Assembly (NCBI GenBank): GCA_049322955.1
Contig: JBMOPU010000012.1
Location: 19,581 to 83,580 of the forward strand
Origin: Patescibacteria group bacterium
Lineage (GTDB): Bacteria; Patescibacteriota; Microgenomatia; UBA10105; UBA927
DNA: 64,000 nucleotides
Direction of reading: 5' to 3'
The notes under the pieces: generated by a model
What the model saw: only the letters and a program-made list of their open reading frames with translations
Databases searched by the model: none
What the model was told of the DNA's origin: nothing
Shown here: piece after piece, positions 1 to 64,000 of the stretch
Layout: each line of letters opens with the position of its first letter
Numbering within the stretch: the first letter of the stretch is position 1
Translations under genes and position numbers: made by a program

Positions 1-1064
1 ATGGTAGATCGTGAATGTAAAAAAATTTCAGTTAGTTGTTTGCCCTCAAGCTTCATATAGGTATCCAAAACACCCTTTAACAAATCTCTGGCAGCTGTTT
101 TTGTTAAATGAAATTGTTTATCATCTGGTGAATACCATGGCCCAAACTCACCCAAAAACACAACGCCGTCTCCCGTATTTAAGAACATTTGAGCTGCACA
201 ACACGCGGTATTACCTTCGCCTGTTAATCTAAAACAAATTCCTATATAACAAACACCTTCACGAGCACTTACAAGCTTCCATGGTTTACCTCCACATTTA
301 TAATATATGGTGGAATTCAAATTCCACATGCGATCAGACAATGGTGTTAAGCGCCTTTCACCAAAGGCGTAGTTATCGTCAGTTTTTAGTGTTGACTCGC
401 GTATTATTTGAATCGGAACATCATATTCCATTGCTCTTGCTTTTATTTGTCTTCTAAAATCAGGTGACATGAGATATTGGTTAGGATCATAGTTTTCAAT
501 TAAACCCAATTGACCGGATTTCCGCTTTGCTAATTCCTTTGGAGAGATTCTTGTTCCAATTGGATTAACTACGTGTGATTGAGTACGACAATTAAGCCAA
601 ACTTCATCGGGCACGACACAGATGACAACACCAATTTTTTCATCCATCTTTTTTAGCTTCTCTAGTCCCTCGAGGTACAAATCTACTACTTGAAATGCAC
701 GCTCACTTGCATTTCTTTGAATTGAGGCGGCGTGTAGATTTTTATCATCGATCTCATGTACATATACTGGTTTGGGCGAAAACTCCGAGTTAAATGCAGC
801 TTCAAAACCTGGGTAAGGGGGCCATATTTGTGTTCGGTCTTTTGGTGCGAGAACAGCTGGATTATTGATAATACTTACCCAATTTAAGTATTTTTGAATC
901 CCCATTTTTGTACCGATTGTTATATAAGAGATAGTTTTTGGGTGTGTACTAATATCAGAATCGTAAGGACCAAATAAGGATAATCCATCTCTCGGATCGA
1001 TCACTCTCTGACCGTATCGAAATTCTAATTCTGGTTCATCAAAAACTACTATTGGGTTACTCAT
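1..1064 (-). CDS. short prokaryotic Argonaute (MID-PIWI), predicted catalytically inactive; 3' end lies beyond window start
   Basis: Manual translation of minus strand from ATG at 1064..1062 is open through position 1, at least 354 aa; not in ORF track because there is no in-window stop. PIWI-type motif YYKCGGKPWKL (K-x-GG-x-x-W) is followed by GVCYIGICF, where the canonical GxDVxH aspartate is replaced. The start overlaps the stop of the upstream gene (ATGA). Confidence 0.6.
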   Translation of the reverse strand, partial: MSNPIVVFDEPELEFRYGQRVIDPRDGLSLFGPYDSDISTHPKTISYITIGTKMGIQKYLNWVSIINNPAVLAPKDRTQIWPPYPGFEAAFNSEFSPKPVYVHEIDDKNLHAASIQRNASERAFQVVDLYLEGLEKLKKMDEKIGVVICVVPDEVWLNCRTQSHVVNPIGTRISPKELAKRKSGQLGLIENYDPNQYLMSPDFRRQIKARAMEYDVPIQIIRESTLKTDDNYAFGERRLTPLSDRMWNLNSTIYYKCGGKPWKLVSAREGVCYIGICFRLTGEGNTACCAAQMFLNTGDGVVFLGEFGPWYSPDDKQFHLTKTAARDLLKGVLDTYMKLEGKQLTEIFLHSRST

Positions 1065-2839
1065 GCGTCATCTCCTTCTAAACTATCTACTTCAGTATCT
1101 TCTCTTTCAAAAGATTCAGGAGTCAAAGTTGTTTCATTAATTCCTTTGGGGGAGCTTAATATTATTGGCTCTGCGTCGATTATTATCGTGTCATCATCAT
1201 TCGTGCCTATTACTATTTTTTTATCCACTGCTAAAAACTCACATATTGCTAACAATCTTGTCAGCCATTCTCTATTCCACCAGTCTTTACATAAATCTTT
1301 TCGACGACCGTTAGCTTGATGGCCTGGAAGCGCATTTCCTACGATATCAGTAATATGAATCCTCGCTCTAACAAGGATTGTATAAGAATTAGCAATAGAT
1401 TTAGATATTGAAAACGTAGGCGCTAAATAGTATATGTATTGTTCTTTTGAAGCGCTCCTTCGGTATTTTCTTATACCAGAAGCGTTTATACGATTAATTT
1501 TTCCGCTCTGAGCTGTGTAGGTTAACGCATCGTTTTTAAGTAATCCTGAAGGAAAATAGACCATCCTTGCTGCTTTGTCATAGACAAGGCCTTTTTTTGA
1601 ACAATACACTTGAAGCGATTTACGTAATAATTCTGAAACTAAGTACGATGGATTAATTTCAAGTATTTTTTCTGTAGATGTCCATTCAATTTTTTCGATA
1701 TTAATATCATACTTTTGAACTAATTCAGATGGTGGATAGGAAAAACTCACCAATTTTTCACCAATAATCCTAAATGCCCAACTATCGAAATATTGAGTTA
1801 ACTCTTCATAATCAATTTTGGTTTTAGGGGAACTGACTAATAATTCTCCGGGTATTCTCTCAACTGTTAAGCAATTACTGATTAGCTGTTCCGTTTTATC
1901 TGTAATTACGCCCCTGTTCAAATAAAAGTTAGCGGCGATATTTTTGCCGTCCAATACAGACTTGGGAATTTTAAGAGATGTTAATTTTTTTAATAACTGG
2001 TCTAGCCCCTTTGCCCAATTCTCAAATGGAATCATGACAAGTTGGCTTGAAAAAGCATCTAGTTTATCTTGCGGCAGATTATCTTTCTTAAGAGGTATTA
2101 GAAATTCAATCTTCTGTTTTTTGCTAATATTCACAGCAAGAGACCGTTGTCTCACTATTTCAGCGTTACTCAGTGATTCCAATGAATATATTGATATTAC
2201 ACACGCCGCTTTAGAATCTATTGCCGTGTCGATATCGTCAGGATATTTCTCGCCACCTAAAAGCTTAAATCTTTCATACCAAACCGAATAACCCTCTGAA
2301 GTTAATTTGCGTACTAACCAATCAGCTAACGCTATATCACTTTTATCACAAGAAATTAATATGTTATTTTTTATCTTTTTGGTGGTGTCTATAAAAAAGT
2401 CATTTCTAAAAACCTGAGGATAATTGCCCTTGATTTCGGGATGTTGAGCATCAAGTAAATTTCTTAGCCGTTCTATGTCATAAATCTCCAAATCCCAGCC
2501 GTATTTCGATTTTATTATCATCTTTAATGAATCTCTCTCAGAAGCTGTAACATCTGAAGTAGTTACAAAAACATACTTCTCACACTTATGTCCATGTTTA
2601 ACAATTTTGTCTGCATCCTCAAATAGTTTCGCCTGCCAATCTTCTCTAACGCTATAAGAAAAAACTGTAGTCGTATTCTTTTTATCGACATGTACTGCAT
2701 CTCTACCTTTATCTTTAAATCCTCCTAATGGCTCTATTTCTGGATAACCGCTTACCGACAGCACATCGTCACAAAGACGCTCAAACTCAGCATAGTCAGT
2801 AAGTTCTTTTAAACAAAATGTGGTTAAGTTTGCACTCAT
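1061..2839 (-). CDS. Mrr-like nuclease-fold / TIR / APAZ-like multidomain protein (SPARTA TIR-APAZ partner)
   Basis: 592 aa. N-terminal segment FERLCDDVLSVSGYPEIEPLGGFKDKGRDAV resembles the Mrr restriction-endonuclease core. Central TIR-like block SCDKSDIALADWLVRKLTSEGYSVWYERFKLLGGEKYPDDIDTAIDSKAACVISIYSLESLSNAEIV. Long C-terminal region consistent with APAZ. TGA stop overlaps the pAgo ATG. Confidence 0.6.
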   Translation of the reverse strand: MSANLTTFCLKELTDYAEFERLCDDVLSVSGYPEIEPLGGFKDKGRDAVHVDKKNTTTVFSYSVREDWQAKLFEDADKIVKHGHKCEKYVFVTTSDVTASERDSLKMIIKSKYGWDLEIYDIERLRNLLDAQHPEIKGNYPQVFRNDFFIDTTKKIKNNILISCDKSDIALADWLVRKLTSEGYSVWYERFKLLGGEKYPDDIDTAIDSKAACVISIYSLESLSNAEIVRQRSLAVNISKKQKIEFLIPLKKDNLPQDKLDAFSSQLVMIPFENWAKGLDQLLKKLTSLKIPKSVLDGKNIAANFYLNRGVITDKTEQLISNCLTVERIPGELLVSSPKTKIDYEELTQYFDSWAFRIIGEKLVSFSYPPSELVQKYDINIEKIEWTSTEKILEINPSYLVSELLRKSLQVYCSKKGLVYDKAARMVYFPSGLLKNDALTYTAQSGKINRINASGIRKYRRSASKEQYIYYLAPTFSISKSIANSYTILVRARIHITDIVGNALPGHQANGRRKDLCKDWWNREWLTRLLAICEFLAVDKKIVIGTNDDDTIIIDAEPIILSSPKGINETTLTPESFEREDTEVDSLEGDDA

Positions 2840-2944
2840 TTAGTTACATTAACAATGCAGTTTGGTAAATCAGAATCTGCTGTTTGCAGTCTATAACTAT
2901 TGAAACTTTTGTCAACCTATTTAGTGTTCAATTAGGTTAGCCGG

Positions 2945-2953
2945 TGATATAAT
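2945..2953 (+). promoter_or_regulatory. extended -10 promoter element (TGaTATAAT)
   Basis: Sequence tgatataat at 2945-2953 in the divergent intergenic region between the SPARTA operon and the 3105 gene. Confidence 0.3.
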
Positions 2954-2954
2954 C

Positions 2955-3079
2955 ACTTCGAATCAGCCTAGAAGCTGTGCCGCGAGTAATCGCGGTGCTT
3001 TCATTGGATCTAATAAGGGGCAACCCAAACGGATCCAATGCTTCTAGGCTGAGGAATACGCGGGTTGTCCCTTTTTATT
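2955..3079 (+). ncRNA. candidate structured small RNA or cis-regulatory leader ending in a terminator-like hairpin
   Basis: Nested inverted repeats: cagcctagaagc ... gcttctaggctg; ccgcgagtaatcgcgg; cattggatc ... gatccaatg. A 10-bp stem ggggcaaccc / gggttgtccc (one G-U) at 3017-3071 is followed by tttttatt. Confidence 0.3.
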
Positions 3080-3104
3080 GTTTGACAACTCCAAAGGAGG
3101 ATAT

Positions 3105-3821
3105 ATGGATTCCATTCAGCCGGAGCAGACAAAACCAAATACCAGTCTGCTGAAAGTATTCTTGGCGGTTATTTTCTTTCCATTTACGATCAGCTATCTC
3201 ATTTGGAAACAAACACAATTTCCAACCCTCGTCCGTGTTCTCGGGATACTCATTTTCTGGGGAGTGTTTATAAAAATTGGATCATCAGGATCTAGTACGT
3301 CTAGTACAACAACGGGAAATAATAATACGGAGGTAGTTGCTACAAAAGCACCTACGCCTACAGTTGTAGTCATAACCCTAGAACAGAAACAAACAGATTT
3401 CAAAGAATTGTACAAAAAATATCAGTCGGGTGCACAAGGAATGCTCCTCGTACAGGTAGCCATTCAAAAGATAGCAAGTACAGCAACGAGCAAAGCGGAT
3501 TTGTATCTAGCACTGGATAAAGTTGAAAAAACTCAATCCGCGATAGCATCGGCAAACTCTGACATTAATACACCAAATTCTTTAAAAGAGTATAAACAAA
3601 TAAGTGAAGCACTCATGAATTTTCAAATTGCCGGAAATAACTTTACAGATGCGATAAAAAAGATGAAGGAATATGTGAATAAAGATGACCTTGAAAAACT
3701 GACCCAAGGAAAAGAGCAAATTGATCGTGGAACAGCAAGGCTCAGTGCGAGTAAAGATCTAATGGATGCGGTAGCTAAAACTTTAGAAGTAGATGTAACC
3801 CAAATACAAGGAACAAAATAA
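3105..3821 (+). CDS. hypothetical membrane-anchored protein (N-terminal TM helix, Ser/Thr-rich linker, helical C-domain)
   Basis: ORF with AAGGAGG RBS 6 nt upstream of ATG at 3105; the ORF-track start at 3078 is a TTG. One predicted TM segment (LLKVFLAVIFFPFTISYLIW). Confidence 0.5.
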   Translation: MDSIQPEQTKPNTSLLKVFLAVIFFPFTISYLIWKQTQFPTLVRVLGILIFWGVFIKIGSSGSSTSSTTTGNNNTEVVATKAPTPTVVVITLEQKQTDFKELYKKYQSGAQGMLLVQVAIQKIASTATSKADLYLALDKVEKTQSAIASANSDINTPNSLKEYKQISEALMNFQIAGNNFTDAIKKMKEYVNKDDLEKLTQGKEQIDRGTARLSASKDLMDAVAKTLEVDVTQIQGTK

Positions 3822-3840
3822 ATAGATTAATCCAAAATGT

Positions 3841-3893
3841 TGTCATTACTGTCATAATGTCATTCTTGTGTTCCGGCATGAAGCGTTTGTCAT
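3841..3893. repeat. tandem TGTCAT motif cluster (operator-like)
   Basis: tgtcattac tgtcataa tgtcattc at 3841-3863, plus a further tgtcat at 3888. Confidence 0.4.
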
Positions 3894-4391
3894 TTCCCCC
3901 TTACCCCCATGGGTATTCAAGCAGTTGATTGATATGTATTCAATCTTTGCTTTAGGATGGATTTTCCAACATTGGCTTCTTATACGTTCCGTATATGTGA
4001 GCTGAAATCGTCTTTCACCGTTTGTTGATCTTCGGTGTTCCCTTGGCTTACGAATTCTTTTAAGTTGTCATTGCCTGCCACCACACGTGGACTTTAGACT
4101 ATTTTAACTGGTAGTCGGAGAGATTTTTCAAAAACTATCATTTTCATCTAGAGCTAAGAGATAGCCTAAGCCGTATTCAGGGTCACCGCCTTTTGAATAC
4201 AAAATCTGATCTCGAGGTCACGAGACCATTCATTCTGAAGCTATTTTGCATAGGATATATAATCTACCATCCTTAGTAAAACAAAGACTCGAGTGTCATC
4301 AGGGAGACCTGAGCATATGTCCTCAGCCATAAGTAACGGTAGCCAAAAACGCTATTACTAAAAATTACTCGGGAGAAATTCAGACTTACGT

Positions 4392-4509
4392 GGATAGTTG
4401 AGCGTCTTGTCCATGAAAAAAATAGGATTGGGGTGGTTGTAGGCAACGGATACAAGATGTATCCACTTCAAAGCTAAGTTATCCGTGTCACTGGATACAA
4501 AACTTATCC
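4392..4509. repeat. iteron-like array of GGATAC / TTATCC half-sites in alternating orientation
   Basis: ggatag 4392, ggataca 4448, gtatcca 4460, ttatcc 4480, ggataca 4494, ttatcc 4504. tgtatccac resembles a DnaA-box variant. Confidence 0.35.
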
Positions 4510-4545
4510 AAGCATTATTTGCTGAATAGTTCCATCATAATGAAA

Positions 4546-5049
4546 TTAGGGTCTTATGTTATTCCATTTATCCTCATAGGATCCGGCCATTGGCACGTTG
4601 AAATTATACTCCTCATAAAAAAGCCCAAGACGGAAAGTGCGTACCGTGCTTTCTTTTGTTGCGCCTTTTGTTTCCATCCATGCTTTATGTTCATAGTACA
4701 AATACTGCGTTACGACATTGTTTGGAACGATAAAATATCGATATTTATATGTTGATTTATCAAAATGAACAAACACATAAAAATAGCTATCATCAGTTCG
4801 ATCCTCATCTTTCTTACTTAATATCCATGTTAGGCATTTGCCGAATATTTTGGAGTTTAATATACCTGCATCGGTATACATGATTGATACCGTAGAAACG
4901 GTTCCTTGTGTGCCACGGACCACCATTGTGATTCTACTACCATTTGTTGGTTTTATTTCAGTCGAATAACCATGAAAGAAAAATTGCTCAATGATATTAA
5001 ATAGCCCTATTTTCCTATCCGGATCGAAATTGTGAATTTTTGTCCTCAT
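4546..5049 (-). CDS. hypothetical protein (island cargo)
   Basis: 167-aa ORF in the AT-rich island; no recognisable motif. Confidence 0.45.
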   Translation of the reverse strand: MRTKIHNFDPDRKIGLFNIIEQFFFHGYSTEIKPTNGSRITMVVRGTQGTVSTVSIMYTDAGILNSKIFGKCLTWILSKKDEDRTDDSYFYVFVHFDKSTYKYRYFIVPNNVVTQYLYYEHKAWMETKGATKESTVRTFRLGLFYEEYNFNVPMAGSYEDKWNNIRP

Positions 5050-5066
5050 ACCATATATAGATTACA

Positions 5067-6224
5067 TTAATTACTGCGTTTCATCAGTATTCGAAATATC
5101 CACAAGTTTTTCTTTCTGTCAAACTGCCATTCTACATTGTCCTTAATTCTATGCTTTGGTTCAATAATCGTGCTTCGAATGTTGGTTACCGTTTCACCGA
5201 TTTTTGTAACTACCTCGATTTCTTCTTTGTTTACGAGTTTATAACTTTCGCATATCTGTTTTATTGTGTAGCGACCAGTATTATCCTTTTTCCACAAATC
5301 CCAAAACGCTTCAAACATTTTTCTACTTTTGTCAGCTCGTGAGAAATCAAATTGGTCAGTTGATCCATCAGTAAGCCTAAATATCAATTGTGAATTTTCA
5401 TACGTATATGATCTATCAGTTGGCGTCACAAAAAGACTTCGAGTGCTTGATAATTTAAATCGTTCCCTGATGGTTTCGTTTGATAATGAATTCGTCTCTT
5501 TGAGCGCTATCGTCACACTATAGTTATATTTATTATCCTTATATTCAATCTCTAAGTCATACACGTCTATTACCCGAGCAATCCACAACGTCATGACCAT
5601 TTCCATAAATTTATAATCCGTATATTCTTCGTTCACAAAACTATATTTTTCTTTTAATAATCCCATCAGATCTTTTGGAGATATTAATAGGTACTTCGGG
5701 TTATAAATCCGTAATACTTTATCCATATATTCCCTGAATATATCCAAATGCGTATTGAAATTAATATCTCGACCATTGCCAACAAGTTCATCATCCACAA
5801 ATAACGATATATATTGATTGATAATCGATTCAAGATGCTTTGCCTGAGTTTTGGTGTTACTGAGCGTTATTGTCAACGGAATTTGATCAACATTTTCACT
5901 CTTGATATCGTTTTTGGATTTTAAATACTTCGAAAAAGAACTGAATAAGTCCTTATAGCACTCGATTTTATCTGCCTCTTTTAACGGTCTGATAATCTCA
6001 CGCCTTCTCACTACTGTGCTTATGCTTGCGATATCCCAAAGAATGCTTAAGCTGTTATTGCTTTTTCGATTAAACACGGTCGTATCCACAAAAGAAGAAA
6101 AATTTGGATAACTACTTCGAGGTAGCTCAATATTGTCCAATCTATTTTTGGTCTTGAGCAAGGTTTCCAACGTCAAATAGAGTTGATTTGGATGAAAAAA
6201 GTGATGCAAGTGCATTGACCTCAT
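5067..6224 (-). CDS. hypothetical protein (island cargo)
   Basis: 385-aa ORF 18 nt upstream of the 167-aa ORF on the same strand; no recognisable motif. Confidence 0.45.
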   Translation of the reverse strand: MRSMHLHHFFHPNQLYLTLETLLKTKNRLDNIELPRSSYPNFSSFVDTTVFNRKSNNSLSILWDIASISTVVRRREIIRPLKEADKIECYKDLFSSFSKYLKSKNDIKSENVDQIPLTITLSNTKTQAKHLESIINQYISLFVDDELVGNGRDINFNTHLDIFREYMDKVLRIYNPKYLLISPKDLMGLLKEKYSFVNEEYTDYKFMEMVMTLWIARVIDVYDLEIEYKDNKYNYSVTIALKETNSLSNETIRERFKLSSTRSLFVTPTDRSYTYENSQLIFRLTDGSTDQFDFSRADKSRKMFEAFWDLWKKDNTGRYTIKQICESYKLVNKEEIEVVTKIGETVTNIRSTIIEPKHRIKDNVEWQFDRKKNLWIFRILMKRSN

Positions 6225-6272
6225 TATATTTCCTCGATCCCTTAATCACAAATCTATCGCTCATTTCTATTT

Positions 6273-6350
6273 ATGACGTCATAAACGATGTCATACGGCT
6301 TATTATGACAGCCTTCCGCACAAACTGCCCCATTGACTTCCCGATGTCAT
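6273..6350. promoter_or_regulatory. TGTCAT / palindromic ATGACGTCAT motif cluster in divergent promoter region
   Basis: atgacgtcat (6272-6281), gatgtcatac (6287-), atgaca (6305-), gatgtcataa (6343-). A ttgact -35-like hexamer follows before the 6400 ATG. Confidence 0.4.
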
Positions 6351-6399
6351 AAAAAATTACTTGACTTAGTACAAACATTTATTTCAAGAAAGGGAAAAT

Positions 6400-6738
6400 A
6401 TGAAAAATATTAGAGGCACATTTAAAGCAACTTTAATTAGCTTCAATTCCGTTGAAGTAAAAAGTGCTTATGTTGGAGAACATGGTTTTATAGAAGCTTA
6501 TTGGTTTGAACTTAATCTTAGAGATGGTTTCACCAAAATACTCCCATATATTCTTGACTACACATATGAGCTTTGGGAAGCAAAAAACGAATATTGGACA
6601 TTGACCCAACCTCTTAGATCATACAAAAACTCTTCTGATAAGGAACTCATTGGAACTACCTGCAGGGTTTCAGCAATTACAGACGATGAGGGTTTTCCCA
6701 TCTCTATCGACTTCATTTTATCAAAAAATAATAAATAA
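6400..6738 (+). CDS. hypothetical protein
   Basis: 112-aa ORF downstream of a ttgact / AT-rich promoter-like region. Confidence 0.45.
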   Translation: MKNIRGTFKATLISFNSVEVKSAYVGEHGFIEAYWFELNLRDGFTKILPYILDYTYELWEAKNEYWTLTQPLRSYKNSSDKELIGTTCRVSAITDDEGFPISIDFILSKNNK

Positions 6739-6763
6739 AAAATTTTTCTTGAAAGGAAAACAT

Positions 6764-8572
6764 ATGAACAATATAACTACAGAACAATATTTAAAAATTG
6801 CCAAATCTTATCTCGATTTTGGGTTCTCAATAATACCAATTGGAGCAGATAAAAAACCATTGATTAAATGGACTGAATATCAAAAACGACAAGCAACTGA
6901 TAATGAGGTGCAACAATGGATTACGTTTCCCAATCTGAATGGATTTGCGGTAGTGACTGGTCAAATATCAAACGTGTTTGTTTTAGATTGCGATGCTGGG
7001 TATAAACTGGACGATTTTGACCTTCCTCCGACACCCATGGTCAAAACCGGATCAGGTATCCATATCTATTTCCGCTATCCGAAGGCGTATCGGATAACAA
7101 ACACAACACAACTTCTTCCTCATGTCGACATCAGAGGAGAGGGTGGTTACGCCATACTCCCTCCCTCCCTCCATTCTTCTGGCGTTCGATATGAGTGGAT
7201 CAATAATCTTTCCACTCCTATAGTCGAAGCGCCGGAATGGTTACTAAAGCTTATAAAAGACAAAGCGAATGATGATAATTCAAATCCTCCTATTGCAGAA
7301 ATTGCTCAAGGCGTAGGAGAGGGTGGCAGAAATGATAGTGCCACTCGAATCATTGGCACTCTGCTAGCATACCAACCAGCAGAACATTGGCGAACAGTTA
7401 TATGGCCACTTATTCACACATGGAATACCAACAATCACCCTCCACTTTCTGGGTCAGAACTTGCTAACACATTTAAATCCATCGAGAAGCGTGAGTTAAC
7501 CAAAAGAAACAATCCGTCACTCAGTCAGAACATATATAGTCATGACCAAGTGACTGATACTCAATTTGAGTGTGTCGCTTTTTCAGAACTGATGGATAGG
7601 CACTTTAGTGACGATATCTGGACTGTTGATCATTTAATTCTTGAAAATGGCATCAACTGCATTGCAGGAAAACCCAAAAGTGGAAAGAGCTTTGTTGTCC
7701 TCCAAATGGCAAAGAATATTGCCGAGGGAAAACCTGTATTTGGAAAATACAAAACCAAGCAATCAAACATTCTCCTCATCACAAAGGAAGACAGCCTGCG
7801 TTTGCTTAAAATGCGGTTGGTTAATTTTGGTTCAAACAAAGATTTACCAATTTCATTCTCCATAGATTCAGATATTTATCTGGACAATAATCAATATCTG
7901 AACTCAATTCTTCAGAAATGTCGTGATCTTGACACTAAAATAGTCATTTTTGATAGCTTTCGCAGATTCATGCGAGGAGACGAAAACAGCTCTGCAGACG
8001 TTTCAAAACTTCACTGGTTTTTTAAACATCTGAATGACGCTGGAATAACCGTCATTTTCAATCACCATTTCAGAAAAGGGAATGTAGTATCCACGGACTC
8101 CTTCCGCGGATCATCCGATATTCACGCCATGGTAGATACCGCCATGGTGCTGGAATTAGATAAAGAACTCAACATCATTCAAGTCACACAAAATGCGTGC
8201 CGGGAAGCAGAGGAACAAAAACCATTTTCAATATCTATTCCAAAGTTTATAGATACTGACAGGGAATTCAAAATCGTTAACGCCTGTATTCAAATACAAA
8301 AAAGCGCTCATGATCAGGCAATTGAAGATGTTCTTAATTTTCTCCAAAAACAAAGCGAGCCAATCAATCAAAAAATGATTATTGAGGCATTGGTAAATCC
8401 AAATAGTCCATATAAAGGTACTTACGTCAAAAAAGCACTTGAAAGGCTTGCGGGTGTTGGCCGTGTCATTGCTCGTAAACAAGGAAATAAAACCTTTTAC
8501 TCACTTTCTGAGCATCAGTCACTCAGTCAAACCAGTAATGGTGATGACGAAGTGACGGATGAAATCATATGA
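6764..8572 (+). CDS. bifunctional primase-polymerase (prim-pol) N-domain fused to P-loop (RecA/DnaB-like, AAA_25-type) helicase/replication ATPase
   Basis: Prim-pol motifs: FSIIPIGADKKPLIKW, VVTGQISNVFVLDCD, KTGSGIHIYF, DIRGEGGYAILPPS. Walker A GKPKSGKSF and Walker B IVIFDSF. Start chosen at ATG 6764 with aaagga RBS; the ORF-track start overlaps the upstream ORF. Confidence 0.7.
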   Translation: MNNITTEQYLKIAKSYLDFGFSIIPIGADKKPLIKWTEYQKRQATDNEVQQWITFPNLNGFAVVTGQISNVFVLDCDAGYKLDDFDLPPTPMVKTGSGIHIYFRYPKAYRITNTTQLLPHVDIRGEGGYAILPPSLHSSGVRYEWINNLSTPIVEAPEWLLKLIKDKANDDNSNPPIAEIAQGVGEGGRNDSATRIIGTLLAYQPAEHWRTVIWPLIHTWNTNNHPPLSGSELANTFKSIEKRELTKRNNPSLSQNIYSHDQVTDTQFECVAFSELMDRHFSDDIWTVDHLILENGINCIAGKPKSGKSFVVLQMAKNIAEGKPVFGKYKTKQSNILLITKEDSLRLLKMRLVNFGSNKDLPISFSIDSDIYLDNNQYLNSILQKCRDLDTKIVIFDSFRRFMRGDENSSADVSKLHWFFKHLNDAGITVIFNHHFRKGNVVSTDSFRGSSDIHAMVDTAMVLELDKELNIIQVTQNACREAEEQKPFSISIPKFIDTDREFKIVNACIQIQKSAHDQAIEDVLNFLQKQSEPINQKMIIEALVNPNSPYKGTYVKKALERLAGVGRVIARKQGNKTFYSLSEHQSLSQTSNGDDEVTDEII

Positions 8573-8808
8573 GACTTAGTTTAAAAGCGATCTCAGAGTT
8601 TAAACAAATTTATAAAAACCAATTTGGTGTTGACCTAACCGAAGACGAAGCTAATACCAAAGGCTTGGAGTTACTGGGATTTTTCCAATACCTTTCTAAG
8701 CCAATACCCAAAGAAAATGAGCTGTATTTTCTTTCGCTTAGTGTTGAAAACGGAGCGTCTAATCGAGCTATGTACAATATCAAACAAACTGATAATAATA
8801 GACTATAG
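8569..8808 (+). CDS. hypothetical protein (translationally coupled, ATGA overlap)
   Basis: 79-aa ORF whose ATG overlaps the upstream TGA. Confidence 0.4.
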   Translation: MRLSLKAISEFKQIYKNQFGVDLTEDEANTKGLELLGFFQYLSKPIPKENELYFLSLSVENGASNRAMYNIKQTDNNRL

Positions 8809-8844
8809 GACTATGGTAATGAGCATCTATATTCAAAATCAAAT

Positions 8845-9120
8845 ATGAACCATGACATCAACTATTTTATATACTGCTCTCCTCATCAATCATTTTCAAA
8901 ACAGGAATCTGATCTGATTACATTTGCTGAAAAGGAAGAATTGAATGTCGTGGGTATATATTTTGGAACTTTTAGATCAATGCTTTTCCGTATTCAAAAA
9001 AGTGAGGCACAAGGCGTCATAGTCTCTGATATTACCGACCTACCAATTACACCATTATTTACTTCGCTTATATCAAAAAATCTCATTCGAGATATCAAAT
9101 ATCTAACTCAGTCCAAATAA
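8845..9120 (+). CDS. hypothetical small protein
   Basis: 91-aa ORF immediately upstream of the recombinase. Confidence 0.35.
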   Translation: MNHDINYFIYCSPHQSFSKQESDLITFAEKEELNVVGIYFGTFRSMLFRIQKSEAQGVIVSDITDLPITPLFTSLISKNLIRDIKYLTQSK

Positions 9121-9124
9121 TCGT

Positions 9125-10963
9125 ATGAATACGGATGCCACGAAACCAATCAAATATATTATGTACTGCCGAAAAAGCAGTGAGGGTGATGATAGACAAG
9201 CAGCCTCTCTTCCTGCGCAGAAAAGAGAACTTATTGACCTGCAAGAAAAAGAAAACCTAAAAGTCATCAAAGTAATAGAAGAAGCTCAGTCCGCATACCA
9301 CAAAGGTAGGCCACAATTTAGTCAGATGATCAATGATGTCCGAACTGGTAAAGCAAACGGTATTCTCGTTTGGAGCTTAAACAGAGTTACCAGAAATACC
9401 AATGACCACAACCTGATTGTAGAACTAATGAATGATGGATGTTTACGACGCATAACTACACCAAACAAATCCTACAACAATAATGCTGATGATATAGTGG
9501 CTATGGAAATGGATTTTATAAACTCAAAATGGTATTCAGCTAAGTTAAGCGAGGTCGTTAGACGAGGTAATAGACAAAAATTTTTAGTAAAGAAAGAATG
9601 GTCTGGATTAGCTAAACCAGGATATAAAAACGAATTTGACCAACAATTAAGAAAAAACATACTTGTTGTAGATGAAGAACGATTTCAATTGCTCCGAAAG
9701 GCGGCATTACTCATAATTAATGGTACACATACCGCTGGACAAGCCTTACACACCCTAAATGAGAAGTGGGGCTTTAAAACAAGATATATAAAAGTAAATG
9801 GTGGCAAGAAATTCTCAAGAACTTCTTTTTATGCATTCTTAAGCGACACCTATTATTATGGTCTTATGAAAAGAAAATTTGACGGTAGAGATTATACCGT
9901 TATGGGCGAACACAAACCAATGTTTACTGAGGAAGAATTTGATTTACTTCAAATCAGGCTCGGAAAAAAGGGGCTGCCACACCAATCCAAGCATGACTTT
10001 CCGTACAAAAGCGCTCTAAAATGTGGTGGATGCGGTGGATCAGTGACCGCTCAGGAGAAGTGGCAAGTAATCTGTCCTGACTGCAAGTTAAAGTTCCATA
10101 AAGGAAGATTAACCAATTCGTGCCCACAATGCAGCATCAAAATTGAGGACATGATCAAACCAAAGGTGCTTCATTATATATATTATGGCTGTGTCAAAAA
10201 AGTCCACCCAGAATGCACCGAGAAGCATATCAGGGTTGAAAATATCGAAAAAACCATAGATGAAGAACTCAAGAAATTTGAAATACCCAAAGAATTCACC
10301 CTTTGGGCCATAAAGTATCTCCAAGAGGTCAATACAGTGACCGAGAATGATCAAAGTGAGCGTCTGAAATATTTACACAAACAACAGGTGGCATGTCTTG
10401 CCCAAATTCAAAACTTAGTCAATCTCAAAACCAGATCGGACAATGTGGATGGCTCTATCCTCTCAGACGACGAATTTGTAGCTCAAAAGAAAAAACTGAA
10501 CACGGAGGCAGAAAGTATAACCTCGCAGATCAAACATGCGGATACTCAGGTGAATAATTGGGTATATTTGACGGAAGAAACCTTTAAATTTGCTTGCTTC
10601 GCAAGATACTGGTTTACCAAGGGTGATATCAAAACCAAGACCTATATTTTAAGCAAACTCGGTAATAACCTATTGATAAAAGACGGAAAACTATTGGTAG
10701 ATCAATCTAAAGCATTCTTTTTGATACAATCAGGTTATGACTCTGTAAAGAGTTTGGCCAATAAGTTGGAACCTAACTTGGAGGTTATCACACCAACCCA
10801 AATGCTCTCTCTCGAACCTGTTTGTAAACTATGGCGGAGGAGACAGGACTCGAACCTGCGTGGGATTGCTCCCGCGCGCTTTCCAAGCGCGTGCCGTAGC
10901 CGCTGGGCCACTCCTCCAAGGAAATTTATTATACCATCTTTGGCGCTTATCACGGTGCTATAA
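9125..10963 (+). CDS. large serine recombinase (phage-integrase type)
   Basis: N-terminal resolvase catalytic motif YCRKSSEGDDRQAASLPAQ. Cys-rich zinc-ribbon region CGGCGGSVTAQEKWQVICPDCKLKF...CPQC. Coiled-coil C-terminal part. The ORF's last ~45 codons read through the tRNA-Ser gene. Confidence 0.75.
   Translation: MNTDATKPIKYIMYCRKSSEGDDRQAASLPAQKRELIDLQEKENLKVIKVIEEAQSAYHKGRPQFSQMINDVRTGKANGILVWSLNRVTRNTNDHNLIVELMNDGCLRRITTPNKSYNNNADDIVAMEMDFINSKWYSAKLSEVVRRGNRQKFLVKKEWSGLAKPGYKNEFDQQLRKNILVVDEERFQLLRKAALLIINGTHTAGQALHTLNEKWGFKTRYIKVNGGKKFSRTSFYAFLSDTYYYGLMKRKFDGRDYTVMGEHKPMFTEEEFDLLQIRLGKKGLPHQSKHDFPYKSALKCGGCGGSVTAQEKWQVICPDCKLKFHKGRLTNSCPQCSIKIEDMIKPKVLHYIYYGCVKKVHPECTEKHIRVENIEKTIDEELKKFEIPKEFTLWAIKYLQEVNTVTENDQSERLKYLHKQQVACLAQIQNLVNLKTRSDNVDGSILSDDEFVAQKKKLNTEAESITSQIKHADTQVNNWVYLTEETFKFACFARYWFTKGDIKTKTYILSKLGNNLLIKDGKLLVDQSKAFFLIQSGYDSVKSLANKLEPNLEVITPTQMLSLEPVCKLWRRRQDSNLRGIAPARFPSACRSRWATPPRKFIIPSLALITVL
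10832..10917 (-). tRNA. tRNA-Ser (anticodon GGA)
   Basis: Manual fold of reverse complement. GGAGGAG acceptor, class-II long variable arm, anticodon loop TTGGAAA, T-arm GGTTCGAGTCC, encoded CCA. Confidence 0.85.
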
Positions 10964-10964
10964 T
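10956..10964 (+). promoter_or_regulatory. extended -10 (TGcTATAAT) giving a leaderless transcript for the EamA gene
   Basis: tgctataat ends 6 nt before ATG 10971. Confidence 0.35.
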
Positions 10965-10970
10965 CACCAC

Positions 10971-11870
10971 ATGAGCGTACGAAGAAAGGCGTTTTTGGGG
11001 CTAATACTTGTTTCGATATTGTGGGGAACGGCAGGTGTTACGGCCAAAATGCTAATTACCGAGCTCCATCCTTACGTGCTCCTGTTCTACCGATTCGGAC
11101 TTGCCTCCCTTATTTTTCTTCCCTGGTTTTTGCGGGCACACAAACCGGCGAATATGTGGCGGACACTTATTCCGTTTAGCCTATTAAGTATAGGAAATGC
11201 GCTGTTTTTTTATCTCGGCATTGTGCACACCTCCGCAAGCGCGGCCTCCGTTATCAATACCAGTACGCCGCTCCTTACGGCGCTTTTTTCTCATTTCCTG
11301 ATAGGCGAACGGACGCACAAAGAGAAAATATTGGGGGTAATCGTCGGACTTATCGGCACACTCATCATCATTCTTCTCCCGCTTTGGAATGAAGGCCGGA
11401 GTATCGGCGGAAGCATCACCGGAAATCTTCTTATTTTACTTTCCGTCGTCAGCTGGACACTGTACCTGGTAGGATCCCGTAAATTTATTTCGCAGGAAAC
11501 TTTTTCTCCCGTGGTGATGACGGAAATAAACTTTCTCACCCTGACGTTTTTTAGTCTGATAATGGCGATCGCAACCGGGCAATCGTTTGTTACCGATGCG
11601 CTCTACACTCCCTCGTATTTCTTCCTGTTACTGTATGCCGCAATCCCTGTTACCGTCGTCACGTTCGGAATATTCCAATGGGTCATTAAGCATATTTCCG
11701 CAACCACTGCGTCGCTCAAAGATTACATTCAGCTGGTTATTAGTGTCGGATTGTCTATCCTTATCCTGGGTGAACGATTGAACGCGATTTTTATTTTCGG
11801 AAGCGGTATTGTGGTTTTCGGCCTTATCCTTGCCTCACACAAGGCTATTTTGCGAATTCTTCGTGGATAG
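10971..11870 (+). CDS. EamA/DMT-superfamily transporter
   Basis: Ten-TM profile with duplicated EamA-like halves. The ORF-track N-terminal extension through the tRNA was rejected. Confidence 0.65.
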   Translation: MSVRRKAFLGLILVSILWGTAGVTAKMLITELHPYVLLFYRFGLASLIFLPWFLRAHKPANMWRTLIPFSLLSIGNALFFYLGIVHTSASAASVINTSTPLLTALFSHFLIGERTHKEKILGVIVGLIGTLIIILLPLWNEGRSIGGSITGNLLILLSVVSWTLYLVGSRKFISQETFSPVVMTEINFLTLTFFSLIMAIATGQSFVTDALYTPSYFFLLLYAAIPVTVVTFGIFQWVIKHISATTASLKDYIQLVISVGLSILILGERLNAIFIFGSGIVVFGLILASHKAILRILRG

Positions 11871-12441
11871 CATCGCGAATATCTTTCCACCAGTCTTGAG
11901 AATCGGTATCCGCAAGCGCGCGCATGAGGGCAACTGATTCGGGAAGGCGAACGCGGAGTGAGTTCGCATCCATCCATTCCTTTGCATGGGAATTGCCTTT
12001 TTCCATGAGGATACGGCACTCGACACCGAAGGCGATAACATTGGCCTCATAGACGATCTGTGCCTCAAGCGTTTGCTTTTCCTCATATTCGTTCAAGGTA
12101 GCAAGAAGCGCATCATCCACTCCCTGAAAAATATCCGCGTTGGCCTTATCTTCATGGCGCGTCATATAGCGCTTTGCCATTTTATCCATCTCACCAGTGC
12201 GCCCCTCATGAAAATCATGAAAGATACTCATGATGAGCACCTTTTCCATCGAGACCATTCGTTGGGAATCACCAGAAGCGTTTATTTCTTTTGCCAAAAA
12301 GTACGCAATGACGGCGGTCATAAATGAATGTTCGCCTACTCCCTCTTCATTGTCTCCCAATCGTTGCCATCCGGTACGGAGCATCCGCTTCACATTGGCG
12401 GCTTCGTAGATAAGATTGGTCAGTCTTTTTTGATCATCCAT
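11845..12441 (-). CDS. HD-domain phosphohydrolase (YfbR-like 5'-deoxynucleotidase family)
   Basis: Motifs RTGWQRLG, EHSFMTAVIA, HDFHE. Start set at MDDQKRL (ATG 12441..12439). Confidence 0.6.
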   Translation of the reverse strand: MDDQKRLTNLIYEAANVKRMLRTGWQRLGDNEEGVGEHSFMTAVIAYFLAKEINASGDSQRMVSMEKVLIMSIFHDFHEGRTGEMDKMAKRYMTRHEDKANADIFQGVDDALLATLNEYEEKQTLEAQIVYEANVIAFGVECRILMEKGNSHAKEWMDANSLRVRLPESVALMRALADTDSQDWWKDIRDAIHEEFAK

Positions 12442-12459
12442 AGAGATAGTATAGCTTTT

Positions 12460-12534
12460 TGGTACTCTCGACGGGAGTCGAACCCATATCACAGCCTTCG
12501 GAGGGCCGCATTCTATCCATTGAACTACGAGAGC
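12460..12534 (-). tRNA. tRNA-Arg (anticodon CCG)
   Basis: Manual fold: acceptor GCTCTCG, anticodon loop CTCCGAA, T-loop TTCGACT, encoded CCA. Confidence 0.8.
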
Positions 12535-12641
12535 AATATATATCCATTGTCAGCCAAAGGCTGATCGGCCTTTGGCCGAAACTACGAGAGCGACAAGCGT
12601 ATTATACCGCCCTTTCAGGCACTCTGCTAGAATGGGATCAC

Positions 12642-14732
12642 ATGGAAAAAGGCATTCGGATCATCCTTTGGACGCTTCTTGCCTGTTATATCGCCCTTGT
12701 CGCCTTCGCCAACAGAGCGCTCCTGTTATCCCGTTTTGATGTGGGCTATTGGCAGGATAAGTATGAACAGTCTCATTGGAAGCTCCCCCTATCATCCCGC
12801 GTCATCGGTGACGACGGTCTGTATTTGTACGAAGGCTATCGCCTGATTCACGGAGGAGATCTTTTGAGCGCCAACGCGGAAGTGCCGCCGCTGGGCAAAT
12901 ATCTTATCGGAGGAAGTATCGTGCTGTTGGGGAACGGGCATTTGTACGGACTGCTTACTTCGTTGTTGCTCATCGGAGCGACGTACCTATTAACCAAAAA
13001 AATTCTGGGCGGCACCATACCCGCACTCTGCGTTGCCCTCTTACTGGCAACCGACCCCCTTATCACCAATCAGTTCACCCTGACCATGATGGATGCCCTG
13101 CAGGCATTTTTTGGGGTGCTTTTTTTCCTCGCGCTTTTTTCGATACCGCAAACCGGCAAAAAAAAACAATTATTTTTGACAGTACTCTCGGGAATCATAC
13201 TCGGCTTATTTGCCGAGGTAAAATTGCCGTTATTTGCCCCGCTTCTGGGAGCAATCGGCCTGTATTATCTTTGGCGTATTGTCAGACGGGGTAGGCTCTT
13301 GATTCCGTTTGCCTTCGGGGTAGTGTCAGGGTATCTCTTACCGTATGCCTGGTATTTCCTGCAAGGCAACTCCGTTATTGATTGGCTGAAACTGCAAAAG
13401 TGGATGATTTCTTTTTATCGCGGAAGCAGTATTGCCCCGACATATGGGAGCAGTATCACGACGCTTTTTACGGGACAGTATCAGAATCTTTTCTCTCACC
13501 TCTGGGAACGGGCGAGCGAATGGAGCCCCTCATGGGGTCTTGCGTTTCTTTTTTGCGTTGCGACTTTTGTAGGCGGTCTGCGAAAAAAATCCCGTGATAT
13601 TCCCCTCGTGTTGATTGCGGGAACCGCGTTGTCGATGGTAGCCGTGTATGCCATGATCCCTTTTTGGACACGATATCTTGTGCTTGTTCTTCCGTTCCTC
13701 TATATGACCGGGTATGCAATGATTTCCCAAACCAAAAAGGGTGTGATGTTTTTTCTTTGCGCCGTCATGGTTACTGCCAATTTGTCTTCTTCAATCCCCG
13801 TGCTTTTCCCTCCCGCAACCAATACCGTGAATTTGGTGATGTATGAAATTAACAATAAATTTTTTGCAGACCTCTATGAGCATCTGAGCGGGGAAACCAA
13901 GCGAGTAATCTCCCGGGACGCATTCCGCAAGCAAGGCATGATGCTTATGGAGGGCGGTGAAATTGAAGAAATTCTTATAGATCCTGTTATCGACTCCCCG
14001 ATGCGCGATGAAGAGCATTCATTTACCCTGCATGCCACCGCTACGTTTTATACCCGCCGATTGGGGAAATTTACACAACCGATCACGCTTCCCTTCGTAC
14101 GTGAACAAAACAGATGGAAAATCGCCTGGCGATGGGACATGCTTATTCCCGACTATACCGACGGAGCAATGCTTGAAACAACGGTTATTCCCGCAAAACG
14201 GGGGGCAATCATCGCAAGTGATAAAAAGCCGCTTGCGGAAGATGTCATGGGTGCTACCGTTTGGATAACGCCGATGCAACGGGAAGAATCCCAAGAAGCG
14301 CGATTGCTCGATTTGTTGGAAACCGTCTTCGGAGGGAAAATACCGAAAGTGGCACTGCATCAGCGTATCGTCGGCAATACCCGTCCGAATGTACCGGTAC
14401 CAATAGGGGTTATGCCGCATCCGATGGATGACCCGAATGTTCGCGCGCTTGCAACAATACGCGGCGTAACATTTACCCCGACATTAACCAGAATTACCCG
14501 TCCCAATAATGTCGTTGACATAGGAACCATCCGTAACACATTGTACGATGAATGTTGCAGTTACCTGTACTCCACCAATAGTTATGACGGCATGTCCGGC
14601 GTCGAGAAAATAAAGAATAACGAGCTGAAAGGCTATAACGGGGGGCGCATTGTTCTGAAAGGACCGACGGGTACGGTTATCCGCACGCTTCTCGAAGTTG
14701 AGGCAAAAAACGGGACGGATGTTCAACCCTAG
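12642..14732 (+). CDS. polytopic membrane protein, GT-C-fold glycosyltransferase-like (ArnT/PMT family resemblance) with soluble C-terminal domain
   Basis: Start set at MEKGIRIIL (ATG 12642), preceded by tgctagaat. Many TM helices. DDG motif in the first loop (VIGDDGLYLYEGY). Confidence 0.5.
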   Translation: MEKGIRIILWTLLACYIALVAFANRALLLSRFDVGYWQDKYEQSHWKLPLSSRVIGDDGLYLYEGYRLIHGGDLLSANAEVPPLGKYLIGGSIVLLGNGHLYGLLTSLLLIGATYLLTKKILGGTIPALCVALLLATDPLITNQFTLTMMDALQAFFGVLFFLALFSIPQTGKKKQLFLTVLSGIILGLFAEVKLPLFAPLLGAIGLYYLWRIVRRGRLLIPFAFGVVSGYLLPYAWYFLQGNSVIDWLKLQKWMISFYRGSSIAPTYGSSITTLFTGQYQNLFSHLWERASEWSPSWGLAFLFCVATFVGGLRKKSRDIPLVLIAGTALSMVAVYAMIPFWTRYLVLVLPFLYMTGYAMISQTKKGVMFFLCAVMVTANLSSSIPVLFPPATNTVNLVMYEINNKFFADLYEHLSGETKRVISRDAFRKQGMMLMEGGEIEEILIDPVIDSPMRDEEHSFTLHATATFYTRRLGKFTQPITLPFVREQNRWKIAWRWDMLIPDYTDGAMLETTVIPAKRGAIIASDKKPLAEDVMGATVWITPMQREESQEARLLDLLETVFGGKIPKVALHQRIVGNTRPNVPVPIGVMPHPMDDPNVRALATIRGVTFTPTLTRITRPNNVVDIGTIRNTLYDECCSYLYSTNSYDGMSGVEKIKNNELKGYNGGRIVLKGPTGTVIRTLLEVEAKNGTDVQP

Positions 14733-15145
14733 CGGCTGATACGGGAGATATCTCCGTCTAAAACGATGGGCTGAATCGCATGCATTTCGGTTTTGTAATC
14801 CATATCGGGAACCGGAAAAAGTAAATAGACCTTCTTCCCTAATCCGAATGCATATCCCATCTCAAGGAACGTGTTCCCGCCGATATAACCGGGAATCCCC
14901 TTCTTTTCATAATTTAAAATAAGAATGGCGTCTGCTTGTTCGATCTTTCGAAAATGCTCCCTGATAAAATCGTATTCGATTTTTACGGTAATTCGTTCTT
15001 CATCGGAATCCATATAGGATTCGTTTTTGTGGATATCATCCAGTTCTCCCGGAACAAACACCTGATACCCCGCGGCTATGAGCGTATCGCGCATTGCCGC
15101 CATCTCTTTATGAAATTGCATGCTCCCGCAAATGGTAATGGTCAT
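14729..15145 (-). CDS. nucleoside 2-deoxyribosyltransferase-like (PF05014-like) small Rossmann protein
   Basis: ICGSMQF...AGYQVFVP...NTFLEMGYAFGLGKKVYLL pattern. Confidence 0.45.
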   Translation of the reverse strand: MTITICGSMQFHKEMAAMRDTLIAAGYQVFVPGELDDIHKNESYMDSDEERITVKIEYDFIREHFRKIEQADAILILNYEKKGIPGYIGGNTFLEMGYAFGLGKKVYLLFPVPDMDYKTEMHAIQPIVLDGDISRISR

Positions 15146-15162
15146 AGTAATGTATGCTCCTT

Positions 15163-15252
15163 TGGCGGAAGGAGCGAGATTTGAACTCGCGTGGGCCTTT
15201 CGACCCCCAAGGTTTTCGAGACCTGGCCGTTTAGCCGCTCCGGCATCCTTCC
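15163..15252 (-). tRNA. tRNA-Ser (anticodon CGA)
   Basis: Manual fold: acceptor GGAAGGA, class-II variable arm, loop CTCGAAA, T-loop TTCAAAT, encoded CCA. Confidence 0.85.
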
Positions 15253-15309
15253 ATGCAACTTAGGGCTGTGCCGGGATCGCCGGTTCCGTCAGTGCTCCCG
15301 TATTATACT

Positions 15310-15744
15310 TCAAACCCCCTCGGCGCCAATAATGGAGAGATTGGCAAGTCCACCAACCACCGTGGGGCGCATACTTGCAAGCTCAAGCTCATACCCCATA
15401 TGAGGAAGCGCATAGAGCACATACAGTTTTTTCCCCAGATAAAATCCTATCCCCATCTCGAGAAACGTGTTCCCGCCTATATATCCGTCTATGCCGTTTT
15501 TCGAAGGATTCACCACCAAAACGGCATCCGCCGATTCGATTTTCCGGAAGTGCTCTCTGATAAAGTCGTATTGCATCTCCGCGGCAAGGCGCTCGGCAAC
15601 AGTCACCGGTTTTGTGAAACCTTTTTTGTCGATGAGATCCAGGCTTTTGGGGACGAGCGGCGTATGGCCGAGAGCAACAAGGGCATGTTCCGCCTCGCGC
15701 ATCTTTTGATAAAAAGTCAGACTTCCGCAAATAGCTATTTTCAC
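15310..15744 (-). CDS. second nucleoside 2-deoxyribosyltransferase-like paralog
   Basis: KIAICGSLTF...NTFLEMGIGFYLGKKLYVL. Probable GTG start at 15744; a longer ATG start at 15813 is also possible. Confidence 0.4.
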   Translation of the reverse strand: MKIAICGSLTFYQKMREAEHALVALGHTPLVPKSLDLIDKKGFTKPVTVAERLAAEMQYDFIREHFRKIESADAVLVVNPSKNGIDGYIGGNTFLEMGIGFYLGKKLYVLYALPHMGYELELASMRPTVVGGLANLSIIGAEGV

Positions 15745-15760
15745 GATAATAAATAAATGT

Positions 15761-16093
15761 CTAGGTCTTTCGGGAAATTTCCGTATAAAGCACGATACTT
15801 GTCGTACCGACAAGTCCCCAAAACAACGGCATCCATAGAGGTATATTCAAAACCTGCGGTGTAACATAACTCCACGCGCGGCCGATATTTACCATGAGTA
15901 TCTCTACAATTGCTCCTCCGATTGTCAGTCCAGCATACCAGTAAAACTCACGCGCAATGGGAAGGAGCAGGCGCTTAACAAGTGCCAACGCAATAAGGAG
16001 GACCGACAGTACCAATGCCTGCTTCCAGAGGAAGATAATGCTTGCGATCGCGGCAAGGAGAATACTTAAGGCGATAAAAAAACGGGAAGACAT
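15761..16093 (-). CDS. small hypothetical membrane protein
   Basis: 110 aa, three hydrophobic helices. Confidence 0.4.
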   Translation of the reverse strand: MSSRFFIALSILLAAIASIIFLWKQALVLSVLLIALALVKRLLLPIAREFYWYAGLTIGGAIVEILMVNIGRAWSYVTPQVLNIPLWMPLFWGLVGTTSIVLYTEISRKT

Positions 16094-16103
16094 AAATTGC
16101 TTG

Positions 16104-16175
16104 TACGCCCAACAGGAGTCGAACCTGTATCAGAAGCTCCGCAAGCTCCTATTCTATCCATTGAACTATGGGCGC
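16104..16175 (-). tRNA. tRNA-Arg, anticodon reads GCG (unusual); CCA not encoded
   Basis: Manual fold: acceptor GCGCCCA / TGGGCGT (G1-U72), D-arm identical to the Arg(CCG) gene, anticodon loop TTGCGGA, T-loop TTCGACT. Confidence 0.6.
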
Positions 16176-16215
16176 GAATACCTTCCGTATTGTACAACAA
16201 ACGAGCCGATTCACG

Positions 16216-16731
16216 CTATGCTTGAGGCTTTTCCAGAGGGATTTTTTCACTTATCCACCGCGCGGCATTATCAACCCACGTGCGGTCCGGCTGTTCTCTA
16301 AAGGGGATATATTTTGCCACGTATTCCCGCATTTTATCCTTCGGCTGATCCCCCAAAAGAATGATTACCCGGGGAGCCATGAATAGACGAAGGACAAGCA
16401 TGGTTTGTCCCCACTGTTCCTCAAACCAAAAATCGGCACACTCTTCCCACCGGTAAAAATGCCCGCCGCTTTCGATTCCGAGGCTCGTTACCCGATGACG
16501 TATCTCTTCGGGAGGAACGGTGGAGAGCACATAAATTAAAAAGACGATTGAAAGGACGGTCGCGATAAGCACAAACTCGCGAACAAATACAAGAATCACC
16601 GACAAAAGAAATACGATGGCAAAGATATTGATAAAAAACTCACGATCCCGTTTTTTGAACAGTCGCGAAGGAGAACTCCACGACGCATATACTTCTTCTT
16701 CCTTACGGGAGTGTGAACCGTTCTGTTGCAT
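16216..16731 (-). CDS. hypothetical membrane protein
   Basis: 171 aa with two adjacent TM helices. Confidence 0.4.
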   Translation of the reverse strand: MQQNGSHSRKEEEVYASWSSPSRLFKKRDREFFINIFAIVFLLSVILVFVREFVLIATVLSIVFLIYVLSTVPPEEIRHRVTSLGIESGGHFYRWEECADFWFEEQWGQTMLVLRLFMAPRVIILLGDQPKDKMREYVAKYIPFREQPDRTWVDNAARWISEKIPLEKPQA

Positions 16732-17041
16732 GTATCTAGTATATCGTGGCCTTCAAAAATTGCTAGTCTTAAGAATATCCATACGCATACCCTAAATCTG
16801 ATCGCGTTCCCCGTGTCGTTCGATGATCGCGGTAACGAGGAGACTACGATTATCGTTTTGTCATTGAGAGCTGGAGAAACAAGAATTCACTGAAAGGACA
16901 TATCGACACACATGACAATCACCGCGCAATGAAACAGCATTGTAAGCGGAAATAAGCGCGTTATTAGCGATGGAAAATTATTGCAAAAAGCGTTGCGGAA
17001 GAGTAAAGGATTTATACAGTCGGTGTCCCTCAATTTTTTTG

Positions 17042-17416
17042 CTATCGTTTTATTGATGTTACCTCCCGGACCCTGAATTCGGTAATACGTCGGATCAAAT
17101 CATACGGGATTGGCTTATCCAGCGGAAACTGAATAGCCCCCTTAGATGTCTTATACCGAGCCAACGCTTTTTGAAATACAGGGATGGGGGATGGTGTGGG
17201 GAAAAAACTTATATGATTTTTAAAAGCGGCAAAGTGCACCATGTGCTTGCCGAAAAGATCCACGGTAGGAATCCCATAGCTTATTTTCTCCACTCCGCCG
17301 GGAATAGCAGAAAGGATCGTCTTGCGCATCGCGCGTAATGGCACCTGTATGTGTTGAGGATACCTTTGTATGTAGTTATCAACAGATAGTAACATCATGA
17401 GGAAATCAACACTCAA
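17042..17416 (-). CDS. DUF1801 (YdhG-like) domain protein
   Basis: Family resemblance over about 120 aa. Confidence 0.4.
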   Translation of the reverse strand: MSVDFLMMLLSVDNYIQRYPQHIQVPLRAMRKTILSAIPGGVEKISYGIPTVDLFGKHMVHFAAFKNHISFFPTPSPIPVFQKALARYKTSKGAIQFPLDKPIPYDLIRRITEFRVREVTSIKR

Positions 17417-17436
17417 CGTTACATATATTTATGTTG

Positions 17437-17519
17437 CGGAGAGGGCGGGACTCGAACCCACGAGACCTTGCGGTCGGCGGTTTAGTAAACCGCTGCAATA
17501 GCCACTATGCGACCTCTCC
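17437..17519 (-). tRNA. class-II (Ser-type) tRNA whose anticodon reads ACU; CCA not encoded
   Basis: Manual fold: acceptor GGAGAGG/CCTCTCC, 3-bp D-stem, anticodon stem-loop GCGGT-TTACTAA-ACCGC, long variable arm, T-loop TTCGAGT. Differs from the tRNA-Ser(GCU) at 19464 by A instead of G at position 34. Confidence 0.55.
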
Positions 17520-17682
17520 CGCGCGGAGTGAACATGCCCGGAACCCCAAAGTTGCCAGAGGATGTCTCCACCTGGGGAGTATTGTACCAGATTATATGTC
17601 GTGGCCGAGTCGAAACGAGACAGGCATACGCATAGACACGTATAATTAACATATAGCCTTATGCGCGGCAAAGGGAATTTGT

Positions 17683-19299
17683 ATGCGTCATCGACTGTAT
17701 TTCATCGTTTGGTTTGGACTGGGGCCGATGTTATTTTACCTGGCATGCTTTATTTTGTTGACCTATCCGCTCATCCGCACATTTACGACGCATATCTTTG
17801 CCGGTCCCATTGACGGATTACAAAACTATTGGAACATTTGGTGGGTCAATAAGGCCATTACACAGCTCCACACATCTCCCTGGTTCACCACGCAGATTCA
17901 ATATCCGCACGGAACGACACTCATCGGTCATACGCTAAACCCCATAAACGGCATTATGGCTATCCCGTTGTTACGGCTTATGCCGCTAAACCAAGTCTAT
18001 AATCTCATCGTCGTGTTTTCGTTCGTCGCGAGCGGATACACGCTGTTTCTCTTGGCCTATCGGCTTACCCAACACTATGAAGGAAGTGTCATCGCAGGAT
18101 TCATATTTACCTTCTCGCATTATCACTTTACGCATCTTTTGGAACATCTTCAGCTTACGTCGTTGGAATGGATTCCGCTGTTTCTTTTGTCCTTTTTGGT
18201 ATTTACCGAAAGACCCACCCCTTTTAAAGGCATTGTTACCGCGGTATTGCTTTTTCTTATCCTTCTGACCGATTATTATTACTTTTTCTATGCCGCCGTC
18301 TGCGCCGGGGTTGCCCTCTTATGGTTGTTTTCCGTACGTCGTCTTACTGTAGCTGATATGCGTCACAACAAAATCCCATGGATAATTTTTTTTGCGGTGT
18401 CGGTACTGCTCACGGCGCCTCTGTTGTTTCATCTCATCCAAACACATCTCGTCGATCCGCTCCTTGGCAGTCATGATCCGTCTGAGTATTCGCTGGACCT
18501 TATGGCGCCCTTCATACCCGGTGTGACATGGCGGTTTGCCGATCTTACCCGCATGTATTGGAGCGAGCTTGGCAGGAGTTATTTCGAGGCGAGTGTGTAC
18601 GTCGGTTGGTCCGTGATATTGCTCATCCTGTATGCCGCATTTCGCAAACGGACGTTGGTCCAAAGCCACCTCACACTTTTTTATATATTGTGCGTCGTCT
18701 TTTTCCTCTTGAGTCTCGGCCCGATGCTCCGTATCGGCACCCGATATACTTCGATCGTACTTCCGTACGAATATCTCACCATGCTCTTCCCGATCCTGGG
18801 AATATCCGGCGTGCCGGTACGCATGATGGCTATAGCAACGCTCGCGTTGAGTGTTATAAGTGCGTATGCCATTTCCGCACTGTGGAACAACGAAAGGCGG
18901 TGGGCACTTCTTCTCCTTGCCCCTGTTTTTATTCTCGACCACCTCCAGGCGCCTATTCCTTCATTGGCTCGCCCCACTCCTCATACCGTCCAAATTCTTC
19001 AAAATATTCCGGGGAACGACCCGGTCGTGGATGGTGCCTATCATATGTCCGATTCCCTCTATTACCAGACGATCCATGAAAAACCGATGGCGCTAGGGTA
19101 TATTGCCCGGATCCCCACCGGCACCGAACGGAAAAACGATTCGTTGCGCCGGGCAATCGATGGCAATGATTACGGAGAAATGCGACGTGCAGGGTTTCGG
19201 TTTCTGCTCACTAAATCACCTCTTCCCGCCGAGTCCTTATGCACGTTTCTTGCGGAAGATACGGGGGTCATACTGTATGATCTCTCGACGTGCAGATAG
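17683..19299 (+). CDS. large polytopic membrane protein (putative GT-C-type glycosyltransferase / YfhO-like)
   Basis: 538 aa with more than 10 TM helices; paralogous in architecture to the 61618 gene. Confidence 0.45.
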   Translation: MRHRLYFIVWFGLGPMLFYLACFILLTYPLIRTFTTHIFAGPIDGLQNYWNIWWVNKAITQLHTSPWFTTQIQYPHGTTLIGHTLNPINGIMAIPLLRLMPLNQVYNLIVVFSFVASGYTLFLLAYRLTQHYEGSVIAGFIFTFSHYHFTHLLEHLQLTSLEWIPLFLLSFLVFTERPTPFKGIVTAVLLFLILLTDYYYFFYAAVCAGVALLWLFSVRRLTVADMRHNKIPWIIFFAVSVLLTAPLLFHLIQTHLVDPLLGSHDPSEYSLDLMAPFIPGVTWRFADLTRMYWSELGRSYFEASVYVGWSVILLILYAAFRKRTLVQSHLTLFYILCVVFFLLSLGPMLRIGTRYTSIVLPYEYLTMLFPILGISGVPVRMMAIATLALSVISAYAISALWNNERRWALLLLAPVFILDHLQAPIPSLARPTPHTVQILQNIPGNDPVVDGAYHMSDSLYYQTIHEKPMALGYIARIPTGTERKNDSLRRAIDGNDYGEMRRAGFRFLLTKSPLPAESLCTFLAEDTGVILYDLSTCR

Positions 19300-19356
19300 T
19301 CATCACCGCCTCCCGTGCTACCGATCATTTCTTCTGCGGGCTTGCGGCGACCGTAT

Positions 19357-19446
19357 TGGCGGAAGGGGTGGGATTCGAACCCACGGTCAGCTTGCGCCGA
19401 CGCTTGTTTTCAAGACAAGTGCACTAGTCCACTATGCGACCCTTCC
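19357..19446 (-). tRNA. tRNA-Ser (anticodon UGA)
   Basis: Manual fold: loop CTTGAAA, long variable arm, T-loop TTCGAAT, encoded CCA. Confidence 0.85.
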
Positions 19447-19463
19447 TTGGGAAAACACCACTG

Positions 19464-19549
19464 CGGAGAGTATGGGAGTCGAACCCATTGACGAACTTAC
19501 GCTCGTCACGGTTTAGCAAACCGTTCCCTTACCGTCCGGGCCACTCTCC
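19464..19549 (-). tRNA. tRNA-Ser (anticodon GCU); CCA not encoded
   Basis: Manual fold: acceptor GGAGAGT, loop TTGCTAA, long variable arm, T-loop TTCGACT. Confidence 0.8.
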
Positions 19550-19578
19550 GTGGCGATCATTATACCAATAATACCCGC

Positions 19579-20250
19579 TTAACTCCTAGCTGAATCAGTA
19601 CTGCGGACCACGAAAACTGCTCCCAGATGAACGTCGATAACTGCCGCCGGGCCGGTAATTTCGTTACTGATGCCTAATGATGAATTGCGGAACATTTTTT
19701 GTTTTGTGATCGGATATTTGACGCCGGTTGCCGTAACAACAGCCCGCTGAGTGAGCGGGATAATCGAAAGATACCGATATGGTATGCTCCGTGAAAACTT
19801 CATAGAGCCTCGTCGCACAATGTTTATTTTATTGAAGTTATCCACAATTTCTCCATCAATATTGTGCGACGATAGGTATGCCAAGCTCTGCATTGCGCCT
19901 AACGTGTGATCAAACCGTTTTCCCAATACGGCAAACAGTCGTACTTTTTTGGGAGATCCCTTACACACTTCCCGTACCGCAAGCTCCAGATCAGTCATGT
20001 CCTTTTCCGGTTCATACTCCCTATAGATATCCGCCGTGTTATGAATACGCCGTTTTTCTTCGGAGGTTATCGAATCAAAGTCCCCGATAGCAAGATGTAT
20101 CGGAAATTTGTTTCTGAGAAGCCAGAGCGCCCCCCTATCGACCCCCACCATATAGTCTGCTTTGCTGATGAAAGGAAGCATGCGTCTGTCGAGCACTCCC
20201 CCCGCCACAATGGCGACCGTTTTTCCGATGAGTGAATTCTTTGGTTTCAT
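19579..20250 (-). CDS. thiamine pyrophosphokinase
   Basis: GDFDS motif and TDLELA motif. Start set at MKPKNS directly after the ComFC stop. Confidence 0.6.
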   Translation of the reverse strand: MKPKNSLIGKTVAIVAGGVLDRRMLPFISKADYMVGVDRGALWLLRNKFPIHLAIGDFDSITSEEKRRIHNTADIYREYEPEKDMTDLELAVREVCKGSPKKVRLFAVLGKRFDHTLGAMQSLAYLSSHNIDGEIVDNFNKINIVRRGSMKFSRSIPYRYLSIIPLTQRAVVTATGVKYPITKQKMFRNSSLGISNEITGPAAVIDVHLGAVFVVRSTDSARS

Positions 20251-20251
20251 A

Positions 20252-20938
20252 TCAACGCGCCATGGCAATTCCCCACACGTATTTTATTCCAGCGCGTTTT
20301 AACGCACCAGCGGCATTTTGCATGGTTGCCCCCGTCGTATATACGTCATCACAAAGCATCACCCCGTAGTCGCACCGTTTCATCCGTTCCGCAAAAAAGG
20401 CGTTTTTCATGTTTTGGAACCGAACGTCCCGCTTCTCTACCGTTACCTGTGGAATTGTTTCTTTGACACGGCGCAACAACGTGGTGTTCAGCGGCACCCC
20501 CCATCGTCGTCCCAACGCTTTTGCAATGAGTTCGGCCTGGTTAAACCCTCGGAGCTTCCGCCGCCGGGGAGCAAGCGGGATGGGCACAAGCACCATAGGC
20601 ATGTTCCCCATACGCGTGTGGACGGATGCCGCCATGGCTTCGGGAATCATTGATACAAAGGTTGACACCGCATCGGATACCAGCCGGTATTTCATCTCGT
20701 GGACAAGCGAGCGCACCACCCCGCGGTAACGGAAAAAACATGTAAGTCCGTCAAGTCCGTTATGTGTGCGGCACCGGGGGTGCACGGCCCCGTCGACGGC
20801 GGGTTTATGACAACGCGGACATATCATTTCGGTTGGGGAAAGAACCAAAACGGTGCTTGTACAGCGGGAACAAACGTACGCTCCCGGCCTGCGACATCCG
20901 ACACACCGCTTGGGGAAAAGGATAGCCAAAAAATCCAC
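20252..20938 (-). CDS. comFC: ComF family protein (ComFC; zinc-ribbon + phosphoribosyltransferase domain)
   Basis: N-terminal CxxC...CxxC, PRTase motif VMLCDDVYTTGAT. Confidence 0.65.
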   Translation of the reverse strand: MDFLAILFPKRCVGCRRPGAYVCSRCTSTVLVLSPTEMICPRCHKPAVDGAVHPRCRTHNGLDGLTCFFRYRGVVRSLVHEMKYRLVSDAVSTFVSMIPEAMAASVHTRMGNMPMVLVPIPLAPRRRKLRGFNQAELIAKALGRRWGVPLNTTLLRRVKETIPQVTVEKRDVRFQNMKNAFFAERMKRCDYGVMLCDDVYTTGATMQNAAGALKRAGIKYVWGIAMAR

Positions 20939-21026
20939 AATAAAGCCTCCTCATACCATTGTACAAGGAGGCAACATTGCTTGCCCTATCTCGTCCCGTC
21001 GAAGTGGGACGGACGCGAATGGGTGG

Positions 21027-21439
21027 AGATGCCGGGTAATGAGCCCGGGTCCGAAGGAATACATCAAAAACTTCTACAAGCGTAGTCCGTTTGGTTCTTT
21101 TCTCGGGAAAAAGCGGACAAATACCAGAGAAAAGGGTTGATCGAAATTATACTCCGGCTGTTCCCGATCATGAACAGCCTGACGGCCTGGCTTTGTTTAC
21201 ACCCTGATACCCTCACCAGACAAAAGAATATTCAGGATGGATCTTACGCAGTTGCGAAGGCGTATGCCCGCGCTTGCATGGATCGCTTAAGGGCAAGTCG
21301 TTCTACTAAGTAGGCGTACTTTTCCTCAAGCTCGCTAAGAGTGTTAGCAATTATAAATTGACAAGAGTTTTTACGGCTCTTTTGTCGTCGCCGGCTTGCT
21401 GTTTTTTAATGTGCTCGCATCGTCGATGCATGCATCCCC
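21027..21439 (-). ncRNA. ssrA: putative tmRNA (ssrA)
   Basis: Begins 1 nt after the smpB stop with GGGGAUGCAUGCAUCGACGAUGCG (tmRNA-type GGGG-N8-AUCGAC start). 3' end has T-arm-like CCGGG-CUCAUUA-CCCGG, then CAUCUCC complementary to GGGGAUG, then ACC. Tag ORF not confidently resolved. Confidence 0.45.
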
Positions 21440-21440
21440 G

Positions 21441-21884
21441 TTAATCTACCTTCCCCCGGAAGTCCCGTTCAAGCTCGCGCTTCTGTGCTTCCCTCCTCAT
21501 TTTTTCCCGTTTTTCGTATTGTTTTTTGCCGCGCGCAAGGCCGATTTCGAGCTTCACCAGAGGACCCTTAGTATACCAGCTTAAGGGAACCAGGGTCAAA
21601 TTGGCGCCGTCGATCTTGCTTTTTATGGATATAAGCTCGTTTTTATGCAGTAACAACTTGCGCGTGCGCTTCGGGTCATACTCTTCGGGGCGGGCATAGA
21701 TATAGGGAAATATTTGCGCGTTAATAAGATATGCCGCCGTACCTAAAATCTTCACAAACGAGCCGTCAAGTTTTGCGTGTCCCGCACGAAGCGACTTTAC
21801 CTCTGCGCCACTCAAAACAATCCCCGCCTCAAAACGATCAAGGATTTCATAGTCATACGTGGCTTTTTTGTTGACCAGCTTCAT
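21441..21884 (-). CDS. smpB: SsrA-binding protein SmpB
   Basis: 147 aa, KTRKLLLHKNELISIK... family pattern. Confidence 0.85.
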   Translation of the reverse strand: MKLVNKKATYDYEILDRFEAGIVLSGAEVKSLRAGHAKLDGSFVKILGTAAYLINAQIFPYIYARPEEYDPKRTRKLLLHKNELISIKSKIDGANLTLVPLSWYTKGPLVKLEIGLARGKKQYEKREKMRREAQKRELERDFRGKVD

Positions 21885-21894
21885 ACGAATCGGC

Positions 21895-23724
21895 TTACTT
21901 TAGGTCCGTGGCGTAGATTTTACCCTCTGCGAGCAAAAAAAGCTTGCGGGAAGATTCCGATACGGCAAGCGCGGTAGGCTGAAAGCCCGCACGCCATACA
22001 TACTGCGCCATATACATCCCCTCTTTATCAAACACGACGACCCGGTGATAATCGTGATCCAATACATAGACCATTTTCAGTTCATCATGGGTGTACACGC
22101 TGAGCCGTTTGCCGAGCGGCATATCATGGCCTTGTGGGGTATAGCTGTTTTCCTTCCCTGCGGTAAATCGCATGATTGTCCCGTTTGTCGTCCCCAACCA
22201 TACCGAACCGTCTATGGCCAGATTAGTAACCTGAGACAAATCCGGTAAGGTATCGGGATTCAAGTATTCGAACAGCTGGCTAAACCCTTTTTCCGTTGCG
22301 ACATACTTCCAAATCCTGCTCTTTTGGGTATCCAGAAGGTAAATATTGCCGCCAAATACCGCCATGTCGGAAATCCTTCCCCACTCGGAAGAAGCCGGAA
22401 TCATGTTCGGAACCGTTTTTTGATCGGAAAGCCGTATCTGATGAATACCCGTAGGTGTCCACACATAGACCTTGTCTCCGTATACCGCCACATGTGATGC
22501 GTTGTCAAAACCGTTACCGCCGCCGACGATATTGCCGTTTCTGTTGGTGACTCCCAGGGTATATACGGTTTTGCCAAAGGCATCATAAATACCGATTGTC
22601 TCGTCAAATAAGGAAATGTCGGTTGCCTTCGCGTCCTTTTTCAAAAGTCCCATATCAAAATACAGCTCCGGTTGCACATCGACGCTATGCATGGCGCGCG
22701 TAAGGTTTTTGACCACTTCTTCATACAATTGCCGCGCCTCCCTCAGCTCGGCGGATCGGGATTTTCGGGCAATAAGAGGCGCGAGCGTATCGCGTGCTGA
22801 GGTGAGCCGTTCCCTTCCCTTTACGGGATTTAGCTCCAGAAGCGCCATTCCTTCGTCAAATGAATGCTTGGCCGTCGCCACCGCATCGGTTACCGCACTC
22901 TGCACCTGAACCGTTTGTTGTCTGCGTATTCCTAAAGCCACACTGGCAAGGAACAGCGTAATAACAATGACGGCTATGAATCGTTTTACCGAGAAAGAGG
23001 GGTGCGAACGGACTTTGTGGATGAGAATCCGCGCCTTTGCCCTTCCAGACGCCGGGGTTATCCTACGAATGATTGCCTTAACGGTAGGTATCATCATTCC
23101 CCGCCTTTTTGCGGTCGGGGCGATCGTCGCCGACGGGACGATTTTTTCCTCCTGCTCCGTATCAAGCGGTTTTCCCATCTCAAAAATAAGCGCCGCGCCC
23201 CCTTCTCCTCCTTGTCGTTCGTGCAGACGTATGGTAAGTTTTTCGGCCACCTCATGGGGTCGTAAATGATCAAACGCGCCGATGATTTCCTGCTCTGAAA
23301 GCGTACCGAGGAATGATTGCGTGGCGGCGATAATGGTGTCCCCGGGACGCATATTTCCGGAAAGCGATCCGTCGCTGGTCAACAGCTTGGCTAGCTGATC
23401 ACCGCGCTTTAAATAGACGGCACCGTTCCCTTTGGAGACGATATAGAGCGTTTGCCCTATGGGAACAAGCAGAACAAGACTCACCACATCGTCATGAATC
23501 GTCGTTTCCGCAATATCGACAAGAGCGGCCAGCGAGACGGGAGGAATATCGAAAATTCGGGTGAGCTTGGTCAAAAGCTGGATACCCCTTGTTCGCGCAA
23601 TTCCGTCCGGGGCATGAACCTCGACCACACCGTAAGCGTGGGGTGTCTGGAGGACCTGTCCCCACCGCGTTTCCGTGGGAACTCCCACCACCGAAGCAAC
23701 TGTTGGCCTTACCGAATCCGCCAT
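21895..23724 (-). CDS. hypothetical membrane-anchored protein with C-terminal beta-propeller-like repeats
   Basis: 609 aa, single central TM (FIAVIVITLFLASVALGI), repeat-rich C-terminal half. Confidence 0.45.
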   Translation of the reverse strand: MADSVRPTVASVVGVPTETRWGQVLQTPHAYGVVEVHAPDGIARTRGIQLLTKLTRIFDIPPVSLAALVDIAETTIHDDVVSLVLLVPIGQTLYIVSKGNGAVYLKRGDQLAKLLTSDGSLSGNMRPGDTIIAATQSFLGTLSEQEIIGAFDHLRPHEVAEKLTIRLHERQGGEGGAALIFEMGKPLDTEQEEKIVPSATIAPTAKRRGMMIPTVKAIIRRITPASGRAKARILIHKVRSHPSFSVKRFIAVIVITLFLASVALGIRRQQTVQVQSAVTDAVATAKHSFDEGMALLELNPVKGRERLTSARDTLAPLIARKSRSAELREARQLYEEVVKNLTRAMHSVDVQPELYFDMGLLKKDAKATDISLFDETIGIYDAFGKTVYTLGVTNRNGNIVGGGNGFDNASHVAVYGDKVYVWTPTGIHQIRLSDQKTVPNMIPASSEWGRISDMAVFGGNIYLLDTQKSRIWKYVATEKGFSQLFEYLNPDTLPDLSQVTNLAIDGSVWLGTTNGTIMRFTAGKENSYTPQGHDMPLGKRLSVYTHDELKMVYVLDHDYHRVVVFDKEGMYMAQYVWRAGFQPTALAVSESSRKLFLLAEGKIYATDLK

Positions 23725-23754
23725 ACGTGTAAATCTATCGTATCACGCGGGAGG

Positions 23755-23973
23755 CTATAAGATAAGAAGAGCTAACGCAAAAACACCGATCGCGGCAACA
23801 AGGTGGATAAACGCCGCAACCCGAAGCACGGGTTCGAATGATTCCTCGAGCACTTGTGCCATCAGTTGTTCCTGGCGAAGGATAACGGTCGCAAAGACGA
23901 TATAGAGCCCCAATCCGAAGAGGATAAGAAATTTAACGAGGATAAAGATAATATTGGTTATATCCGGCGTCAT
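23755..23973 (-). CDS. small hypothetical membrane protein
   Basis: 72 aa, two TM helices, 4-nt overlap with upstream gene. Confidence 0.35.
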   Translation of the reverse strand: MTPDITNIIFILVKFLILFGLGLYIVFATVILRQEQLMAQVLEESFEPVLRVAAFIHLVAAIGVFALALLIL

Positions 23974-24578
23974 AGTCCTGCTTTTCCGTCTTCCAACAAT
24001 TCACTGATCGCCTCGACAACTTTTGCCGGCTTGGGCACGGCCAAAAATTCTATATTGGGCATATCCCCGCCCGCCGTCTGCACCGACGCATCGCCGTAAT
24101 CAAAAAAGACTGAAAATATGCCGCTACTTTTGTAACTGATGTCCTGAATTCTGTCGAGTCTGGCCTCGGAAAACTCCTTATAAAGAAGATGAATGAAATC
24201 GATATCTACAATCCGTTTATCGGTAACGATATAAATGTTAAAGAACCATCGGAGAAAACTCATCAAAGCAAAGCCGAAGGTTACGACATACCAGAATGCC
24301 GTCCCAACCACGATGTAGCTCACCGGTACAACAAACGGCAGGGTAAGAAACCGGAAAAGCAACGGAAAAAAGACGATAGGAGCAAGAGCGAGGAAAAGTA
24401 CCAAAAGCGCCGGACCAAGAAGGACAATCAGATGTTGGCGAAGAAAGAGTATGACTTTTTCCTCTTTTTCCTGGGTTTCAAAACTTATGCCTTCGGGACT
24501 CACAGCGAAACTGGTGAGCGGCGACATGATGGTACGCTCGACAAGGGGTTTCTCCTTAGCGGTAAAGACTGTCGGCAT
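23970..24578 (-). CDS. bacterial PH-domain (YdbT/DUF304-like) membrane protein
   Basis: Two TM helices followed by a PH-like soluble domain. Confidence 0.45.
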   Translation of the reverse strand: MPTVFTAKEKPLVERTIMSPLTSFAVSPEGISFETQEKEEKVILFLRQHLIVLLGPALLVLFLALAPIVFFPLLFRFLTLPFVVPVSYIVVGTAFWYVVTFGFALMSFLRWFFNIYIVTDKRIVDIDFIHLLYKEFSEARLDRIQDISYKSSGIFSVFFDYGDASVQTAGGDMPNIEFLAVPKPAKVVEAISELLEDGKAGL

Positions 24579-24632
24579 CGCGGTAATTGTACAACACTCA
24601 CCCGTTCCTGGCTATATGCCGTAGAAAACGGG

Positions 24633-26396
24633 CTATCGTCGTTCAATGTTAAACAGCGGACCGACGATTTGAATGTTGGCCGGGGCTCTCAGATTAAAGA
24701 AGTCCTTAAATTCGCTTCCTTCAAATGAAACGGTGCCCGCATCGCCGCTTATCGTAATCCCCGTCGTCCTTCCTACGCCCCAGTCAACGCCGGAAACACT
24801 CACGCTGGAGACCGAACCGAAAGGTGACCCACCGCGACTTTTCAATTCTTGCTTAACCCGATCCTTATCCCACGTGTCGGTTCCCGCCGGATTCGGTTTA
24901 TCCGGCTGATACAGGTGCTCTTTCGTGCCTCCGTCCTTCCGGGCAAGGAGAATGACGTTCACGATATCGGCAACCTCATCGCTTTTGAGCCAGGCGCTTT
25001 TGCCGTACTGACTGCGAAACCCCTGTGCCGCATAAAAACAGGGGGACTCCCGATCGTACGCTTTTGCCTGCAGATCAGCAAAGCTCCCGACATCTCCGCT
25101 GGTATCACGGGTGCGCTTTGTCCAGGCACGATGGCTTCCGCCCCAGACGTCGTTGTTTTGAAACGTGTATCCTCCGTCCGTTGACGAAAACCATGCCGCA
25201 ATCACCTGGCCGCCTTGCACCATCGTTTTCCCCGACGTATCGTTGACGGCACTCTCCCAAGCGCCTCCTTTTGGATCCGTTTTAAACACCTGGCAACTTT
25301 GGGTGGCACAAATTGAATTGTTCCCGTTATCCGTGGAATACAGCGCGTACGAACGGGCGGCTATCGCCTGTGCTTTCAGCGCTTCGGCAGGCCAACTTGC
25401 CGGCACCTCATAAATCCGTTTGACATACTCTTCAAGACTCCCCGTCCAGATGACAGATCCCTGATTCACCCCGTTACCGTTATTCACTTTAATGGTAATT
25501 CCCCCTTTGTCCTGATACTCATCAAAATTGAAATACGCACGAAGTATTTTGTCATACGAGTGTCCCTCCTGCGCCCTGCCCAATGCGCCGTATTGGTTCA
25601 TACCGACCCGGTGCGGGATACCGTAGGTAAAAAACGCAAATCCCGGCGAAAATCCCGGATCCAACTTTCGATCATCGGTACAATATAGCGGACCTGCTCC
25701 TAAGCTGGACGGAAGATTAAGTCCCGACAGCTTTGCCGCCAAAAAAGATTGCTGTTTCGCGGAAAGGGCGGCAATGGCTGAGGAAAGCTTGCTCTGATAG
25801 GCCGAAGCTTCCCCGACAAGTTTTCGTACCGATGCGGCCCGACGATCCAAATCTTCCTTGAGAGAACCGAGCGTTACCCGCTCTTTTTCCAATTCCGCTT
25901 TTCTTGTCTGCAGATCCCGGATAGATACTGCCGTTTGTCCGATCAGCTTTTTATCCTCATCGATGACGACGTGTTGATACGTGAACGCACGAAGCACCGC
26001 GCCTACATTGGTTGAGGTCAGAAACGGTAAGAGCGGGTTATAGGTCTGGGTGCGACGATACAATGCGGCAATTCTTCGGGAAGCAAGCGCTAACGCATCG
26101 GATAATTCCTCTTCGGCAATCCCAATGGCGGCGGCTTTTTTTATGAGATCTCCTTCAATCCCTTTAATGCGTGCCTGGAATGCGGCGATATCCGTTTCCA
26201 TTTTGTTGAGTGCCGTCACGTGCGGCGCTTTCGCCTTTTCCATGGCATTCCACTCTTCCTGACATTTACTTATCTTGCGCTGACATTCGTCGGGATCACC
26301 GCAGGAGGTGTCGCAACTTTGCGCCGCTACCGCGGCCGGAAACAGGAAGAGGCAAATAATGAGAAAAGATACTGAAAAAAGCCGAAAAATCTTCAT
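24633..26396 (-). CDS. SpoIID/LytB-domain protein with N-terminal signal peptide and coiled-coil
   Basis: SpoIID/LytB pattern (QVFKTDPKGG...WFSSTDGGYTF). Start set at MKIFRL (ATG 26396) with GGGAGGA RBS. Confidence 0.6.
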   Translation of the reverse strand: MKIFRLFSVSFLIICLFLFPAAVAAQSCDTSCGDPDECQRKISKCQEEWNAMEKAKAPHVTALNKMETDIAAFQARIKGIEGDLIKKAAAIGIAEEELSDALALASRRIAALYRRTQTYNPLLPFLTSTNVGAVLRAFTYQHVVIDEDKKLIGQTAVSIRDLQTRKAELEKERVTLGSLKEDLDRRAASVRKLVGEASAYQSKLSSAIAALSAKQQSFLAAKLSGLNLPSSLGAGPLYCTDDRKLDPGFSPGFAFFTYGIPHRVGMNQYGALGRAQEGHSYDKILRAYFNFDEYQDKGGITIKVNNGNGVNQGSVIWTGSLEEYVKRIYEVPASWPAEALKAQAIAARSYALYSTDNGNNSICATQSCQVFKTDPKGGAWESAVNDTSGKTMVQGGQVIAAWFSSTDGGYTFQNNDVWGGSHRAWTKRTRDTSGDVGSFADLQAKAYDRESPCFYAAQGFRSQYGKSAWLKSDEVADIVNVILLARKDGGTKEHLYQPDKPNPAGTDTWDKDRVKQELKSRGGSPFGSVSSVSVSGVDWGVGRTTGITISGDAGTVSFEGSEFKDFFNLRAPANIQIVGPLFNIERR

Positions 26397-26474
26397 GCGT
26401 CCTCCCATTGTATCAGACGGGAGAAACGTCGCCGCGACTTTTCTTATCTTGTAATTTTTGCTACACTTAAAGGC

Positions 26475-26969
26475 ATGAAACGGGCGATTCTGTCGCTATC
26501 TTTGTTTTTGGTTGCTACCTTTTCCCTTTTGCCTATCATGGGGGCTTTCATGCCGCAGATTTCCGCACAGGGGTTTGGCGGGGTATCCGCCGGTGCGGGA
26601 ACTTCCGCAGATGATTCCGTCGGCGAAAGCGCCTGCCGGTTTGTTACTTCCGGTGAAGCGGGAACATGCAAATCGTGTTTTGAGGGTGGCGGTGCGTGGA
26701 CGGCGATCGGTTGTTTGGGCGGCGAAACTCCGAATGACTTCATCGCATCGTTTTTGAAAATCGGCACGGGACTCGGAGGCGGTGTTGCGTTTCTTTTGAT
26801 CCTGTTTTCCGGTTTTCAGCGGATAACAAGTGCAGGCAATCCAGAAAAGCTTCACGAAGCAAAAGAGCTTATGACCGCGGCGGTCTCGGGTCTATTGCTT
26901 ATTATTTTCTCTATCTTCTTGCTCAGACTTATCGGCGTCGATATATTACAGATACCAGGGCTTAACTAG
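26475..26969 (+). CDS. T4SS-pilin-like (TrbC/VirB2-like) small membrane protein
   Basis: Two TM helices flanking GNPEKLHEAK loop; paralogous to six genes at 36.1-38.3 kb. Confidence 0.5.
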   Translation: MKRAILSLSLFLVATFSLLPIMGAFMPQISAQGFGGVSAGAGTSADDSVGESACRFVTSGEAGTCKSCFEGGGAWTAIGCLGGETPNDFIASFLKIGTGLGGGVAFLLILFSGFQRITSAGNPEKLHEAKELMTAAVSGLLLIIFSIFLLRLIGVDILQIPGLN

Positions 26970-26971
26970 GT

Positions 26972-27319
26972 ATGCAAAAGACACTTGCACAGTTTTCTAT
27001 AGGCGGCGGGAGTAACGGTCCGGGAATTGATATTCAGGGGCCGGAAGGTTTTGCGTTTGAAGGTGCGGGCATAGGGGAAATAATCGGACAGTCGTTAAGC
27101 TATGTCTTCGCCGCGGCAGGCATCGGACTTCTTTTGATGATAATCTCCAGCGGTTTTTCGATGATGATGAGCGCCGGGGACCCCAAGAAGGCGGCCGCGG
27201 GAAAGACCGCGCTTACCAACGCCATAATCGGTTTTATCTTAATTTTTGCCGCATTCTGGATTGTGCAGATAATGGGAACGATTCTGGGGTGGCAAAGTAT
27301 CCTCGATATCTTCCAGTAA
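26972..27319 (+). CDS. T4SS-pilin-like (TrbC/VirB2-like) small membrane protein
   Basis: TM - AGDPKKAAAGKTALTNAIIGFILIF - TM pattern; N-terminal MQKTLAQ. Confidence 0.55.
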   Translation: MQKTLAQFSIGGGSNGPGIDIQGPEGFAFEGAGIGEIIGQSLSYVFAAAGIGLLLMIISSGFSMMMSAGDPKKAAAGKTALTNAIIGFILIFAAFWIVQIMGTILGWQSILDIFQ

Positions 27320-27320
27320 T

Positions 27321-28001
27321 TCATTTGCCAAACCGCCGTTGCCGCTTTTCATATTCCTCAAGCGCTTCATCCAGTCTCGCAGGAGTAAAATCCGGCATGT
27401 GCCAAGGCGGAAAATATAGTTCGCTATAGGTGCTTTGCCAGGGAAGAAATCCCGATAACCGTTGTTCCCCGCTCGTACGGATAATAAAATCAGGATCGGG
27501 AATGTCCTTGGTATCCAGATACTGTGAAAATACCTCTGACGTTATTCCCTGCGTCGAGGGAAGCGCGCGGATGGCACGGAGTATTTCATCACGGCCGCCG
27601 TAGTTCAGGGCAAAGACGGCGGTTATTTTTTTATTGTGTTCCGTCTGGTTCATGACATCCACCAACGCTTGTTGGATATCCGGGGCAAATTTGGATATGT
27701 CGCCTATTACCTTCACCCGTACTCCCTTTTCATGCAGACGTTGCCAGCGTTTCCGTATCGTATGGCGAAATATTCGCATAATTCCTTCGACTTCCTTTGC
27801 GTCACGATGCCAGTTTTCCGTGGAAAACGCCCAAAACGTCACATAGGAAATACCTCGCGCCGCGGCGTGCTCAACAAGCGGCTCCAACACTTCATCGGAA
27901 ACCCGCTGGTGGCCGGAAAGCACCGGAAGTCCCTGCTCCTTTGCCCACCTGCGGTTACCGTCCATAATGATTGCAATATGGGTGGGTATCGTCTTTGTCA
28001 T
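27321..28001 (-). CDS. uppS: undecaprenyl-diphosphate synthase (cis-isoprenyl transferase)
   Basis: HIAIIMDGNRRWA and family motifs. Confidence 0.8.
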   Translation of the reverse strand: MTKTIPTHIAIIMDGNRRWAKEQGLPVLSGHQRVSDEVLEPLVEHAAARGISYVTFWAFSTENWHRDAKEVEGIMRIFRHTIRKRWQRLHEKGVRVKVIGDISKFAPDIQQALVDVMNQTEHNKKITAVFALNYGGRDEILRAIRALPSTQGITSEVFSQYLDTKDIPDPDFIIRTSGEQRLSGFLPWQSTYSELYFPPWHMPDFTPARLDEALEEYEKRQRRFGK

Positions 28002-28007
28002 AACGGT

Positions 28008-28988
28008 TTAGAATAAATGCGCGGATATGGTTCGCGCGCCCTTCGCCACTTTATTGTAAATAATTTCTTCAATCCCGGAAATATCAGTGAGTTCTGCTTT
28101 TACCCGTGATATGTCTTTTTCCTCACAGATAAGATGCACGTTTGGTCCCGCATCAATCGTAAAATATACGGGAATGCCTTTCGTTCTCCACACGGGTACC
28201 GCGGTCATGATCGCTTGGGTTACTTCACTCCAATACGAAAGCGGAGGATTTTGCGTTTGCATCACCCGGTGCATATCAAGACAATCTTCTTCAATGATAC
28301 TCCCCAGTGCCGCAAAATCCTTGCGGGCGAGTGCTTCTGTTGCCCGTTTCAAGCGGGCGGGCACTGCCAAAAGGCGGGAAGATAAATACGGGCTGGTCGT
28401 GACGTTTCTCATGCCGTCTGACGTCGCCACTTTTTTCATACGCTTATCCACAATCACCAAAAGGTCGCAAAGATCCCAATAGTTCTCGTCATAGAGCGAA
28501 TAGGCATACGATGTTTCATGACTCGTCCCCTTCTCCCAGACAACAAACCCCGAAGGAATACTCCGACACGCGCTTCCCGAACCCAATCGTGCAAATAGGG
28601 TCAGTTCTTTCTGAGATAACGAAACATTTGCGGCCGCGAATCCGGCCGTCATGAGCGCCGCAAACCCAGAGGCTGATGCCGCCGAACCCGCTCCTTTGGG
28701 AAACGTGTTTTTTGTCACTACGCGGGCACGGAACGGACAATTCGCCCTGGTTCGTATGACATCAAGCCCTGCCGTAACACGCGCGGTTTCTTCCGGTGAA
28801 AATGTTGCGTCAACAATATGCACTTCGTCCCGTGTATAGTGCTCGGAAAATTCCACCGTCGTTTGGGTGAATGCGCCTGATAAGTTCATGGAAAGCGAGT
28901 CATTAAGCGGCAATCGGAGTTGCTCATCCGCTTTCCCCCAGTACTTGATGAACGCGATATTTGCCGGTGCTTCCGCGGTTGCTTTCAT
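28008..28988 (-). CDS. mvaD: diphosphomevalonate decarboxylase
   Basis: NIAFIKYWGK motif. Start set at MKATAE (ATG overlapping the upstream TGA). Confidence 0.75.
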   Translation of the reverse strand: MKATAEAPANIAFIKYWGKADEQLRLPLNDSLSMNLSGAFTQTTVEFSEHYTRDEVHIVDATFSPEETARVTAGLDVIRTRANCPFRARVVTKNTFPKGAGSAASASGFAALMTAGFAAANVSLSQKELTLFARLGSGSACRSIPSGFVVWEKGTSHETSYAYSLYDENYWDLCDLLVIVDKRMKKVATSDGMRNVTTSPYLSSRLLAVPARLKRATEALARKDFAALGSIIEEDCLDMHRVMQTQNPPLSYWSEVTQAIMTAVPVWRTKGIPVYFTIDAGPNVHLICEEKDISRVKAELTDISGIEEIIYNKVAKGARTISAHLF

Positions 28989-29905
28989 GATTCCCTCCGT
29001 ACTCCGTCGGCTTGCGGAGTAATGTGGATAACTTTTCCACCCGCCTGTTCGATCGCGCGGGACACATCGGGTTGTTTTTCCGGAGGCACCATTGCGATCA
29101 TACAGTCCCCTCCGCCGGCGCCTGATAATTTTGCTCCCCACGCACCCGCTCCTTTGGCGGCAACAATAAGGCTCTCGAGTTGTTCACTGCTTACGCCCAA
29201 ATCACGCAGATACTCCTGATTGAAATCCATAAGTTTGCCCACGCGTTCCCAATCTCCCTCGGCTATCTTTGCTTTCGCATCAGTCGTAAGCTTGGCGATG
29301 GCGGCAAAGATGCGGGACACTTTTTCCTGCTGTTCTTCATACTTTTTTGCCACTTCAGCAACGATTGTCGGCGTATCGGCCTTAACCCCGCTAAATCCCA
29401 CTATAAGCGGCATCGGGGCATGAGGAACCGGGGTAATCGTCTTCCCCAACCGGTCATACCACAGCGTGCCTCCCCAAATTGCCGATGCGGCATCAAAGCC
29501 AGATCCCACCATTTGCACGGACAGTATTGCCTCGTATGCCAGACTAAAAAGTTCTTTTTTACTCACCGGTTTTCGGCAGTATTCCCCCATCGCAAAAAGC
29601 GTGGCAACCGTAACGGCGGCCGATGATCCCAGACCGTAATTGCCCGAAAACGTGCTTTGTGTGGTGATGGAAAGCGCATCAAAGGATTGTTTCCAATGTT
29701 TTTTTGCGACGACAAGTGCCGCTTCAATAAAGCGGGTATCATTCACTCCCGGCGTCAAAAAGTGCGACGAACCGTCTGAAGACTCGGTAACTGATACCGA
29801 AAGCCGCTCGCTCACCGCCGTTACTAAACACGGATTTTTATACACCACCGCGTGGTCCCCCATGAGCAGTAGCTTCCCCGGTGCCGATACGGTTATGGTG
29901 TTCAT
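28985..29905 (-). CDS. GHMP kinase, mevalonate/phosphomevalonate kinase family (probable phosphomevalonate kinase)
   Basis: APGKLLLMGDHAVVY and GLGSSAAV GHMP motifs. Confidence 0.6.
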   Translation of the reverse strand: MNTITVSAPGKLLLMGDHAVVYKNPCLVTAVSERLSVSVTESSDGSSHFLTPGVNDTRFIEAALVVAKKHWKQSFDALSITTQSTFSGNYGLGSSAAVTVATLFAMGEYCRKPVSKKELFSLAYEAILSVQMVGSGFDAASAIWGGTLWYDRLGKTITPVPHAPMPLIVGFSGVKADTPTIVAEVAKKYEEQQEKVSRIFAAIAKLTTDAKAKIAEGDWERVGKLMDFNQEYLRDLGVSSEQLESLIVAAKGAGAWGAKLSGAGGGDCMIAMVPPEKQPDVSRAIEQAGGKVIHITPQADGVRRES

Positions 29906-30849
29906 ACGATAATCTGTTCGCGTTGCACACCGGCACCGCCAAGCTGTGTCTCAAATGAGGGGTACCCGTGTTGTTTTGCTAGTTTTTTTATGAGTGCCGG
30001 TTCCTGATGGCTTGCAAATACTACCCCGCTCCCGCCTTCTCTCCCTCCTGCACCGCTAATTTTGGCAACCCCGCCGATTTTTTCAATATTCCTGATGAGT
30101 AATTGCGCGGATGGCGATACGACCCCCATTGTTTCCAACAATTGCTCGTTCGTTCGTAGACCGTCACGAAAGGCTTCTTCCCGTTCATCATGAAGCGCAG
30201 AAGTTATCTCTTTGGTTACGTTTTCTATCCGCGAAAGCAACTCGGCAAAACGCGCTTCGTCTTGCGTTTTCTGTTCTGCCACCATTTGTACCAAATCCCC
30301 GGTGCTTTCGGTTCTTCCGGTGTTAATAAGGACAAACGGGGAAAAGGTACGAGGAATTTTAAATGATAGGAGCCAAAGGGTTTTTAAGAATTCAAGTTCT
30401 TTCCGGTACCAAAGAATTCCTCCGTGGGCGGAAACCGCAGGATCGCTTCCCGAACTGTTTTTATGTTTCGTCTTTTCCGCAAGATATGCACCGTCGTGTA
30501 TGGCCTGTACGTTCCATGGCTCGTTATGCCAAACGGAGAGTGCGCCAATAAGCGCTACGGCAAGCGCCGCGGAGGATCCCATACCGCTTCCCACGGGAAT
30601 TGCCGAATCAATGGTGATAAAACATGACGGAACTAACACCTTGGCGTATTTCTTTTCAAAAGCGTTTGCTATGGCATCAATGTATGCGTCTTTTTTCCGT
30701 AACGCGGTAAGTGAGACTTCCCCCTGTTTTGAAAGAGTGACAGAGAGACGGAGTGACGTGGCAACAATAAGCGACGGTTTGCCGTACACGACGGCGTGTT
30801 CACCGGTAATATGTAATTTACCGGGGGCTGATACGGTAACTTTTTTCAT
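29902..30849 (-). CDS. mevalonate kinase (GHMP family)
   Basis: APGKLHITGEHAVVYG and PVGSGMGSSAALAVA. Start set at MKKVTV (ATGA overlap with the DUF35 gene). Confidence 0.6.
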   Translation of the reverse strand: MKKVTVSAPGKLHITGEHAVVYGKPSLIVATSLRLSVTLSKQGEVSLTALRKKDAYIDAIANAFEKKYAKVLVPSCFITIDSAIPVGSGMGSSAALAVALIGALSVWHNEPWNVQAIHDGAYLAEKTKHKNSSGSDPAVSAHGGILWYRKELEFLKTLWLLSFKIPRTFSPFVLINTGRTESTGDLVQMVAEQKTQDEARFAELLSRIENVTKEITSALHDEREEAFRDGLRTNEQLLETMGVVSPSAQLLIRNIEKIGGVAKISGAGGREGGSGVVFASHQEPALIKKLAKQHGYPSFETQLGGAGVQREQIIV

Positions 30850-31148
30850 ACAAGCGGCTTGGCTTTGATACCGTATGGAATCACTCCGTCGGTATCGGGG
30901 TTCATAACGCGTCGAACTACGGTAATAACTTTTTGTCCCGCGGTCAGATGGTGCTTTTCGTAATCGACCAATTGACACACCATTGTGGTGTTATCGGCAA
31001 GCTGAAGCAATACCACGGGATACGGTGCCTGATCGGTAAAGTCACCGGGAGGAACACGGATGATTGTCCACGAAAGAATTGTCCCGATCTTCCCGATCGA
31101 GCTCGCTATTCGTTTTTGATTTCTCCACACTTTTACCGGACTGTGCAT
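30846..31148 (-). CDS. DUF35-type OB-fold protein (thiolase/HMGCS scaffold, archaeal-type)
   Basis: 100-aa protein between thiolase and kinases. Confidence 0.55.
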   Translation of the reverse strand: MHSPVKVWRNQKRIASSIGKIGTILSWTIIRVPPGDFTDQAPYPVVLLQLADNTTMVCQLVDYEKHHLTAGQKVITVVRRVMNPDTDGVIPYGIKAKPLV

Positions 31149-31199
31149 AGTAGTTATATCGCTAAATCGTTACCTTTCATTTGTCGTTATATAACGGAA

Positions 31200-32366
31200 T
31201 CACTTGTGTTCTGACTCGCTCTTTAAAATATGTATCACCGCCGTCGCCCCGCTCCCACCCACATTATGGGCAAGACCGACGGCGGCACCGGGTACCTGCC
31301 GTTTTCCCGCACTCCCGCGCAACTGTTCTACCAACTCGACGATTTGTTTAACCCCGGTGGCTCCTACCGGATGACCGCATCCTTTGAGTCCTCCCGAAGG
31401 GTTCACCACTACCTGAGGATTCTTTCCCAACATCGTTTTTCCCGCTTCAATGGCGGCGGCCGCTTTCCCTTTGGGAAAAAAGCCCAGATCCTCGGTCGCA
31501 AGAATTTCAGCGATCGTAAAACAATCGTGTACTTCTGCTACGGCAACATCTTGTGCGGAAATATGTGCAATTTCGTACGCACGCTTGGCGGCCTGTTCTG
31601 TTGCCGAAAGCTTGGTAAGGCTTTTTCGTTGCGAAAGTCCCAGGGAATCGGTGGCCACCACGGAAGCGGCAATTTCAATTTGCTTATGGTGTTTGGCTTT
31701 TGAGTTTTTACTCGTGAGAACGACGGCGGCGGCGCCGTCCGATATCGGCGAACAATCAAGAAGCTTTAACGGGTCGGCGATTTTTCCGCTTTTCATGACC
31801 TGTTCAACGGAGAGCAGATTGTGAAATTGGGCATTGGGGTTTAAGGACGCGTGGTAATGATTCTTTACGGCAACTGCGGCCATTTGTTCTTCCGTCGTCC
31901 CATACTGTGCCATGTGCACACGGGCAAGCATGGCGTACAAACCGGGGAATGTCGCCCCTGATACGCGCTCTTCTTCGCTTCCCGCTCCCATAAGTGCGGT
32001 TGCCACATCTTCCGGTTTATGGTCGGTCATTTTTTCAATACCCAGCGCTACCACCGTATCATATTGACCGCTTAATAAGCTGTTAACGGCATTATGAAGC
32101 GCAAGGCCGCCCGACGCACATGCACCTTCCACCTTAAACGCAGGAACGGTAAGACCCAGTTCTTCGGCAAAAAACGCACCAAGATGCTCTTGTCCTCCCA
32201 ACATCCCTGATAGCATATTGCCCACGAATAGCGCCTGTACGTCATTTGCGGTTTTTTTTGCATCGGCAAGCGCATCAAAAACCGCCTGGCGTGCAAGCCC
32301 TCGCGGGGAGGCGCTCCAAAGTTCTCCAAAGGCGGTTGTTGATGCTCCAGCTACGTATATTTTCAT
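31200..32366 (-). CDS. acetyl-CoA acetyltransferase (thiolase, archaeal-type)
   Basis: 388 aa, thiolase pattern with active-site Cys region VEGACASGG. Confidence 0.75.
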   Translation of the reverse strand: MKIYVAGASTTAFGELWSASPRGLARQAVFDALADAKKTANDVQALFVGNMLSGMLGGQEHLGAFFAEELGLTVPAFKVEGACASGGLALHNAVNSLLSGQYDTVVALGIEKMTDHKPEDVATALMGAGSEEERVSGATFPGLYAMLARVHMAQYGTTEEQMAAVAVKNHYHASLNPNAQFHNLLSVEQVMKSGKIADPLKLLDCSPISDGAAAVVLTSKNSKAKHHKQIEIAASVVATDSLGLSQRKSLTKLSATEQAAKRAYEIAHISAQDVAVAEVHDCFTIAEILATEDLGFFPKGKAAAAIEAGKTMLGKNPQVVVNPSGGLKGCGHPVGATGVKQIVELVEQLRGSAGKRQVPGAAVGLAHNVGGSGATAVIHILKSESEHK

Positions 32367-33406
32367 AGTTTATGCGTCATTTTTAAAAACTCTACATAAT
32401 CGATATACCGTTTGTTGGCGATTGCATCGGACACCAAAAGTTTTTTTGTACGGCGAACGGTCTGAAGGTCGGTAAGTTTTTCCGTAGTTTTCCACACAAA
32501 CGCATCACTCCCCGCCCCCGACCCATACGACACCATAAATATTTTCTTATTGGGAGTTGCGATGTCACAAATTGCGGAGAGCCCCAACATCGCAGTCGCC
32601 GAGTACGCATTTCCTATCGCATCCACGGTAAGTGACGGTACCAGTTGCTCCGGCGAAAATCCCAATCGTTTTGCCACTTCTCTGGGGAATTTTCCGTTGG
32701 GCATATGAAAGACACAATAATCGTAGTCAGAGGCGGTTGTTTTTGTCATGCCAAAAAGCCGGGTGGCCGCCCCCATAACATGCTGATAATACGCCGGTTC
32801 ACCAGTAAATCTTCCCGCATGCGACGGATATCGCATCCCGTCCCGACGCCAGAAATCAGGTGTATCCGATGAATACGAGGTATCGGCAAGAAGCTGTACC
32901 GCGATATTGTCACTCCCGATAAGAAACGCCGCTCCTCCCGCCGCCGCAGTGTATTCGAGAAAGTCGTGAGGTTTCCCTTGTGCCGTGTCCGCACCGATAG
33001 CCATCCCGTATTTTGCATGTCCCGCGGCAACGAGTCCCGCGATGGCCTGCACGGCGGCGGTGCCTGCTTTACAGGCAAATTCCATATCTGCGGCCAAGTA
33101 TGATGAGCCTATCCCCAACAGCTCTCCCACGATGGTCGAGGTGGGATTGACCGCATACGGATGACTTTCGCTTCCGACAAATAATACATCAATATCCGCC
33201 GGTTCCCCTTGAAACGGGACAAGACACGCCTGCGCCGCTTCGATGGCAATGGTTGCCGCATCTTCATCCGATGCAGGCACTGACTTATCCGTAAGACCGA
33301 GCGACCGCACGACCTCCTGCGGTTCTTTCCGCCATGCCGCCGCAATGTCCGCAATACGGATCCGATGTTGCGGAATATAGGTGCCGTATGAAATGATACC
33401 GATCAT
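32363..33406 (-). CDS. mvaS: hydroxymethylglutaryl-CoA synthase (archaeal-type)
   Basis: 347 aa, MIGIISYGTYIP start typical of archaeal-type HMGCS; 4-nt overlaps both sides. Confidence 0.75.
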   Translation of the reverse strand: MIGIISYGTYIPQHRIRIADIAAAWRKEPQEVVRSLGLTDKSVPASDEDAATIAIEAAQACLVPFQGEPADIDVLFVGSESHPYAVNPTSTIVGELLGIGSSYLAADMEFACKAGTAAVQAIAGLVAAGHAKYGMAIGADTAQGKPHDFLEYTAAAGGAAFLIGSDNIAVQLLADTSYSSDTPDFWRRDGMRYPSHAGRFTGEPAYYQHVMGAATRLFGMTKTTASDYDYCVFHMPNGKFPREVAKRLGFSPEQLVPSLTVDAIGNAYSATAMLGLSAICDIATPNKKIFMVSYGSGAGSDAFVWKTTEKLTDLQTVRRTKKLLVSDAIANKRYIDYVEFLKMTHKL

Positions 33407-34590
33407 ATTGTTTTTCCTCTCGCAAGTTTTTCATGGGAACGGGAAAGTGTCTGTTCAGCAAGAGAACTTAATAGCGACACCTCACCCGCAAGCACCGCAC
33501 CGCCGATGATTTCTGCAAATCGCTCGGCATGCTTTCCGTCGTCGCCTCCCCCAACCCCAAGCAGTGATAGTGCTTCCCGTTGAGTCGCAAGTCCCGTTCC
33601 CCCTCCGACCGTCCCTATCATAAGATCAGGAAGATAAACCCCGATATGGAGCGCATCGCCATTGACAATGTTAGCGGTCGTTATTCCCAGGCTTCCTTCA
33701 ACAACATGCGCCGGATCCTGACCCGTTGCTATAAAAAGCGCGGCGATCACATTGGCATATTGGGCATTAAATCCCATACTGCCGCTTACCGCGCTTCCGA
33801 TCATACATTTCGCCATCCAGGTATCAAAAACATGCACGGCGTCGGTTTTCAACACATCGGATAACACCGCTTTTGAAAGCACCGTTTCCGCCCACACCGG
33901 TCGCCCGCGCTTGTTCACCATATTCTGCCATGACGGCTTCTTATCGACACAGAAATTTCCCGAAAGCGCCACACACGCTGTCTCTGTTGCTTCCTCAATG
34001 TGTCGTACGACGCGATCCGTCGCAATCGTGACCATGTTGAGACCCATGGCATCTTTGGTGTCATAGACAAACCGCATATACCGATAGAGCCCCACTCCCG
34101 TTGAGGTAACACTTTTTAACGTTAGGTGGCGCGAGGTTGCCTCCGCGATCTCTTTTAACCGCAAAAATTGATCGGTAACATAGGCCTCAAGGCGGGCGCT
34201 TTCCGCAAGGGACCGCACCTTAAATACCGGTCCCCTGGTTGCCCCGACAAGCGAACTTCGCACATTCGCTCCGCCGCTTTCCGATATTGCCTTGCACCCG
34301 CGACTAACGGAGGCGACAAGTGCCCCTTCGGTGGTTGCGAGCGGAAGGTAATAATCTGCCGTATCCCCGTCCGGATGGGTAAGCCTCACCGGCCCGGCGA
34401 CACCGACCGGCACCTGCGCGACTCCGATCATGTTTTCGCAATTTCTCGTGCTTGCGGTTGCTTCATCAAACGTAAATTTCCCGGTATGGGATAAGGTAAT
34501 CCCTCGTACCTCTTCAAGTTTGTTCCTTCGCGCTTCCGAAGACGGCAGGGTGCGAAGTGATACGGTTGTTGATTTCATAGGTCGTGTCAT
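33403..34590 (-). CDS. mvaA: HMG-CoA reductase, class I
   Basis: ENMIG, DAMGLNM, GTVGG motifs. Confidence 0.8.
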   Translation of the reverse strand: MTRPMKSTTVSLRTLPSSEARRNKLEEVRGITLSHTGKFTFDEATASTRNCENMIGVAQVPVGVAGPVRLTHPDGDTADYYLPLATTEGALVASVSRGCKAISESGGANVRSSLVGATRGPVFKVRSLAESARLEAYVTDQFLRLKEIAEATSRHLTLKSVTSTGVGLYRYMRFVYDTKDAMGLNMVTIATDRVVRHIEEATETACVALSGNFCVDKKPSWQNMVNKRGRPVWAETVLSKAVLSDVLKTDAVHVFDTWMAKCMIGSAVSGSMGFNAQYANVIAALFIATGQDPAHVVEGSLGITTANIVNGDALHIGVYLPDLMIGTVGGGTGLATQREALSLLGVGGGDDGKHAERFAEIIGGAVLAGEVSLLSSLAEQTLSRSHEKLARGKTI

Positions 34591-35210
34591 AGGAACGGTA
34601 CTTTAAAAACCCCCAGGCGATACATGCCGATCGCCCATGCGGTCATAATCGGCGCACACCCGATCCCCACAATGATCGCCTGTACTAAATCCAGCTTCAA
34701 TGTGAAGCGAAGTGTCAGATATGAAAGGGTAACTTTCCACCAAAGAAGGCTTGCGCTGAATATGATAAACAGGAGACTAAAAAGAATACCCATGGCACTG
34801 GTTGTCCGGGGAGGCGGCAACAACACATAGAGCATTGATGTGGCAAAAAACCATAAAACGGTAGGAATCAGCGTGTACGACCAGGCAAGAATGACGGTCG
34901 AGAAAGAAGCGGTCTTTCTGAAAAGCGATCCCATAACCACCATACTTGCCGCGGCAAACAACACCCCGCTTGCCGCACCGAGTGCAAGTAACACAAACTG
35001 CTGGGTGAGGAGGAACGGCCGGAATGCCGCGATTTTGACAACACTTGCCAGCGCGAAATACCCTGACAGCAGGAGGCCGATAAAGAGCAGTTCGCCGCTT
35101 TTCCCGTGGCTCACTATCATGCGATAGGTTTGGTATGGGCGGGTCGTCAACCCGATAAGGGTGCGCCCGAAATTTACTCCATCAATAATAAGCTGACTTA
35201 CCCGGTCCAT
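34587..35210 (-). CDS. hypothetical membrane protein
   Basis: Start trimmed to MDRVSQ (ATG 35210) to remove overlap with the anti-sigma ORF. Confidence 0.4.
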   Translation of the reverse strand: MDRVSQLIIDGVNFGRTLIGLTTRPYQTYRMIVSHGKSGELLFIGLLLSGYFALASVVKIAAFRPFLLTQQFVLLALGAASGVLFAAASMVVMGSLFRKTASFSTVILAWSYTLIPTVLWFFATSMLYVLLPPPRTTSAMGILFSLLFIIFSASLLWWKVTLSYLTLRFTLKLDLVQAIIVGIGCAPIMTAWAIGMYRLGVFKVPFL

Positions 35211-35263
35211 ACCATGGTAGTCGAAAAAGCGGAGAAAAACCTGCGAATGGGTAATCGACGGCC

Positions 35264-35494
35264 TTAAAATCCGCGTTGTAGTAAGGTAACGATGGCCGCA
35301 ATGCCCGGCCCGAAGATAACATAGAGTCCCGCGGTAAATACCAGGCTTACGCCTAAAAACCACGGCCACGGCATGATTTTTAGCCGTTTGGTCATACGCT
35401 TATAGAGGCCGGTCAACGGACCCAATGTTTGAGGGGGTATGTCCACTACCTCTTCCCAACGCCGGACAAATTTCTGATAGGTGGCATCCGTCAT
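35264..35494 (-). CDS. putative anti-sigma factor (small single-TM protein)
   Basis: 76 aa, cytoplasmic N-term + one TM, immediately downstream of the ECF sigma gene. Confidence 0.4.
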   Translation of the reverse strand: MTDATYQKFVRRWEEVVDIPPQTLGPLTGLYKRMTKRLKIMPWPWFLGVSLVFTAGLYVIFGPGIAAIVTLLQRGF

Positions 35495-35496
35495 AG

Positions 35497-36039
35497 TTAT
35501 ATCGATAAAAACACCTCAACAAAGGCTCTTCTGGCCCGAAACAATCGGGATTCCGCACTCTTAAAACTGATCGAGAGTTGGCGCGCGATGTCTTCAACGC
35601 TGACGTGATCAAGATATTTGAGCGTCAGCACTTTGCGATGCATGGGAAGCATACGGGCGAGCGCTTTTTGTATTTTTTCCTTCACCAGGGAAACATCGAG
35701 TTCTTCTTCGGGACCGAGCATCGGAGAAACGAGAAATTCGAGTTGCGGCATCTGTGAAAACACCACATGTCGCAATTTTTTCCTCCGGTAATAATCAACA
35801 ATCTTGTGTTGGCAAATCGAAAAAAGGTACGTGCGCACCGAACTTTTCTGCTGAAAGTCACGAATACCTTCCAAAAATGAAAAAAGCGTGTCCTGGAGAA
35901 TTTCCTCGGCATCCTCCCCCGTCTTAACTTTTCCGGTAATGTAGCGCCTCAACTGCGGGGCATATTGCCGGTAAAACGCGCTCGCGGCCTGACGGTCACG
36001 GGCAAAAAGCCTGGTGATAAGCTGTGCATCGTTCATCAT
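35497..36039 (-). CDS. ECF-type sigma-70 family RNA polymerase sigma factor
   Basis: Region 2 and region 4 patterns (…YLFSICQHKIVDYYRR…, LKYLDHVSVEDIARQLSISFKSAESRLFRAR). Confidence 0.75.
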   Translation of the reverse strand: MMNDAQLITRLFARDRQAASAFYRQYAPQLRRYITGKVKTGEDAEEILQDTLFSFLEGIRDFQQKSSVRTYLFSICQHKIVDYYRRKKLRHVVFSQMPQLEFLVSPMLGPEEELDVSLVKEKIQKALARMLPMHRKVLTLKYLDHVSVEDIARQLSISFKSAESRLFRARRAFVEVFLSI

Positions 36040-36098
36040 GAAGCGTTCTCCACTTTACCACAATTGACGCGTCGCCTCAATTTTAGGTACACTGAAAA

Positions 36099-36408
36099 TA
36101 TGTTTGAACAAGTGATGGCCCAGTCGGAAAACCTGCAGGATCTCGCCCCGAATCCGGGACTTACCACCTTCGGTATGCTGATTACCGCAATCGTGAAAAA
36201 CGCGTTCGTTTTGGCCGGTATCATAAGCTTTATTTTGTTGATTTTCGGCGGATTTAACGTTATAGTAGCGGCAGGTGACGCGAAAAAAGCGCAACAGGGC
36301 AAGACGGCCATCACCGGGGCGGTTACCGGACTTTTGGTTGTTTTGGGTTCGTTTTGGCTTGTTCAAATTATAGAAGTCATCACCGGACTTAAATTGTTGA
36401 GTCCCTAA
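36099..36408 (+). CDS. T4SS-pilin-like (TrbC/VirB2-like) protein
   Basis: TM - AAGDAKKAQQGKTAITGAVTGLLVVLGSFWLVQII - TM. Start set at MFEQVMAQ. Confidence 0.55.
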
Positions 36409-36414
36409 ACACGT

Positions 36415-36774
36415 ATGAAACTGCTCGCACAAGCTGGAGATATCGTAGGATCCATTGAGAGTCCGCTTTCAAACACCGGTTACGGCAGTATCCAATCCGG
36501 TGCGGTTGGGCTGTTTATCACCAATGTCATCCGGCTGGCTTTTGTCGCCGCGGGAATCTATGCGCTTTTTAACTTTATTATCGCGGGCTATTCGTATATG
36601 AACGCCGCGGGTGACAGCAAAAAACTCTCAGAGGCGTGGAGTCGGATTTGGCAATCCCTATTGGGACTCATCATCATCGTCGGATCATTTGCGATCGCCT
36701 CCCTCTTCGGATATCTTATATTCGGGAACGCGGGATTCATCTTAAATCCGACCATTTACGGACCGGGTGAATAA
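36415..36774 (+). CDS. T4SS-pilin-like (TrbC/VirB2-like) protein
   Basis: NAAGDSKKLSEAWSRIWQSLLGLIIIVGSFAIA motif block. Confidence 0.55.
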   Translation: MKLLAQAGDIVGSIESPLSNTGYGSIQSGAVGLFITNVIRLAFVAAGIYALFNFIIAGYSYMNAAGDSKKLSEAWSRIWQSLLGLIIIVGSFAIASLFGYLIFGNAGFILNPTIYGPGE

Positions 36775-36779
36775 TTCGT

Positions 36780-37145
36780 ATGAGACAACTTGCATTGGAA
36801 TTGGGACAAATCGGCGGACAGGGACTTGGTCCTTTTGGGTCAAACCCCGGTGACGGGCTGACCGGGATTACCGGTATGGTCTCTTCGACAATCGGCGTCA
36901 TGACTATCGCCGCGGGTATTTGGTTTCTTTTCCAGTTTATCATCGGCGGATTCAACTGGATTAATGCCGGCGGTGATAAAGCAAAGCTCCAGGCGGCAAG
37001 AGACAGACTAACGAACTCTTTGGTGGGACTTATCATCGTCACCGCGGGCTGGGCTGTACTTGCGGTTGCGGGAACATTCCTCAATGTGGACTTTACGATA
37101 TCAAATCCCGGAGGGATATTAGAGCAACTCAGTCCAAACAGATAA
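36780..37145 (+). CDS. T4SS-pilin-like (TrbC/VirB2-like) protein
   Basis: NAGGDKAKLQAARDRLTNSLVGLIIVTAGWAVLAVA motif block. Confidence 0.55.
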   Translation: MRQLALELGQIGGQGLGPFGSNPGDGLTGITGMVSSTIGVMTIAAGIWFLFQFIIGGFNWINAGGDKAKLQAARDRLTNSLVGLIIVTAGWAVLAVAGTFLNVDFTISNPGGILEQLSPNR

Positions 37146-37150
37146 CTACC

Positions 37151-37492
37151 ATGAAAAATCTCGCTCAGATAGTAAATCCGGTTCTTCCCGGCTCACTCGG
37201 ACGAGGAGGCAATGACACGGGCCCTTCCGCGTTGGGGTCGATTATCAGTTCGCTGGTCGGCGTATTTTTGATTTTGGCGCTTATTTCGACGTTTTTATAC
37301 ATGATGCTCGGCGGGTTTGACTGGGTAACTAGCGGCGGGGACAAAACAAAGCTCCAGTCGGCACGCGATAAAATCACCAACGCACTTGTCGGTCTTGTGG
37401 TTGTTGGAGCCTCGTGGGCAGTCATGATGATCGTCTCCAATTTCATCGGTATTGATTTTCCCAACTTACCCATCCCCGTAGTAGGAAACTGA
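37151..37492 (+). CDS. T4SS-pilin-like (TrbC/VirB2-like) protein
   Basis: SGGDKTKLQSARDKITNALVGLVVVGASWAVMMIV motif block. Confidence 0.55.
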   Translation: MKNLAQIVNPVLPGSLGRGGNDTGPSALGSIISSLVGVFLILALISTFLYMMLGGFDWVTSGGDKTKLQSARDKITNALVGLVVVGASWAVMMIVSNFIGIDFPNLPIPVVGN

Positions 37493-37536
37493 CTCGTCAG
37501 GGCAAGCATTCCTCATGGTTGACAAAAGGAGTTTTG

Positions 37537-37565
37537 TTGCGCAAAAATGAAAGGTACAGTATAAT
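37537..37565 (+). promoter_or_regulatory. sigma-70-like internal promoter (TTGCGC-17-TATAAT) inside the pilin array
   Basis: ttgcgc 37537-37542, 17-nt spacer, tataat 37560-37565, 35 nt before ATG 37600. Confidence 0.35.
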
Positions 37566-37599
37566 AAAGCCCATATAGTTCTGACGAAAGGATTCATTT

Positions 37600-37929
37600 A
37601 TGGAAAAAGTATTTGCCCAGGCAGCGCTTGACGTCAAACAACCGGACACCATTAAAATTACCGACATCGGTAAGCTGATTAGCGCGTTGGTCGGAACAGT
37701 TCTTATCATCGCGGCGCTTCTGGCATTTCTTTACCTCATTTTGGGTGGTATCAAGTGGATTACCTCGGGCGGCGATAAGGCCGGCATGGAGGAAGCACGA
37801 AACAAAATCACCCATGCAATCGTGGGGCTTATCATTGTCGGCTCTGCATGGGCAGTGATGACGCTCGTCCAAAACTTCCTGGGCGTCCAGATCATCGGTG
37901 GCTCCATCAACTTCCCGAAGCCATACTAA
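37600..37929 (+). CDS. T4SS-pilin-like (TrbC/VirB2-like) protein
   Basis: SGGDKAGMEEARNKITHAIVGLIIVGSAWAVMTLV motif block. Confidence 0.55.
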   Translation: MEKVFAQAALDVKQPDTIKITDIGKLISALVGTVLIIAALLAFLYLILGGIKWITSGGDKAGMEEARNKITHAIVGLIIVGSAWAVMTLVQNFLGVQIIGGSINFPKPY

Positions 37930-37977
37930 CGGTTTTTTGGTCTTTACGCGAGGGAGTTCCTCAGCGATAATAGGTAT

Positions 37978-38274
37978 ATGGAAAGCTGTTCTGTTGACGG
38001 TGTTGCACAAATCACCTGTCTCGTTCCCCTTGTCGCGAATGTTATTCGAGCAGTTGTTTCATTGGGCGCAGTTGCATTGTTCGTCATGTTGCTTGCGGGA
38101 GGATTTAATTTTCTCTTTTCCTCAGGCGATCAGAAAAAACTTGAGTCTGCGCGCGGCACCGTTACACAAGCAATTACCGGTATTATCATCATGTCCGTCG
38201 CCTATCTTATTATCAAAACCATACAAGTATTTACCGGGGTGGACGTTTCAACCATACAGTTTCCCACCCAGTAA
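37978..38274 (+). CDS. T4SS-pilin-like (TrbC/VirB2-like) protein
   Basis: SSGDQKKLESARGTVTQAITGIIIMSVAYLIIK motif block. Confidence 0.5.
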   Translation: MESCSVDGVAQITCLVPLVANVIRAVVSLGAVALFVMLLAGGFNFLFSSGDQKKLESARGTVTQAITGIIIMSVAYLIIKTIQVFTGVDVSTIQFPTQ

Positions 38275-38312
38275 TTGACTTGGGCGCGCGGTATTACGGA
38301 TAATAGACACAC

Positions 38313-39932
38313 ATGAAACGAGTATTCGGAGCAATTATCGGGGTGCTGTTGAGCGTTGTTCTCGTCGTTACTCCTTCCGTGGTCTTTGCGCAGGGAACGG
38401 ATTCGACTGCCACCGCGGGAGCCGGCGAGTGTGATTCATGGTTTGTTGCTCCGGTCACGTGTCTTCTGGACCCTATCACGAAAGGGGTTGCCGGTTCATT
38501 AAATAAGCAGGTAGGCGACATCGGTACCGCAACATTTTCCATGGGACAAATGGTCATTGCGGGTATGGGTCTTTGTGATTCCGAATGTAATCCTAATTGT
38601 CCCAAGGGGGTAAGTTACCAGCATAGTGCCGTTGCGGGTCTTTCCACCACCGCGCTTGCGATGTATCAGAATCCTCCGGCCGAAACGAAAACCTATATTG
38701 CCGATGTCGGACAGACATTGGGATTCATGCCTAAAAAAGCGCAGGCACAGGGCATCGGATTTTCCGGACTTGCGGCCCTTCTCGAACTTTGGAAATCATT
38801 CCGGAACATCGCATATGCGTTGCTTGCCGTAATTCTGATTGTGGTGGGCTTTATGGTCATGTTTCGGAAAAAGATCGATCCCAAGACCGTCGTCACGGTG
38901 CAGAATGCGATCCCCCGCATTGTCATTGCCCTGCTTTTGGTCACCTTCTCCTATGCGATCGTCGGGGTCATGATTGACCTCATGTATCTTGCCATTGTGA
39001 TGATCGTTTCAATCGTTTCGGGAGCGGCTGGACCAGCTCTTGGCCAGTCGGTGAGCTTATTTACCACCGGCGGATCATGCGTCGGTTCGGGAACGGGAGC
39101 CGTAGAGATCGGCGCGGGAACGGCAACGACGGAAAAAGTGGCGAGCGTGCTGTTTAACGGCGGCGTCGGCGGATTAATGCAATTTTTCATGGGGAGCGGG
39201 TTTCAGGCATGGGACGATATTGCCGCAATGTTAACCGGCGGCTTTGATCCGAAAACGACCGCGGCATACTTTATCGTACCCGGACTTATCGGTGCACTGG
39301 TAGGTGGCGGCAAGGGATTATTCACCGGGCTCGTGTCCGCCCCGATACTCTTGACATTAATCATCCTCATCGTGTTAATCTTTGGGTTTATCAGACTCGT
39401 CTTCATGCTGATTGATGCCTATATAAACATCATCATTTCTCTCCTTACCGCCCCCTTCCATCTGATGATGGAGGCGGTTCCGGGCACCAATGCGTTTGCC
39501 AATTGGTTTAAAAACTTGCTTTCCAAGATTATTGTCTTCCCTATTACCGCAGTACTCCTTTTGGTCGCCGCAATTCTCACTTCACAAAATGTCGCCACGA
39601 GTATTTGGGCTCCTCCTATGCTTTCAACCGGCGGTGGCACATTCGGTATGGCCGGTATCATAGGACTCGGCATGTTGCTCGTGATTCCGACAGTCGTGGG
39701 AGGCATCCAAAAAGGCTTAAAGGCCGAGCCTCTTGTCCCCGGCGGCGTCGGACCAATCTTCGGACCTCTTGGCTCGGGCGTCGGACAACTCTTCTCGCTC
39801 GTCTATCAGGCGTCGTTCGTTTCAAGTGCGCTTCGCCACAAACCGGACGACCGATCGGGCATGCAAATTGCCAGAGAAGGCGCTTCAAAGGGTCTTGGCG
39901 CGATTACGGGCGCCGGCGGCGGCGGTCACTAA
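38313..39932 (+). CDS. VirB6/TrbL-like polytopic membrane protein (signal peptide, Cys-rich ectodomain, multiple TM, Gly-rich GGGGH tail)
   Basis: 539 aa, N-terminal signal, at least 6 TM helices, located immediately after the pilin array. Confidence 0.45.
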   Translation: MKRVFGAIIGVLLSVVLVVTPSVVFAQGTDSTATAGAGECDSWFVAPVTCLLDPITKGVAGSLNKQVGDIGTATFSMGQMVIAGMGLCDSECNPNCPKGVSYQHSAVAGLSTTALAMYQNPPAETKTYIADVGQTLGFMPKKAQAQGIGFSGLAALLELWKSFRNIAYALLAVILIVVGFMVMFRKKIDPKTVVTVQNAIPRIVIALLLVTFSYAIVGVMIDLMYLAIVMIVSIVSGAAGPALGQSVSLFTTGGSCVGSGTGAVEIGAGTATTEKVASVLFNGGVGGLMQFFMGSGFQAWDDIAAMLTGGFDPKTTAAYFIVPGLIGALVGGGKGLFTGLVSAPILLTLIILIVLIFGFIRLVFMLIDAYINIIISLLTAPFHLMMEAVPGTNAFANWFKNLLSKIIVFPITAVLLLVAAILTSQNVATSIWAPPMLSTGGGTFGMAGIIGLGMLLVIPTVVGGIQKGLKAEPLVPGGVGPIFGPLGSGVGQLFSLVYQASFVSSALRHKPDDRSGMQIAREGASKGLGAITGAGGGGH

Positions 39933-40063
39933 CACTCCCCTTTTTGTTACAGAATACACTCAGTATCTTTCCCTCGCCTTGGTTGCGTTTTGTTGCACCA
40001 TGAAATCATAAGGAAGTAGGGTCACCTGTGAGGAATTTCGGGGATATATGTCAACCAAAAGGG

Positions 40064-43000
40064 TTAATGGCCTCCCCCGCCACCGCCTCCCTTTTGTTCT
40101 TCAAGGGACTTTTCTGCGGCAATAGCTAGGGTTGCCAAAATTGGTACCCACCAGTATTTTCGCGCCATCGCCCACAATCGGTCGATAGGTAACGTACGGA
40201 ACTCCTTTTGCAGATCCTGCAGATACTCCGGATGATTGATAAAAAGCCCCATGTCATGGGCGGTATGAATAATTTCCGATATCTTTATTTCATCCCAGAC
40301 GTTTCCATGTGAACCGGTATATCGGGTAGAATAGGACACCGCTTCGGCAATGGAGTGCGGCCAATGCGCAATTTTTTCTTTTGCCAAATGTTGCCACCGT
40401 TCCTTGCCAAATATGGCCTGAAGAATTTTATTGTTCTCCAACCCGCGAAAATCCGGTTCAACATGCTGTAACAAACCGATAAGACCCGGAACGAGTTGCA
40501 TTGATAGGTGTCTTCCTTTGTTCATCTCAAAAAACACCCGCATCATTTCCTTGACGGTTGCTTCCGCCGCATCGGGACCCGAGTAGTCAACAATGGCGGT
40601 CCGCACTTCCATCATTTTCTGTAAGCTCTTGGTGTAATCGTTGGGAGACAGTACCATTTCCGAATTTGAGAAGAACTCCATAAGACCGTCGCGCGCGCGC
40701 ATCTGTGCTCCTACGTCACGAATACGCCGATGCATGGCGACGGTTCCCAGCTGATAAAAGTTTGTTTCTTTCCAGTCGAAATCGGTTAAGCTCATGGTGA
40801 GCGGCAGTTTCAGCGCGGCGATGGCGTCCATCTTATTTCTGAAATTCGTTCCCGATGCCTCAACGGGGCGGCTCCGATATATCTCCGCCTGCATATCCAC
40901 GATAATCTGGCGCATGCTTTCATTACGTGCAGGATCGAGATTTAAGATTTTCAAATACGGCGCCACCAAGGCATCGAAATCTTTCTTTTCGGCTAAATCA
41001 ATACGGGCAAATTGCCATTCTTTCTCATGCGCCATCTTGAGTTCGGCAAGCGAAAGCGCCTCTTTAAACTTCTTCCACTCTTCGTGGGTAATATTGTTTT
41101 TGGTAAGGATACGCTCCGTATCCTCCTCTAAAAGTTCGAGGAATTTCGAGGGATTTCTGCGTAACATACGATCGAGAATCGGACGTCGTTCTCCCGCATT
41201 ACCTGCCGTAAGGAGCTGAATGGAAAGCGCCTGATTATCCAAAAGCGCGGCGTTTTCCGGGAGCTTCTTTAAACTCAGCATCTTGCCGCGCAGTTCATCC
41301 GCGACTCCTTTTTCCAAACGCCATGCGGTGCCGTCGTAAAATCCCCCCGAAGCCATAAAGCCCGGTCCCAACAACTCACTGAATGATATACCCGTCGCGT
41401 CTTCGGCAAATTCCCATGTTTCCATGGATTTTTGTCGTTCTTTATCATGCTCGTGATGTTTGGCCTCGTGCCACTCTTTTGTTTTGGTAAGCTTGAACTT
41501 ATGTCCCAGACTTTCGGCGGCTCCGCTTATCTTCTTATACCAATTCGGTTCCTTGGGATTTATGCCTTTTGTCCGAAGCAGATTCTTGCGGAAGATACTT
41601 CGTGCCGTAATACCCATATCGCCGCCGATATTAAAACGGGTGGCAAATGTTTCAGGGTTAAATATCCGTTGTATGTCTTCGAAAGCGGGTGCCCGCATGA
41701 CATGCTTTCCGGAACTTGTTCCGTACTCCACCGCGGGAGGAACGGACATCATGGCACCGATCATGGCCATGCGACCCGAGCCAATCATGGCGGTGCGAGA
41801 AGCCCACAGCGCCATACGCACCTCATATTCGGCAGGCTTGTAGTTCGGGTCATCAGGATGCTGGGCTTTCAAATACTCGACGAGACGCTTTCGCACTTCG
41901 ATATCAACCGGCGATAACCCTCTCGTTTCCAAAAGCTCCTGGGTGAAATTTTCATTGAGCATTTCCTCGCGATGCGAATAAATCTGATAGAGACGTTCAA
42001 CCTCGGAAAGCTGTTCCGTTTCCTTTTCGGTGAGCGCGACTCCTTCACTCTTTTTCTTTAACAGTTGCTCGCGGGTATTTCTGAGTTTGGAAAGCGTAAT
42101 ATGGAGTTCCGTATAGCTTTGCACATCGTCATCCCACAACATGACTCCTTCTGCGGCCAAATCCATTTGCTGTTGAATCTCATGCATCAGCCGTTGATCC
42201 TCAACGGAAAGCGGGCTTTGGGTTTTGCCTTTTTCCGGATCAAATCCTTCCTGCCGCTGTTTTGCCTTGAGTTCTTTCAAAATATCTTCCCGCTTCATGG
42301 TCTTGCCGTTCCAGGTGATATCCTCACGCAAATACTTAATGGCTTCGCCGTATTTTGCTCGTTTTGTCGCCATAAGTTCAAAAAGCACATGTTCGTATAA
42401 GCTGTACGCTTCGTTGGAGTGGTCGAAGTTTTTATACAGATGATCAAGATCGGCTCCCTGCAACAAACTCATGGCTTTAAGCCGATCCTTCACATCACCG
42501 GGATTATACATAAGCCCTTTGACGGCATATTCGTATTGTCCCCGACTATCCCAGTGTTTTTGATACAGCTGTACCGCAAGGTGATATTCACTGCCGTACT
42601 TCCATACGAGGAAGTCTTTAAATTCCTGGAAGCGTTGGTCCTGTGTAAGGGTCGGCCGTGTTTCCTCGCGACCCATAGAATAAATCTGATCAATAAAATC
42701 GAAATACCAACGAGCTTCCCCTTCGTCACCCTGGATAAGCATTTCAACATCGGACGGCGGAATATAGCGGAAATCAGGAAACACCTCATCCGGCCGATGA
42801 AGCTCGGGATTGGGGGCATTGCCCATAACCTCTCCCCACGTGACCACTCGTCCGCCACGAAGCTTCTCCTGATGTTTCTGCATCCGCAAATCGGTAAATC
42901 GCTCGAAATGACGCACCCGTTCAACCGCCTGTTGGACGAGTTTTTCGTTGACACCTTCTTTTCTGCCTTTTTCTACAATGCGTCGCACCGCGTCGTCGGT

Positions 43001-43705
43001 GAGTCGCCCGTCGTAGGCGGCCCCCGGATCTACGCGGAACCGATACTGCAAGTCTTTAAGATCATTGGCAATCGGCGTATCCATAAGCTCCGTGTCAGTA
43101 GATTCGTCATACAAATTTTTCACTTCACGGGTTAGCTCGGGATCACTATCCGCCGCAGGGTCATCCTGTCCTTGCGCGGCATCCTCCCCTCCCGACCCGC
43201 CTTGTATAACGGGCATCGCCTCATACTGCAATCGCTCAAGGCTCGGATGCTCGGCAACGATTTTTCGCAAAAACTTCCGTGCTTCAACGGCGGTGGGGCT
43301 CGTAAATTCCGCATCTTTTGCCACTTGTACCAACTGCTCGGCAACCCCGCGCATATACTCGGGGTTCGCTAGCTGTGCTTCATCGGCAGTCAGCAATGAT
43401 TCGACGATACTAAACACGCGGGCATCTTTCGGTAGATCATGTTCACTGCCGATAATCCGTTTTGTCGCCTCAGACGTTGTTTCCGCAAGCTTACCGACGA
43501 GTGCCGCAAACCGTTCGGGCGATACGTCGTGTGTTTCGGGGAGAGCGGTCGTTCCTTCTTGCGGCATCTCGGGCGTTGCGGCGGGCGGCGTGGACGAAGG
43601 AGTTTCCGGGGTCGGCGATTGCTCCACGGGGCGAGCGGTGGGGGTTCCTTCCGCCGCTTTTTTTGCGGCCTCCGTCAGACGTTTAAATAGCTCTTCGTTT
43701 GCCAT
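40064..43705 (-). CDS. giant (1213 aa) acidic hypothetical protein with C-terminal TM anchor and GGGGGGH tail; T4SS-associated
   Basis: Single long ORF; internal antisense ORFs judged spurious. C-terminal WWVPILATLAIAA helix. Confidence 0.5.
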   Translation of the reverse strand: MANEELFKRLTEAAKKAAEGTPTARPVEQSPTPETPSSTPPAATPEMPQEGTTALPETHDVSPERFAALVGKLAETTSEATKRIIGSEHDLPKDARVFSIVESLLTADEAQLANPEYMRGVAEQLVQVAKDAEFTSPTAVEARKFLRKIVAEHPSLERLQYEAMPVIQGGSGGEDAAQGQDDPAADSDPELTREVKNLYDESTDTELMDTPIANDLKDLQYRFRVDPGAAYDGRLTDDAVRRIVEKGRKEGVNEKLVQQAVERVRHFERFTDLRMQKHQEKLRGGRVVTWGEVMGNAPNPELHRPDEVFPDFRYIPPSDVEMLIQGDEGEARWYFDFIDQIYSMGREETRPTLTQDQRFQEFKDFLVWKYGSEYHLAVQLYQKHWDSRGQYEYAVKGLMYNPGDVKDRLKAMSLLQGADLDHLYKNFDHSNEAYSLYEHVLFELMATKRAKYGEAIKYLREDITWNGKTMKREDILKELKAKQRQEGFDPEKGKTQSPLSVEDQRLMHEIQQQMDLAAEGVMLWDDDVQSYTELHITLSKLRNTREQLLKKKSEGVALTEKETEQLSEVERLYQIYSHREEMLNENFTQELLETRGLSPVDIEVRKRLVEYLKAQHPDDPNYKPAEYEVRMALWASRTAMIGSGRMAMIGAMMSVPPAVEYGTSSGKHVMRAPAFEDIQRIFNPETFATRFNIGGDMGITARSIFRKNLLRTKGINPKEPNWYKKISGAAESLGHKFKLTKTKEWHEAKHHEHDKERQKSMETWEFAEDATGISFSELLGPGFMASGGFYDGTAWRLEKGVADELRGKMLSLKKLPENAALLDNQALSIQLLTAGNAGERRPILDRMLRRNPSKFLELLEEDTERILTKNNITHEEWKKFKEALSLAELKMAHEKEWQFARIDLAEKKDFDALVAPYLKILNLDPARNESMRQIIVDMQAEIYRSRPVEASGTNFRNKMDAIAALKLPLTMSLTDFDWKETNFYQLGTVAMHRRIRDVGAQMRARDGLMEFFSNSEMVLSPNDYTKSLQKMMEVRTAIVDYSGPDAAEATVKEMMRVFFEMNKGRHLSMQLVPGLIGLLQHVEPDFRGLENNKILQAIFGKERWQHLAKEKIAHWPHSIAEAVSYSTRYTGSHGNVWDEIKISEIIHTAHDMGLFINHPEYLQDLQKEFRTLPIDRLWAMARKYWWVPILATLAIAAEKSLEEQKGGGGGGGH

Positions 43706-43785
43706 ATGCAGAATACACCGAATTGGCGCGCCAGATAGGTACGCCTAGTAATATTCTATCGTTTCGCCAGATGACAAACAAGGAG

Positions 43786-44340
43786 TTATCGATAAAGGCT
43801 GTGCGCGGCTATGTATTCGCTGATTGCGGGGGGAACAAACTGATCAACGGAAAGGCCTTTTGCCACCCGCTTGCGGATTTTTGTGGAGGAAATATTGCTC
43901 CCTACCAAAAGATCGCTCCCCACAATCGTCATGTTTTCATACAACGGCTCATTCGGGAATCCATACCGCGGAAAAACAAGGAAGGGCATTGTTGCGAGGA
44001 GATCTTTCCATCTCCCCCACAAATGAAATGTCGGCAGTTGATCGGACCCGATGATAAATCGGAATTCGTGTTCTTTCGGCAAAAACGGGAGCAGGTTTAT
44101 TGTGTCTCCGTCGAGTTTATGATCAATTTCTATGGTCGAAACTTTTGTTTTCTCAAGCGCGAGAAGCTTCGTCATCGCCAGCCGGTGGTGCACATCGGCA
44201 ACGGGTTTGGGGGGGATTTGGCCGTAATTGGGTAAAAACCATACTTCGTCCGTATCGGTAAAATCCAGCACTTGCCGGGCAATCATGAGGTGACCTATAT
44301 GGGGAGGGTTAAATGCGCCCCCTAACAATCCTATTTTCAT
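43786..44340 (-). CDS. nadD: nicotinate-nucleotide adenylyltransferase
   Basis: GGAFNPPHIGH motif, about 184 aa. Confidence 0.8.
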   Translation of the reverse strand: MKIGLLGGAFNPPHIGHLMIARQVLDFTDTDEVWFLPNYGQIPPKPVADVHHRLAMTKLLALEKTKVSTIEIDHKLDGDTINLLPFLPKEHEFRFIIGSDQLPTFHLWGRWKDLLATMPFLVFPRYGFPNEPLYENMTIVGSDLLVGSNISSTKIRKRVAKGLSVDQFVPPAISEYIAAHSLYR

Positions 44341-44345
44341 GGGTG

Positions 44346-46529
44346 CTATTGTACCTTCTTTGTGTAGCGTTCGCGAGAAACACGGATTACCGTGTCCCGT
44401 TGCTGGTTTCTGCTTTTGGGAAGCGGAAGCGTCGTTGCCGAAAACGGCGATGATGTTTTGTTGTCGATTGAAAGCTTCAAGACAACCTCAAAATTTCCCA
44501 ATCCCACCAACTCGGCCTCTTCATACTTTTCTCCGAATTCTCGTCCTAAGAGCCGTGCATCCGCCGCACCCACGGCAAACGATATGATTGATCCCGCGTT
44601 CCCGAAAATCGCTTTTTGTACGTCTTCATCAATCTGACCTATATACTGATTCGCAAGCGAAAGATTCAGTCGATACTTACGCGCTTCAGAAAGAATTTTG
44701 ATAAACGACTGTGTGGCGAAGTTCTGAAACTCGTCCACGTACAGATAAAAATCCCGTCGGTTTTCTTCGCTGACATAGACTCTGTTCATCGCCGCAAGTT
44801 GCATTTTCGTGATAATCATCGCGCCCAACAGTGCACTGCTGTCCTCCCCCAGCTTACCCTGGGACAAATTGACGATCACTATTTTTCCTTCATTCATCAT
44901 GTGTTCAAGATCAATGGTTGACGTTGGACTTCCGACAATATTTCTGATTGTTTTCGAAGACAAAAACTGCCCTACTTTGTTGAGTATCGGTGAAATGGAT
45001 TCGCTCCGCATTTGCGGGGACAGCTTGTTAAATTCGTTTAACCAAAAATTTTTGAGTACCCTGTCATCCAATTTTTCCACAATTTTCTCCCGGAATCGAT
45101 CGTTCGTCAAAAGTTCCGGAATGTCCAAAAACGTTGACTGCGGCACGTGGGTGAGCGTCAAAATGGTGTTTCGTAAAATGTACTCCAGCCGCGGCCCCCA
45201 ACTCATGTGATAGAGCTTATAAAATATCGAGACGATGCCAGAGGCAACTAATTCACGGTATGCGGGATTTTTCACTTCAAGCGCGTTGAGATGAAACGGA
45301 TGATCAGTGTCCGATGGATCAAGATATGCAACATCGTTTATCCGGTGTGAGGGTACGTAATCAAGAATGATGTCGCACAGATCTCCGTGCGGATCAATAA
45401 TGGCCATGCCCTCCCCGTTTTTCATATCGTTTATCGCCATATTGGCGATAAGGGTTGATTTTCCCGTGCCTGTTTTCCCGATGACGTAGACATGCTTTCG
45501 CCGGTCGGCTTTTTTGATTCCAAAGGTTGCCTGCATGTTTTTATATTCCGTTCGGGCAAAGAAATTGATCTGCCGTTTTTCCTCATCATCACTCCCCGCA
45601 ATCGGCAAATCTTCGGGGGCTTCGCCCAACAGGCGCGCACTCCAACGAATATTCTTAATCATTGATAACCCAAGACCCGGAGGGTGCCATAATGACGCAA
45701 TCTCCGAAGAACCGAGCACTTGGAAACGCGGTCTGGCGTAATCACTTCGCTCAATAAGCGCCTGCTCGAACTTTGTCTTTTGCCAAAACTGCGGTTCGGA
45801 TAACACAAGACTGTTCCCTTCTCCCAACGAATATACGCCAAAGGTGCCCGCAGTCGTCGTAAGAAGGCTTTTTGCCCGTTCCACGGCCGCCGCCACCGTA
45901 ACGATGCGAATAGCCGCATGAAACCCCGACTGGTTCATCTTCACCTCCATAAGCCGTGCGTGCGGGTGTGCTTTTGTTCTTCCCGTCGTGGAATGAGGGT
46001 CGGGCACCCCTTTTGCAATAAGAGAGGCTATCGATCGTTGCCATGAGGCACCGGCGGGCGTAAGCCGTATTTGAATAGCAACCGCTTCCTGGGAAGGAAG
46101 CTTTGCCAGCTGACCGACGACCCCGGAAAGGATATCAAGGTCTTTGATATCTTTATACGTGCGAAGCGGCAGATAAAAGCTGTTGCCATAGACAAGCTGT
46201 CCGACGCCGTGCGGAAGCGAAAGGAAATGGGGCATATAATCTTTCGCCGGTGAGATCAAAACACGCGGGTATTGTGCGGTAAGCTGACTTTCAACATAGG
46301 CGCGTTGATGATCGGCAGTCACGAGAAAAAAGTGGATACCGCTATTCACCGATACTATCTCCAGGCTTATTGATGAGCCGGGGGTATGTCCGCCGAACAA
46401 TCGCTGAAAAAATCCCCGATGGTCTCCCCCGGCGCTTAACGATGCGAGCACCTGCTCCATGGCAAGCGGAGACTCTTCGCTTTCCCGACTGTTTTGTATT
46501 TCTAAAATTACCTGTTCAGTACCGCTCAT
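44346..46529 (-). CDS. VirD4/TraG-like T4SS coupling ATPase (cytoplasmic, no N-terminal TM)
   Basis: Walker A VIGKTGTGKST followed by AIIDPHGDL. Walker B-like YLYVDEFQNF. Confidence 0.55.
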   Translation of the reverse strand: MSGTEQVILEIQNSRESEESPLAMEQVLASLSAGGDHRGFFQRLFGGHTPGSSISLEIVSVNSGIHFFLVTADHQRAYVESQLTAQYPRVLISPAKDYMPHFLSLPHGVGQLVYGNSFYLPLRTYKDIKDLDILSGVVGQLAKLPSQEAVAIQIRLTPAGASWQRSIASLIAKGVPDPHSTTGRTKAHPHARLMEVKMNQSGFHAAIRIVTVAAAVERAKSLLTTTAGTFGVYSLGEGNSLVLSEPQFWQKTKFEQALIERSDYARPRFQVLGSSEIASLWHPPGLGLSMIKNIRWSARLLGEAPEDLPIAGSDDEEKRQINFFARTEYKNMQATFGIKKADRRKHVYVIGKTGTGKSTLIANMAINDMKNGEGMAIIDPHGDLCDIILDYVPSHRINDVAYLDPSDTDHPFHLNALEVKNPAYRELVASGIVSIFYKLYHMSWGPRLEYILRNTILTLTHVPQSTFLDIPELLTNDRFREKIVEKLDDRVLKNFWLNEFNKLSPQMRSESISPILNKVGQFLSSKTIRNIVGSPTSTIDLEHMMNEGKIVIVNLSQGKLGEDSSALLGAMIITKMQLAAMNRVYVSEENRRDFYLYVDEFQNFATQSFIKILSEARKYRLNLSLANQYIGQIDEDVQKAIFGNAGSIISFAVGAADARLLGREFGEKYEEAELVGLGNFEVVLKLSIDNKTSSPFSATTLPLPKSRNQQRDTVIRVSRERYTKKVQ

Positions 46530-46652
46530 GAGGTAATCTTATCACACGAATTTTTTCGCTGTTCGTGAAAACTTAAAAAGTGGAGTTTTCACGGTCCTGA
46601 TGCGCTTTGTGCTATTGAACCCCATTCGTTTTCCCTCTACAATATTTTTAGT

Positions 46653-47963
46653 ATGGAGCAACATCCAGTACCGCAAAATGTCACCACTTTTCAGTTCCGT
46701 CTCATCGGAGACATGACGCTGAAGCAGTTCGGATATCTTATTGCGGGCGGTATCCTCGCCGTTATCGCCTATAAGTTGCCGCTTCCGTTCATCGTCACTT
46801 GGCCGCTTGCGGGTGCGTTTGCGTTTCTTGGTGTCGGCTTTGCGTTTATTCCCGTTGAAGAGCGGCCGATGGATGTATGGGTCTTTTCGTTTTTTAAAAG
46901 CGTCTATAGTCCCACACAATATATTTGGTCCCACACCCAAGAACCGGCACCCGTACAAATGCCGACTCCGGTGAAACAACCTGCTCAGCCTCAAGTTCCG
47001 CCAAAACCGGTTGCGGCCGCGGTAGCACAACCCGCTCCGTCTCCCATCGTTTCCCCGGCACCGTCGTCACAAAAAGCCGTGTTGTCCAATTTGTTCCAGC
47101 CGGTGCCGCAGGCGCCGAAGCCGGCGGTTCCGTCATCGTTTGCCGTTCCCCCGGTGCCTCATTCATTCCTTGATAACGTGTCGTCATTTTTCCACCCCAA
47201 ACCGCACCCTGCCCCCGCGTCATCACCCGCTCCTGCGCCCGTTCCATCGGTAACGGGACACCACCCCGTTGTTCCCCAGCAGACACCGCAACAGGTCGCC
47301 GACGCACAGGCCAATACCGCGATGCATGCAAAGATGGCAAGTTTAGAGGCGACGCTCAAGGCGCTTGAGGAAAAACTGTCCGCAAAGACGGTTACCGAAG
47401 AAAGGGTGCTTGAATTACAAAAGCAACTTACTGAGGTCATGACCCAAAAAGCAAAAACAGAGGAGGAACTTATCGCCCTCAAACGACATAGGGAACAGCC
47501 CCCCGCCCCGATGCCCCCTCCCGCGACAACACCACCGCCATCGGCACCTGTTCCTCCGTTGACTCCCGCCTCCCGCGGCGCGGTGAACGTCATAACAACG
47601 CAGGAAGGTGCGGTCAAGGCGGGTCTTCCCCGGCTGACTAACGTGCCCAATGTGGTAACGGGCCTCGTTAAAGACGATACCGGTAATTTCCTCCCCGGAA
47701 TACTCGTCACCATAACAAACAGCGAGGGTGTTCCGGTGCGAGCACTTAAAACAAACAAGTTGGGACAATTTGCCGCCTCAACCCAGCTCGCCTCGGGTAC
47801 GTATTTTGTTGAAATCGAGGATCCGCGCGCACGATTTACCTTTTCGCGCGTACAAATCACGTTAAACGGTGCGGTCGTGCCCGTTCTTGAAATAATCGCC
47901 AAAAGCGAAAAGGTTTTAACCCGCGAAAAACTCGCACAGGAAATATTCGGCAAAACAACCTAG
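46653..47963 (+). CDS. PrgI/VirB3-like membrane protein fused to Pro-rich linker, coiled coil and C-terminal beta-sandwich-like domain
   Basis: N-terminal FQFRLIGDMTLKQFGYLIAGGILAVIAY + second TM. Long PAPxP linker. VKDDTGNFLPGILVTITNSEGVP carboxypeptidase-regulatory-like fold hint. Confidence 0.45.
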   Translation: MEQHPVPQNVTTFQFRLIGDMTLKQFGYLIAGGILAVIAYKLPLPFIVTWPLAGAFAFLGVGFAFIPVEERPMDVWVFSFFKSVYSPTQYIWSHTQEPAPVQMPTPVKQPAQPQVPPKPVAAAVAQPAPSPIVSPAPSSQKAVLSNLFQPVPQAPKPAVPSSFAVPPVPHSFLDNVSSFFHPKPHPAPASSPAPAPVPSVTGHHPVVPQQTPQQVADAQANTAMHAKMASLEATLKALEEKLSAKTVTEERVLELQKQLTEVMTQKAKTEEELIALKRHREQPPAPMPPPATTPPPSAPVPPLTPASRGAVNVITTQEGAVKAGLPRLTNVPNVVTGLVKDDTGNFLPGILVTITNSEGVPVRALKTNKLGQFAASTQLASGTYFVEIEDPRARFTFSRVQITLNGAVVPVLEIIAKSEKVLTREKLAQEIFGKTT

Positions 47964-47967
47964 ACCT

Positions 47968-48630
47968 ATGGCAGAACCTATTACGCCTATCCGTGATTCT
48001 ACACAAACATTCACCGAGATTGCGGCGGTGGAGCGAGATCTTGTACTCTTTCGCGACGGCTCGGTCGCTCTCGTTATTTCGACGACTGCGGTGAATTTCG
48101 GACTGCTTTCCGAAAAAGAACAGGATGCGATTATTTATTCCTATGCGGGGCTCTTAAATTCCCTGTCCTTCCCAATTCAGATCCTTATCCAAACAAAACA
48201 CAAGGATATTTCCGCCTATCTTAAACTGCTTGAGGATCAGGAAGGAAGACAAACGAACCCCAAACTCACCAAGAATATTCACAGCTACCGGTTGTTTGTT
48301 GCGTCCATGGTGAAAGAAAAGGATGTGCTTGATAAGAAATTTTATATCGTTATCCCCTTTTCCAGCATCGAGTTGGGAGTTTCCTCGTCCCTGCTGTTTA
48401 GTCCCAAAAAATCCGGTCTTCCCTATGAAAAATCCTATATTTTGGATAAGGCCGCCATGGTGTTAGGTCCGAAACGGGACCATATTGTCCGACTGCTTGC
48501 ACGCGTGGGACTCAAGGCGACACAGTTATCATCCGATGCGCTCGTCAAACTGTTTTTCAGCATGTATAACCCCGGAAGCCCTGCGCCGGACGTATCAAAA
48601 CTTTTCCCCGGAAAGGAGCCCCGTGAGTAA
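47968..48630 (+). CDS. hypothetical protein
   Basis: 220 aa, between the PrgI-like and VirB4-like genes. Confidence 0.4.
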   Translation: MAEPITPIRDSTQTFTEIAAVERDLVLFRDGSVALVISTTAVNFGLLSEKEQDAIIYSYAGLLNSLSFPIQILIQTKHKDISAYLKLLEDQEGRQTNPKLTKNIHSYRLFVASMVKEKDVLDKKFYIVIPFSSIELGVSSSLLFSPKKSGLPYEKSYILDKAAMVLGPKRDHIVRLLARVGLKATQLSSDALVKLFFSMYNPGSPAPDVSKLFPGKEPRE

Positions 48631-50557
48631 TCCGTTTGACTTAAACGCTATGGTCGGCAAATTGCTGAACCCCACTCCCCCGTCAAAAGGCGGCGTTCCC
48701 GCGACCGGCAAGCCCCTTGCCGTAACGGATGTCATCGCTCCTCCCGCCATTGAAGTGGACTTTGATCTTCTGAAGATCGGCGATTGGTATTATCGCTCAC
48801 TTTTTGTCGCGGGTTATCCTCGCTTTGTTTCCGCCAACTGGCTCGAACCGCTCGTTTCGTTTAATCACACGCTTGATATTTCGATGTATATTTATCCGAC
48901 CCGGAGCGAAGAGATTCTTGAAAACCTCAAGCGCAAAGTGGGAGAAATGGAGGCAACCATTCAGTCTGATTTGAAACGGGGTCGCGTCATCGAACCGTCC
49001 GTGCAGGTTGCCTTAGAAGATGCGCTCGCCCTCCAGCAAGAACTCGCAAAAGGGTCGGAGCGTTTCTTCCAGTTCGGCCTTTATGTCACGATCCCCGCAA
49101 AAACCCGTGAAGATCTCGACAAAACGACAAAGTCGGTTGAGGCAACCTTGGGAAGTCTTTTGATCGTCACGAAAAAATCCATCCTCCAAATGGAAGAAGG
49201 CCTCAAAACAACGCTCCCCATGGGAAAGGATCGCTTACTGGTGACGCGAAATATGGACACCACGTCCCTCGCAACAACCTTCCCCTTCACCACCAGTGAA
49301 CTTACCGCAAATGAAGGAATTTTGTACGGGCTTAACGAGCACAACGATTCGCTTATCATATTTGACCGCTTCACGCTCGAGAATGCGAATTCCGTCGTAT
49401 TCGGCAAGTCCGGAGGAGGAAAAAGTTACATGGTCAAACTTGAAATCATGCGGAGCCTGATGTTTGACACCGAAGTCATCGTCATCGACCCCGAAAATGA
49501 GTATGAGGCGCTCACTCATACGCTCGGCGGCGAGTATATTCGTTTCCGTTTCGGATCAGCAACAAAACTCAACCCTTTTGATCTTGCATTGCTGGGTAAC
49601 GACGGGTCGTCGCAAACGGAGCTCAGCCAAAAAGTTTTATCGCTCCACGGATTTTTCCGCGTCGTCATGGGAAAACTCACGCCAACCGAAGACGCGCTTC
49701 TTGATCGAGCGCTCATTCTCACCTATAAGCAAAAGGGTATCACTCCCGACCCCACAACCCATGGGAAAGAACCTCCGCTTATGGAGGATTTGTATAAAAC
49801 GCTCGTCGGCATGGAAGAAACGCTCGCAAAAGGACTTGCCGATCGCATAGAAAAGTTCGTGAAAGGAAGTTTGGTCGGCATATTTGATCAGCAAACGAAC
49901 ATAGAGATCAGAAATCAACTCACCGTCTTTTCTATCCGGGATCTGGAGGATGAATTGCGGCCGATCGCCATGTACCTTATTCTCGATTTTATTTGGAATA
50001 AGGTTCGTCACAATAAAAAGCGCCGCCTCCTCATCGTCGACGAGGCATGGTACATGATGAAATATCCCGATTCCGCCCAGTTTCTTTATGGCATAGCCAA
50101 GCGCGCCAGAAAATATTATTTGGGGCTTACGACCATCACGCAGGACGTTGAAGACTTCATGGCGACGGAAATGGGCAAGGCGATTATCCAAAACAGCAGT
50201 ATGCAAATACTCCTCAAACAGTCGACCGCGGCAATTGAAACCATCGCACAAGTTTTTTATCTTTCCGAGGGAGAAAAACATTTACTGCTTGCGGCCGATG
50301 TCGGACAAGGGCTCTTTTTTGCAGGGCCCGCTCACGCCGCCATGCGGGTCATTGCAAGCCCCGAGGAGCATGAGGTGGCGACCACCAAACCGCAGGAGGC
50401 GCTGAAACCGAAGAGTGTTCCGCCGCAACCGGCCCAACAACCGGTAACCGCCTCCCCAACCGGTCATACGGTCACCGTGCAACAGCCGACAATTCCTCCT
50501 ACAAGTAACCGGCCGATTTTCACTGTTGAAACAGTGGATACGAAGCCCATAACATAA
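48623..50557 (+). CDS. VirB4/TrbE-like T4SS ATPase
   Basis: Walker A GKSGGGKSY followed by VIVIDPENEY. Walker B LLIVDEAW. GTG start after AGGAG RBS chosen over the overlapping ORF-track start. Confidence 0.65.
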   Translation: MSNPFDLNAMVGKLLNPTPPSKGGVPATGKPLAVTDVIAPPAIEVDFDLLKIGDWYYRSLFVAGYPRFVSANWLEPLVSFNHTLDISMYIYPTRSEEILENLKRKVGEMEATIQSDLKRGRVIEPSVQVALEDALALQQELAKGSERFFQFGLYVTIPAKTREDLDKTTKSVEATLGSLLIVTKKSILQMEEGLKTTLPMGKDRLLVTRNMDTTSLATTFPFTTSELTANEGILYGLNEHNDSLIIFDRFTLENANSVVFGKSGGGKSYMVKLEIMRSLMFDTEVIVIDPENEYEALTHTLGGEYIRFRFGSATKLNPFDLALLGNDGSSQTELSQKVLSLHGFFRVVMGKLTPTEDALLDRALILTYKQKGITPDPTTHGKEPPLMEDLYKTLVGMEETLAKGLADRIEKFVKGSLVGIFDQQTNIEIRNQLTVFSIRDLEDELRPIAMYLILDFIWNKVRHNKKRRLLIVDEAWYMMKYPDSAQFLYGIAKRARKYYLGLTTITQDVEDFMATEMGKAIIQNSSMQILLKQSTAAIETIAQVFYLSEGEKHLLLAADVGQGLFFAGPAHAAMRVIASPEEHEVATTKPQEALKPKSVPPQPAQQPVTASPTGHTVTVQQPTIPPTSNRPIFTVETVDTKPIT

Positions 50558-50562
50558 CGGGT

Positions 50563-52710
50563 ATGGCAGACGAGGCTCAATCACTGCAGGAATTTACCAA
50601 AAACCTCCTTTCCGATGTGGAAAGCGGCGCTATTTCCGTACACGAAGCGCTTGCGGCCGCCGAACAGTATTCCTATTTGCGGGAAGAAATTTCCGCCGCG
50701 TCCCTCACCTTAAGTGAGGCGGCGGCCGCGGGAGACGATGAACTTACCCAGGCATTCATTACGCTTATTTCCGCAACAATCGAAAAAATAACGGAGCTTC
50801 CCAATTTCCAGTCGCAGAGGCCGGACAGCCTGGAAACGGAAAAGGAAATACGCGATACCGCGGCGCTTCAAAAAACGGCCGCAACCAGACTGCGGGAGGC
50901 AACGGCGAACAAACCGGGAAAAGACGCCAGGCGGGCATTCGTTCATGACCTTGTCGCAAAGTTTAGCGCAACGGTTCCGTCTCTGTCGGAACGGGAGATG
51001 GAGCGCTTGGTCAATGCCTCTGCGGCAACTGCGGCACAACAATCAACTGCAGAACAAGAAGGGCGCTTCAGAACCGAACTTTCAACGCGAATTGCCGGCG
51101 TTTCGGAAAACGATTCGCCGGAGCAACGGCGACGAATTGAGGCTATCGTCGATACGGCGGTAAAAACCAGAACGGGCGCGGTTACCGACCATATCCGCGT
51201 GGTGGGAGAAGAAGTTGCGGTGTTTTCCGTGTTATTTAACGCGGAAGACATGAAGCGGCCTGACGTGTTTGCCGATATCGTTCTCCATGCGCCCGGTTCG
51301 GAAAACCTCGATCAGACGTTGGCTCGTGCGGAAAAGCTTGCCCGCGCGGCTCAGGCACTTGAAGAGGCGGCGGGATCCCGCGGCGGCAGGTTGCAATTTT
51401 TTTCAAGTGACGGCGCCAAGGGAGTAGCGGGCGGATTACAAAAAGGTGCCGACGGCATTCTTTCGCTTGTGGGAGAACCGGTTCGTGACATGGTACTGAG
51501 GGAAAAAGTGAACGGCACGTTGCGGTCGATGCTTGCGGGTACCCAGCAGTTTGCAGACAGGCTGGGAGAATCGTTTGTTCATTCCGCTCTTTTTACCCAT
51601 ATCGGCCAGGATCTTACAAAGCAGTTGTCCCAAAAACCCCAAGGGGGCGGCGCCGGAGGCGTGTTGGGTGACGTTTTCTCAACGGTTTTTCGCGGCCCGC
51701 TTAGTCTCCCTCTCGAGAGGAGTACCAAAAATGCCATTCTTGATTACTACGAACTTGCGCGCGCAAATGCGGCGGCTCCTCCCGGCCGGGCGTTTCTTGC
51801 TCCGGGTGTTTTCCCTTGGGACATTTTTCGGGTGGCGGATCGGGCAAAAAATGCGGCGGCATCAATACGTGCGGGAGGTGCCCGTTCGCGTTCCCTATTT
51901 CCTTTTTTGGGCCTGGGATCCGCAGGCGCTTTCCTCGGCGACTTTCTGAGCGGACTTGTTGATCGGGTGACTTCATTTGCACTCCTCAATCCGAGGCTTC
52001 CCGGGCAACTTTCAGCGGGAAGAAGGGCCGCGGCAATTCCTACGGCAATAGTGGATGATATGCCGCTTTTCGTGGCACTTGTCGTCGTTGTTGTGCTCGT
52101 GCTTTTTTTCCTATTCCCTTCGCCATTAAATATTACCCAGATAAGCCATAGTTCAAAGATAACCGCGCTTTTTTCCTCGCTTACGGCAAACGAAGACGTG
52201 CCCGCAACCACCAATAATAACGGGTGGCCGGTAAAGTGCGGGTGTATTATCAACGGGCCGTTTGAAGACACCCACTCAGACAATCAGCTCAACGCCATCG
52301 ACTTTAATTTTGAAGGATGTAGTCCAAAAACAAACGTGGGGCTGTATGCTACCGCAAAAGGGAAGGTTACCGCGATATCACAGCAATACGGCGTCGGGGA
52401 AACCTGTTTTTCCCGTGCTGAGTGCGGTGGAAGAAGCACCTACGGCAACTATATTCAGATCACCATCACGGAAGGGCCGGCAAACGGCTATGTCCTCCTT
52501 TACTCCCACATGGCAACCATAAAGGTGCACGAGGGACAGAGCGTTGAAAAAGGAGATCTGGTTGGCACCAGCAACCATAATGGGTTATCTTACCAAGAAC
52601 ATCTACACTTTGAGGTGATGGGGAGCCATTCCCATCCCCCGCTCAACCAGACGAATCCGGTCACTCCGCAGGCCGCAACAAACGGGCTGTGTGTTTCGGG
52701 TGGGATATAA
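50563..52710 (+). CDS. membrane-associated M23-family metallopeptidase (cell-wall hydrolase) with long N-terminal helical region
   Basis: C-terminal M23 motifs HSDNQLNAIDF ... NGLSYQEHLHFE. Internal TM (MPLFVALVVVVVLVLFFLF). Confidence 0.6.
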   Translation: MADEAQSLQEFTKNLLSDVESGAISVHEALAAAEQYSYLREEISAASLTLSEAAAAGDDELTQAFITLISATIEKITELPNFQSQRPDSLETEKEIRDTAALQKTAATRLREATANKPGKDARRAFVHDLVAKFSATVPSLSEREMERLVNASAATAAQQSTAEQEGRFRTELSTRIAGVSENDSPEQRRRIEAIVDTAVKTRTGAVTDHIRVVGEEVAVFSVLFNAEDMKRPDVFADIVLHAPGSENLDQTLARAEKLARAAQALEEAAGSRGGRLQFFSSDGAKGVAGGLQKGADGILSLVGEPVRDMVLREKVNGTLRSMLAGTQQFADRLGESFVHSALFTHIGQDLTKQLSQKPQGGGAGGVLGDVFSTVFRGPLSLPLERSTKNAILDYYELARANAAAPPGRAFLAPGVFPWDIFRVADRAKNAAASIRAGGARSRSLFPFLGLGSAGAFLGDFLSGLVDRVTSFALLNPRLPGQLSAGRRAAAIPTAIVDDMPLFVALVVVVVLVLFFLFPSPLNITQISHSSKITALFSSLTANEDVPATTNNNGWPVKCGCIINGPFEDTHSDNQLNAIDFNFEGCSPKTNVGLYATAKGKVTAISQQYGVGETCFSRAECGGRSTYGNYIQITITEGPANGYVLLYSHMATIKVHEGQSVEKGDLVGTSNHNGLSYQEHLHFEVMGSHSHPPLNQTNPVTPQAATNGLCVSGGI

Positions 52711-52719
52711 TAGAAGAGT

Positions 52720-53721
52720 ATGAGATTTTTAAAAAAACGTGCGGTGATTCTTACAATACTCTTATTCCTTCTTCTGGGAGGGGCGCTGGCATTTCGATCC
52801 GTGCAAAAAAACGTCACCCCCACCGTCACTCCCGCTCTTCCGACGGCCATTCCCATATCCTTGTACCCGTTGCCGCTTGTGAGCCCCGCCGCGGAAAATC
52901 AGTCAACGGTGTTTGTGGTGGGTTTTACGCCAAAAGACGAAGTGAAAACGGTTCCTGCGTATCGCGCGCTACCGACCGATCCATATGGGGTAGCGGAACG
53001 GCTTGCCAATAAAGTGCTCAGCAATCCGACGATGAGCCAGGACTCGGGCGTCAGGTTTTGGAAAACATCGAGCGCCCAGGTAACCGGCCAGGCAATTCCA
53101 CCGCGCGTCTCGTATCAGGCATATGACCTCCCCACACAGACAGGTCAGGGGCTTACCGAGGCGCGTGCCGAAGAAATAGCGCGAGACACCGCCCGGGATC
53201 TCGGTGTCGTGGGAGCGGAATATTCCTTTACAAACCCCATCGTGAGCAGATTCGACGGAACCCGCACACACCCCGAAGGAGAAGTGCAGAGCGGCGGAAT
53301 CACGAAGGTCGGTCTTACCTATATGCTTGCGGGGTTGCCGGTAGTGGATAGCACGGGAGGCTCATTACTGTTTTCGGTGACTGTTGACATGACCGGCAAG
53401 ATGTTGGGGTTAAGTACTGCGGTTCCTCCTACGGTGTTGCTTGCTAACACGGTGTCCGTTATTCCCATAAGCCAGGCGGTTGTCGCGCTTACCAACAATA
53501 GGGGGGTGCTTACTTCCGCTCAATACGATAGGGTGGATGTCGGGGCGTCTCTTGTCCGCCCCCGCATAAAAAACGCAACAATTACGTCCGTGGCACTAAA
53601 ATACCTCTGGAACGACCGAGCGCAGGTTGTTATGCCGGTTTATGTGTTTGACGGTTACTCCGATGATGATATCCAAAACGGCCGAATAAACCTCCTCTAT
53701 TTCGTCTCTGCCACGCCGTAA
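52720..53721 (+). CDS. hypothetical exported/membrane-anchored protein
   Basis: N-terminal TM/signal, 333 aa. Confidence 0.45.
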   Translation: MRFLKKRAVILTILLFLLLGGALAFRSVQKNVTPTVTPALPTAIPISLYPLPLVSPAAENQSTVFVVGFTPKDEVKTVPAYRALPTDPYGVAERLANKVLSNPTMSQDSGVRFWKTSSAQVTGQAIPPRVSYQAYDLPTQTGQGLTEARAEEIARDTARDLGVVGAEYSFTNPIVSRFDGTRTHPEGEVQSGGITKVGLTYMLAGLPVVDSTGGSLLFSVTVDMTGKMLGLSTAVPPTVLLANTVSVIPISQAVVALTNNRGVLTSAQYDRVDVGASLVRPRIKNATITSVALKYLWNDRAQVVMPVYVFDGYSDDDIQNGRINLLYFVSATP

Positions 53722-53753
53722 GTCCCGGCGTGTTGGCACGATGCCCGCATGAT

Positions 53754-54860
53754 TTAGGAGCTTACCCGAACCGGCATGATGATGTGGATGAATCCATCGT
53801 CTTTCACCGGCCGGAAGAGTCCCGAGTTAAGCGAGCCGGTCATTTCAAATAAAAATTCGCTTTCGGAAAAATTCGTTAAAAAGTCCAGGAGAAAACGGCT
53901 GTTAAACGCGATCTCTCCCCCCTCCCCGTCAATTTTTGCGGCTATTTCCACAGCATTTTTCCCCGTCTGTGCGGCGTTTGCAGAAACGGTTATTTGTTGT
54001 TTGTCCAACTGTAGGCGGACGATGTTCGCATTGTCACGGGCAAAGATAGCGGCAGACTTCACCGCATGAAGAAAAGGCTCTTTTTCGATAAGCGCCCGTG
54101 TCGTAAATGTCTTGGGGATGATTCTTTCAAAGTTGGGGTACTCTCCGTCAATGAGGCGGGTGCAAAGCGTCGTGTCTCCGATGATAAAGCCCGCCTGGTT
54201 TCCTCCCGCAAGCCCGATGCGCACTTCTTTTTCCTCTTTTTCCTCACCGCTTAGGCGAACGACTTCGGAAAGCGCCTTTGCCGGGATAATTGATCCCGAG
54301 AGTTTCCCTACGGGAAGATCAACGCGCCGAAGGGAAAGCCGGTATCCGTCGGTCGCGACAAACAGCGTTTTTTCCCCCTCGTCGACGATACGAACGCCGG
54401 TTAATACGGGCCTTCCCTCATCCGTTGCCGCGGCAAAGAGAACGCTCGACAATACGCCTCCGAGCTTTCCTTTATCAATCCCTGATGCTTCTTTCGCGGC
54501 AAGGTCGGGTTTTTGCGGAAACTCCTTTGCATTGACGGTAGGAAGCTCCGCAGTAAATTTCCCGCACGAAACATGGAGCGTCTCGTCGGCAACAACCAAA
54601 TGCACTGTTTCAGGAGGAAGGGATGCCACAAACTCCGTGAGGATACGCGCTGACACGCATACTTCCCCTTCTTTCTCGGTTTTGCTTCCTACCCAGATCG
54701 TTTCGGTTGTTTCCATGTTCGTGGCGGTAATTTCCAATCCTTGGTTCGTGGACACAAGCTTTATATTTTGGAGAACCGCTAGTTGTGGCCGGGGAGGAAC
54801 CACTCTCGTTATCCGCGTTAATGCTTTTAAAAGGTTTTCTTGAAGAACTTTGATATTCAT
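53754..54860 (-). CDS. dnaN: DNA polymerase III beta subunit (sliding clamp)
   Basis: MNIKVLQENLLKAL start, three-domain length of 368 aa. Confidence 0.85.
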   Translation of the reverse strand: MNIKVLQENLLKALTRITRVVPPRPQLAVLQNIKLVSTNQGLEITATNMETTETIWVGSKTEKEGEVCVSARILTEFVASLPPETVHLVVADETLHVSCGKFTAELPTVNAKEFPQKPDLAAKEASGIDKGKLGGVLSSVLFAAATDEGRPVLTGVRIVDEGEKTLFVATDGYRLSLRRVDLPVGKLSGSIIPAKALSEVVRLSGEEKEEKEVRIGLAGGNQAGFIIGDTTLCTRLIDGEYPNFERIIPKTFTTRALIEKEPFLHAVKSAAIFARDNANIVRLQLDKQQITVSANAAQTGKNAVEIAAKIDGEGGEIAFNSRFLLDFLTNFSESEFLFEMTGSLNSGLFRPVKDDGFIHIIMPVRVSS

Positions 54861-54956
54861 ATATATCTCTACAGTAATAGTATTAGAATTAACGCGTGGA
54901 AAAGTGTATGGGTTTTTGGTTTGTGTGTCAACTACGGGAAGAAACGGAGTTTTACA

Positions 54957-55034
54957 ATTGTGGAAAACAGGGGTGAACCCCCCAACAAAGATTGTGGATA
55001 ATTCTGTGGATAATCACCCTACTTTTGTGGATAA
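54957..55034. promoter_or_regulatory. oriC DnaA-box cluster (3 perfect TTATCCACA boxes + 1 variant)
   Basis: tgtggataa at 54992, 55005 and 55026 (reverse complement of TTATCCACA); tgtggaaaa at 54959. Confidence 0.6.
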
Positions 55035-55044
55035 GTGGAAAAGC

Positions 55045-56412
55045 CTAAGAAGACGAGGCCCATAGCTTTTGTTTTATCCCCGCCACCGCGGAACGAAGGC
55101 TCTCGTTTGTGGACAATTCCTGGGTTATTGTTTCCACCCCGTGCATGATAGTGGTGTGATCTCTTCCCCCGAGGCTCCCGCCGATATCATCATACGTAAG
55201 CCCGAGCTCCGTCTTTGCCAAATACATATACACCTGTCTTGGGCGGGCGATCGGACGATCCCGCTTTGTTCCCTTGAGCGCCGTTGCCTTGACGTCGAAG
55301 TACGAAGAAACGGCATCAAGGAGCTCTTGTGAAGACACTCTTTTGGTTGGCGTTGAGTCGCGGTTAACCAGGGTTTTTGTGTTGAGAAGCGACGAAACTA
55401 GGTCTGGAGTAATGGGTTGCGGGTGTGCGGCAAGCTCGGTAGCAAGACGCCGCAAAAACCCCTCAATGGCACGCGCGTCCACCACGTTTGCGGCAATAAG
55501 CTGTGCGGCATCATTCGGGGCATTCAATCCCAGCGCCTTTGCCTTGATATTTACGATGGCCGCGCGAAGCTCAAAATCGGGGGGAGAAATATCGACGATA
55601 AGCCCCCCCTCAAAACGGCTTCGAAGCCTATCTTCAAGCCGGGAGATTTCGTGCGGAGGCCTGTCCGACGTGAGGAGCACCTGTCCTCCTTCCCGAAGCA
55701 CCGCGTTAAACGTATGGAAGAATTCCTCCTGGGCCGTCTGCTTTCCTGCAATAAACTGTACATCGTCAACCATCAGAAGCTGTGCGCCTCGATATTTTTG
55801 TTTAAATTGTCTTGCTGTTTTGGATTGTATTGCCTCGATGATTTCGTTTAAGAACTCTTCACCCATGCAATAAACGACCCGAAGCGACGGCTTGACCATA
55901 AGGATGCTGTTCGCGATGGCATACATAAGATGCGTCTTACCGACCCCTACCCCGCCATAAAGAAAAAGAGGGTTATAGGCGCCGCCCAGCGTTTTAGCGA
56001 CCGCGGTAGCCGCCGCATACGCGAGCTGGTTTGTTGTGGAGACCGCATAGTTATCAAACGTTAAGTCGGGATTAATGTGGAGCCGCTTTGCCTGCATTAG
56101 CGCCGTCGTTTCGGTTTCTATCGGTTGCATAAAAAGCGGTCCGACGCTCCCCGACTCCGATTCTTTTTTGGGCAGAACCGTAAAAACCAGGCTCGTGTTG
56201 CCGCCCGTTTTATGATCAAGCGTACTTTTAATGAGGCTGTAATACCGTGTTTCCGCGAGCGTCCGCATGATGGGACTCGGAAACCCGATGGATGCTACCT
56301 CGCCGTTTAATGCAACGAGCTCCGAATGGGCAAAATGCGTGTGATACGTCGCTTTTGAAACAGAAAGCTCTATCTCCGCCAGTACCGATTTCCAAAGCCT
56401 CGTAAGATCCAT
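55045..56412 (-). CDS. dnaA: chromosomal replication initiator protein DnaA
   Basis: Walker A GGVGVGKTHL, DnaA domain III/IV patterns. Confidence 0.9.
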   Translation of the reverse strand: MDLTRLWKSVLAEIELSVSKATYHTHFAHSELVALNGEVASIGFPSPIMRTLAETRYYSLIKSTLDHKTGGNTSLVFTVLPKKESESGSVGPLFMQPIETETTALMQAKRLHINPDLTFDNYAVSTTNQLAYAAATAVAKTLGGAYNPLFLYGGVGVGKTHLMYAIANSILMVKPSLRVVYCMGEEFLNEIIEAIQSKTARQFKQKYRGAQLLMVDDVQFIAGKQTAQEEFFHTFNAVLREGGQVLLTSDRPPHEISRLEDRLRSRFEGGLIVDISPPDFELRAAIVNIKAKALGLNAPNDAAQLIAANVVDARAIEGFLRRLATELAAHPQPITPDLVSSLLNTKTLVNRDSTPTKRVSSQELLDAVSSYFDVKATALKGTKRDRPIARPRQVYMYLAKTELGLTYDDIGGSLGGRDHTTIMHGVETITQELSTNESLRSAVAGIKQKLWASSS

Positions 56413-56529
56413 AGAAGTTCACTGAGCAGAAGCCCGGGCAGAAAAGTGGATAAGTTGTCCACATAGTACGGTCGTCCCGTCAAAAAGTCAAGCAGAGTCC
56501 TCCCGACAGGCGTGTTATAGTAGGAGACA

Positions 56530-58527
56530 ATGGCAACGAGCACGTTTTGGTCCATCCTTATTAGCGGCGTCCTTTTTGTGACGATGCTTCTTGGAGATTC
56601 GCGCCAACACATTGTCGATGTGCTCGTGGTGGGAACGACGGTGTTTAGTTGTGTGGTGTTGCTCAAAAAAAAACAATTATTCACGCTTCCCGTAGCGGCA
56701 ATGGTGCTTTGGATAATCGTTTTTATTACTTCTTTCCCGGTTTTTTCACCCGACAGTCTCGGCCCCGCGCCGCAAAGCTATATACGGTATCTTTTCGGTT
56801 TTGTCTTGTTTGCCGTATGCTACTCGTTGAGCAGTAATGCAGTTGCAAAAATAGCGGCAAGATCACTCGTTATCGTCGGCGCCACCGCATCACTGTCAAC
56901 CGCCGCATTTCTCTTTTTTGATAGACCGTCATGGTTACCCACCATGAACCTTCTCTATCCTTCCTACGGGCACAATCATGCCGTGGATCTCCTCATTGTG
57001 GTGTTTCCGTTATTGTTATACAGCCAGACGCCCGGAATCGTCGTGCGCGTTATTCTTTGGGCATTCTTTCTTTTGGGTGTTGCGCTGTCTTTTGCGCGCG
57101 GCGCCTGGGCACTCCTTTTGGCGTATGTTGCGGGAAGCGGATTATTTACACAGCACACGCAAAGAAAACGGCGGTATGCCGTAGTAAGTATTATTCTTGC
57201 AACGCTCCTTATCGCGGGAATAAGCCTTCCCGCCTCGTATCGCGACAATCTTCTCTCGTACTCCCCTCTTTCACGGCTTGCCGCCCGCATGGCCGGCAAA
57301 GGAAACATACTTGCCGATCCGAGACAGGAATATTGGAAACAAGCGATGACTATGATTCGGGAACGGCCAGTTTTCGGTTCGGGAGCGGGAAGCTTTTACT
57401 TCGGTTCCCGAAGACTGCAATCTCGGCCGAGCTCATATTCCTGGTTTGCGCATTCGTTTATCCTCCAGGTGCTTGCGGAACAGGGGTTGTGGGGCGGCCT
57501 TCCGATCCTTGTTCTTATGGGGTGGGTGTCCTGGAGAATGCTCCGCTTTATCAGCATCCATCCGCCCGAGCAAAATCTGATAAGTCGTCTTGCGCTTGGC
57601 GCATTGCTTGCCATTGGCTATTCATTTTTTGAGTTTAATCTCAGTTTTGCCGTTGTTTGGGCGATTTTTTGGTGCATTGCGGGTATAGTTCTTGGGGCGA
57701 ACAAGGAAACGCAGGCGAAAGCAAGCGGCGGATTGTATGTGTACCCGCTTTTTATTTTAGGATTATTTTATATTCTCTACACGGCGCAAAGCGTGGTCTT
57801 GGCGGTTTCTCCCTCACATGCCCGCCTGGCGTTTTTGCTTACGCCGTTTGATGCGGGTGCGGCACAGTATTATTTGGCTTCCCCTTCCTTTGTCCCGACG
57901 GACATGCCAATCCTCACGGCGTTTCACAAAAAAGATCCTGAAACACTGCTTGTCATTGCGGCGACCCAGGAACGCCTGGAGCAACAGGATAAGGCTTTGG
58001 TGACACGAGAAACGCTGTTACGACTGGATCCTTTGCTTGAGGAAAATCATGCAAAATACTTTTCTTTGCTTGTGAAACTTGGGAAATATGAAAAAATTGC
58101 CGATTGGCTCTCGGCATATCCCCCGTTTCTTTTTCCTTCAAAAATCGAGACGTCCGTATTTACCCAACGCCCCCCTGAGGCCTTTCTAAAAGCTGAAGGG
58201 GAAAAACTTCAGGAACTCTTTGATGCGGTCCGGTCACACGAGGTGCGGTATGCGCGGTTCTATTACCGCCTTGGTTTATGGTATCTTACGACCCGGCCGG
58301 AGGAAACAAAGAGGTTTTGGAAAGCGGCAACCGCACTTGATCCGTCGCTCAGTTATTATTGGGTTGAGCGTGCCGCATTGGAAACCCATGTGTTTTTCAA
58401 CGACACCGGTGCGATGACGGTGCTTCGTGATTGTATGGCAATCGCGACCGCCGGCGAGCACTGCAGACAAACCTTGTATTCTCATATTCCTGCCCCAGGA
58501 TATTATGCCAGTACGATTGATAAATAA
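56530..58527 (+). CDS. O-antigen ligase/polymerase-like (Wzy_C) membrane protein with C-terminal TPR-like region
   Basis: Multi-TM N-terminal half with FARGAW motif, soluble helical C-terminal part. Confidence 0.45.
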   Translation: MATSTFWSILISGVLFVTMLLGDSRQHIVDVLVVGTTVFSCVVLLKKKQLFTLPVAAMVLWIIVFITSFPVFSPDSLGPAPQSYIRYLFGFVLFAVCYSLSSNAVAKIAARSLVIVGATASLSTAAFLFFDRPSWLPTMNLLYPSYGHNHAVDLLIVVFPLLLYSQTPGIVVRVILWAFFLLGVALSFARGAWALLLAYVAGSGLFTQHTQRKRRYAVVSIILATLLIAGISLPASYRDNLLSYSPLSRLAARMAGKGNILADPRQEYWKQAMTMIRERPVFGSGAGSFYFGSRRLQSRPSSYSWFAHSFILQVLAEQGLWGGLPILVLMGWVSWRMLRFISIHPPEQNLISRLALGALLAIGYSFFEFNLSFAVVWAIFWCIAGIVLGANKETQAKASGGLYVYPLFILGLFYILYTAQSVVLAVSPSHARLAFLLTPFDAGAAQYYLASPSFVPTDMPILTAFHKKDPETLLVIAATQERLEQQDKALVTRETLLRLDPLLEENHAKYFSLLVKLGKYEKIADWLSAYPPFLFPSKIETSVFTQRPPEAFLKAEGEKLQELFDAVRSHEVRYARFYYRLGLWYLTTRPEETKRFWKAATALDPSLSYYWVERAALETHVFFNDTGAMTVLRDCMAIATAGEHCRQTLYSHIPAPGYYASTIDK

Positions 58528-59575
58528 TGCCACATACCAAAACCTCTTTTCGCCATCAAAACGAATTGCCATAATAGGCGTTAAGGGTATGCCGCCGGAG
58601 TTTGCCGGAACTTCCGGGGTTGAGTTTTATGTCGCAAGAAGACTACCGGCGCTTCGTGCGCTCAAAAAGTCCGTCGTGTGTTATGTTCGTGCATGGGCGA
58701 CGCCTACCAAGCAAAAAAAGTATCAATCGACAACGCTAACAAGACTTCCGAGTATTAATACGGTGCACCTTGATGCGGTAAGCCATTCATTTCTCGCGAC
58801 CGTGCACGCCTGTTTTTCTCCCGTCGACACCGTTTGGTACCAGGCGACGGGCCCGGCACTTTTTGCGCCGGTAGCACGGCTTTTGGGAAAACGGGTGATC
58901 GTAACGATTCACACCAAAGAGTGGGAACGAAACAAATGGGGAGGAATATCCAAAGCCGTCCTTCATGCGGCGGAGTTTTTGGCAATCCGATTTGCTACCA
59001 CGGTTATCACCGTGTCGAAGGATCTTTCTCGGTATCTTACCGAAACCTATGGAATAACGGCCATTGTCGATCCTTTGCAAACGCCGCCCGTCGGTCGTGC
59101 GCCGCTCAACACTCTCCAACAAAAATACGGCCTCTCCCCTCATTCATATATTCTCTCTATGGGAAGGTTTGTGCCGGAAAAACGAATTGAATGGCTTATT
59201 GAGGGGTTTAGTAAACTTCCTCATAAACACGGGTTACGACTGGTTATTGCGGGAGGCGGACATACCCTAAGCCGTTATGAAAAGAAATTGCGGCAACTTG
59301 CCGGTGACGTGCCCGGCATAACGTTCGTCGGGTGGGTGTTCGGGAAAGAAAAAGAGGCGCTTCTGTCCCATTGCCGGCTTTTTGTGCTTCCTTCTCAGGT
59401 GGAAGGAAACCCCATCGTGCTTCAGGAACTTCAGCCTGGTACAATCGCTCTTGTATCGGATGAAGTTACACAAACGGGAACGTCGGCAAAGATATATACG
59501 TTTCCGACGCAGAACAAAGAACGGTTTATACAAACACTAATTTATCTTGCGACAAAAAGGCGAAGGCAACAATGA
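58505..59575 (+). CDS. family GT4 glycosyltransferase
   Basis: GRFVPEKRIEWLIEGF...LVIAGGG and E-x7-E-like C-terminal region. Start set at MPVRLINN (ATG 58505). Confidence 0.6.
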   Translation: MPVRLINNATYQNLFSPSKRIAIIGVKGMPPEFAGTSGVEFYVARRLPALRALKKSVVCYVRAWATPTKQKKYQSTTLTRLPSINTVHLDAVSHSFLATVHACFSPVDTVWYQATGPALFAPVARLLGKRVIVTIHTKEWERNKWGGISKAVLHAAEFLAIRFATTVITVSKDLSRYLTETYGITAIVDPLQTPPVGRAPLNTLQQKYGLSPHSYILSMGRFVPEKRIEWLIEGFSKLPHKHGLRLVIAGGGHTLSRYEKKLRQLAGDVPGITFVGWVFGKEKEALLSHCRLFVLPSQVEGNPIVLQELQPGTIALVSDEVTQTGTSAKIYTFPTQNKERFIQTLIYLATKRRRQQ

Positions 59576-59769
59576 AACCGCTTCAACAACTCAACAAAAA
59601 AATAACGGGAATTATTACCGCGGTTCTTTTTACCGCCGCGTACGTATTGGGAATTGGCGTTGTTGCTGTTTTTGTAAAAATGAGCGGCACGAGCATGCTT
59701 CATACGGCAAACAAAAAAACCTCCTGGCAAAAACCGACGGGAAGCAATCGTCTGGAGAAAATGTTCTGA
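59572..59769 (+). CDS. small hypothetical membrane protein
   Basis: 65 aa, one TM, ATGA-coupled to the GT4 gene. Confidence 0.35.
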   Translation: MKPLQQLNKKITGIITAVLFTAAYVLGIGVVAVFVKMSGTSMLHTANKKTSWQKPTGSNRLEKMF

Positions 59770-59770
59770 T

Positions 59771-61477
59771 ATGAATATTTTGGGAATTTCCTGTTATTAC
59801 CATGACAGTGCCGCGGTTCTTATTCAGGACGGCAAGATAACCGCGGCGATTGCGGAAGAGCGCCTCACAAGAAAAAAACACGATAACGGATTTCCCAAAA
59901 AAGCTATCGCCTATTGTCTTGATTGGGCAAACATAACAATCGACCGCATTGATGCCGTGGCTTTTTATGAAAAACCTCTTGTTAAGTTTGAACGGGTTAT
60001 CGCGCAACACATCGACGGCTTTCCCAGGGGAGCTAAAGCATTCCGCGAAAATATCGGTTCCTGGTTTTCCCAAAAAATGAAGATTGCCGAAACCATGAGG
60101 AAAGAATGTGGATATACCGGACCGATTCGCTATATCCCCCACCACCTGTCACATGCGGCAAGCGCTTTTTACCTGTCGGGATTCTCGGATGCATCAATTG
60201 TCACTATTGACGGCGTTGGTGAATGGGCGACCACAACTGTGGGAGTCGGTCGCGGCAGAACCATACAACTGCAAAAAGAAATACGATTCCCGCACTCCCT
60301 GGGCCTTTTGTACAGTGCGATAACCGCATATCTTGGGTTTGAGGTGAATGATGCCGAATATAAGGTAATGGGATATGCCGCCTACGGCGACCCTCATGTA
60401 TATAAAAGCCAATTTGAAAAGCTGATTACGCTCAACAATGACGGCAGTTTTACGTTAAACATGGAGTATTTTACCTATACCTGGTCGGACAGAATGTATA
60501 ACACGAAATTAGAAAATCTTTTCGGGCTTCCCACGAGACAAAAAGAATCCGGCGTGCAGAAGGAATACGCGGCAATTGCCGCCGGCTTGCAAAAAACCCT
60601 GGAAACCGCGGTTATTCATCTGTTAACAACAGTGCACAAACTTCACAAAAAAGAATCGCTTTGTCTTGCGGGGGGCGTCGCATTAAATTCGGTAATGAAC
60701 GGAAAGCTTTTGGCGAGCACCCCGTTTAAAAAACTCTATATTCCTCCGGACCCCGGCGATGCAGGAGGCGCCATGGGGGCGGCACTCCATACGTATGTTT
60801 CATTGGCCAAACAGCCGGTAAAAAAGGGGTTTTTCCCTAACCTTGGTCCTTCGTATCCCCCGGAACAAATTACGGACATTCTCGACACATACAGGCTTTC
60901 ATACGAGGTTTGTGAAGATGAAGCAGTGCTTGTTGAAAAAACAGCAACTTATCTTGCGGACGAGAAAGTGATCGGGTGGTTTCAGGGACGGACGGAATGG
61001 GGGCCGCGCGCCCTGGGATTTCGCAGTATCCTTGCTTCGGCAGGAAAGGCGGAAATGAAGGAGCTTATTAATATAAAAATAAAACACCGGGAGATTTTCC
61101 GACCGTTTGCGCCGGTAATTATCGACAAGTATGTGCACGAATATTTCCATGCGGACAAGAAGCTTTCGGAGTCGGCAAAATATATGCTTATGGTGTATCC
61201 ATTTACTCCGATAGGGATAAAACGGGTCCCTGCCACGGTACACGTCGACGGTACGGGAAGACTCCAGGTGATACATCGGACGGACAACAGATTATATTAT
61301 GACCTTATTGAGGCATTTCGTAAAAAGACGGGCACCCCGGTTATTCTCAATACTTCATTTAACGTACGGGGAGAACCTATTGTCTGCAGTCCGCGCGATG
61401 CCGTAGAATGTTTCTTGAGGACGGATATCGATTATCTGGTTATCAACCGATACATCGTCCGAAAAACGCATGTTTAA
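59771..61477 (+). CDS. carbamoyltransferase (NodU/CmcH family)
   Basis: MNILGISCYYHDSAAVL start and family-wide similarity over 568 aa. Confidence 0.75.
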   Translation: MNILGISCYYHDSAAVLIQDGKITAAIAEERLTRKKHDNGFPKKAIAYCLDWANITIDRIDAVAFYEKPLVKFERVIAQHIDGFPRGAKAFRENIGSWFSQKMKIAETMRKECGYTGPIRYIPHHLSHAASAFYLSGFSDASIVTIDGVGEWATTTVGVGRGRTIQLQKEIRFPHSLGLLYSAITAYLGFEVNDAEYKVMGYAAYGDPHVYKSQFEKLITLNNDGSFTLNMEYFTYTWSDRMYNTKLENLFGLPTRQKESGVQKEYAAIAAGLQKTLETAVIHLLTTVHKLHKKESLCLAGGVALNSVMNGKLLASTPFKKLYIPPDPGDAGGAMGAALHTYVSLAKQPVKKGFFPNLGPSYPPEQITDILDTYRLSYEVCEDEAVLVEKTATYLADEKVIGWFQGRTEWGPRALGFRSILASAGKAEMKELINIKIKHREIFRPFAPVIIDKYVHEYFHADKKLSESAKYMLMVYPFTPIGIKRVPATVHVDGTGRLQVIHRTDNRLYYDLIEAFRKKTGTPVILNTSFNVRGEPIVCSPRDAVECFLRTDIDYLVINRYIVRKTHV

Positions 61478-61613
61478 AGAGCTCGCCCAATTCATCTGGG
61501 AAAACAAAAAATGGTGGATGATCCCCCCCATAATTATTTTGATCCTTTTTGGCGTTCTGATATACCTCACCACTGCCACTCCCGTAAGTCCGTTCATTTA
61601 TATGCTCTTCTAA
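61470..61613 (+). CDS. DUF5989-like micro-protein (47 aa, single TM)
   Basis: MFKELAQFIWENKKWWMIPPIIILILFGVLIYLTTATPVSPFIYMLF; below the ORF-track size cutoff; overlaps the carbamoyltransferase stop. Confidence 0.5.
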   Translation: MFKELAQFIWENKKWWMIPPIIILILFGVLIYLTTATPVSPFIYMLF

Positions 61614-61617
61614 TCGG

Positions 61618-63366
61618 TTGCAATGTGCGGCTATGAAACAGCTTTTTCTTCGGGCGAGTAAGAGTATTCTTTTTGTGTGGCTCCTTTATCTTTTTTTTGC
61701 GATTATTTTTACCTATCCCGGTATTTTGCACTTCTCAACGAGGGTTATCGGTGACGGAGGCGATAACATCGAATATTATTCCTACACCCTTTTGGTAAAA
61801 GAAAACCTTGGTCATTTGCGATGGCCCTATGGTCACACGACCGCCTTCTGGTACCCCGATGGGTTTGATATGACGACGGGTTCCGAGGCGAAACTTTTTA
61901 CTTTTTTTGTCGCTCTTCTTTCCTTTGTTTTCCCCCCTGTCTTTTCCTACAACACCGGGGTGATCACCGTGCTTCTTCTTAACGCGATTTGTACTTACCA
62001 ATTACTCAAAAAACTCGGATATGCATCCGTAGCATCGTTTATCGGGGGCATGATCTACGGGATGTCTTATTATGTTTTGGCAAAAGCGGGCGGACACATT
62101 AACCTTATGATGGTATTTCCCGTTCCGCTCTTTGCTTCCTGTCTTCTTGAGGCCTACAAAGATCGGCGCATTACCTCATGGTGGTTGCTTCGTCTGGCCG
62201 GGGTATGCATTGCACTTCTCCTTTCCAGCGTCCAGTATTTTTTTATTGTTCTGTCCGTCATGATGCTTCTGTTACCGATTATTCTGTTGGGGATTCGACG
62301 GATACAATCGTTTTCCTTTTTCTGGAGAAATCCGTTATTTGTGGTTTATGCGACGGGCATCGGAGTGGTGGGGTTGATTATTGGAATACCGTATCTCAGA
62401 CTTGCGCAAACATATCCCTTTTCCGACAAGGTATTCGGGTTGCCGCGGTTGGTTGACGCCGCCCACCTCATTTCGCCGAATGATTATCTTATCCCGTTCA
62501 TATATCCGTACCTATACCCTACCCCCCTGCGCGAAGGAAGCATAGAGTATTCCCTATATCTGGGGATTTTTGAAATAGTGATTCTTATTCTATGGATCGT
62601 TTGGGCGAAAAAAAATCGGTACTGGCTCCTTATCTTTTTCTTCAGCATCGCGCTTATGCTTGTCTCTCTCGGACAGCCTCTCCGTACCGGCGGTTTATCC
62701 TTGTACGGATACTTACAGTTATTTTTCCCCTTTTCTATCATTTGGGAGTCCGAACGGTTTTTTATTATCTATTATCTCTTCTTTACCTTTTTCATCACCG
62801 CCGTGCTTCACGCAATGCGAAAAAACAAGGCAATTCTTGTGATTGCCCTGGGGTTTATTATCCTGGAACGGTTTTCCGGGAATTTTTATAACACCGACAT
62901 GAGTATGCTCACCGGAGGCTCTTACGCTCCTATGATTGCAAAAATGCCGACAACCGCGGTACTCGATGTCCCGTTCCTTCGTAAGGATTATCTTGCCGTA
63001 TCGCCCACGTTCTATAATCTGTTGCCGATGCAATACCAAAAACCCATTGTCGGCGGATATTATCATTGGCTGGCGGAAAACAAAACAAACTCAAACCGAC
63101 TCGAGGGCATTGCCGAAGAATTGTTCTGCGACACCACCAGCACCCTATCGGATGAGAAAGCAACGACAATAATCGATGCGCTTCTCGAACGCGGCATTCG
63201 GGTAGTCGTCGTACACAAGCAAATTCTCTACGACGAGAACTGCCTCAGCGGGAGAAATCAGTGGTATGTGCTTTTTGAGCTCCTTACGAAAAAGGCGTCG
63301 GTTTCCCGTGTTTTCGACGACGCTGAAGCGGAAATTTTTTATCTTGAACGGGTGCGGAAACACTGA
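61618..63366 (+). CDS. large polytopic membrane protein (putative GT-C-type glycosyltransferase), paralog-like to the 17683 gene
   Basis: 582 aa, more than 10 TM helices. Confidence 0.45.
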   Translation: MQCAAMKQLFLRASKSILFVWLLYLFFAIIFTYPGILHFSTRVIGDGGDNIEYYSYTLLVKENLGHLRWPYGHTTAFWYPDGFDMTTGSEAKLFTFFVALLSFVFPPVFSYNTGVITVLLLNAICTYQLLKKLGYASVASFIGGMIYGMSYYVLAKAGGHINLMMVFPVPLFASCLLEAYKDRRITSWWLLRLAGVCIALLLSSVQYFFIVLSVMMLLLPIILLGIRRIQSFSFFWRNPLFVVYATGIGVVGLIIGIPYLRLAQTYPFSDKVFGLPRLVDAAHLISPNDYLIPFIYPYLYPTPLREGSIEYSLYLGIFEIVILILWIVWAKKNRYWLLIFFFSIALMLVSLGQPLRTGGLSLYGYLQLFFPFSIIWESERFFIIYYLFFTFFITAVLHAMRKNKAILVIALGFIILERFSGNFYNTDMSMLTGGSYAPMIAKMPTTAVLDVPFLRKDYLAVSPTFYNLLPMQYQKPIVGGYYHWLAENKTNSNRLEGIAEELFCDTTSTLSDEKATTIIDALLERGIRVVVVHKQILYDENCLSGRNQWYVLFELLTKKASVSRVFDDAEAEIFYLERVRKH

Positions 63367-63952
63367 TGACGATAATGACAACGGCGAGGGTAGACACCGA
63401 AAGAATGTCAGCAAATTGTCTCCACCAAGTTTTGGTAAAGCGCAGTAGCAACGTGTGTTCCCCCGGGGGAACGGTGACGGTTATTGTGCCGAATTCGGGA
63501 TGCACTCCCGGGGTGATATATTGTGTGTTGAGTCGGACAGACCAGCCCGGGTACCACAGGGTGGGAATTCCGAGTGTTGCCTCTTCGCGTACCGATACCT
63601 CAACCTGTTTATTGAGGTAAGAAAGCTCTTGTTTCATCACCGTCGCATTCCCCGAAAGCACGCGTACTCCGGATGGTGACCCCGTCGGTTTTTGTTTTAC
63701 CCATATTGGCAGATATTCATCGTCCCATGTCGTTGTTTCATGTGGAAAGGATTCGCGGTAGAACATTTTTGGGTTAAAAAATGATATCTGTGTAGCCATC
63801 ATGAGAGACAGACACAGGAAGTATCCCATAAGGGGCGCATCGTTTCGATTCGCGGTACGGGCTAATGAAAGTAACTCAACGGATACAAGTGCCGAAATAT
63901 ACGCGCCAATCGTAATGAGGAGCAAGTGGATTCGCCAGGGAATGCGAAGCAC
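63284..63952 (-). CDS. hypothetical membrane protein (N-terminus may extend toward window end)
   Basis: 222-aa ORF overlapping the 3' end of the preceding + strand gene by 83 nt; the true start is uncertain. Confidence 0.3.
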   Translation of the reverse strand: MLRIPWRIHLLLITIGAYISALVSVELLSLARTANRNDAPLMGYFLCLSLMMATQISFFNPKMFYRESFPHETTTWDDEYLPIWVKQKPTGSPSGVRVLSGNATVMKQELSYLNKQVEVSVREEATLGIPTLWYPGWSVRLNTQYITPGVHPEFGTITVTVPPGEHTLLLRFTKTWWRQFADILSVSTLAVVIIVISVSAPVQDKKFPLQRRRKHGKPTPFS

Positions 63953-64000
63953 ATGGAGGAGCGGGATGCTATCCCAGATAAACGCGCTCGGTCGAAGCTC

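What the first reader, a model, noticed from the sequence alone, without database searches (positions are those of the whole stretch)
26475..38274. Eight T4SS-pilin (VirB2/TrbC-like) paralogs in two arrays with conserved N-terminal M-x-x-L-A-Q leaders
Two paralogs at 26.5-27.3 kb and six at 36.1-38.3 kb share the architecture hydrophilic leader - TM1 - (A/S)GGD.KK...AR..IT.A..GL..V..(S/A)W loop - TM2. Most begin M-x-x-L-A-Q. An internal TTGCGC-17-TATAAT promoter sits before the last two. Such expansion suggests antigenic or functional diversification of a surface filament, perhaps for DNA uptake or host-cell attachment in an episymbiont.
Basis: partly seen in the sequence, partly recalled or inferred. 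Interest (0 to 1): 0.65.

Follow-up and report, generated by a model that had tools for sequence, protein, structure and literature searches.

The report
Eight-gene T4SS pilin set, Gottesmanbacteria
The window carries eight small VirB2-like "pilin" genes belonging to the chromosomal type IV secretion system of a Candidatus Gottesmanbacteria (CPR/Patescibacteria) bacterium; such pilin arrays were already described in 2023-2025, and here the set looks like an old, fixed group of specialised subunits, not a variable antigen repertoire.

Summary
Eight + strand ORFs (P1-P8; 98-164 aa) share a two-helix hairpin with a conserved GGD.KK…AR..IT.A..GL loop. All eight hit Pfam PF18895 (T4SS_pilin); three pass the curated cut-off. 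They sit in a monoderm-type T4SS locus (VirB6-like, T4CP, PrgI/VirB3, TrsD, VirB4 of the CD1110 family, M23 hydrolase) next to dnaN/dnaA. The organism is a Candidatus Gottesmanbacteria.

The kind is already known. Patescibacterial VirB2 arrays of 2-11 genes (mean identity 25%) and the six essential pilins of Southlakia are published.

New here:
- The six-gene array has strict positional orthologs in about 25 species.
- P1-P2 plus P3-P8 form one contiguous eight-gene array in a more distant lineage.
- All pilins are under purifying selection, and P7 is the slowest-evolving gene in the locus.
- P7 has its own promoter (TTGACA…TTGCGCAA…TATAAT plus SD), conserved across species.
- The M-x-x-h-A-Q start is conserved. 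It equals the local signal-peptide cleavage motif and recurs at junctions of fused multi-pilin proteins elsewhere.

Antigenic variation is not supported. Ancient functional specialisation (one major and several minor subunits) is the best reading.

The parts
26475..26969 (+). P1: long pilin paralog (164 aa). Sec signal peptide ending ISA|Q, a 4-Cys N-terminal ectodomain, then the pilin hairpin.
   Evidence: PF18895 28.7 bits, above GA 26.6. Sequence. A P1-like long pilin next to SpoIID is conserved in the metagenome loci.
26972..27319 (+). P2: pilin paralog (115 aa), starts MQKTLAQ.
   Evidence: PF18895 42.3 bits. P2 orthologs follow P1 in related loci.
36064..36093 (+). Promoter-like site for P3-P6: TTGACG-18-TACACT. 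The -10 ends 6 nt before the ATG, which would give a leaderless mRNA.
   Evidence: ATTGAC-N17/18-TACACT-N6-8-ATG is conserved across species.
36100..36408 (+). P3: pilin paralog (102 aa; alternative start 36115).
   Evidence: PF18895 E=1.1e-4. Positional orthologs.
36415..36774 (+). P4: pilin paralog (119 aa), starts MKLLAQ.
   Evidence: PF18895 E=7e-4. Positional orthologs.
36780..37145 (+). P5: pilin paralog (121 aa), starts MRQLALE.
   Evidence: PF18895 E=3.7e-4. Positional orthologs.
37151..37492 (+). P6: pilin paralog (113 aa), starts MKNLAQ. 50% identical to P7.
   Evidence: PF18895 E=8.7e-5..
37519..37592 (+). Conserved P7 promoter and leader: TTGACA 37519-24; palindrome TTGCGCAA 37537-44 (-35 TTGCGC); TATAAT 37560-65; SD AAAGGA 37587-92.
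   Evidence: All elements are conserved in about 20 species.
37600..37929 (+). P7: most conserved pilin (109 aa), starts MEKVFAQ. Candidate major subunit.
   Evidence: PF18895 41.2 bits. 62-100% identity in orthologs, with the lowest dN of the locus. AF2 model is a helical hairpin, H20-55 and H60-93.
37943..37971 (+). Promoter-like site for P8: TTTACG-17-GATAAT, 6 nt before the ATG (leaderless-type).
   Evidence: Conserved in most orthologous loci.
37978..38274 (+). P8: pilin paralog (98 aa) with two N-terminal Cys.
   Evidence: PF18895 25.9 bits, E=1.1e-5. Positional orthologs.
38313..39932 (+). 539-aa polytopic membrane protein with signal peptide (…VVFA|QG). VirB6-like candidate.
   Evidence: No Pfam or NCBIfam hit. 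In the Foldseek search of the AF2 model (pLDDT 63), 7 of the top 14 hits are TrwI/VirB6 chains of R388, prob up to 0.94 but E=0.12.
44346..46529 (-). Type IV coupling protein (VirD4-like).
   Evidence: TrwB_AAD_bind, TraG-D_C and T4SS-DNA_transf. CD1115-like.
46653..47963 (+). PrgI/VirB3-like N-terminus fused to a CarboxypepD_reg-like domain.
   Evidence: PF12666, 27.6 bits.
47968..48630 (+). TrsD-like protein (split N-terminal VirB4 part).
   Evidence: NF041427 E=1.9e-6, below cut-off.
48485..50557 (+). VirB4 ATPase, CD1110 family (MPF-FATA type).
   Evidence: NF045971 397.6 bits, above cut-off 325. P-loop_TraG and AAA_10.
50563..52710 (+). M23 peptidoglycan hydrolase (functional VirB1 analogue).
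   Evidence: PF01551. Same position as the M23 gene in the Pontibacillus T4SS.

Best explanation
The eight genes are the VirB2-like pilin set of a chromosomal, monoderm-type (MPF-FATA-like) type IV secretion system in a Candidatus Gottesmanbacteria bacterium.

Shown:
- Family membership, T4SS linkage and hairpin architecture.
- The eight genes are halves of one ancestral contiguous array (SpoIID<->P1-P2-P3-P4-P5-P6-P7-P8). In this lineage about 8.8 kb (UppS, the mevalonate operon, an ECF sigma module) splits it.
- Each paralog has a positional ortholog in every related species examined.
- All are under purifying selection.

Inferred:
- Each protein inserts N-out/C-out with the K/R loop in the cytoplasm. 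Seven of the eight have no classical signal peptide, as in archaeal CedA1.
- The VirB4/VirB6-like machine then extracts them and builds one heteromeric tube or pilus-like conduit.
- P7 is the major subunit. It is the slowest-evolving gene of the locus and the only one with its own consensus TATAAT promoter plus a Shine-Dalgarno site.
- P1 (Cys-rich ectodomain), P2-P6 and P8 are minor, priming, tip or adaptor subunits. Their more variable N-terminal ectosegments face outward.
- The conserved M-x(1-5)-h-h-A-Q start marks the N-terminal boundary of the pilin module and is probably a maturation site.
For: Family and context:
- All eight hit PF18895.
- VirB4 CD1110 scores 397.6 bits. T4CP, PrgI, TrsD and M23 are nearby. 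The adjacent 539-aa protein is VirB6-like.
- dnaN and dnaA are adjacent, as reported for Patescibacteria (PMC12102498).
- The P7 AF2 model is a helical hairpin.

Conservation:
- Six-gene arrays occur in about 25 Gottesmanbacteria loci, always in the order P3..P8.
- In locus L105 the order is P1|P2|P3|P4|P5|P6/7|P7|P8.
- dN/dS is 0.01-0.35. P7 has dN 0.01 where VirB4 has 0.07-0.08 and dnaN 0.16-0.25.
- The P7 promoter is conserved.
- Variability is concentrated in the N-ecto segment.

N-terminal motif:
- The h-h-A-Q motif is conserved in orthologs and in 108 of 120 P7 homologs.
- It is identical to local signal-peptide c-regions: VVFA|QG, ISA|QG.
- It is enriched at junctions of 2- and 3-repeat fused pilins: 21/67 against 2.4 expected, and 11/78 against 1.7 expected.

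Precedents and relatives:
- An unprocessed VirB2-like pilin (CedA1) and a cleaved one (TedC, AVA|QA) are both known (PMC9905601).
- A Bacillota megaplasmid T4SS with the same gene order carries two homologous pilin-like genes.
Against: - No filament has been seen for any patescibacterial T4SS. The literature speaks only of a 'potential to elaborate pili' (PMC12857230).
- The major/minor assignment rests on conservation and promoter signals, not on expression data.
- Five of the eight score below the Pfam gathering cut-off.
- There is no PF04956 hit.
- Foldseek gave no pilin match for the P7 model, because a two-helix hairpin is too simple.
- Cleavage at A|Q without a preceding h-region has no known enzymology, and no SPase I-like gene was found in the window.
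- Fused proteins with four or more repeats lack the junction motif. Processing is therefore not general.
Confidence: 0.6

Rival explanations
1. The hairpin proteins never leave the membrane. They are structural subunits of the translocation channel itself, for example a heteromeric ring or sheath around VirB6, comparable to c-ring-type hairpin oligomers. They would not form an extracellular pilus.
For: - No pilus has been observed.
- Related proteins exist as covalently fused chains of 4-17 hairpins without junction motifs. These chains fit a membrane-embedded pseudo-oligomer better than a secreted filament.
- The most conserved hairpin of the 539-aa VirB6-like protein weakly resembles the pilin hairpin.
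- Monoderm conjugative systems with homologous pilin-like proteins are not known to make pili.
Against: - Classical VirB2 also resides in the membrane before extraction, so residence there does not exclude a pilus.
- The N-terminal ectosegments and the Cys-rich ectodomain of P1 suggest exposure to the outside.
- The hhalign support for the pilin/VirB6 similarity is insignificant: probability 4%, E=0.01.
Confidence: 0.25
2. The paralogs are alternative filament subunits that provide antigenic or host-range variation. Different cells or conditions would use different pilins.
For: - Paralogs are highly divergent (mean 28% identity).
- There are several internal promoters (P3, P7, P8), so differential expression is possible.
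- An analogy with Bartonella and Anaplasma virB2 paralogs is cited in the literature.
Against: - Gene number and order are invariant across about 25 species, and colinear in a distant lineage.
- Every paralog is under purifying selection, with dN/dS 0.01-0.35.
- Orthologs are much closer to each other than paralogs are.
- There are no long DNA repeats or invertible elements that could drive gene conversion or switching.
- In Southlakia the pilin series is reported as essential.
Confidence: 0.12
3. They are generic two-TM membrane proteins unrelated to secretion, and the PF18895 hits are compositional.
For: - Five of the eight score below the gathering cut-off.
- Hydrophobic hairpins attract spurious matches.
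Against: - Three of the eight pass the cut-off.
- The conserved loop motif is not compositional.
- Synteny with VirB6-like, VirB4 and T4CP genes is conserved across species.
- A homologous pair lies in the same position in a Bacillota T4SS, scoring 58 and 44 bits against the window-derived HMM.
Confidence: 0.02

Closest known systems
Patescibacterial VirB2-like pilin arrays (Quinonero-Coronel et al. 2025, PMC12102498; 441 arrays of 2-11 genes in 383 assemblies, abundant in Microgenomatia and Saccharimonadia)
   Same: - PF18895-type pilins in tandem, near virB4 and near the replication origin.
- Low intra-array identity: published mean 25%, maximum 54%; here mean 28%, maximum 50%.
- MPF-FATA-like core genes and no relaxase in the cluster.
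   Different: Nothing categorical; this locus is another member. What is added here: strict positional orthology, purifying selection, one outstandingly conserved member with its own promoter, and the reading that the array is a fixed heteromeric set and not a source of host-adaptive variability.
Southlakia epibionticum ML1 T4SS pilin cluster (Wang et al. 2023, PMC10633639; 6 VirB2-like pilins, essential by Tn-seq)
   Same: A series of divergent VirB2-like pilins inside a Gram-positive-type T4SS cluster of a CPR epibiont. The core array also has six members.
   Different: - The lineages differ (Saccharimonadia versus Microgenomatia).
- A T4CP is present here, whereas none was recognised in Se.
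- There are two extra paralogs (P1, P2) at a distance.
- Orthology between the two sets of six was not tested.
Mbov_0395-family pilin-like conjugal transfer proteins (NCBIfam NF045849) of monoderm ICEs and plasmids
   Same: - Homologous hairpin: NF045849 E=3e-7 for P7.
- The two Pontibacillus plasmid genes score 58 and 44 bits against the window-derived HMM.
- Same gene order: pilin(s), large membrane protein, small proteins, VirB4 CD1110, M23.
- Both Pontibacillus proteins have a signal peptide plus a Cys-containing ectodomain, like P1.
   Different: - Window proteins score below the equivalog cut-off (30 versus 40 bits).
- The Bacillota system has two copies, not eight, and both carry full signal peptides.
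- It lies on a mobile element, not on the chromosome near oriC.
Classical conjugative pilins VirB2 / TrbC / TraA (PF04956 and relatives)
   Same: - Small two-helix hairpin with a basic loop.
- Encoded with VirB4 and VirB6.
- In VirB2 the mature N-terminus follows an A|Q signal-peptidase site, as it does in archaeal TedC (AVA|QA).
   Different: - No PF04956 hit.
- Seven of the eight lack the long signal peptide.
- Eight paralogs instead of one.
- Monoderm host.
Archaeal Ced/Ted pilins (CedA1 unprocessed; TedC cleaved), PMC9905601
   Same: VirB2-like hairpin pilins in organisms without an outer membrane. CedA1 is assembled without signal-peptide processing, which is a precedent for the pilins here that lack a signal peptide.
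   Different: No detectable sequence relationship was tested or found. Those are single pilins, not arrays.
Major/minor pilin sets of type IV pili and T2SS pseudopili (functional analogy only)
   Same: One abundant, conserved major subunit plus several low-abundance paralogs that prime or tip the fibre. Orthologs are stable across species.
   Different: Unrelated fold and machinery. No prepilin peptidase motif.

Membership tests
Pfam PF18895 T4SS_pilin | HMM match at or above the gathering score (26.6 bits) | tested here: met
   P1 28.7, P2 42.3 and P7 41.2 bits pass. P8 25.9, P6 23.0, P3 22.7, P5 21.0 and P4 20.0 bits fall just below, with E 1e-5 to 7e-4. The precomputed Pfam marks in public gene calls agree.
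Pfam PF04956 TrbC/VirB2 | HMM match | tested here: not met
   No PF04956 hit at E<=0.1 for any of the eight.
VirB2-like conjugative pilin (architecture) | Small protein with two hydrophobic helices that form a hairpin joined by a short K/R-containing loop | tested here: met
   Hydropathy. Loop composition. AF2 model of P7 with H20-55 and H60-93, core pLDDT 81-95.
VirB2-like conjugative pilin (architecture) | Long N-terminal signal peptide removed by signal peptidase I | tested here: not met
   Only P1 has one. P2-P8 start 5-10 residues before the A-Q motif, and stops lie 2-5 codons upstream of four of them. Whether the short leader is removed cannot be tested here.
VirB2-like conjugative pilin (function) | Polymerises into an extracellular lipid-bound filament | not testable with these tools
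   No pilus has been reported for any patescibacterial T4SS.
VirB2-like conjugative pilin (structure) | Fold match to solved pilins (TraA, VirB2, CedA1, TedC) | tested here: inconclusive
Patescibacterial VirB2 array (PMC12102498) | [quoted passage not shown] | tested here: met
   Arrays of 2 and 6 genes. VirB4 CD1110 family at 397.6 bits. Mean identity 28%, maximum 50%. Gottesmanbacteria source.
NCBIfam NF045849 Mbov_0395 pilin-like conjugal transfer protein (equivalog) | Score at or above 40 bits | tested here: not met
   P7 30.0 bits and P1 27.9 bits. They are homologous but fall outside the equivalog.
Antigenic-variation pilin repertoires (e.g. Anaplasma/Bartonella virB2 paralogs, Neisseria pilE/pilS) | Lineage-specific turnover of copies, recombination substrates (repeats or silent cassettes), and diversifying selection | tested here: not met
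   Copy number and order are fixed in about 25 species. dN/dS is 0.01-0.35. The only repeats are 17-22 nt, over the conserved GGF codons.
T4SS locus membership | Physical linkage to VirB4, VirB6-like, VirB3-like and T4CP genes, conserved across species | tested here: met

The most novel reading that the evidence does not exclude
The conserved M-x(1-5)-h-h-A|Q start may be a genuine maturation site that works without a signal-peptide h-region.

The same motif ends true signal peptides: P1, the VirB6-like protein, and the first repeats of fused proteins. It opens the stand-alone genes. It also sits 16-28 residues before the next hairpin at junctions of 2-3-repeat fused pilins.

This would mean that CPR/monoderm T4SS pilins are made as mini-propeptides or as polyproteins. 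A signal-peptidase-like activity would trim them to a Gln-initiated mature pilin, using the preceding TM2 or a dedicated enzyme. That would be a new pilin-processing route.

Coupled to this, the eight paralogs may form one fixed-stoichiometry heteromeric conduit.
Probability: 0.2. Interest if true: 0.6.

Novelty: new member of a known kind. Interest (0 to 1): 0.35.

Why it matters
The T4SS and its pilin series are essential for the epibiotic life of the only genetically tractable CPR bacterium, and what they build or transport is unknown. If the array is a fixed, ancient set with one hyper-conserved, separately promoted member, the question changes. It moves from 'variation for host range' to 'architecture of a heteromeric machine'. 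It also points experiments at P7-type subunits and at the A|Q boundary. The link to two-copy pilin-like genes in Bacillota T4SSs suggests the pilins are native to monoderm conjugation systems and were not borrowed from diderms. The locus itself is an ordinary example of a published phenomenon.

Tried and rejected
- A profile search of PDB sequences with the pilin alignment found nothing relevant. P1 and the 1213-aa protein also found nothing.
- The pilin HMM against the 539-aa VirB6-like protein gave a weak hairpin match at residues 166-224 (10 bits). hhalign gave probability 4%, E=0.01. I keep this as a lead only.
- dS is saturated in most species pairs, so dN/dS could be used only for a subset. 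No site-level selection test was run.
- A motif search for an SPase I/TraF-like peptidase in the window (SM.P[TS] plus GDN) found none.
- tblastn of P7 against phages found nothing. Against plasmids it found one weak but informative hit.
- A stringent PSSM of the leader motif, which includes K at -4, under-detected AYAQ-type junctions. The simpler h-A-Q count with shuffles was used instead.
- A polyprotein made by read-through within this window was considered and rejected. Adjacent genes are separated by stops and are mostly in different frames.

Full report
**1. Observation**

Eight + strand ORFs lie at the stated coordinates:
- P1 26475-26969 (164 aa)
- P2 26972-27319 (115 aa)
- P3 36100-36408 (102 aa)
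- P4 36415-36774 (119 aa)
- P5 36780-37145 (121 aa)
- P6 37151-37492 (113 aa)
- P7 37600-37929 (109 aa)
- P8 37978-38274 (98 aa)

For P3, the mechanical ORF runs back to a TTG at 35965 inside the divergent sigma gene, and public gene calls start at ATG 36115.

All eight have two hydrophobic segments around a loop with 2-4 K/R. They align to the consensus …GGF..I.SAGD.KKL..AR..IT.A..GLIIV…. Pairwise identity is 19-50%, mean 28%; the closest pair is P6/P7.

Six of the eight start with M-x(2-4)-h-A-Q/L. P1 instead has a full Sec signal peptide ending ISA|QG. In-frame stops lie 2-5 codons upstream of P2, P4, P5 and P7, and the upstream frames of P3, P6 and P8 are hydrophilic. The short N-termini are therefore real.

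The promoter TTGCGC(37537-42)-17-TATAAT(37560-65) is present.

**2. What it is**

All eight hit Pfam PF18895 (T4SS_pilin). P1, P2 and P7 score above the gathering cut-off. The other five score 20-26 bits, with E 1e-5 to 7e-4. None hits PF04956 TrbC/VirB2.

The surroundings are a monoderm-type T4SS:
- Directly after P8 lies a 539-aa polytopic protein with a signal peptide. The best structural matches of its AF2 model are TrwI/VirB6 chains of R388: 7 of the top 14, prob up to 0.94, but E=0.12 and pLDDT 63. Support is weak but consistent.
- A VirD4-like coupling protein lies at 44346-46529 (-).
- A PrgI/VirB3-like fusion follows it.
- A TrsD-like protein comes next.
- The VirB4 belongs to the CD1110 family (397.6 bits, cut-off 325).
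- An M23 hydrolase completes the cluster.
- dnaN and dnaA are adjacent.

The source is a Candidatus Gottesmanbacteria (Microgenomatia, Patescibacteria). The T4CP is 98% identical to that in GCA_964449585.1, and 67-86% identical to that of named Gottesmanbacteria MAGs. Several MAG titles read 'uncultured Gammaproteobacteria'; this is evidently a deposit label and not the taxonomy.

**3. It is a published kind**

- PMC12102498 reports 441 VirB2 arrays of 2-11 pilin genes in 383 Patescibacteria assemblies. They are most abundant in Microgenomatia and Saccharimonadia, with mean identity 25% and maximum 54%. The T4SS often lies near dnaA. The authors speculate about host-strain adaptation.
- PMC10633639 shows that the pilin series of Southlakia is essential.
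- PMC12857230 describes it as six structurally conserved, sequence-divergent VirB2-like pilins.
- PF18895 dominates freshwater-specific structure clusters.
- A profile of the eight window proteins finds 83,278 cluster representatives at E<=1e-3 among 1.84 billion.

**4. What the comparative data add**

(a) The six-gene array is fixed. An HMM from the window copies finds six pilin ORFs in every Gottesmanbacteria locus that covers the region, about 25 loci with T4CP identity 67-98%. Reciprocal BLAST shows the order P3-P4-P5-P6-P7-P8 everywhere. Orthologs (45-100% identity) are always closer than the best paralog, apart from a few P6/P7 ties at the largest distances.

(b) The two arrays were once one.
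- Loci anchored on the SpoIID-like gene show that the divergent SpoIID<->P1(long)-P2(short) pair is widely conserved.
- In L105 a contiguous array reads P1|P2|P3|P4|P5|P6/7|P7|P8. L070 reads P1|P2|P3|P4|P5|….
- The window's two arrays are therefore halves of one ancestral eight-gene array.
- About 8.8 kb now splits them: UppS, the mevalonate pathway, HMG-CoA reductase, a Yip1-like protein, a 76-aa TM protein and an ECF sigma factor.

(c) Selection is purifying.
- dN/dS is 0.01-0.35 for every pilin where dS is not saturated.
- P7 has the lowest dN of all 19 genes compared in most species pairs. For example, it has 0.01 where VirB4 has 0.07-0.08 and dnaN 0.16-0.25.
- The M23 hydrolase, orf333, the PrgI fusion and the VirB6-like protein evolve fastest.
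- Within orthologs, variability concentrates in the N-terminal ectosegment just after the leader, and partly in the C-tail. TM1-loop-TM2 is nearly invariant in P7.

(d) There are no long direct or inverted DNA repeats in or around the arrays.

Together these points argue against antigenic or host-range variation by turnover or switching. They favour ancient subfunctionalisation.

**5. Regulation**

- The P6-P7 spacer carries TTGACA-N12-13-TTGCGCAA(n)AATG-N12-TATAAT, followed by an SD (AAAGGA or GGAGG). This is conserved in about 20 species. TTGCGCAA is an 8-bp palindrome.
- P3, P8, P1 and the VirB6-like gene have -10-like hexamers (TACACT or GATAAT) ending 6-8 nt before the ATG. The P3 and P8 sites are conserved across species (P1 and the VirB6-like gene were checked in the window only), which implies leaderless mRNAs.
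- P4-P6 follow their predecessors by 5-6 nt without an SD.
- P7 is thus the only pilin with a consensus promoter plus an SD. Together with its conservation, this makes it the best candidate for the major subunit. This is an inference.

**6. The N-terminal motif**

- Across orthologs of P3-P7, and part of P8, the start is M-x(0-5)-[VLI]-[FLY]-A-[QADE]. Of 120 P7 homologs, 108 have it, with -3 V, -2 F/L, -1 A and +1 Q/A.
- This is the same sequence as the c-region of the three clear Sec signal peptides in the window: VVFA|QG in the VirB6-like protein, AVAA|QS in SpoIID and ISA|QG in P1.
- Some P8 orthologs have longer ORFs, and at least one (L020) shows a full signal peptide ending YVVA|EE.
- The top hits of the profile search are natural fusions of 2-17 pilin hairpins in one ORF.
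- Junctions carrying h-A-Q:

| Fusion class | Junctions with h-A-Q | Expected from shuffles |
|---|---|---|
| 2-repeat | 21 of 67 | 2.4 |
| 3-repeat | 11 of 78 | 1.7 |
| 4 or more repeats | 5 of 166 | 4.3 |

- Examples are …SVAYAQFAG and …TSVHAQAPV. The motif sits 16-28 residues before the next hairpin, the same distance as in stand-alone genes.
- P0123 fuses a P1-like repeat and a P2-like repeat exactly where the window has 'LN* MQKTLAQF'.
- The motif is therefore a conserved boundary element of the pilin module, whatever precedes it. The simplest unifying reading is a maturation site that leaves Gln at +1, as with the AVA|QA site of TedC, but cleavage without an h-region is unproven.
- Unprocessed VirB2-like pilins are known (CedA1). 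No SPase-like gene was found in the window.

**7. Origin**

- P7 and P1 hit NCBIfam NF045849 (Mbov_0395 pilin-like conjugal transfer protein) below the cut-off.
- The only plasmid hit is that family in a Pontibacillus megaplasmid.
- There, two tandem pilin-like genes (58 and 44 bits against the window HMM) each have a signal peptide and a Cys-containing ectodomain, like P1. They precede a large membrane protein, small proteins, a VirB4 of the CD1110 family and an M23 hydrolase. This is the same order as here.
- The patescibacterial pilins therefore look like an expansion of a component native to monoderm MPF-FATA-type systems. A transfer from diderm T4SSs, left open in PMC12102498, looks less likely.

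**8. Mechanism and verdict**

The most likely mechanism is the following, and every step in it is inferred:
- The eight hairpins insert N-out/C-out. This is weakly supported by the positive-inside rule.
- The VirB4/VirB6-like machine mobilises them.
- They build one heteromeric tube or pilus.
- P7 is the bulk subunit. P1, P2-P6 and P8 are minor, tip or adaptor subunits.

The main rival is that they stay in the membrane as a channel sheath. Variant switching is unlikely.

This locus is a new member of a known kind. Its 'antigenic' reading is not supported. Interest is moderate to low. The A|Q boundary motif, the fused polyproteins and the fixed eight-member set are the points worth following.

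Noticed in passing
window 1-10917: A low-GC island (36-38% against about 50% elsewhere) encodes a TIR+Mrr_cat protein, a Prim-Pol/AAA_25 primase-helicase and a large serine recombinase. It ends at tRNA-Ser(GGA), 10832-10917. It looks like an integrated mobile element carrying a defence-type gene.
   Followed up: partly
window 26462-26474, 36088-36099, 37966-37977, 38299-38312; L008-L040 equivalents: -10-like hexamers (TACACT or GATAAT) end 6-8 nt before the ATG of P1, P3, P8 and the VirB6-like gene, with no SD. The P3 and P8 sites are conserved across species (P1 and the VirB6-like gene were checked in the window only). This suggests frequent leaderless mRNAs in this lineage.
   Followed up: partly
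window 37537-37544: The perfect 8-bp palindrome TTGCGCAA overlaps the -35 of the P7 promoter. It is invariant in nearly all related species and could be an operator as well as a -35 element.
   Followed up: partly
P0121-P0270 (representatives): Natural single-ORF fusions of 2-17 pilin hairpins occur in other organisms, for example P0135 (1775 aa) and P0138 (1147 aa). Those with 4 or more repeats lack the A-Q junction motif and may be membrane pseudo-oligomers.
   Followed up: partly
window 38808-38984 (residues 166-224 of the 539-aa protein): The most conserved TM hairpin of the VirB6-like protein (…FRKKIDPKTVVTVQNAIP…) aligns weakly with the pilin hairpin: HMM 10 bits, hhalign probability 4%. 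This echoes the reported VirB6 N-terminus/VirB2 similarity (PMC9905601), but it is not significant here.
   Followed up: yes
window 27321-34590 (- strand): UppS plus a complete-looking mevalonate pathway lie between the two pilin arrays: MVD, two GHMP kinases, thiolase with OB-fold protein, HMG-CoA synthase-like and HMG-CoA reductase.
   Followed up: no
window 34587-36039 (- strand): An ECF sigma factor, a 76-aa single-TM protein (possible anti-sigma) and a Yip1-like membrane protein are transcribed divergently from P3. They are conserved next to the array in all Gottesmanbacteria loci checked. The P3 promoter itself looks sigma-70-like, not ECF-like.
   Followed up: partly
window 40064-43705 (- strand): A 1213-aa protein between the VirB6-like gene and the T4CP operon has no Pfam, NCBIfam or PDB match. 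Its N-terminus is Pro/Thr/Glu-rich and it has no signal peptide. It is conserved in close relatives but not found in L016 or L040.
   Followed up: partly
window 10832-19549: Seven tRNA genes (five Ser, two Arg) lie on the - strand, interspersed with small ORFs. One is called tRNA-Ser with the unusual anticodon ACT, at 17436-17519.
   Followed up: no
L007, L010, L012 and others (record titles): Many binchicken or TPA MAGs that carry this Gottesmanbacteria locus are titled 'uncultured Gammaproteobacteria bacterium'. This is a probable mislabel in the public records.
   Followed up: no
window 50563-53721: The M23 hydrolase and the following 333-aa signal-peptide protein are by far the fastest-evolving genes of the locus. 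M23 identity is 82% and orf333 identity 62% in a strain where the T4CP is 98% identical.
   Followed up: no

Follow-up and report, generated by a model that had tools for sequence, protein, structure and literature searches.

The 64,000-nt stretch of DNA analysed here (the window) carries, beside dnaN and dnaA, a group of genes resembling a T4SS (type IV secretion system), with nadD and a gene for a 1213-aa protein embedded among them. This raises the question of what kind of machine the locus encodes and whether the 1213-aa protein is part of it. The host lineage is Candidatus Gottesmanbacteria, class Microgenomatia, and the region is very probably a chromosomal, origin-proximal T4SS of the kind typical of Patescibacteria, without a relaxase and descended from monoderm MPF-FATA conjugation machinery. 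Such a system is already known (published 2023–2025), and the locus is a fresh member of it with nothing new at the system level. One uncharacterised accessory is of interest, the 1213-aa helical protein (the giant protein), whose gene is convergent with that of a VirB6-like protein; the rest is ordinary for the group.

Position and extent of the locus

The original prediction of a T4SS-like module next to the origin is upheld in its core, and the module coincides with the published T4SSs of Patescibacteria, which comprise VirB2 arrays, TrsD, PrgI and M23 hydrolases, lie near dnaA/dnaN and have no relaxase (PMC12102498, PMC10633639, PMC12857230). A related locus, SEML1_0005–0019 of Southlakia epibionticum ML1 (Se; Wang et al. 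2023, PMC10633639), is essential. It, too, is origin-proximal and encodes six pilins, and in this respect the comparison with Saccharibacteria loci proposed at the outset supports the reading. The origin features of the window were as follows.

53754–54860, − strand: dnaN (Pfam match)
54959–55034: DnaA-box cluster in the dnaN–dnaA spacer (motif scan)
55045–56412, − strand: dnaA (Pfam match)

The dnaN gene starts 33 nt past the end of the module, and the 184-nt spacer between dnaN and dnaA, with its box cluster 1.2 kb from the module, contains three perfect TTATCCACA DnaA boxes and one with 1 mismatch. The cumulative GC skew falls over the first 50 kb of the window and flattens at approximately 50–56 kb.

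All of the ORFs and motifs listed previously were present with the ends given for them. However, the 5′ border had been set too late, as the module begins approximately 2.2 kb earlier with six pilin genes that had been missed, and the list also lacked a 220-aa TrsD-like gene between the PrgI-like gene and virB4. The genes of the module and its immediate neighbours are given below.

35264–35494, − strand: 76-aa ORF beside the sigma-factor gene
35497–36039, − strand: ECF-type sigma factor (Sigma70_r2 and r4_2 matches)
36100..38274, + strand: six tandem VirB2-like pilin paralogues (PF18895 T4SS_pilin)
36100–36408, 36415–36774 and 36780–37145, + strand: pilin genes 1–3 (PF18895)
37151–37492, 37600–37929 and 37978–38274, + strand: pilin genes 4–6 (PF18895)
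38313–39932, + strand: 539-aa polytopic membrane protein, candidate VirB6 analogue (from topology and position)
40064–43705, − strand: 1213-aa giant protein
43786–44340, − strand: nadD, nicotinate-nucleotide adenylyltransferase (TIGR00482, 129.2 bits against a cutoff of 112.45)
44346–46529, − strand: 727-aa T4CP-like ATPase, FtsK-HerA superfamily (GKTGTGKST...IIDPHGDL)
46653–47963, + strand: PrgI/VirB3-like fusion, 436 aa (PF12666, 27.6 bits against a GA of 27)
47968–48630, + strand: TrsD-like protein, 220 aa, related to the N-terminal part of VirB4 (NF041427)
48650–50557, + strand: VirB4 ATPase, 635 aa, CD1110/MPF-FATA type (NF045971; GKSGGGKSY...VIDPENEY)
50563–52710, + strand: bitopic M23 peptidase, VirB1 analogue, 715 aa (PF01551, 51.4 bits)
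52720–53721, + strand: 333-aa exported or membrane-anchored protein (N-terminal hydrophobic segment)

The entire gene order recurs in 18 species genomes; deeper relatives keep it too, with a giant protein that is approximately 20% identical. As the synteny of the clade spans approximately 25 kb and takes in mevalonate-pathway genes, adjacency alone is weak functional evidence.

Conjugation and DNA uptake

No relaxase family was found by Pfam among the approximately 40 window ORFs scanned, as had been predicted, and the module is therefore probably not conjugative. That it might be part of an integrative conjugative element still transferring DNA is scarcely credible: the VirB4 family derives from conjugation, a T4CP-like ATPase is its neighbour here and the window also holds a mobile island, which encodes a serine recombinase and a Prim-Pol, but this island (1–10.8 kb, 36% GC) lies 25 kb off and ends at a tRNA-Ser gene, whereas the module has the GC content of the surrounding host chromosome and is fixed beside dnaA/dnaN between core genes clade-wide, being syntenic in 18/18 species genomes found. 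The suggestion of DNA uptake or secretion rather than conjugation thus stands in its non-conjugative part, whereas uptake is disfavoured by work on Saccharibacteria. In Southlakia, deletion of comEC abolishes competence with viability unaffected, whereas the T4SS is essential, and competence needs type IV pili. A competence-type (ComB/Ced-like) system would agree with the missing relaxase, with a ComF-like gene in the window at 20252–20938 and with weak NCBIfam similarity to the archaeal CedB (48.8 bits) and CedD (34.7 bits); these scores are, however, far under the cutoffs of 700 and 600, and the best VirB4 match is the conjugation-type CD1110 family, so that we consider this reading very unlikely.

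Core components of the T4SS

On sequence grounds the identity of VirB4 is unambiguous: it passed the NF045971 equivalog cutoff (397.6 against 325 bits), matched P-loop_TraG (89.7 bits) and AAA_10 (55.3 bits) and is 65–95% identical in relatives. The TrsD-like protein matched NF041427 TrsD (E 1.9e-6, under the curated cutoff) and the N-terminal region of VirB4_plasma (E 1.5e-5); its gene is separate in all relatives, and its orthologues carry PF26593 TraC-like. The predicted PrgI/VirB3-like fusion was confirmed just over GA, with PF12666 also found in its orthologues. Its N-terminal PrgI domain has two TM helices (segments at 26–64); a Pro-rich linker and a coiled coil lead on to a C-terminal beta-sandwich-like domain, for which CarboxypepD_reg scored 30.8 bits, below its GA of 32.3.

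The M23 peptidase and the exported protein that had been proposed were both recovered. The former has an N-terminal region of approximately 500 aa, one TM helix (500–518) and an extracellular peptidase domain, and evolves fast (24–82% in relatives). The 333-aa product has an N-terminal hydrophobic anchor and no family match in Pfam or NCBIfam, is the fastest-evolving of the module genes and, compared with the pCF10 order PrgH-PrgI-PrgJ(VirB4)-PrgK(hydrolase)-PrgL, takes the position of the VirB8-like PrgL.

All six pilins matched PF18895 (E 1.7e-10 to 7e-4), with the fifth alone exceeding GA (41.2 against 26.6 bits) and the other five below it at E 1e-5 to 7e-4, and hydropathy predicted two TM helices in each. 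The fifth is also the best conserved across relatives (66–100%), and six-gene arrays are kept in all related loci. The ECF-type sigma-factor gene and the 76-aa ORF adjoin the array in most related loci, a polyprenyl-synthase gene lying between array and sigma-factor gene in L027. As the two are divergent from the array and conserved neighbours of it, we regard them as a candidate regulator pair.

The 539-aa protein encoded between the pilin array and the remaining T4SS genes, a position that is conserved, has a signal peptide, an extracellular region of approximately 140 aa, approximately six TM helices by hydropathy and the C-terminus ...GAGGGGH. It is indeed polytopic, as predicted, and like VirB6/TrbL/PrgH it has at least five TM helices and is encoded beside VirB2/VirB3/VirB4 genes; homology to VirB6, on the other hand, was not found by sequence. 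There was no match in Pfam, NCBIfam or PHROG, none for its profile against PDB sequences, a probability of 0.15% against pCF10 PrgH (hhalign), and no Pfam domain in any of the 120 listed of its 589 homologues. It is thus a candidate VirB6 from topology and position, in a class where VirB6 is scarcely detectable (PMC12102498).

The T4CP-like ATPase and nadD

The second ATPase has an N-terminal domain of approximately 330 aa (DUF8128 in orthologues, for which we found no literature) followed by the P-loop domain. Three T4CP families scored above GA, namely TrwB_AAD_bind (32.8 bits, GA 20.5), TraG-D_C (25, GA 22) and T4SS-DNA_transf (21.5, GA 20.1), and FtsK_SpoIIIE fell below it (13.2 bits, GA 24). 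The top Pfam score, also above GA, belonged to the generic DUF87 (HerA central domain, 40.9 bits), which matches VirB4 here as well (30.9 bits). Against the PDB, TrwB was best (E 1e-5), ahead of DotL (0.03) and HerA (0.59). NCBIfam T4CP equivalog cutoffs were not reached (37.9 against 250), and comparison with single sequences by hhalign gave no discrimination (FtsK motor 38% probability, in the Walker B region only; PcfC and PrgJ approximately 1%). In orthologues the domains PF26449+PF10412+PF01935+PF12696 are present, and some sources label these proteins as T4SS DNA-transfer or DNA-binding. We saw no partner gene of the NurA type.

No segment reached the hydropathy threshold, so that the N-terminal membrane domain of T4CPs was not found. 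The description of a soluble VirD4/TraG-like ATPase accordingly holds for solubility and for the T4CP families, but the protein is not a typical T4CP, and these matches mark it as an atypical T4CP relative without a membrane domain. No clear assignment of the two ATPases to FtsK/HerA, the result set out beforehand as counting against a T4SS, was obtained: VirB4 exceeded its equivalog cutoff and the second ATPase was closest to TrwB in the PDB, although DUF87 is still its top Pfam score. On plasmids, its closest homologues stand first in conjugation operons of Bacillus, in the T4CP position beside relaxases and followed by a replication-relaxation family gene, whereas the window has no relaxase partner; Bacillus phages also carry homologues. 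Among Patescibacteria only 148 of 5,713 T4CP homologues lie near virB4, for which exaptation has been suggested, and in Saccharibacteria the T4CP homologue is not essential (PMC12102498).

As had been noted, nadD lies between the ATPase and giant genes in the same direction, all three being on the − strand; it is 5 nt downstream of the former and 80 nt upstream of the latter. This 80-nt gap holds a promoter-like site, in a promoter/terminator scan that was uninformative. The gene is kept here in every locus with sequence covering the position and the common gene order; deeper relatives have nadD–nadE in its place, and on L023, a short contig, the giant gene is preceded by a Fic gene instead. 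The whole clade keeps the T4CP-like–nadD–(nadE)–giant operon, so that nadD (in relatives together with nadE) is an old housekeeping passenger of it.

The 1213-aa giant protein

The giant protein lacks a signal peptide; its N-terminus is rich in Pro/Glu and its body all-alpha, and it ends in a conserved apolar helix RKYWWVPILATLAIAA followed by EEQK and GGGGGGGH-COOH. A charged EEEKK motif is conserved as well. Of its description as a tail-anchored acidic protein, the acidity is mild only (D+E 195, K+R 164), and the anchor has in its favour a conserved short apolar stretch, YWWVPILATLAIAA, which does not reach the standard 19-residue hydropathy threshold.

Close homologues form 41 clusters at 45–98% identity, all full length, and a profile search with the trimmed alignment found 103 representatives among 1.84 billion proteins. 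There was no Pfam match in 39 members, no PDB sequence match and no match among 72,556 plasmids. An AF2 model built with distant family members added, answering the call for a structure prediction, was confident and all-alpha (pLDDT 86.3, pTM 0.77), whereas close homologues only gave an unusable one (pLDDT 61.8, pTM 0.29). Foldseek returned no neighbour of this fold (best E 0.09 against the PDB and 1.5e-3 against viral structures, TM ≤0.13). The protein is thus a clade-restricted family and, as modelled, all-alpha.

Wherever a locus includes the 3′ flank, the giant and VirB6-like genes converge, whereas what lies upstream of the giant gene differs between loci (nadD, nadE, Fic or a Y1 transposase). 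In 27 loci with 1703 ORFs, only the giant and VirB6-like proteins end in GGGGH, and this tail co-varies, both proteins carrying it or neither. Since the convergent pairing is kept though the upstream neighbour changes, since the tail is exclusive to the two proteins and co-varies in them, and since the Se locus, too, encodes uncharacterised helical proteins of approximately 1000–1100 aa, besides an extended VirB6 that includes an ARM-like domain, we propose that the giant protein is an accessory subunit of the T4SS that docks on the VirB6-like protein. In the full form of this proposal, which we put forward tentatively as possible though somewhat short of probable, the giant protein would represent a T4SS subunit family not described before, of novel all-alpha fold and confined to a Gottesmanbacteria-centred Microgenomatia clade. 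Its C-terminal helix and Gly-His tail would dock on the VirB6 analogue, and it would form a cytoplasmic platform, as an extended VirB6 domain supplied in trans and/or a tether for the TM-less ATPase. Two other causes were considered and set aside. An origin of the Gly-rich tails in a DNA inverted repeat or bidirectional terminator was rejected as the main cause, because the tails are conserved at the protein level while codons, only partly complementary, and lengths are variable. A NAD-related enzymatic role, as adjacency to nadD/nadE might suggest, has no similarity in its support, and the upstream neighbour varies.

The same observations bear on two further readings. The ATPase, nadD and giant genes might form a separate housekeeping operon (e.g. 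envelope, division or nucleotide-cofactor) nested in the T4SS, with a giant protein unrelated to secretion. Both nadD and nadE belong simply to NAD biosynthesis, the rarity of T4CP homologues near virB4 (148/5,713; PMC12102498) and the possible exaptation of these homologues would be in keeping with this, the ATPase is conserved (64–98% in relatives) far above the T4SS surface parts, and with mevalonate genes also syntenic in the wider region the linkage may be inertia. However, such an operon does not account for a giant gene that stays convergent with the VirB6-like gene despite changed upstream neighbours, for a tail exclusive to and co-varying in these two proteins, or for plasmid relatives of the ATPase at the head of conjugation operons, and we give it only a modest chance. 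The giant protein might alternatively be a translocated effector, recognised via its C-terminal tail, its gene lying close to that of the coupling-type ATPase. T4SS signals are typically C-terminal, which with the EEEKK motif and Gly-His tail counts for this reading, as does fast evolution at depth (identity falls from 88% to 20%, whereas VirB4 stays at or above 65%); the weak, non-significant structural neighbours were ejected phage proteins. Those Foldseek matches are, however, no better than given above, long blocks are identical in 21/21 aligned homologues (45–88% overall identity to the window protein), which is atypical of effectors, and a conserved apolar helix before the tail, together with the same tail on an integral membrane VirB6-like protein, better fits a resident subunit. 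An effector is therefore quite unlikely.

Proposed working of the machine

By analogy with homologous systems, the machine is likely to work as follows. VirB4 and its TrsD-like partner would dock on the PrgI/VirB3-like and VirB6-like membrane proteins, VirB4 driving extraction and polymerization of at least one of the six VirB2-like pilins, while the bitopic M23 peptidase would open the cell wall locally and the 333-aa exported protein would take the VirB8 position. The soluble, divergently transcribed T4CP-like ATPase may feed substrates. Because there is no relaxase, conjugative DNA is a less likely cargo than proteins or other material passing between this bacterium and a host cell. As an accessory subunit, the giant protein would face the cytoplasm, its all-alpha body kept at the membrane by the conserved C-terminal helix, and may supply in trans the large hydrophilic domain of ‘extended’ VirB6 proteins. 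It possibly tethers the ATPase that lacks a membrane domain; this part is weakened because L020, the most distant close relative, keeps nadD–nadE–giant with the ATPase absent from the locus. The giant/VirB6-like pair with its shared co-varying tail is a testable lead to the cytoplasmic architecture of such machines.

Comparison with known systems

Work on Saccharibacteria made the T4SS of Patescibacteria the first known to be essential to the cell that carries it, and we found no literature on that of Gottesmanbacteria. The present locus shares with the Patescibacteria systems (Quinonero-Coronel et al. 2025, PMC12102498; Southlakia) an MPF-FATA-type VirB4 after TrsD-like and PrgI/VirB3-like genes, six divergent VirB2-like pilins, a polytopic VirB6 candidate, a peptidoglycan hydrolase straight after virB4, the lack of a relaxase, a chromosomal place beside dnaA/dnaN and large uncharacterised helical proteins within the locus. 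In contrast with most of them, it holds a T4CP-like ATPase (the minority of 148/5,713), in an operon that also contains nadD (in relatives nadE too) and the gene of the clade-specific 1213-aa protein. Its VirB6 candidate is short (539 aa) and undetected by VirB6 models, whereas that of Se is ‘extended’ (1088 aa); its hydrolase is of the M23 type only, not lysozyme-like; and the GGGGH tail on two subunits is a feature of the present locus. It therewith offers a clean Microgenomatia example of a cryptic VirB6 candidate, an in-locus coupling-type ATPase and a strongly conserved 1200-aa partner.

With pCF10 Prg/Pcf the locus has in common the core order VirB6-VirB3(PrgI)-VirB4-hydrolase-VirB8-like, and with Gram-positive conjugative T4SSs a VirB4 of the same NCBIfam family (CD1110). 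‘DUF87’ proteins in the coupling position of Tcp-like operons on Bacillus plasmids are 23–25% identical to the ATPase over approximately 90% of its length. However, those conjugative systems have a relaxase beside the T4CP and surface adhesins, lack pilins and lie on mobile elements, whereas the present locus is a fixed part of the chromosome, with pilins but neither relaxase nor adhesin. In extended VirB6 proteins (Rickettsiales; SEML1_0013) a polytopic part is joined to a large hydrophilic helical domain, which here may come from the giant protein; this is a working analogy only, and the two parts are separate genes here. Their convergent orientation is not expected from simple gene fission.

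Gene content and position of the T4SS locus

The T4SS locus and its flanking replication genes are arranged in the window as follows:
36100-38274, six tandem pilin genes
38313-39932 (+), VirB6-like protein, 539 aa
40064-43705 (-), giant protein, 1213 aa
43786-44340 (-), nadD
44346-46529 (-), T4CP-like ATPase, 727 aa
46653-47963 (+), PrgI-like protein, 436 aa
47968-48630 (+), TrsD-like protein, 220 aa
48650-50557 (+), virB4, 635 aa
50563-52710 (+), M23 protein, 715 aa
52720-53721 (+), 333-aa protein
53754-54860, dnaN
54959-55034, DnaA boxes
55045-56412, dnaA

Every gene listed in the original prediction was recovered in the ORF map where it had been placed, and the Walker A and B strings that had been quoted occur in the ATPases of 727 and 635 aa. 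Family scans gave matches to TIGR00482 for nadD (129 bits, over the cutoff), to NF045971 ('VirB4-like conjugal transfer ATPase, CD1110 family') for the VirB4-like ATPase (397.6 bits compared with a cutoff of 325), to Peptidase_M23 in the 715-aa protein and to PrgI in the 436-aa protein (27.6 bits compared with a Pfam gathering threshold of 27), whereas the 539-aa, 1213-aa and 333-aa proteins had no match in these scans. No relaxase family was found among about 40 ORFs of the window scanned against Pfam, in line with the claim that none is recognisable.

Three features had been overlooked. Directly upstream of the range first delimited lie the six tandem genes, encoding proteins of 98-121 aa, each with two TM (transmembrane) helices and a match to PF18895 (T4SS_pilin, VirB2-like). 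The PrgI-like gene and virB4 are separated by an independent gene for a 220-aa protein, which is related to TrsD as well as to the N-terminal region of VirB4, and beside the pilin array, in divergent orientation, stands a gene for an ECF sigma factor. Conserved in this divergent position are the ECF sigma factor with a 76-aa ORF (35264-36039) and a Yip1-like membrane protein (34587-35369), which together are a possible candidate for a T4SS regulator.

The 539-aa protein had been described as a VirB6-like polytopic protein. Its topology (a signal peptide and about six TM helices) and its position support that label, but none of the sequence methods used does; it is a VirB6 candidate, which we infer to work like VirB6.

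Within the locus, VirB4, TrsD, the T4CP-like ATPase and pilin 5 evolve slowly. The C-terminus of the PrgI-like protein evolves fast, as do the M23 and 333-aa proteins, which is consistent with surface exposure of these three. The module is directly followed by dnaN and dnaA. Of the four DnaA boxes in the 184-nt spacer between them, three are perfect and one is near-perfect, and the cumulative GC skew falls over the first 50 kb and flattens at about 50-56 kb; the locus therefore does lie next to oriC.

The T4CP-like ATPase

The 727-aa ATPase had been predicted to be a soluble VirD4/TraG-like protein. It matches four families over threshold (DUF87, 40.9 bits; TrwB_AAD_bind, 32.8 bits; TraG-D_C, 25 bits; T4SS-DNA_transf, 21.5 bits) and has no TM segment. 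Its N-terminal 330 aa correspond to the region annotated as DUF8128 in its orthologues, for which the precomputed domains are DUF8128, TrwB_AAD_bind and DUF87, in some cases with TraG-D_C. Against solved structures, TrwB was the best match (E value 1e-5), followed by DotL (0.03) and HerA (0.59); hhalign comparisons with individual reference sequences gave no discrimination. The best full-length plasmid homologues, annotated as 'DUF87 domain-containing' (23-25% identity over about 90% of the length), stand first in Bacillus conjugation operons, where the genes directly downstream encode a relaxase of the replication-relaxation family, TcpC/D/E-like proteins and a VirB4-like ATPase, and so occupy the coupling-protein position. 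Relatives at 21-26% identity also occur in the large Bacillus phages CP-51, phage G and 0305phi8-36 (records H1-H10), and the protein matches phrog_5156 with 255 bits. We classify it as an atypical T4CP relative without a membrane domain, within the FtsK-HerA superfamily, but not as a canonical VirD4. The refuting case, in which the two ATPases fall to FtsK/HerA instead of VirB4/VirD4, thus probably does not apply: the identity of VirB4 is unambiguous, and for the 727-aa protein TrwB ranks ahead of HerA.

Relation to known Patescibacteria T4SS

Judging by homologues of the giant protein and the contigs that carry them, the window belongs to Candidatus Gottesmanbacteria (Microgenomatia, Patescibacteria); the giant on the closest contig shares 98% identity with that of the window. 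The published description of Patescibacteria T4SS (PMC12102498) fits the locus point by point: VirB4 is nested in MPF-FATA, TrsD is the commonest partner and PrgI/VirB3 is also part of the system, VirB2 genes form arrays of 2-11, above all in Microgenomatia and Saccharimonadia, the hydrolases contain M23, VirB6 is barely detectable in Microgenomatia, relaxases are nearly absent, and in Paceibacteria and Microgenomatia the T4SS lies close to dnaA/dnaN. Epibiotic growth of Southlakia epibionticum depends on the equivalent locus, SEML1_0005-0019, which shares the origin position and the number of pilins (six); competence (comEC) is not essential (PMC10633639). The system was thus correctly recognised in the original prediction but is already known from published work, and the window holds a further member; the novelty lies only in the giant family, which is uncharacterised, and in its pairing, through a shared tail, with the VirB6 candidate.

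Gene content and order, conservation, proximity to the origin and the lack of a relaxase are direct observations. By homology, VirB4 would power a pilus and a channel built on the PrgI-like and VirB6-like proteins, the M23 protein would open the cell wall, and at the host interface the T4SS would serve a purpose other than conjugation.

A ComF-like gene (double zinc ribbon and phosphoribosyltransferase) is found at window 20252-20938, 16 kb from the T4SS; comF near a T4SS has been described mainly for class ABY1 (PMC12102498).

The giant protein and its pairing with the VirB6-like protein

The giant has 41 close clusters at 45-98% identity, all of about 1200 aa, and when 1.84 billion representatives were searched exhaustively with a profile, 103 matched, of which about 60 are full length (1130-1590 aa). 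By these searches it forms a small family restricted to the clade. Within the subclade its conservation equals that of the ATPases, but between the window and deeper relatives only about 20% identity is left. None of 39 diverse members had a Pfam match, and the giant had no PDB sequence match and no plasmid match. An AF2 model built with a deep alignment is confident and all-alpha (pLDDT 86.3, pTM 0.77), and Foldseek found no neighbour for it in the PDB (best E value 0.09, TM ≤0.1) or among viral structures (best E value 1.5e-3, TM ≤0.13). The protein lacks a signal peptide and ends in a sequence-conserved apolar helix, RKYWWVxPxATIAxA, then EEEKK, which in the Gottesmanbacteria subclade is followed by a Gly run with a terminal His.

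In 18 species genomes and deeper relatives the gene order is M23-VirB4-TrsD-PrgI, divergent from T4CP-like-nadD-(nadE)-giant, which converges on VirB6-like-six pilins, in turn divergent from the ECF sigma factor. The upstream neighbour of the giant varies (nadD, nadE, a Fic gene or a Y1 transposase), whereas in all loci having the 3' flank the giant gene converges on the VirB6-like gene. Both proteins of the window end in a Gly run and His, GAGGGGH in the VirB6-like protein (39908-39932) and GGGGGGGH in the giant (40064-40093). Among 1703 ORFs of 27 loci, this Gly-rich/His tail occurs only on orthologues of these two proteins and, across the clade (loci L001-L020 of the relatives), either both have the tail or neither does. 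The strongest indication that the giant and the VirB6-like protein belong together functionally comes from tail sharing and the convergent context, and we propose that the giant may be a cytoplasmic accessory docked on the VirB6-like protein.

In deeper relatives, nadE (NAD synthase) stands between nadD and the giant gene (L020, 8337-9689; L021, 8647-9962; L025, 8509-9859; L027, 7560-8910), and in L020 the ATPase is absent from the locus. In the window only an 80-nt gap separates nadD from the giant. The ancestral order was ATPase-nadD-nadE-giant, nadE has been lost from this position in the window or has moved, and nadD is an old passenger of the locus.

A complete-looking mevalonate pathway cluster (28008-34590; diphosphomevalonate decarboxylase, GHMP kinases, thiolase, HMG-CoA synthase-like protein and HMG-CoA reductase) is syntenic with the T4SS locus throughout the clade.

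Other features of the window

A low-GC island (36% compared with 50% GC) occupies window 1-10917 and ends at tRNA-Ser(gga) (10832-10917). Besides unknown ORFs, it encodes:
1061-2839, 592-aa Mrr_cat+TIR protein, defence-like
6650-8572, Prim-Pol/PriCT/AAA_25 primase-helicase
9125-10963, large serine recombinase

No relaxase was seen in the island, which is probably an integrated mobile element. Seven minus-strand tRNA genes, five for tRNA-Ser and two for tRNA-Arg, lie within 9 kb at 10832-19549, and the anticodon of one of these tRNA-Ser genes, ACT, is an unusual one in bacteria.
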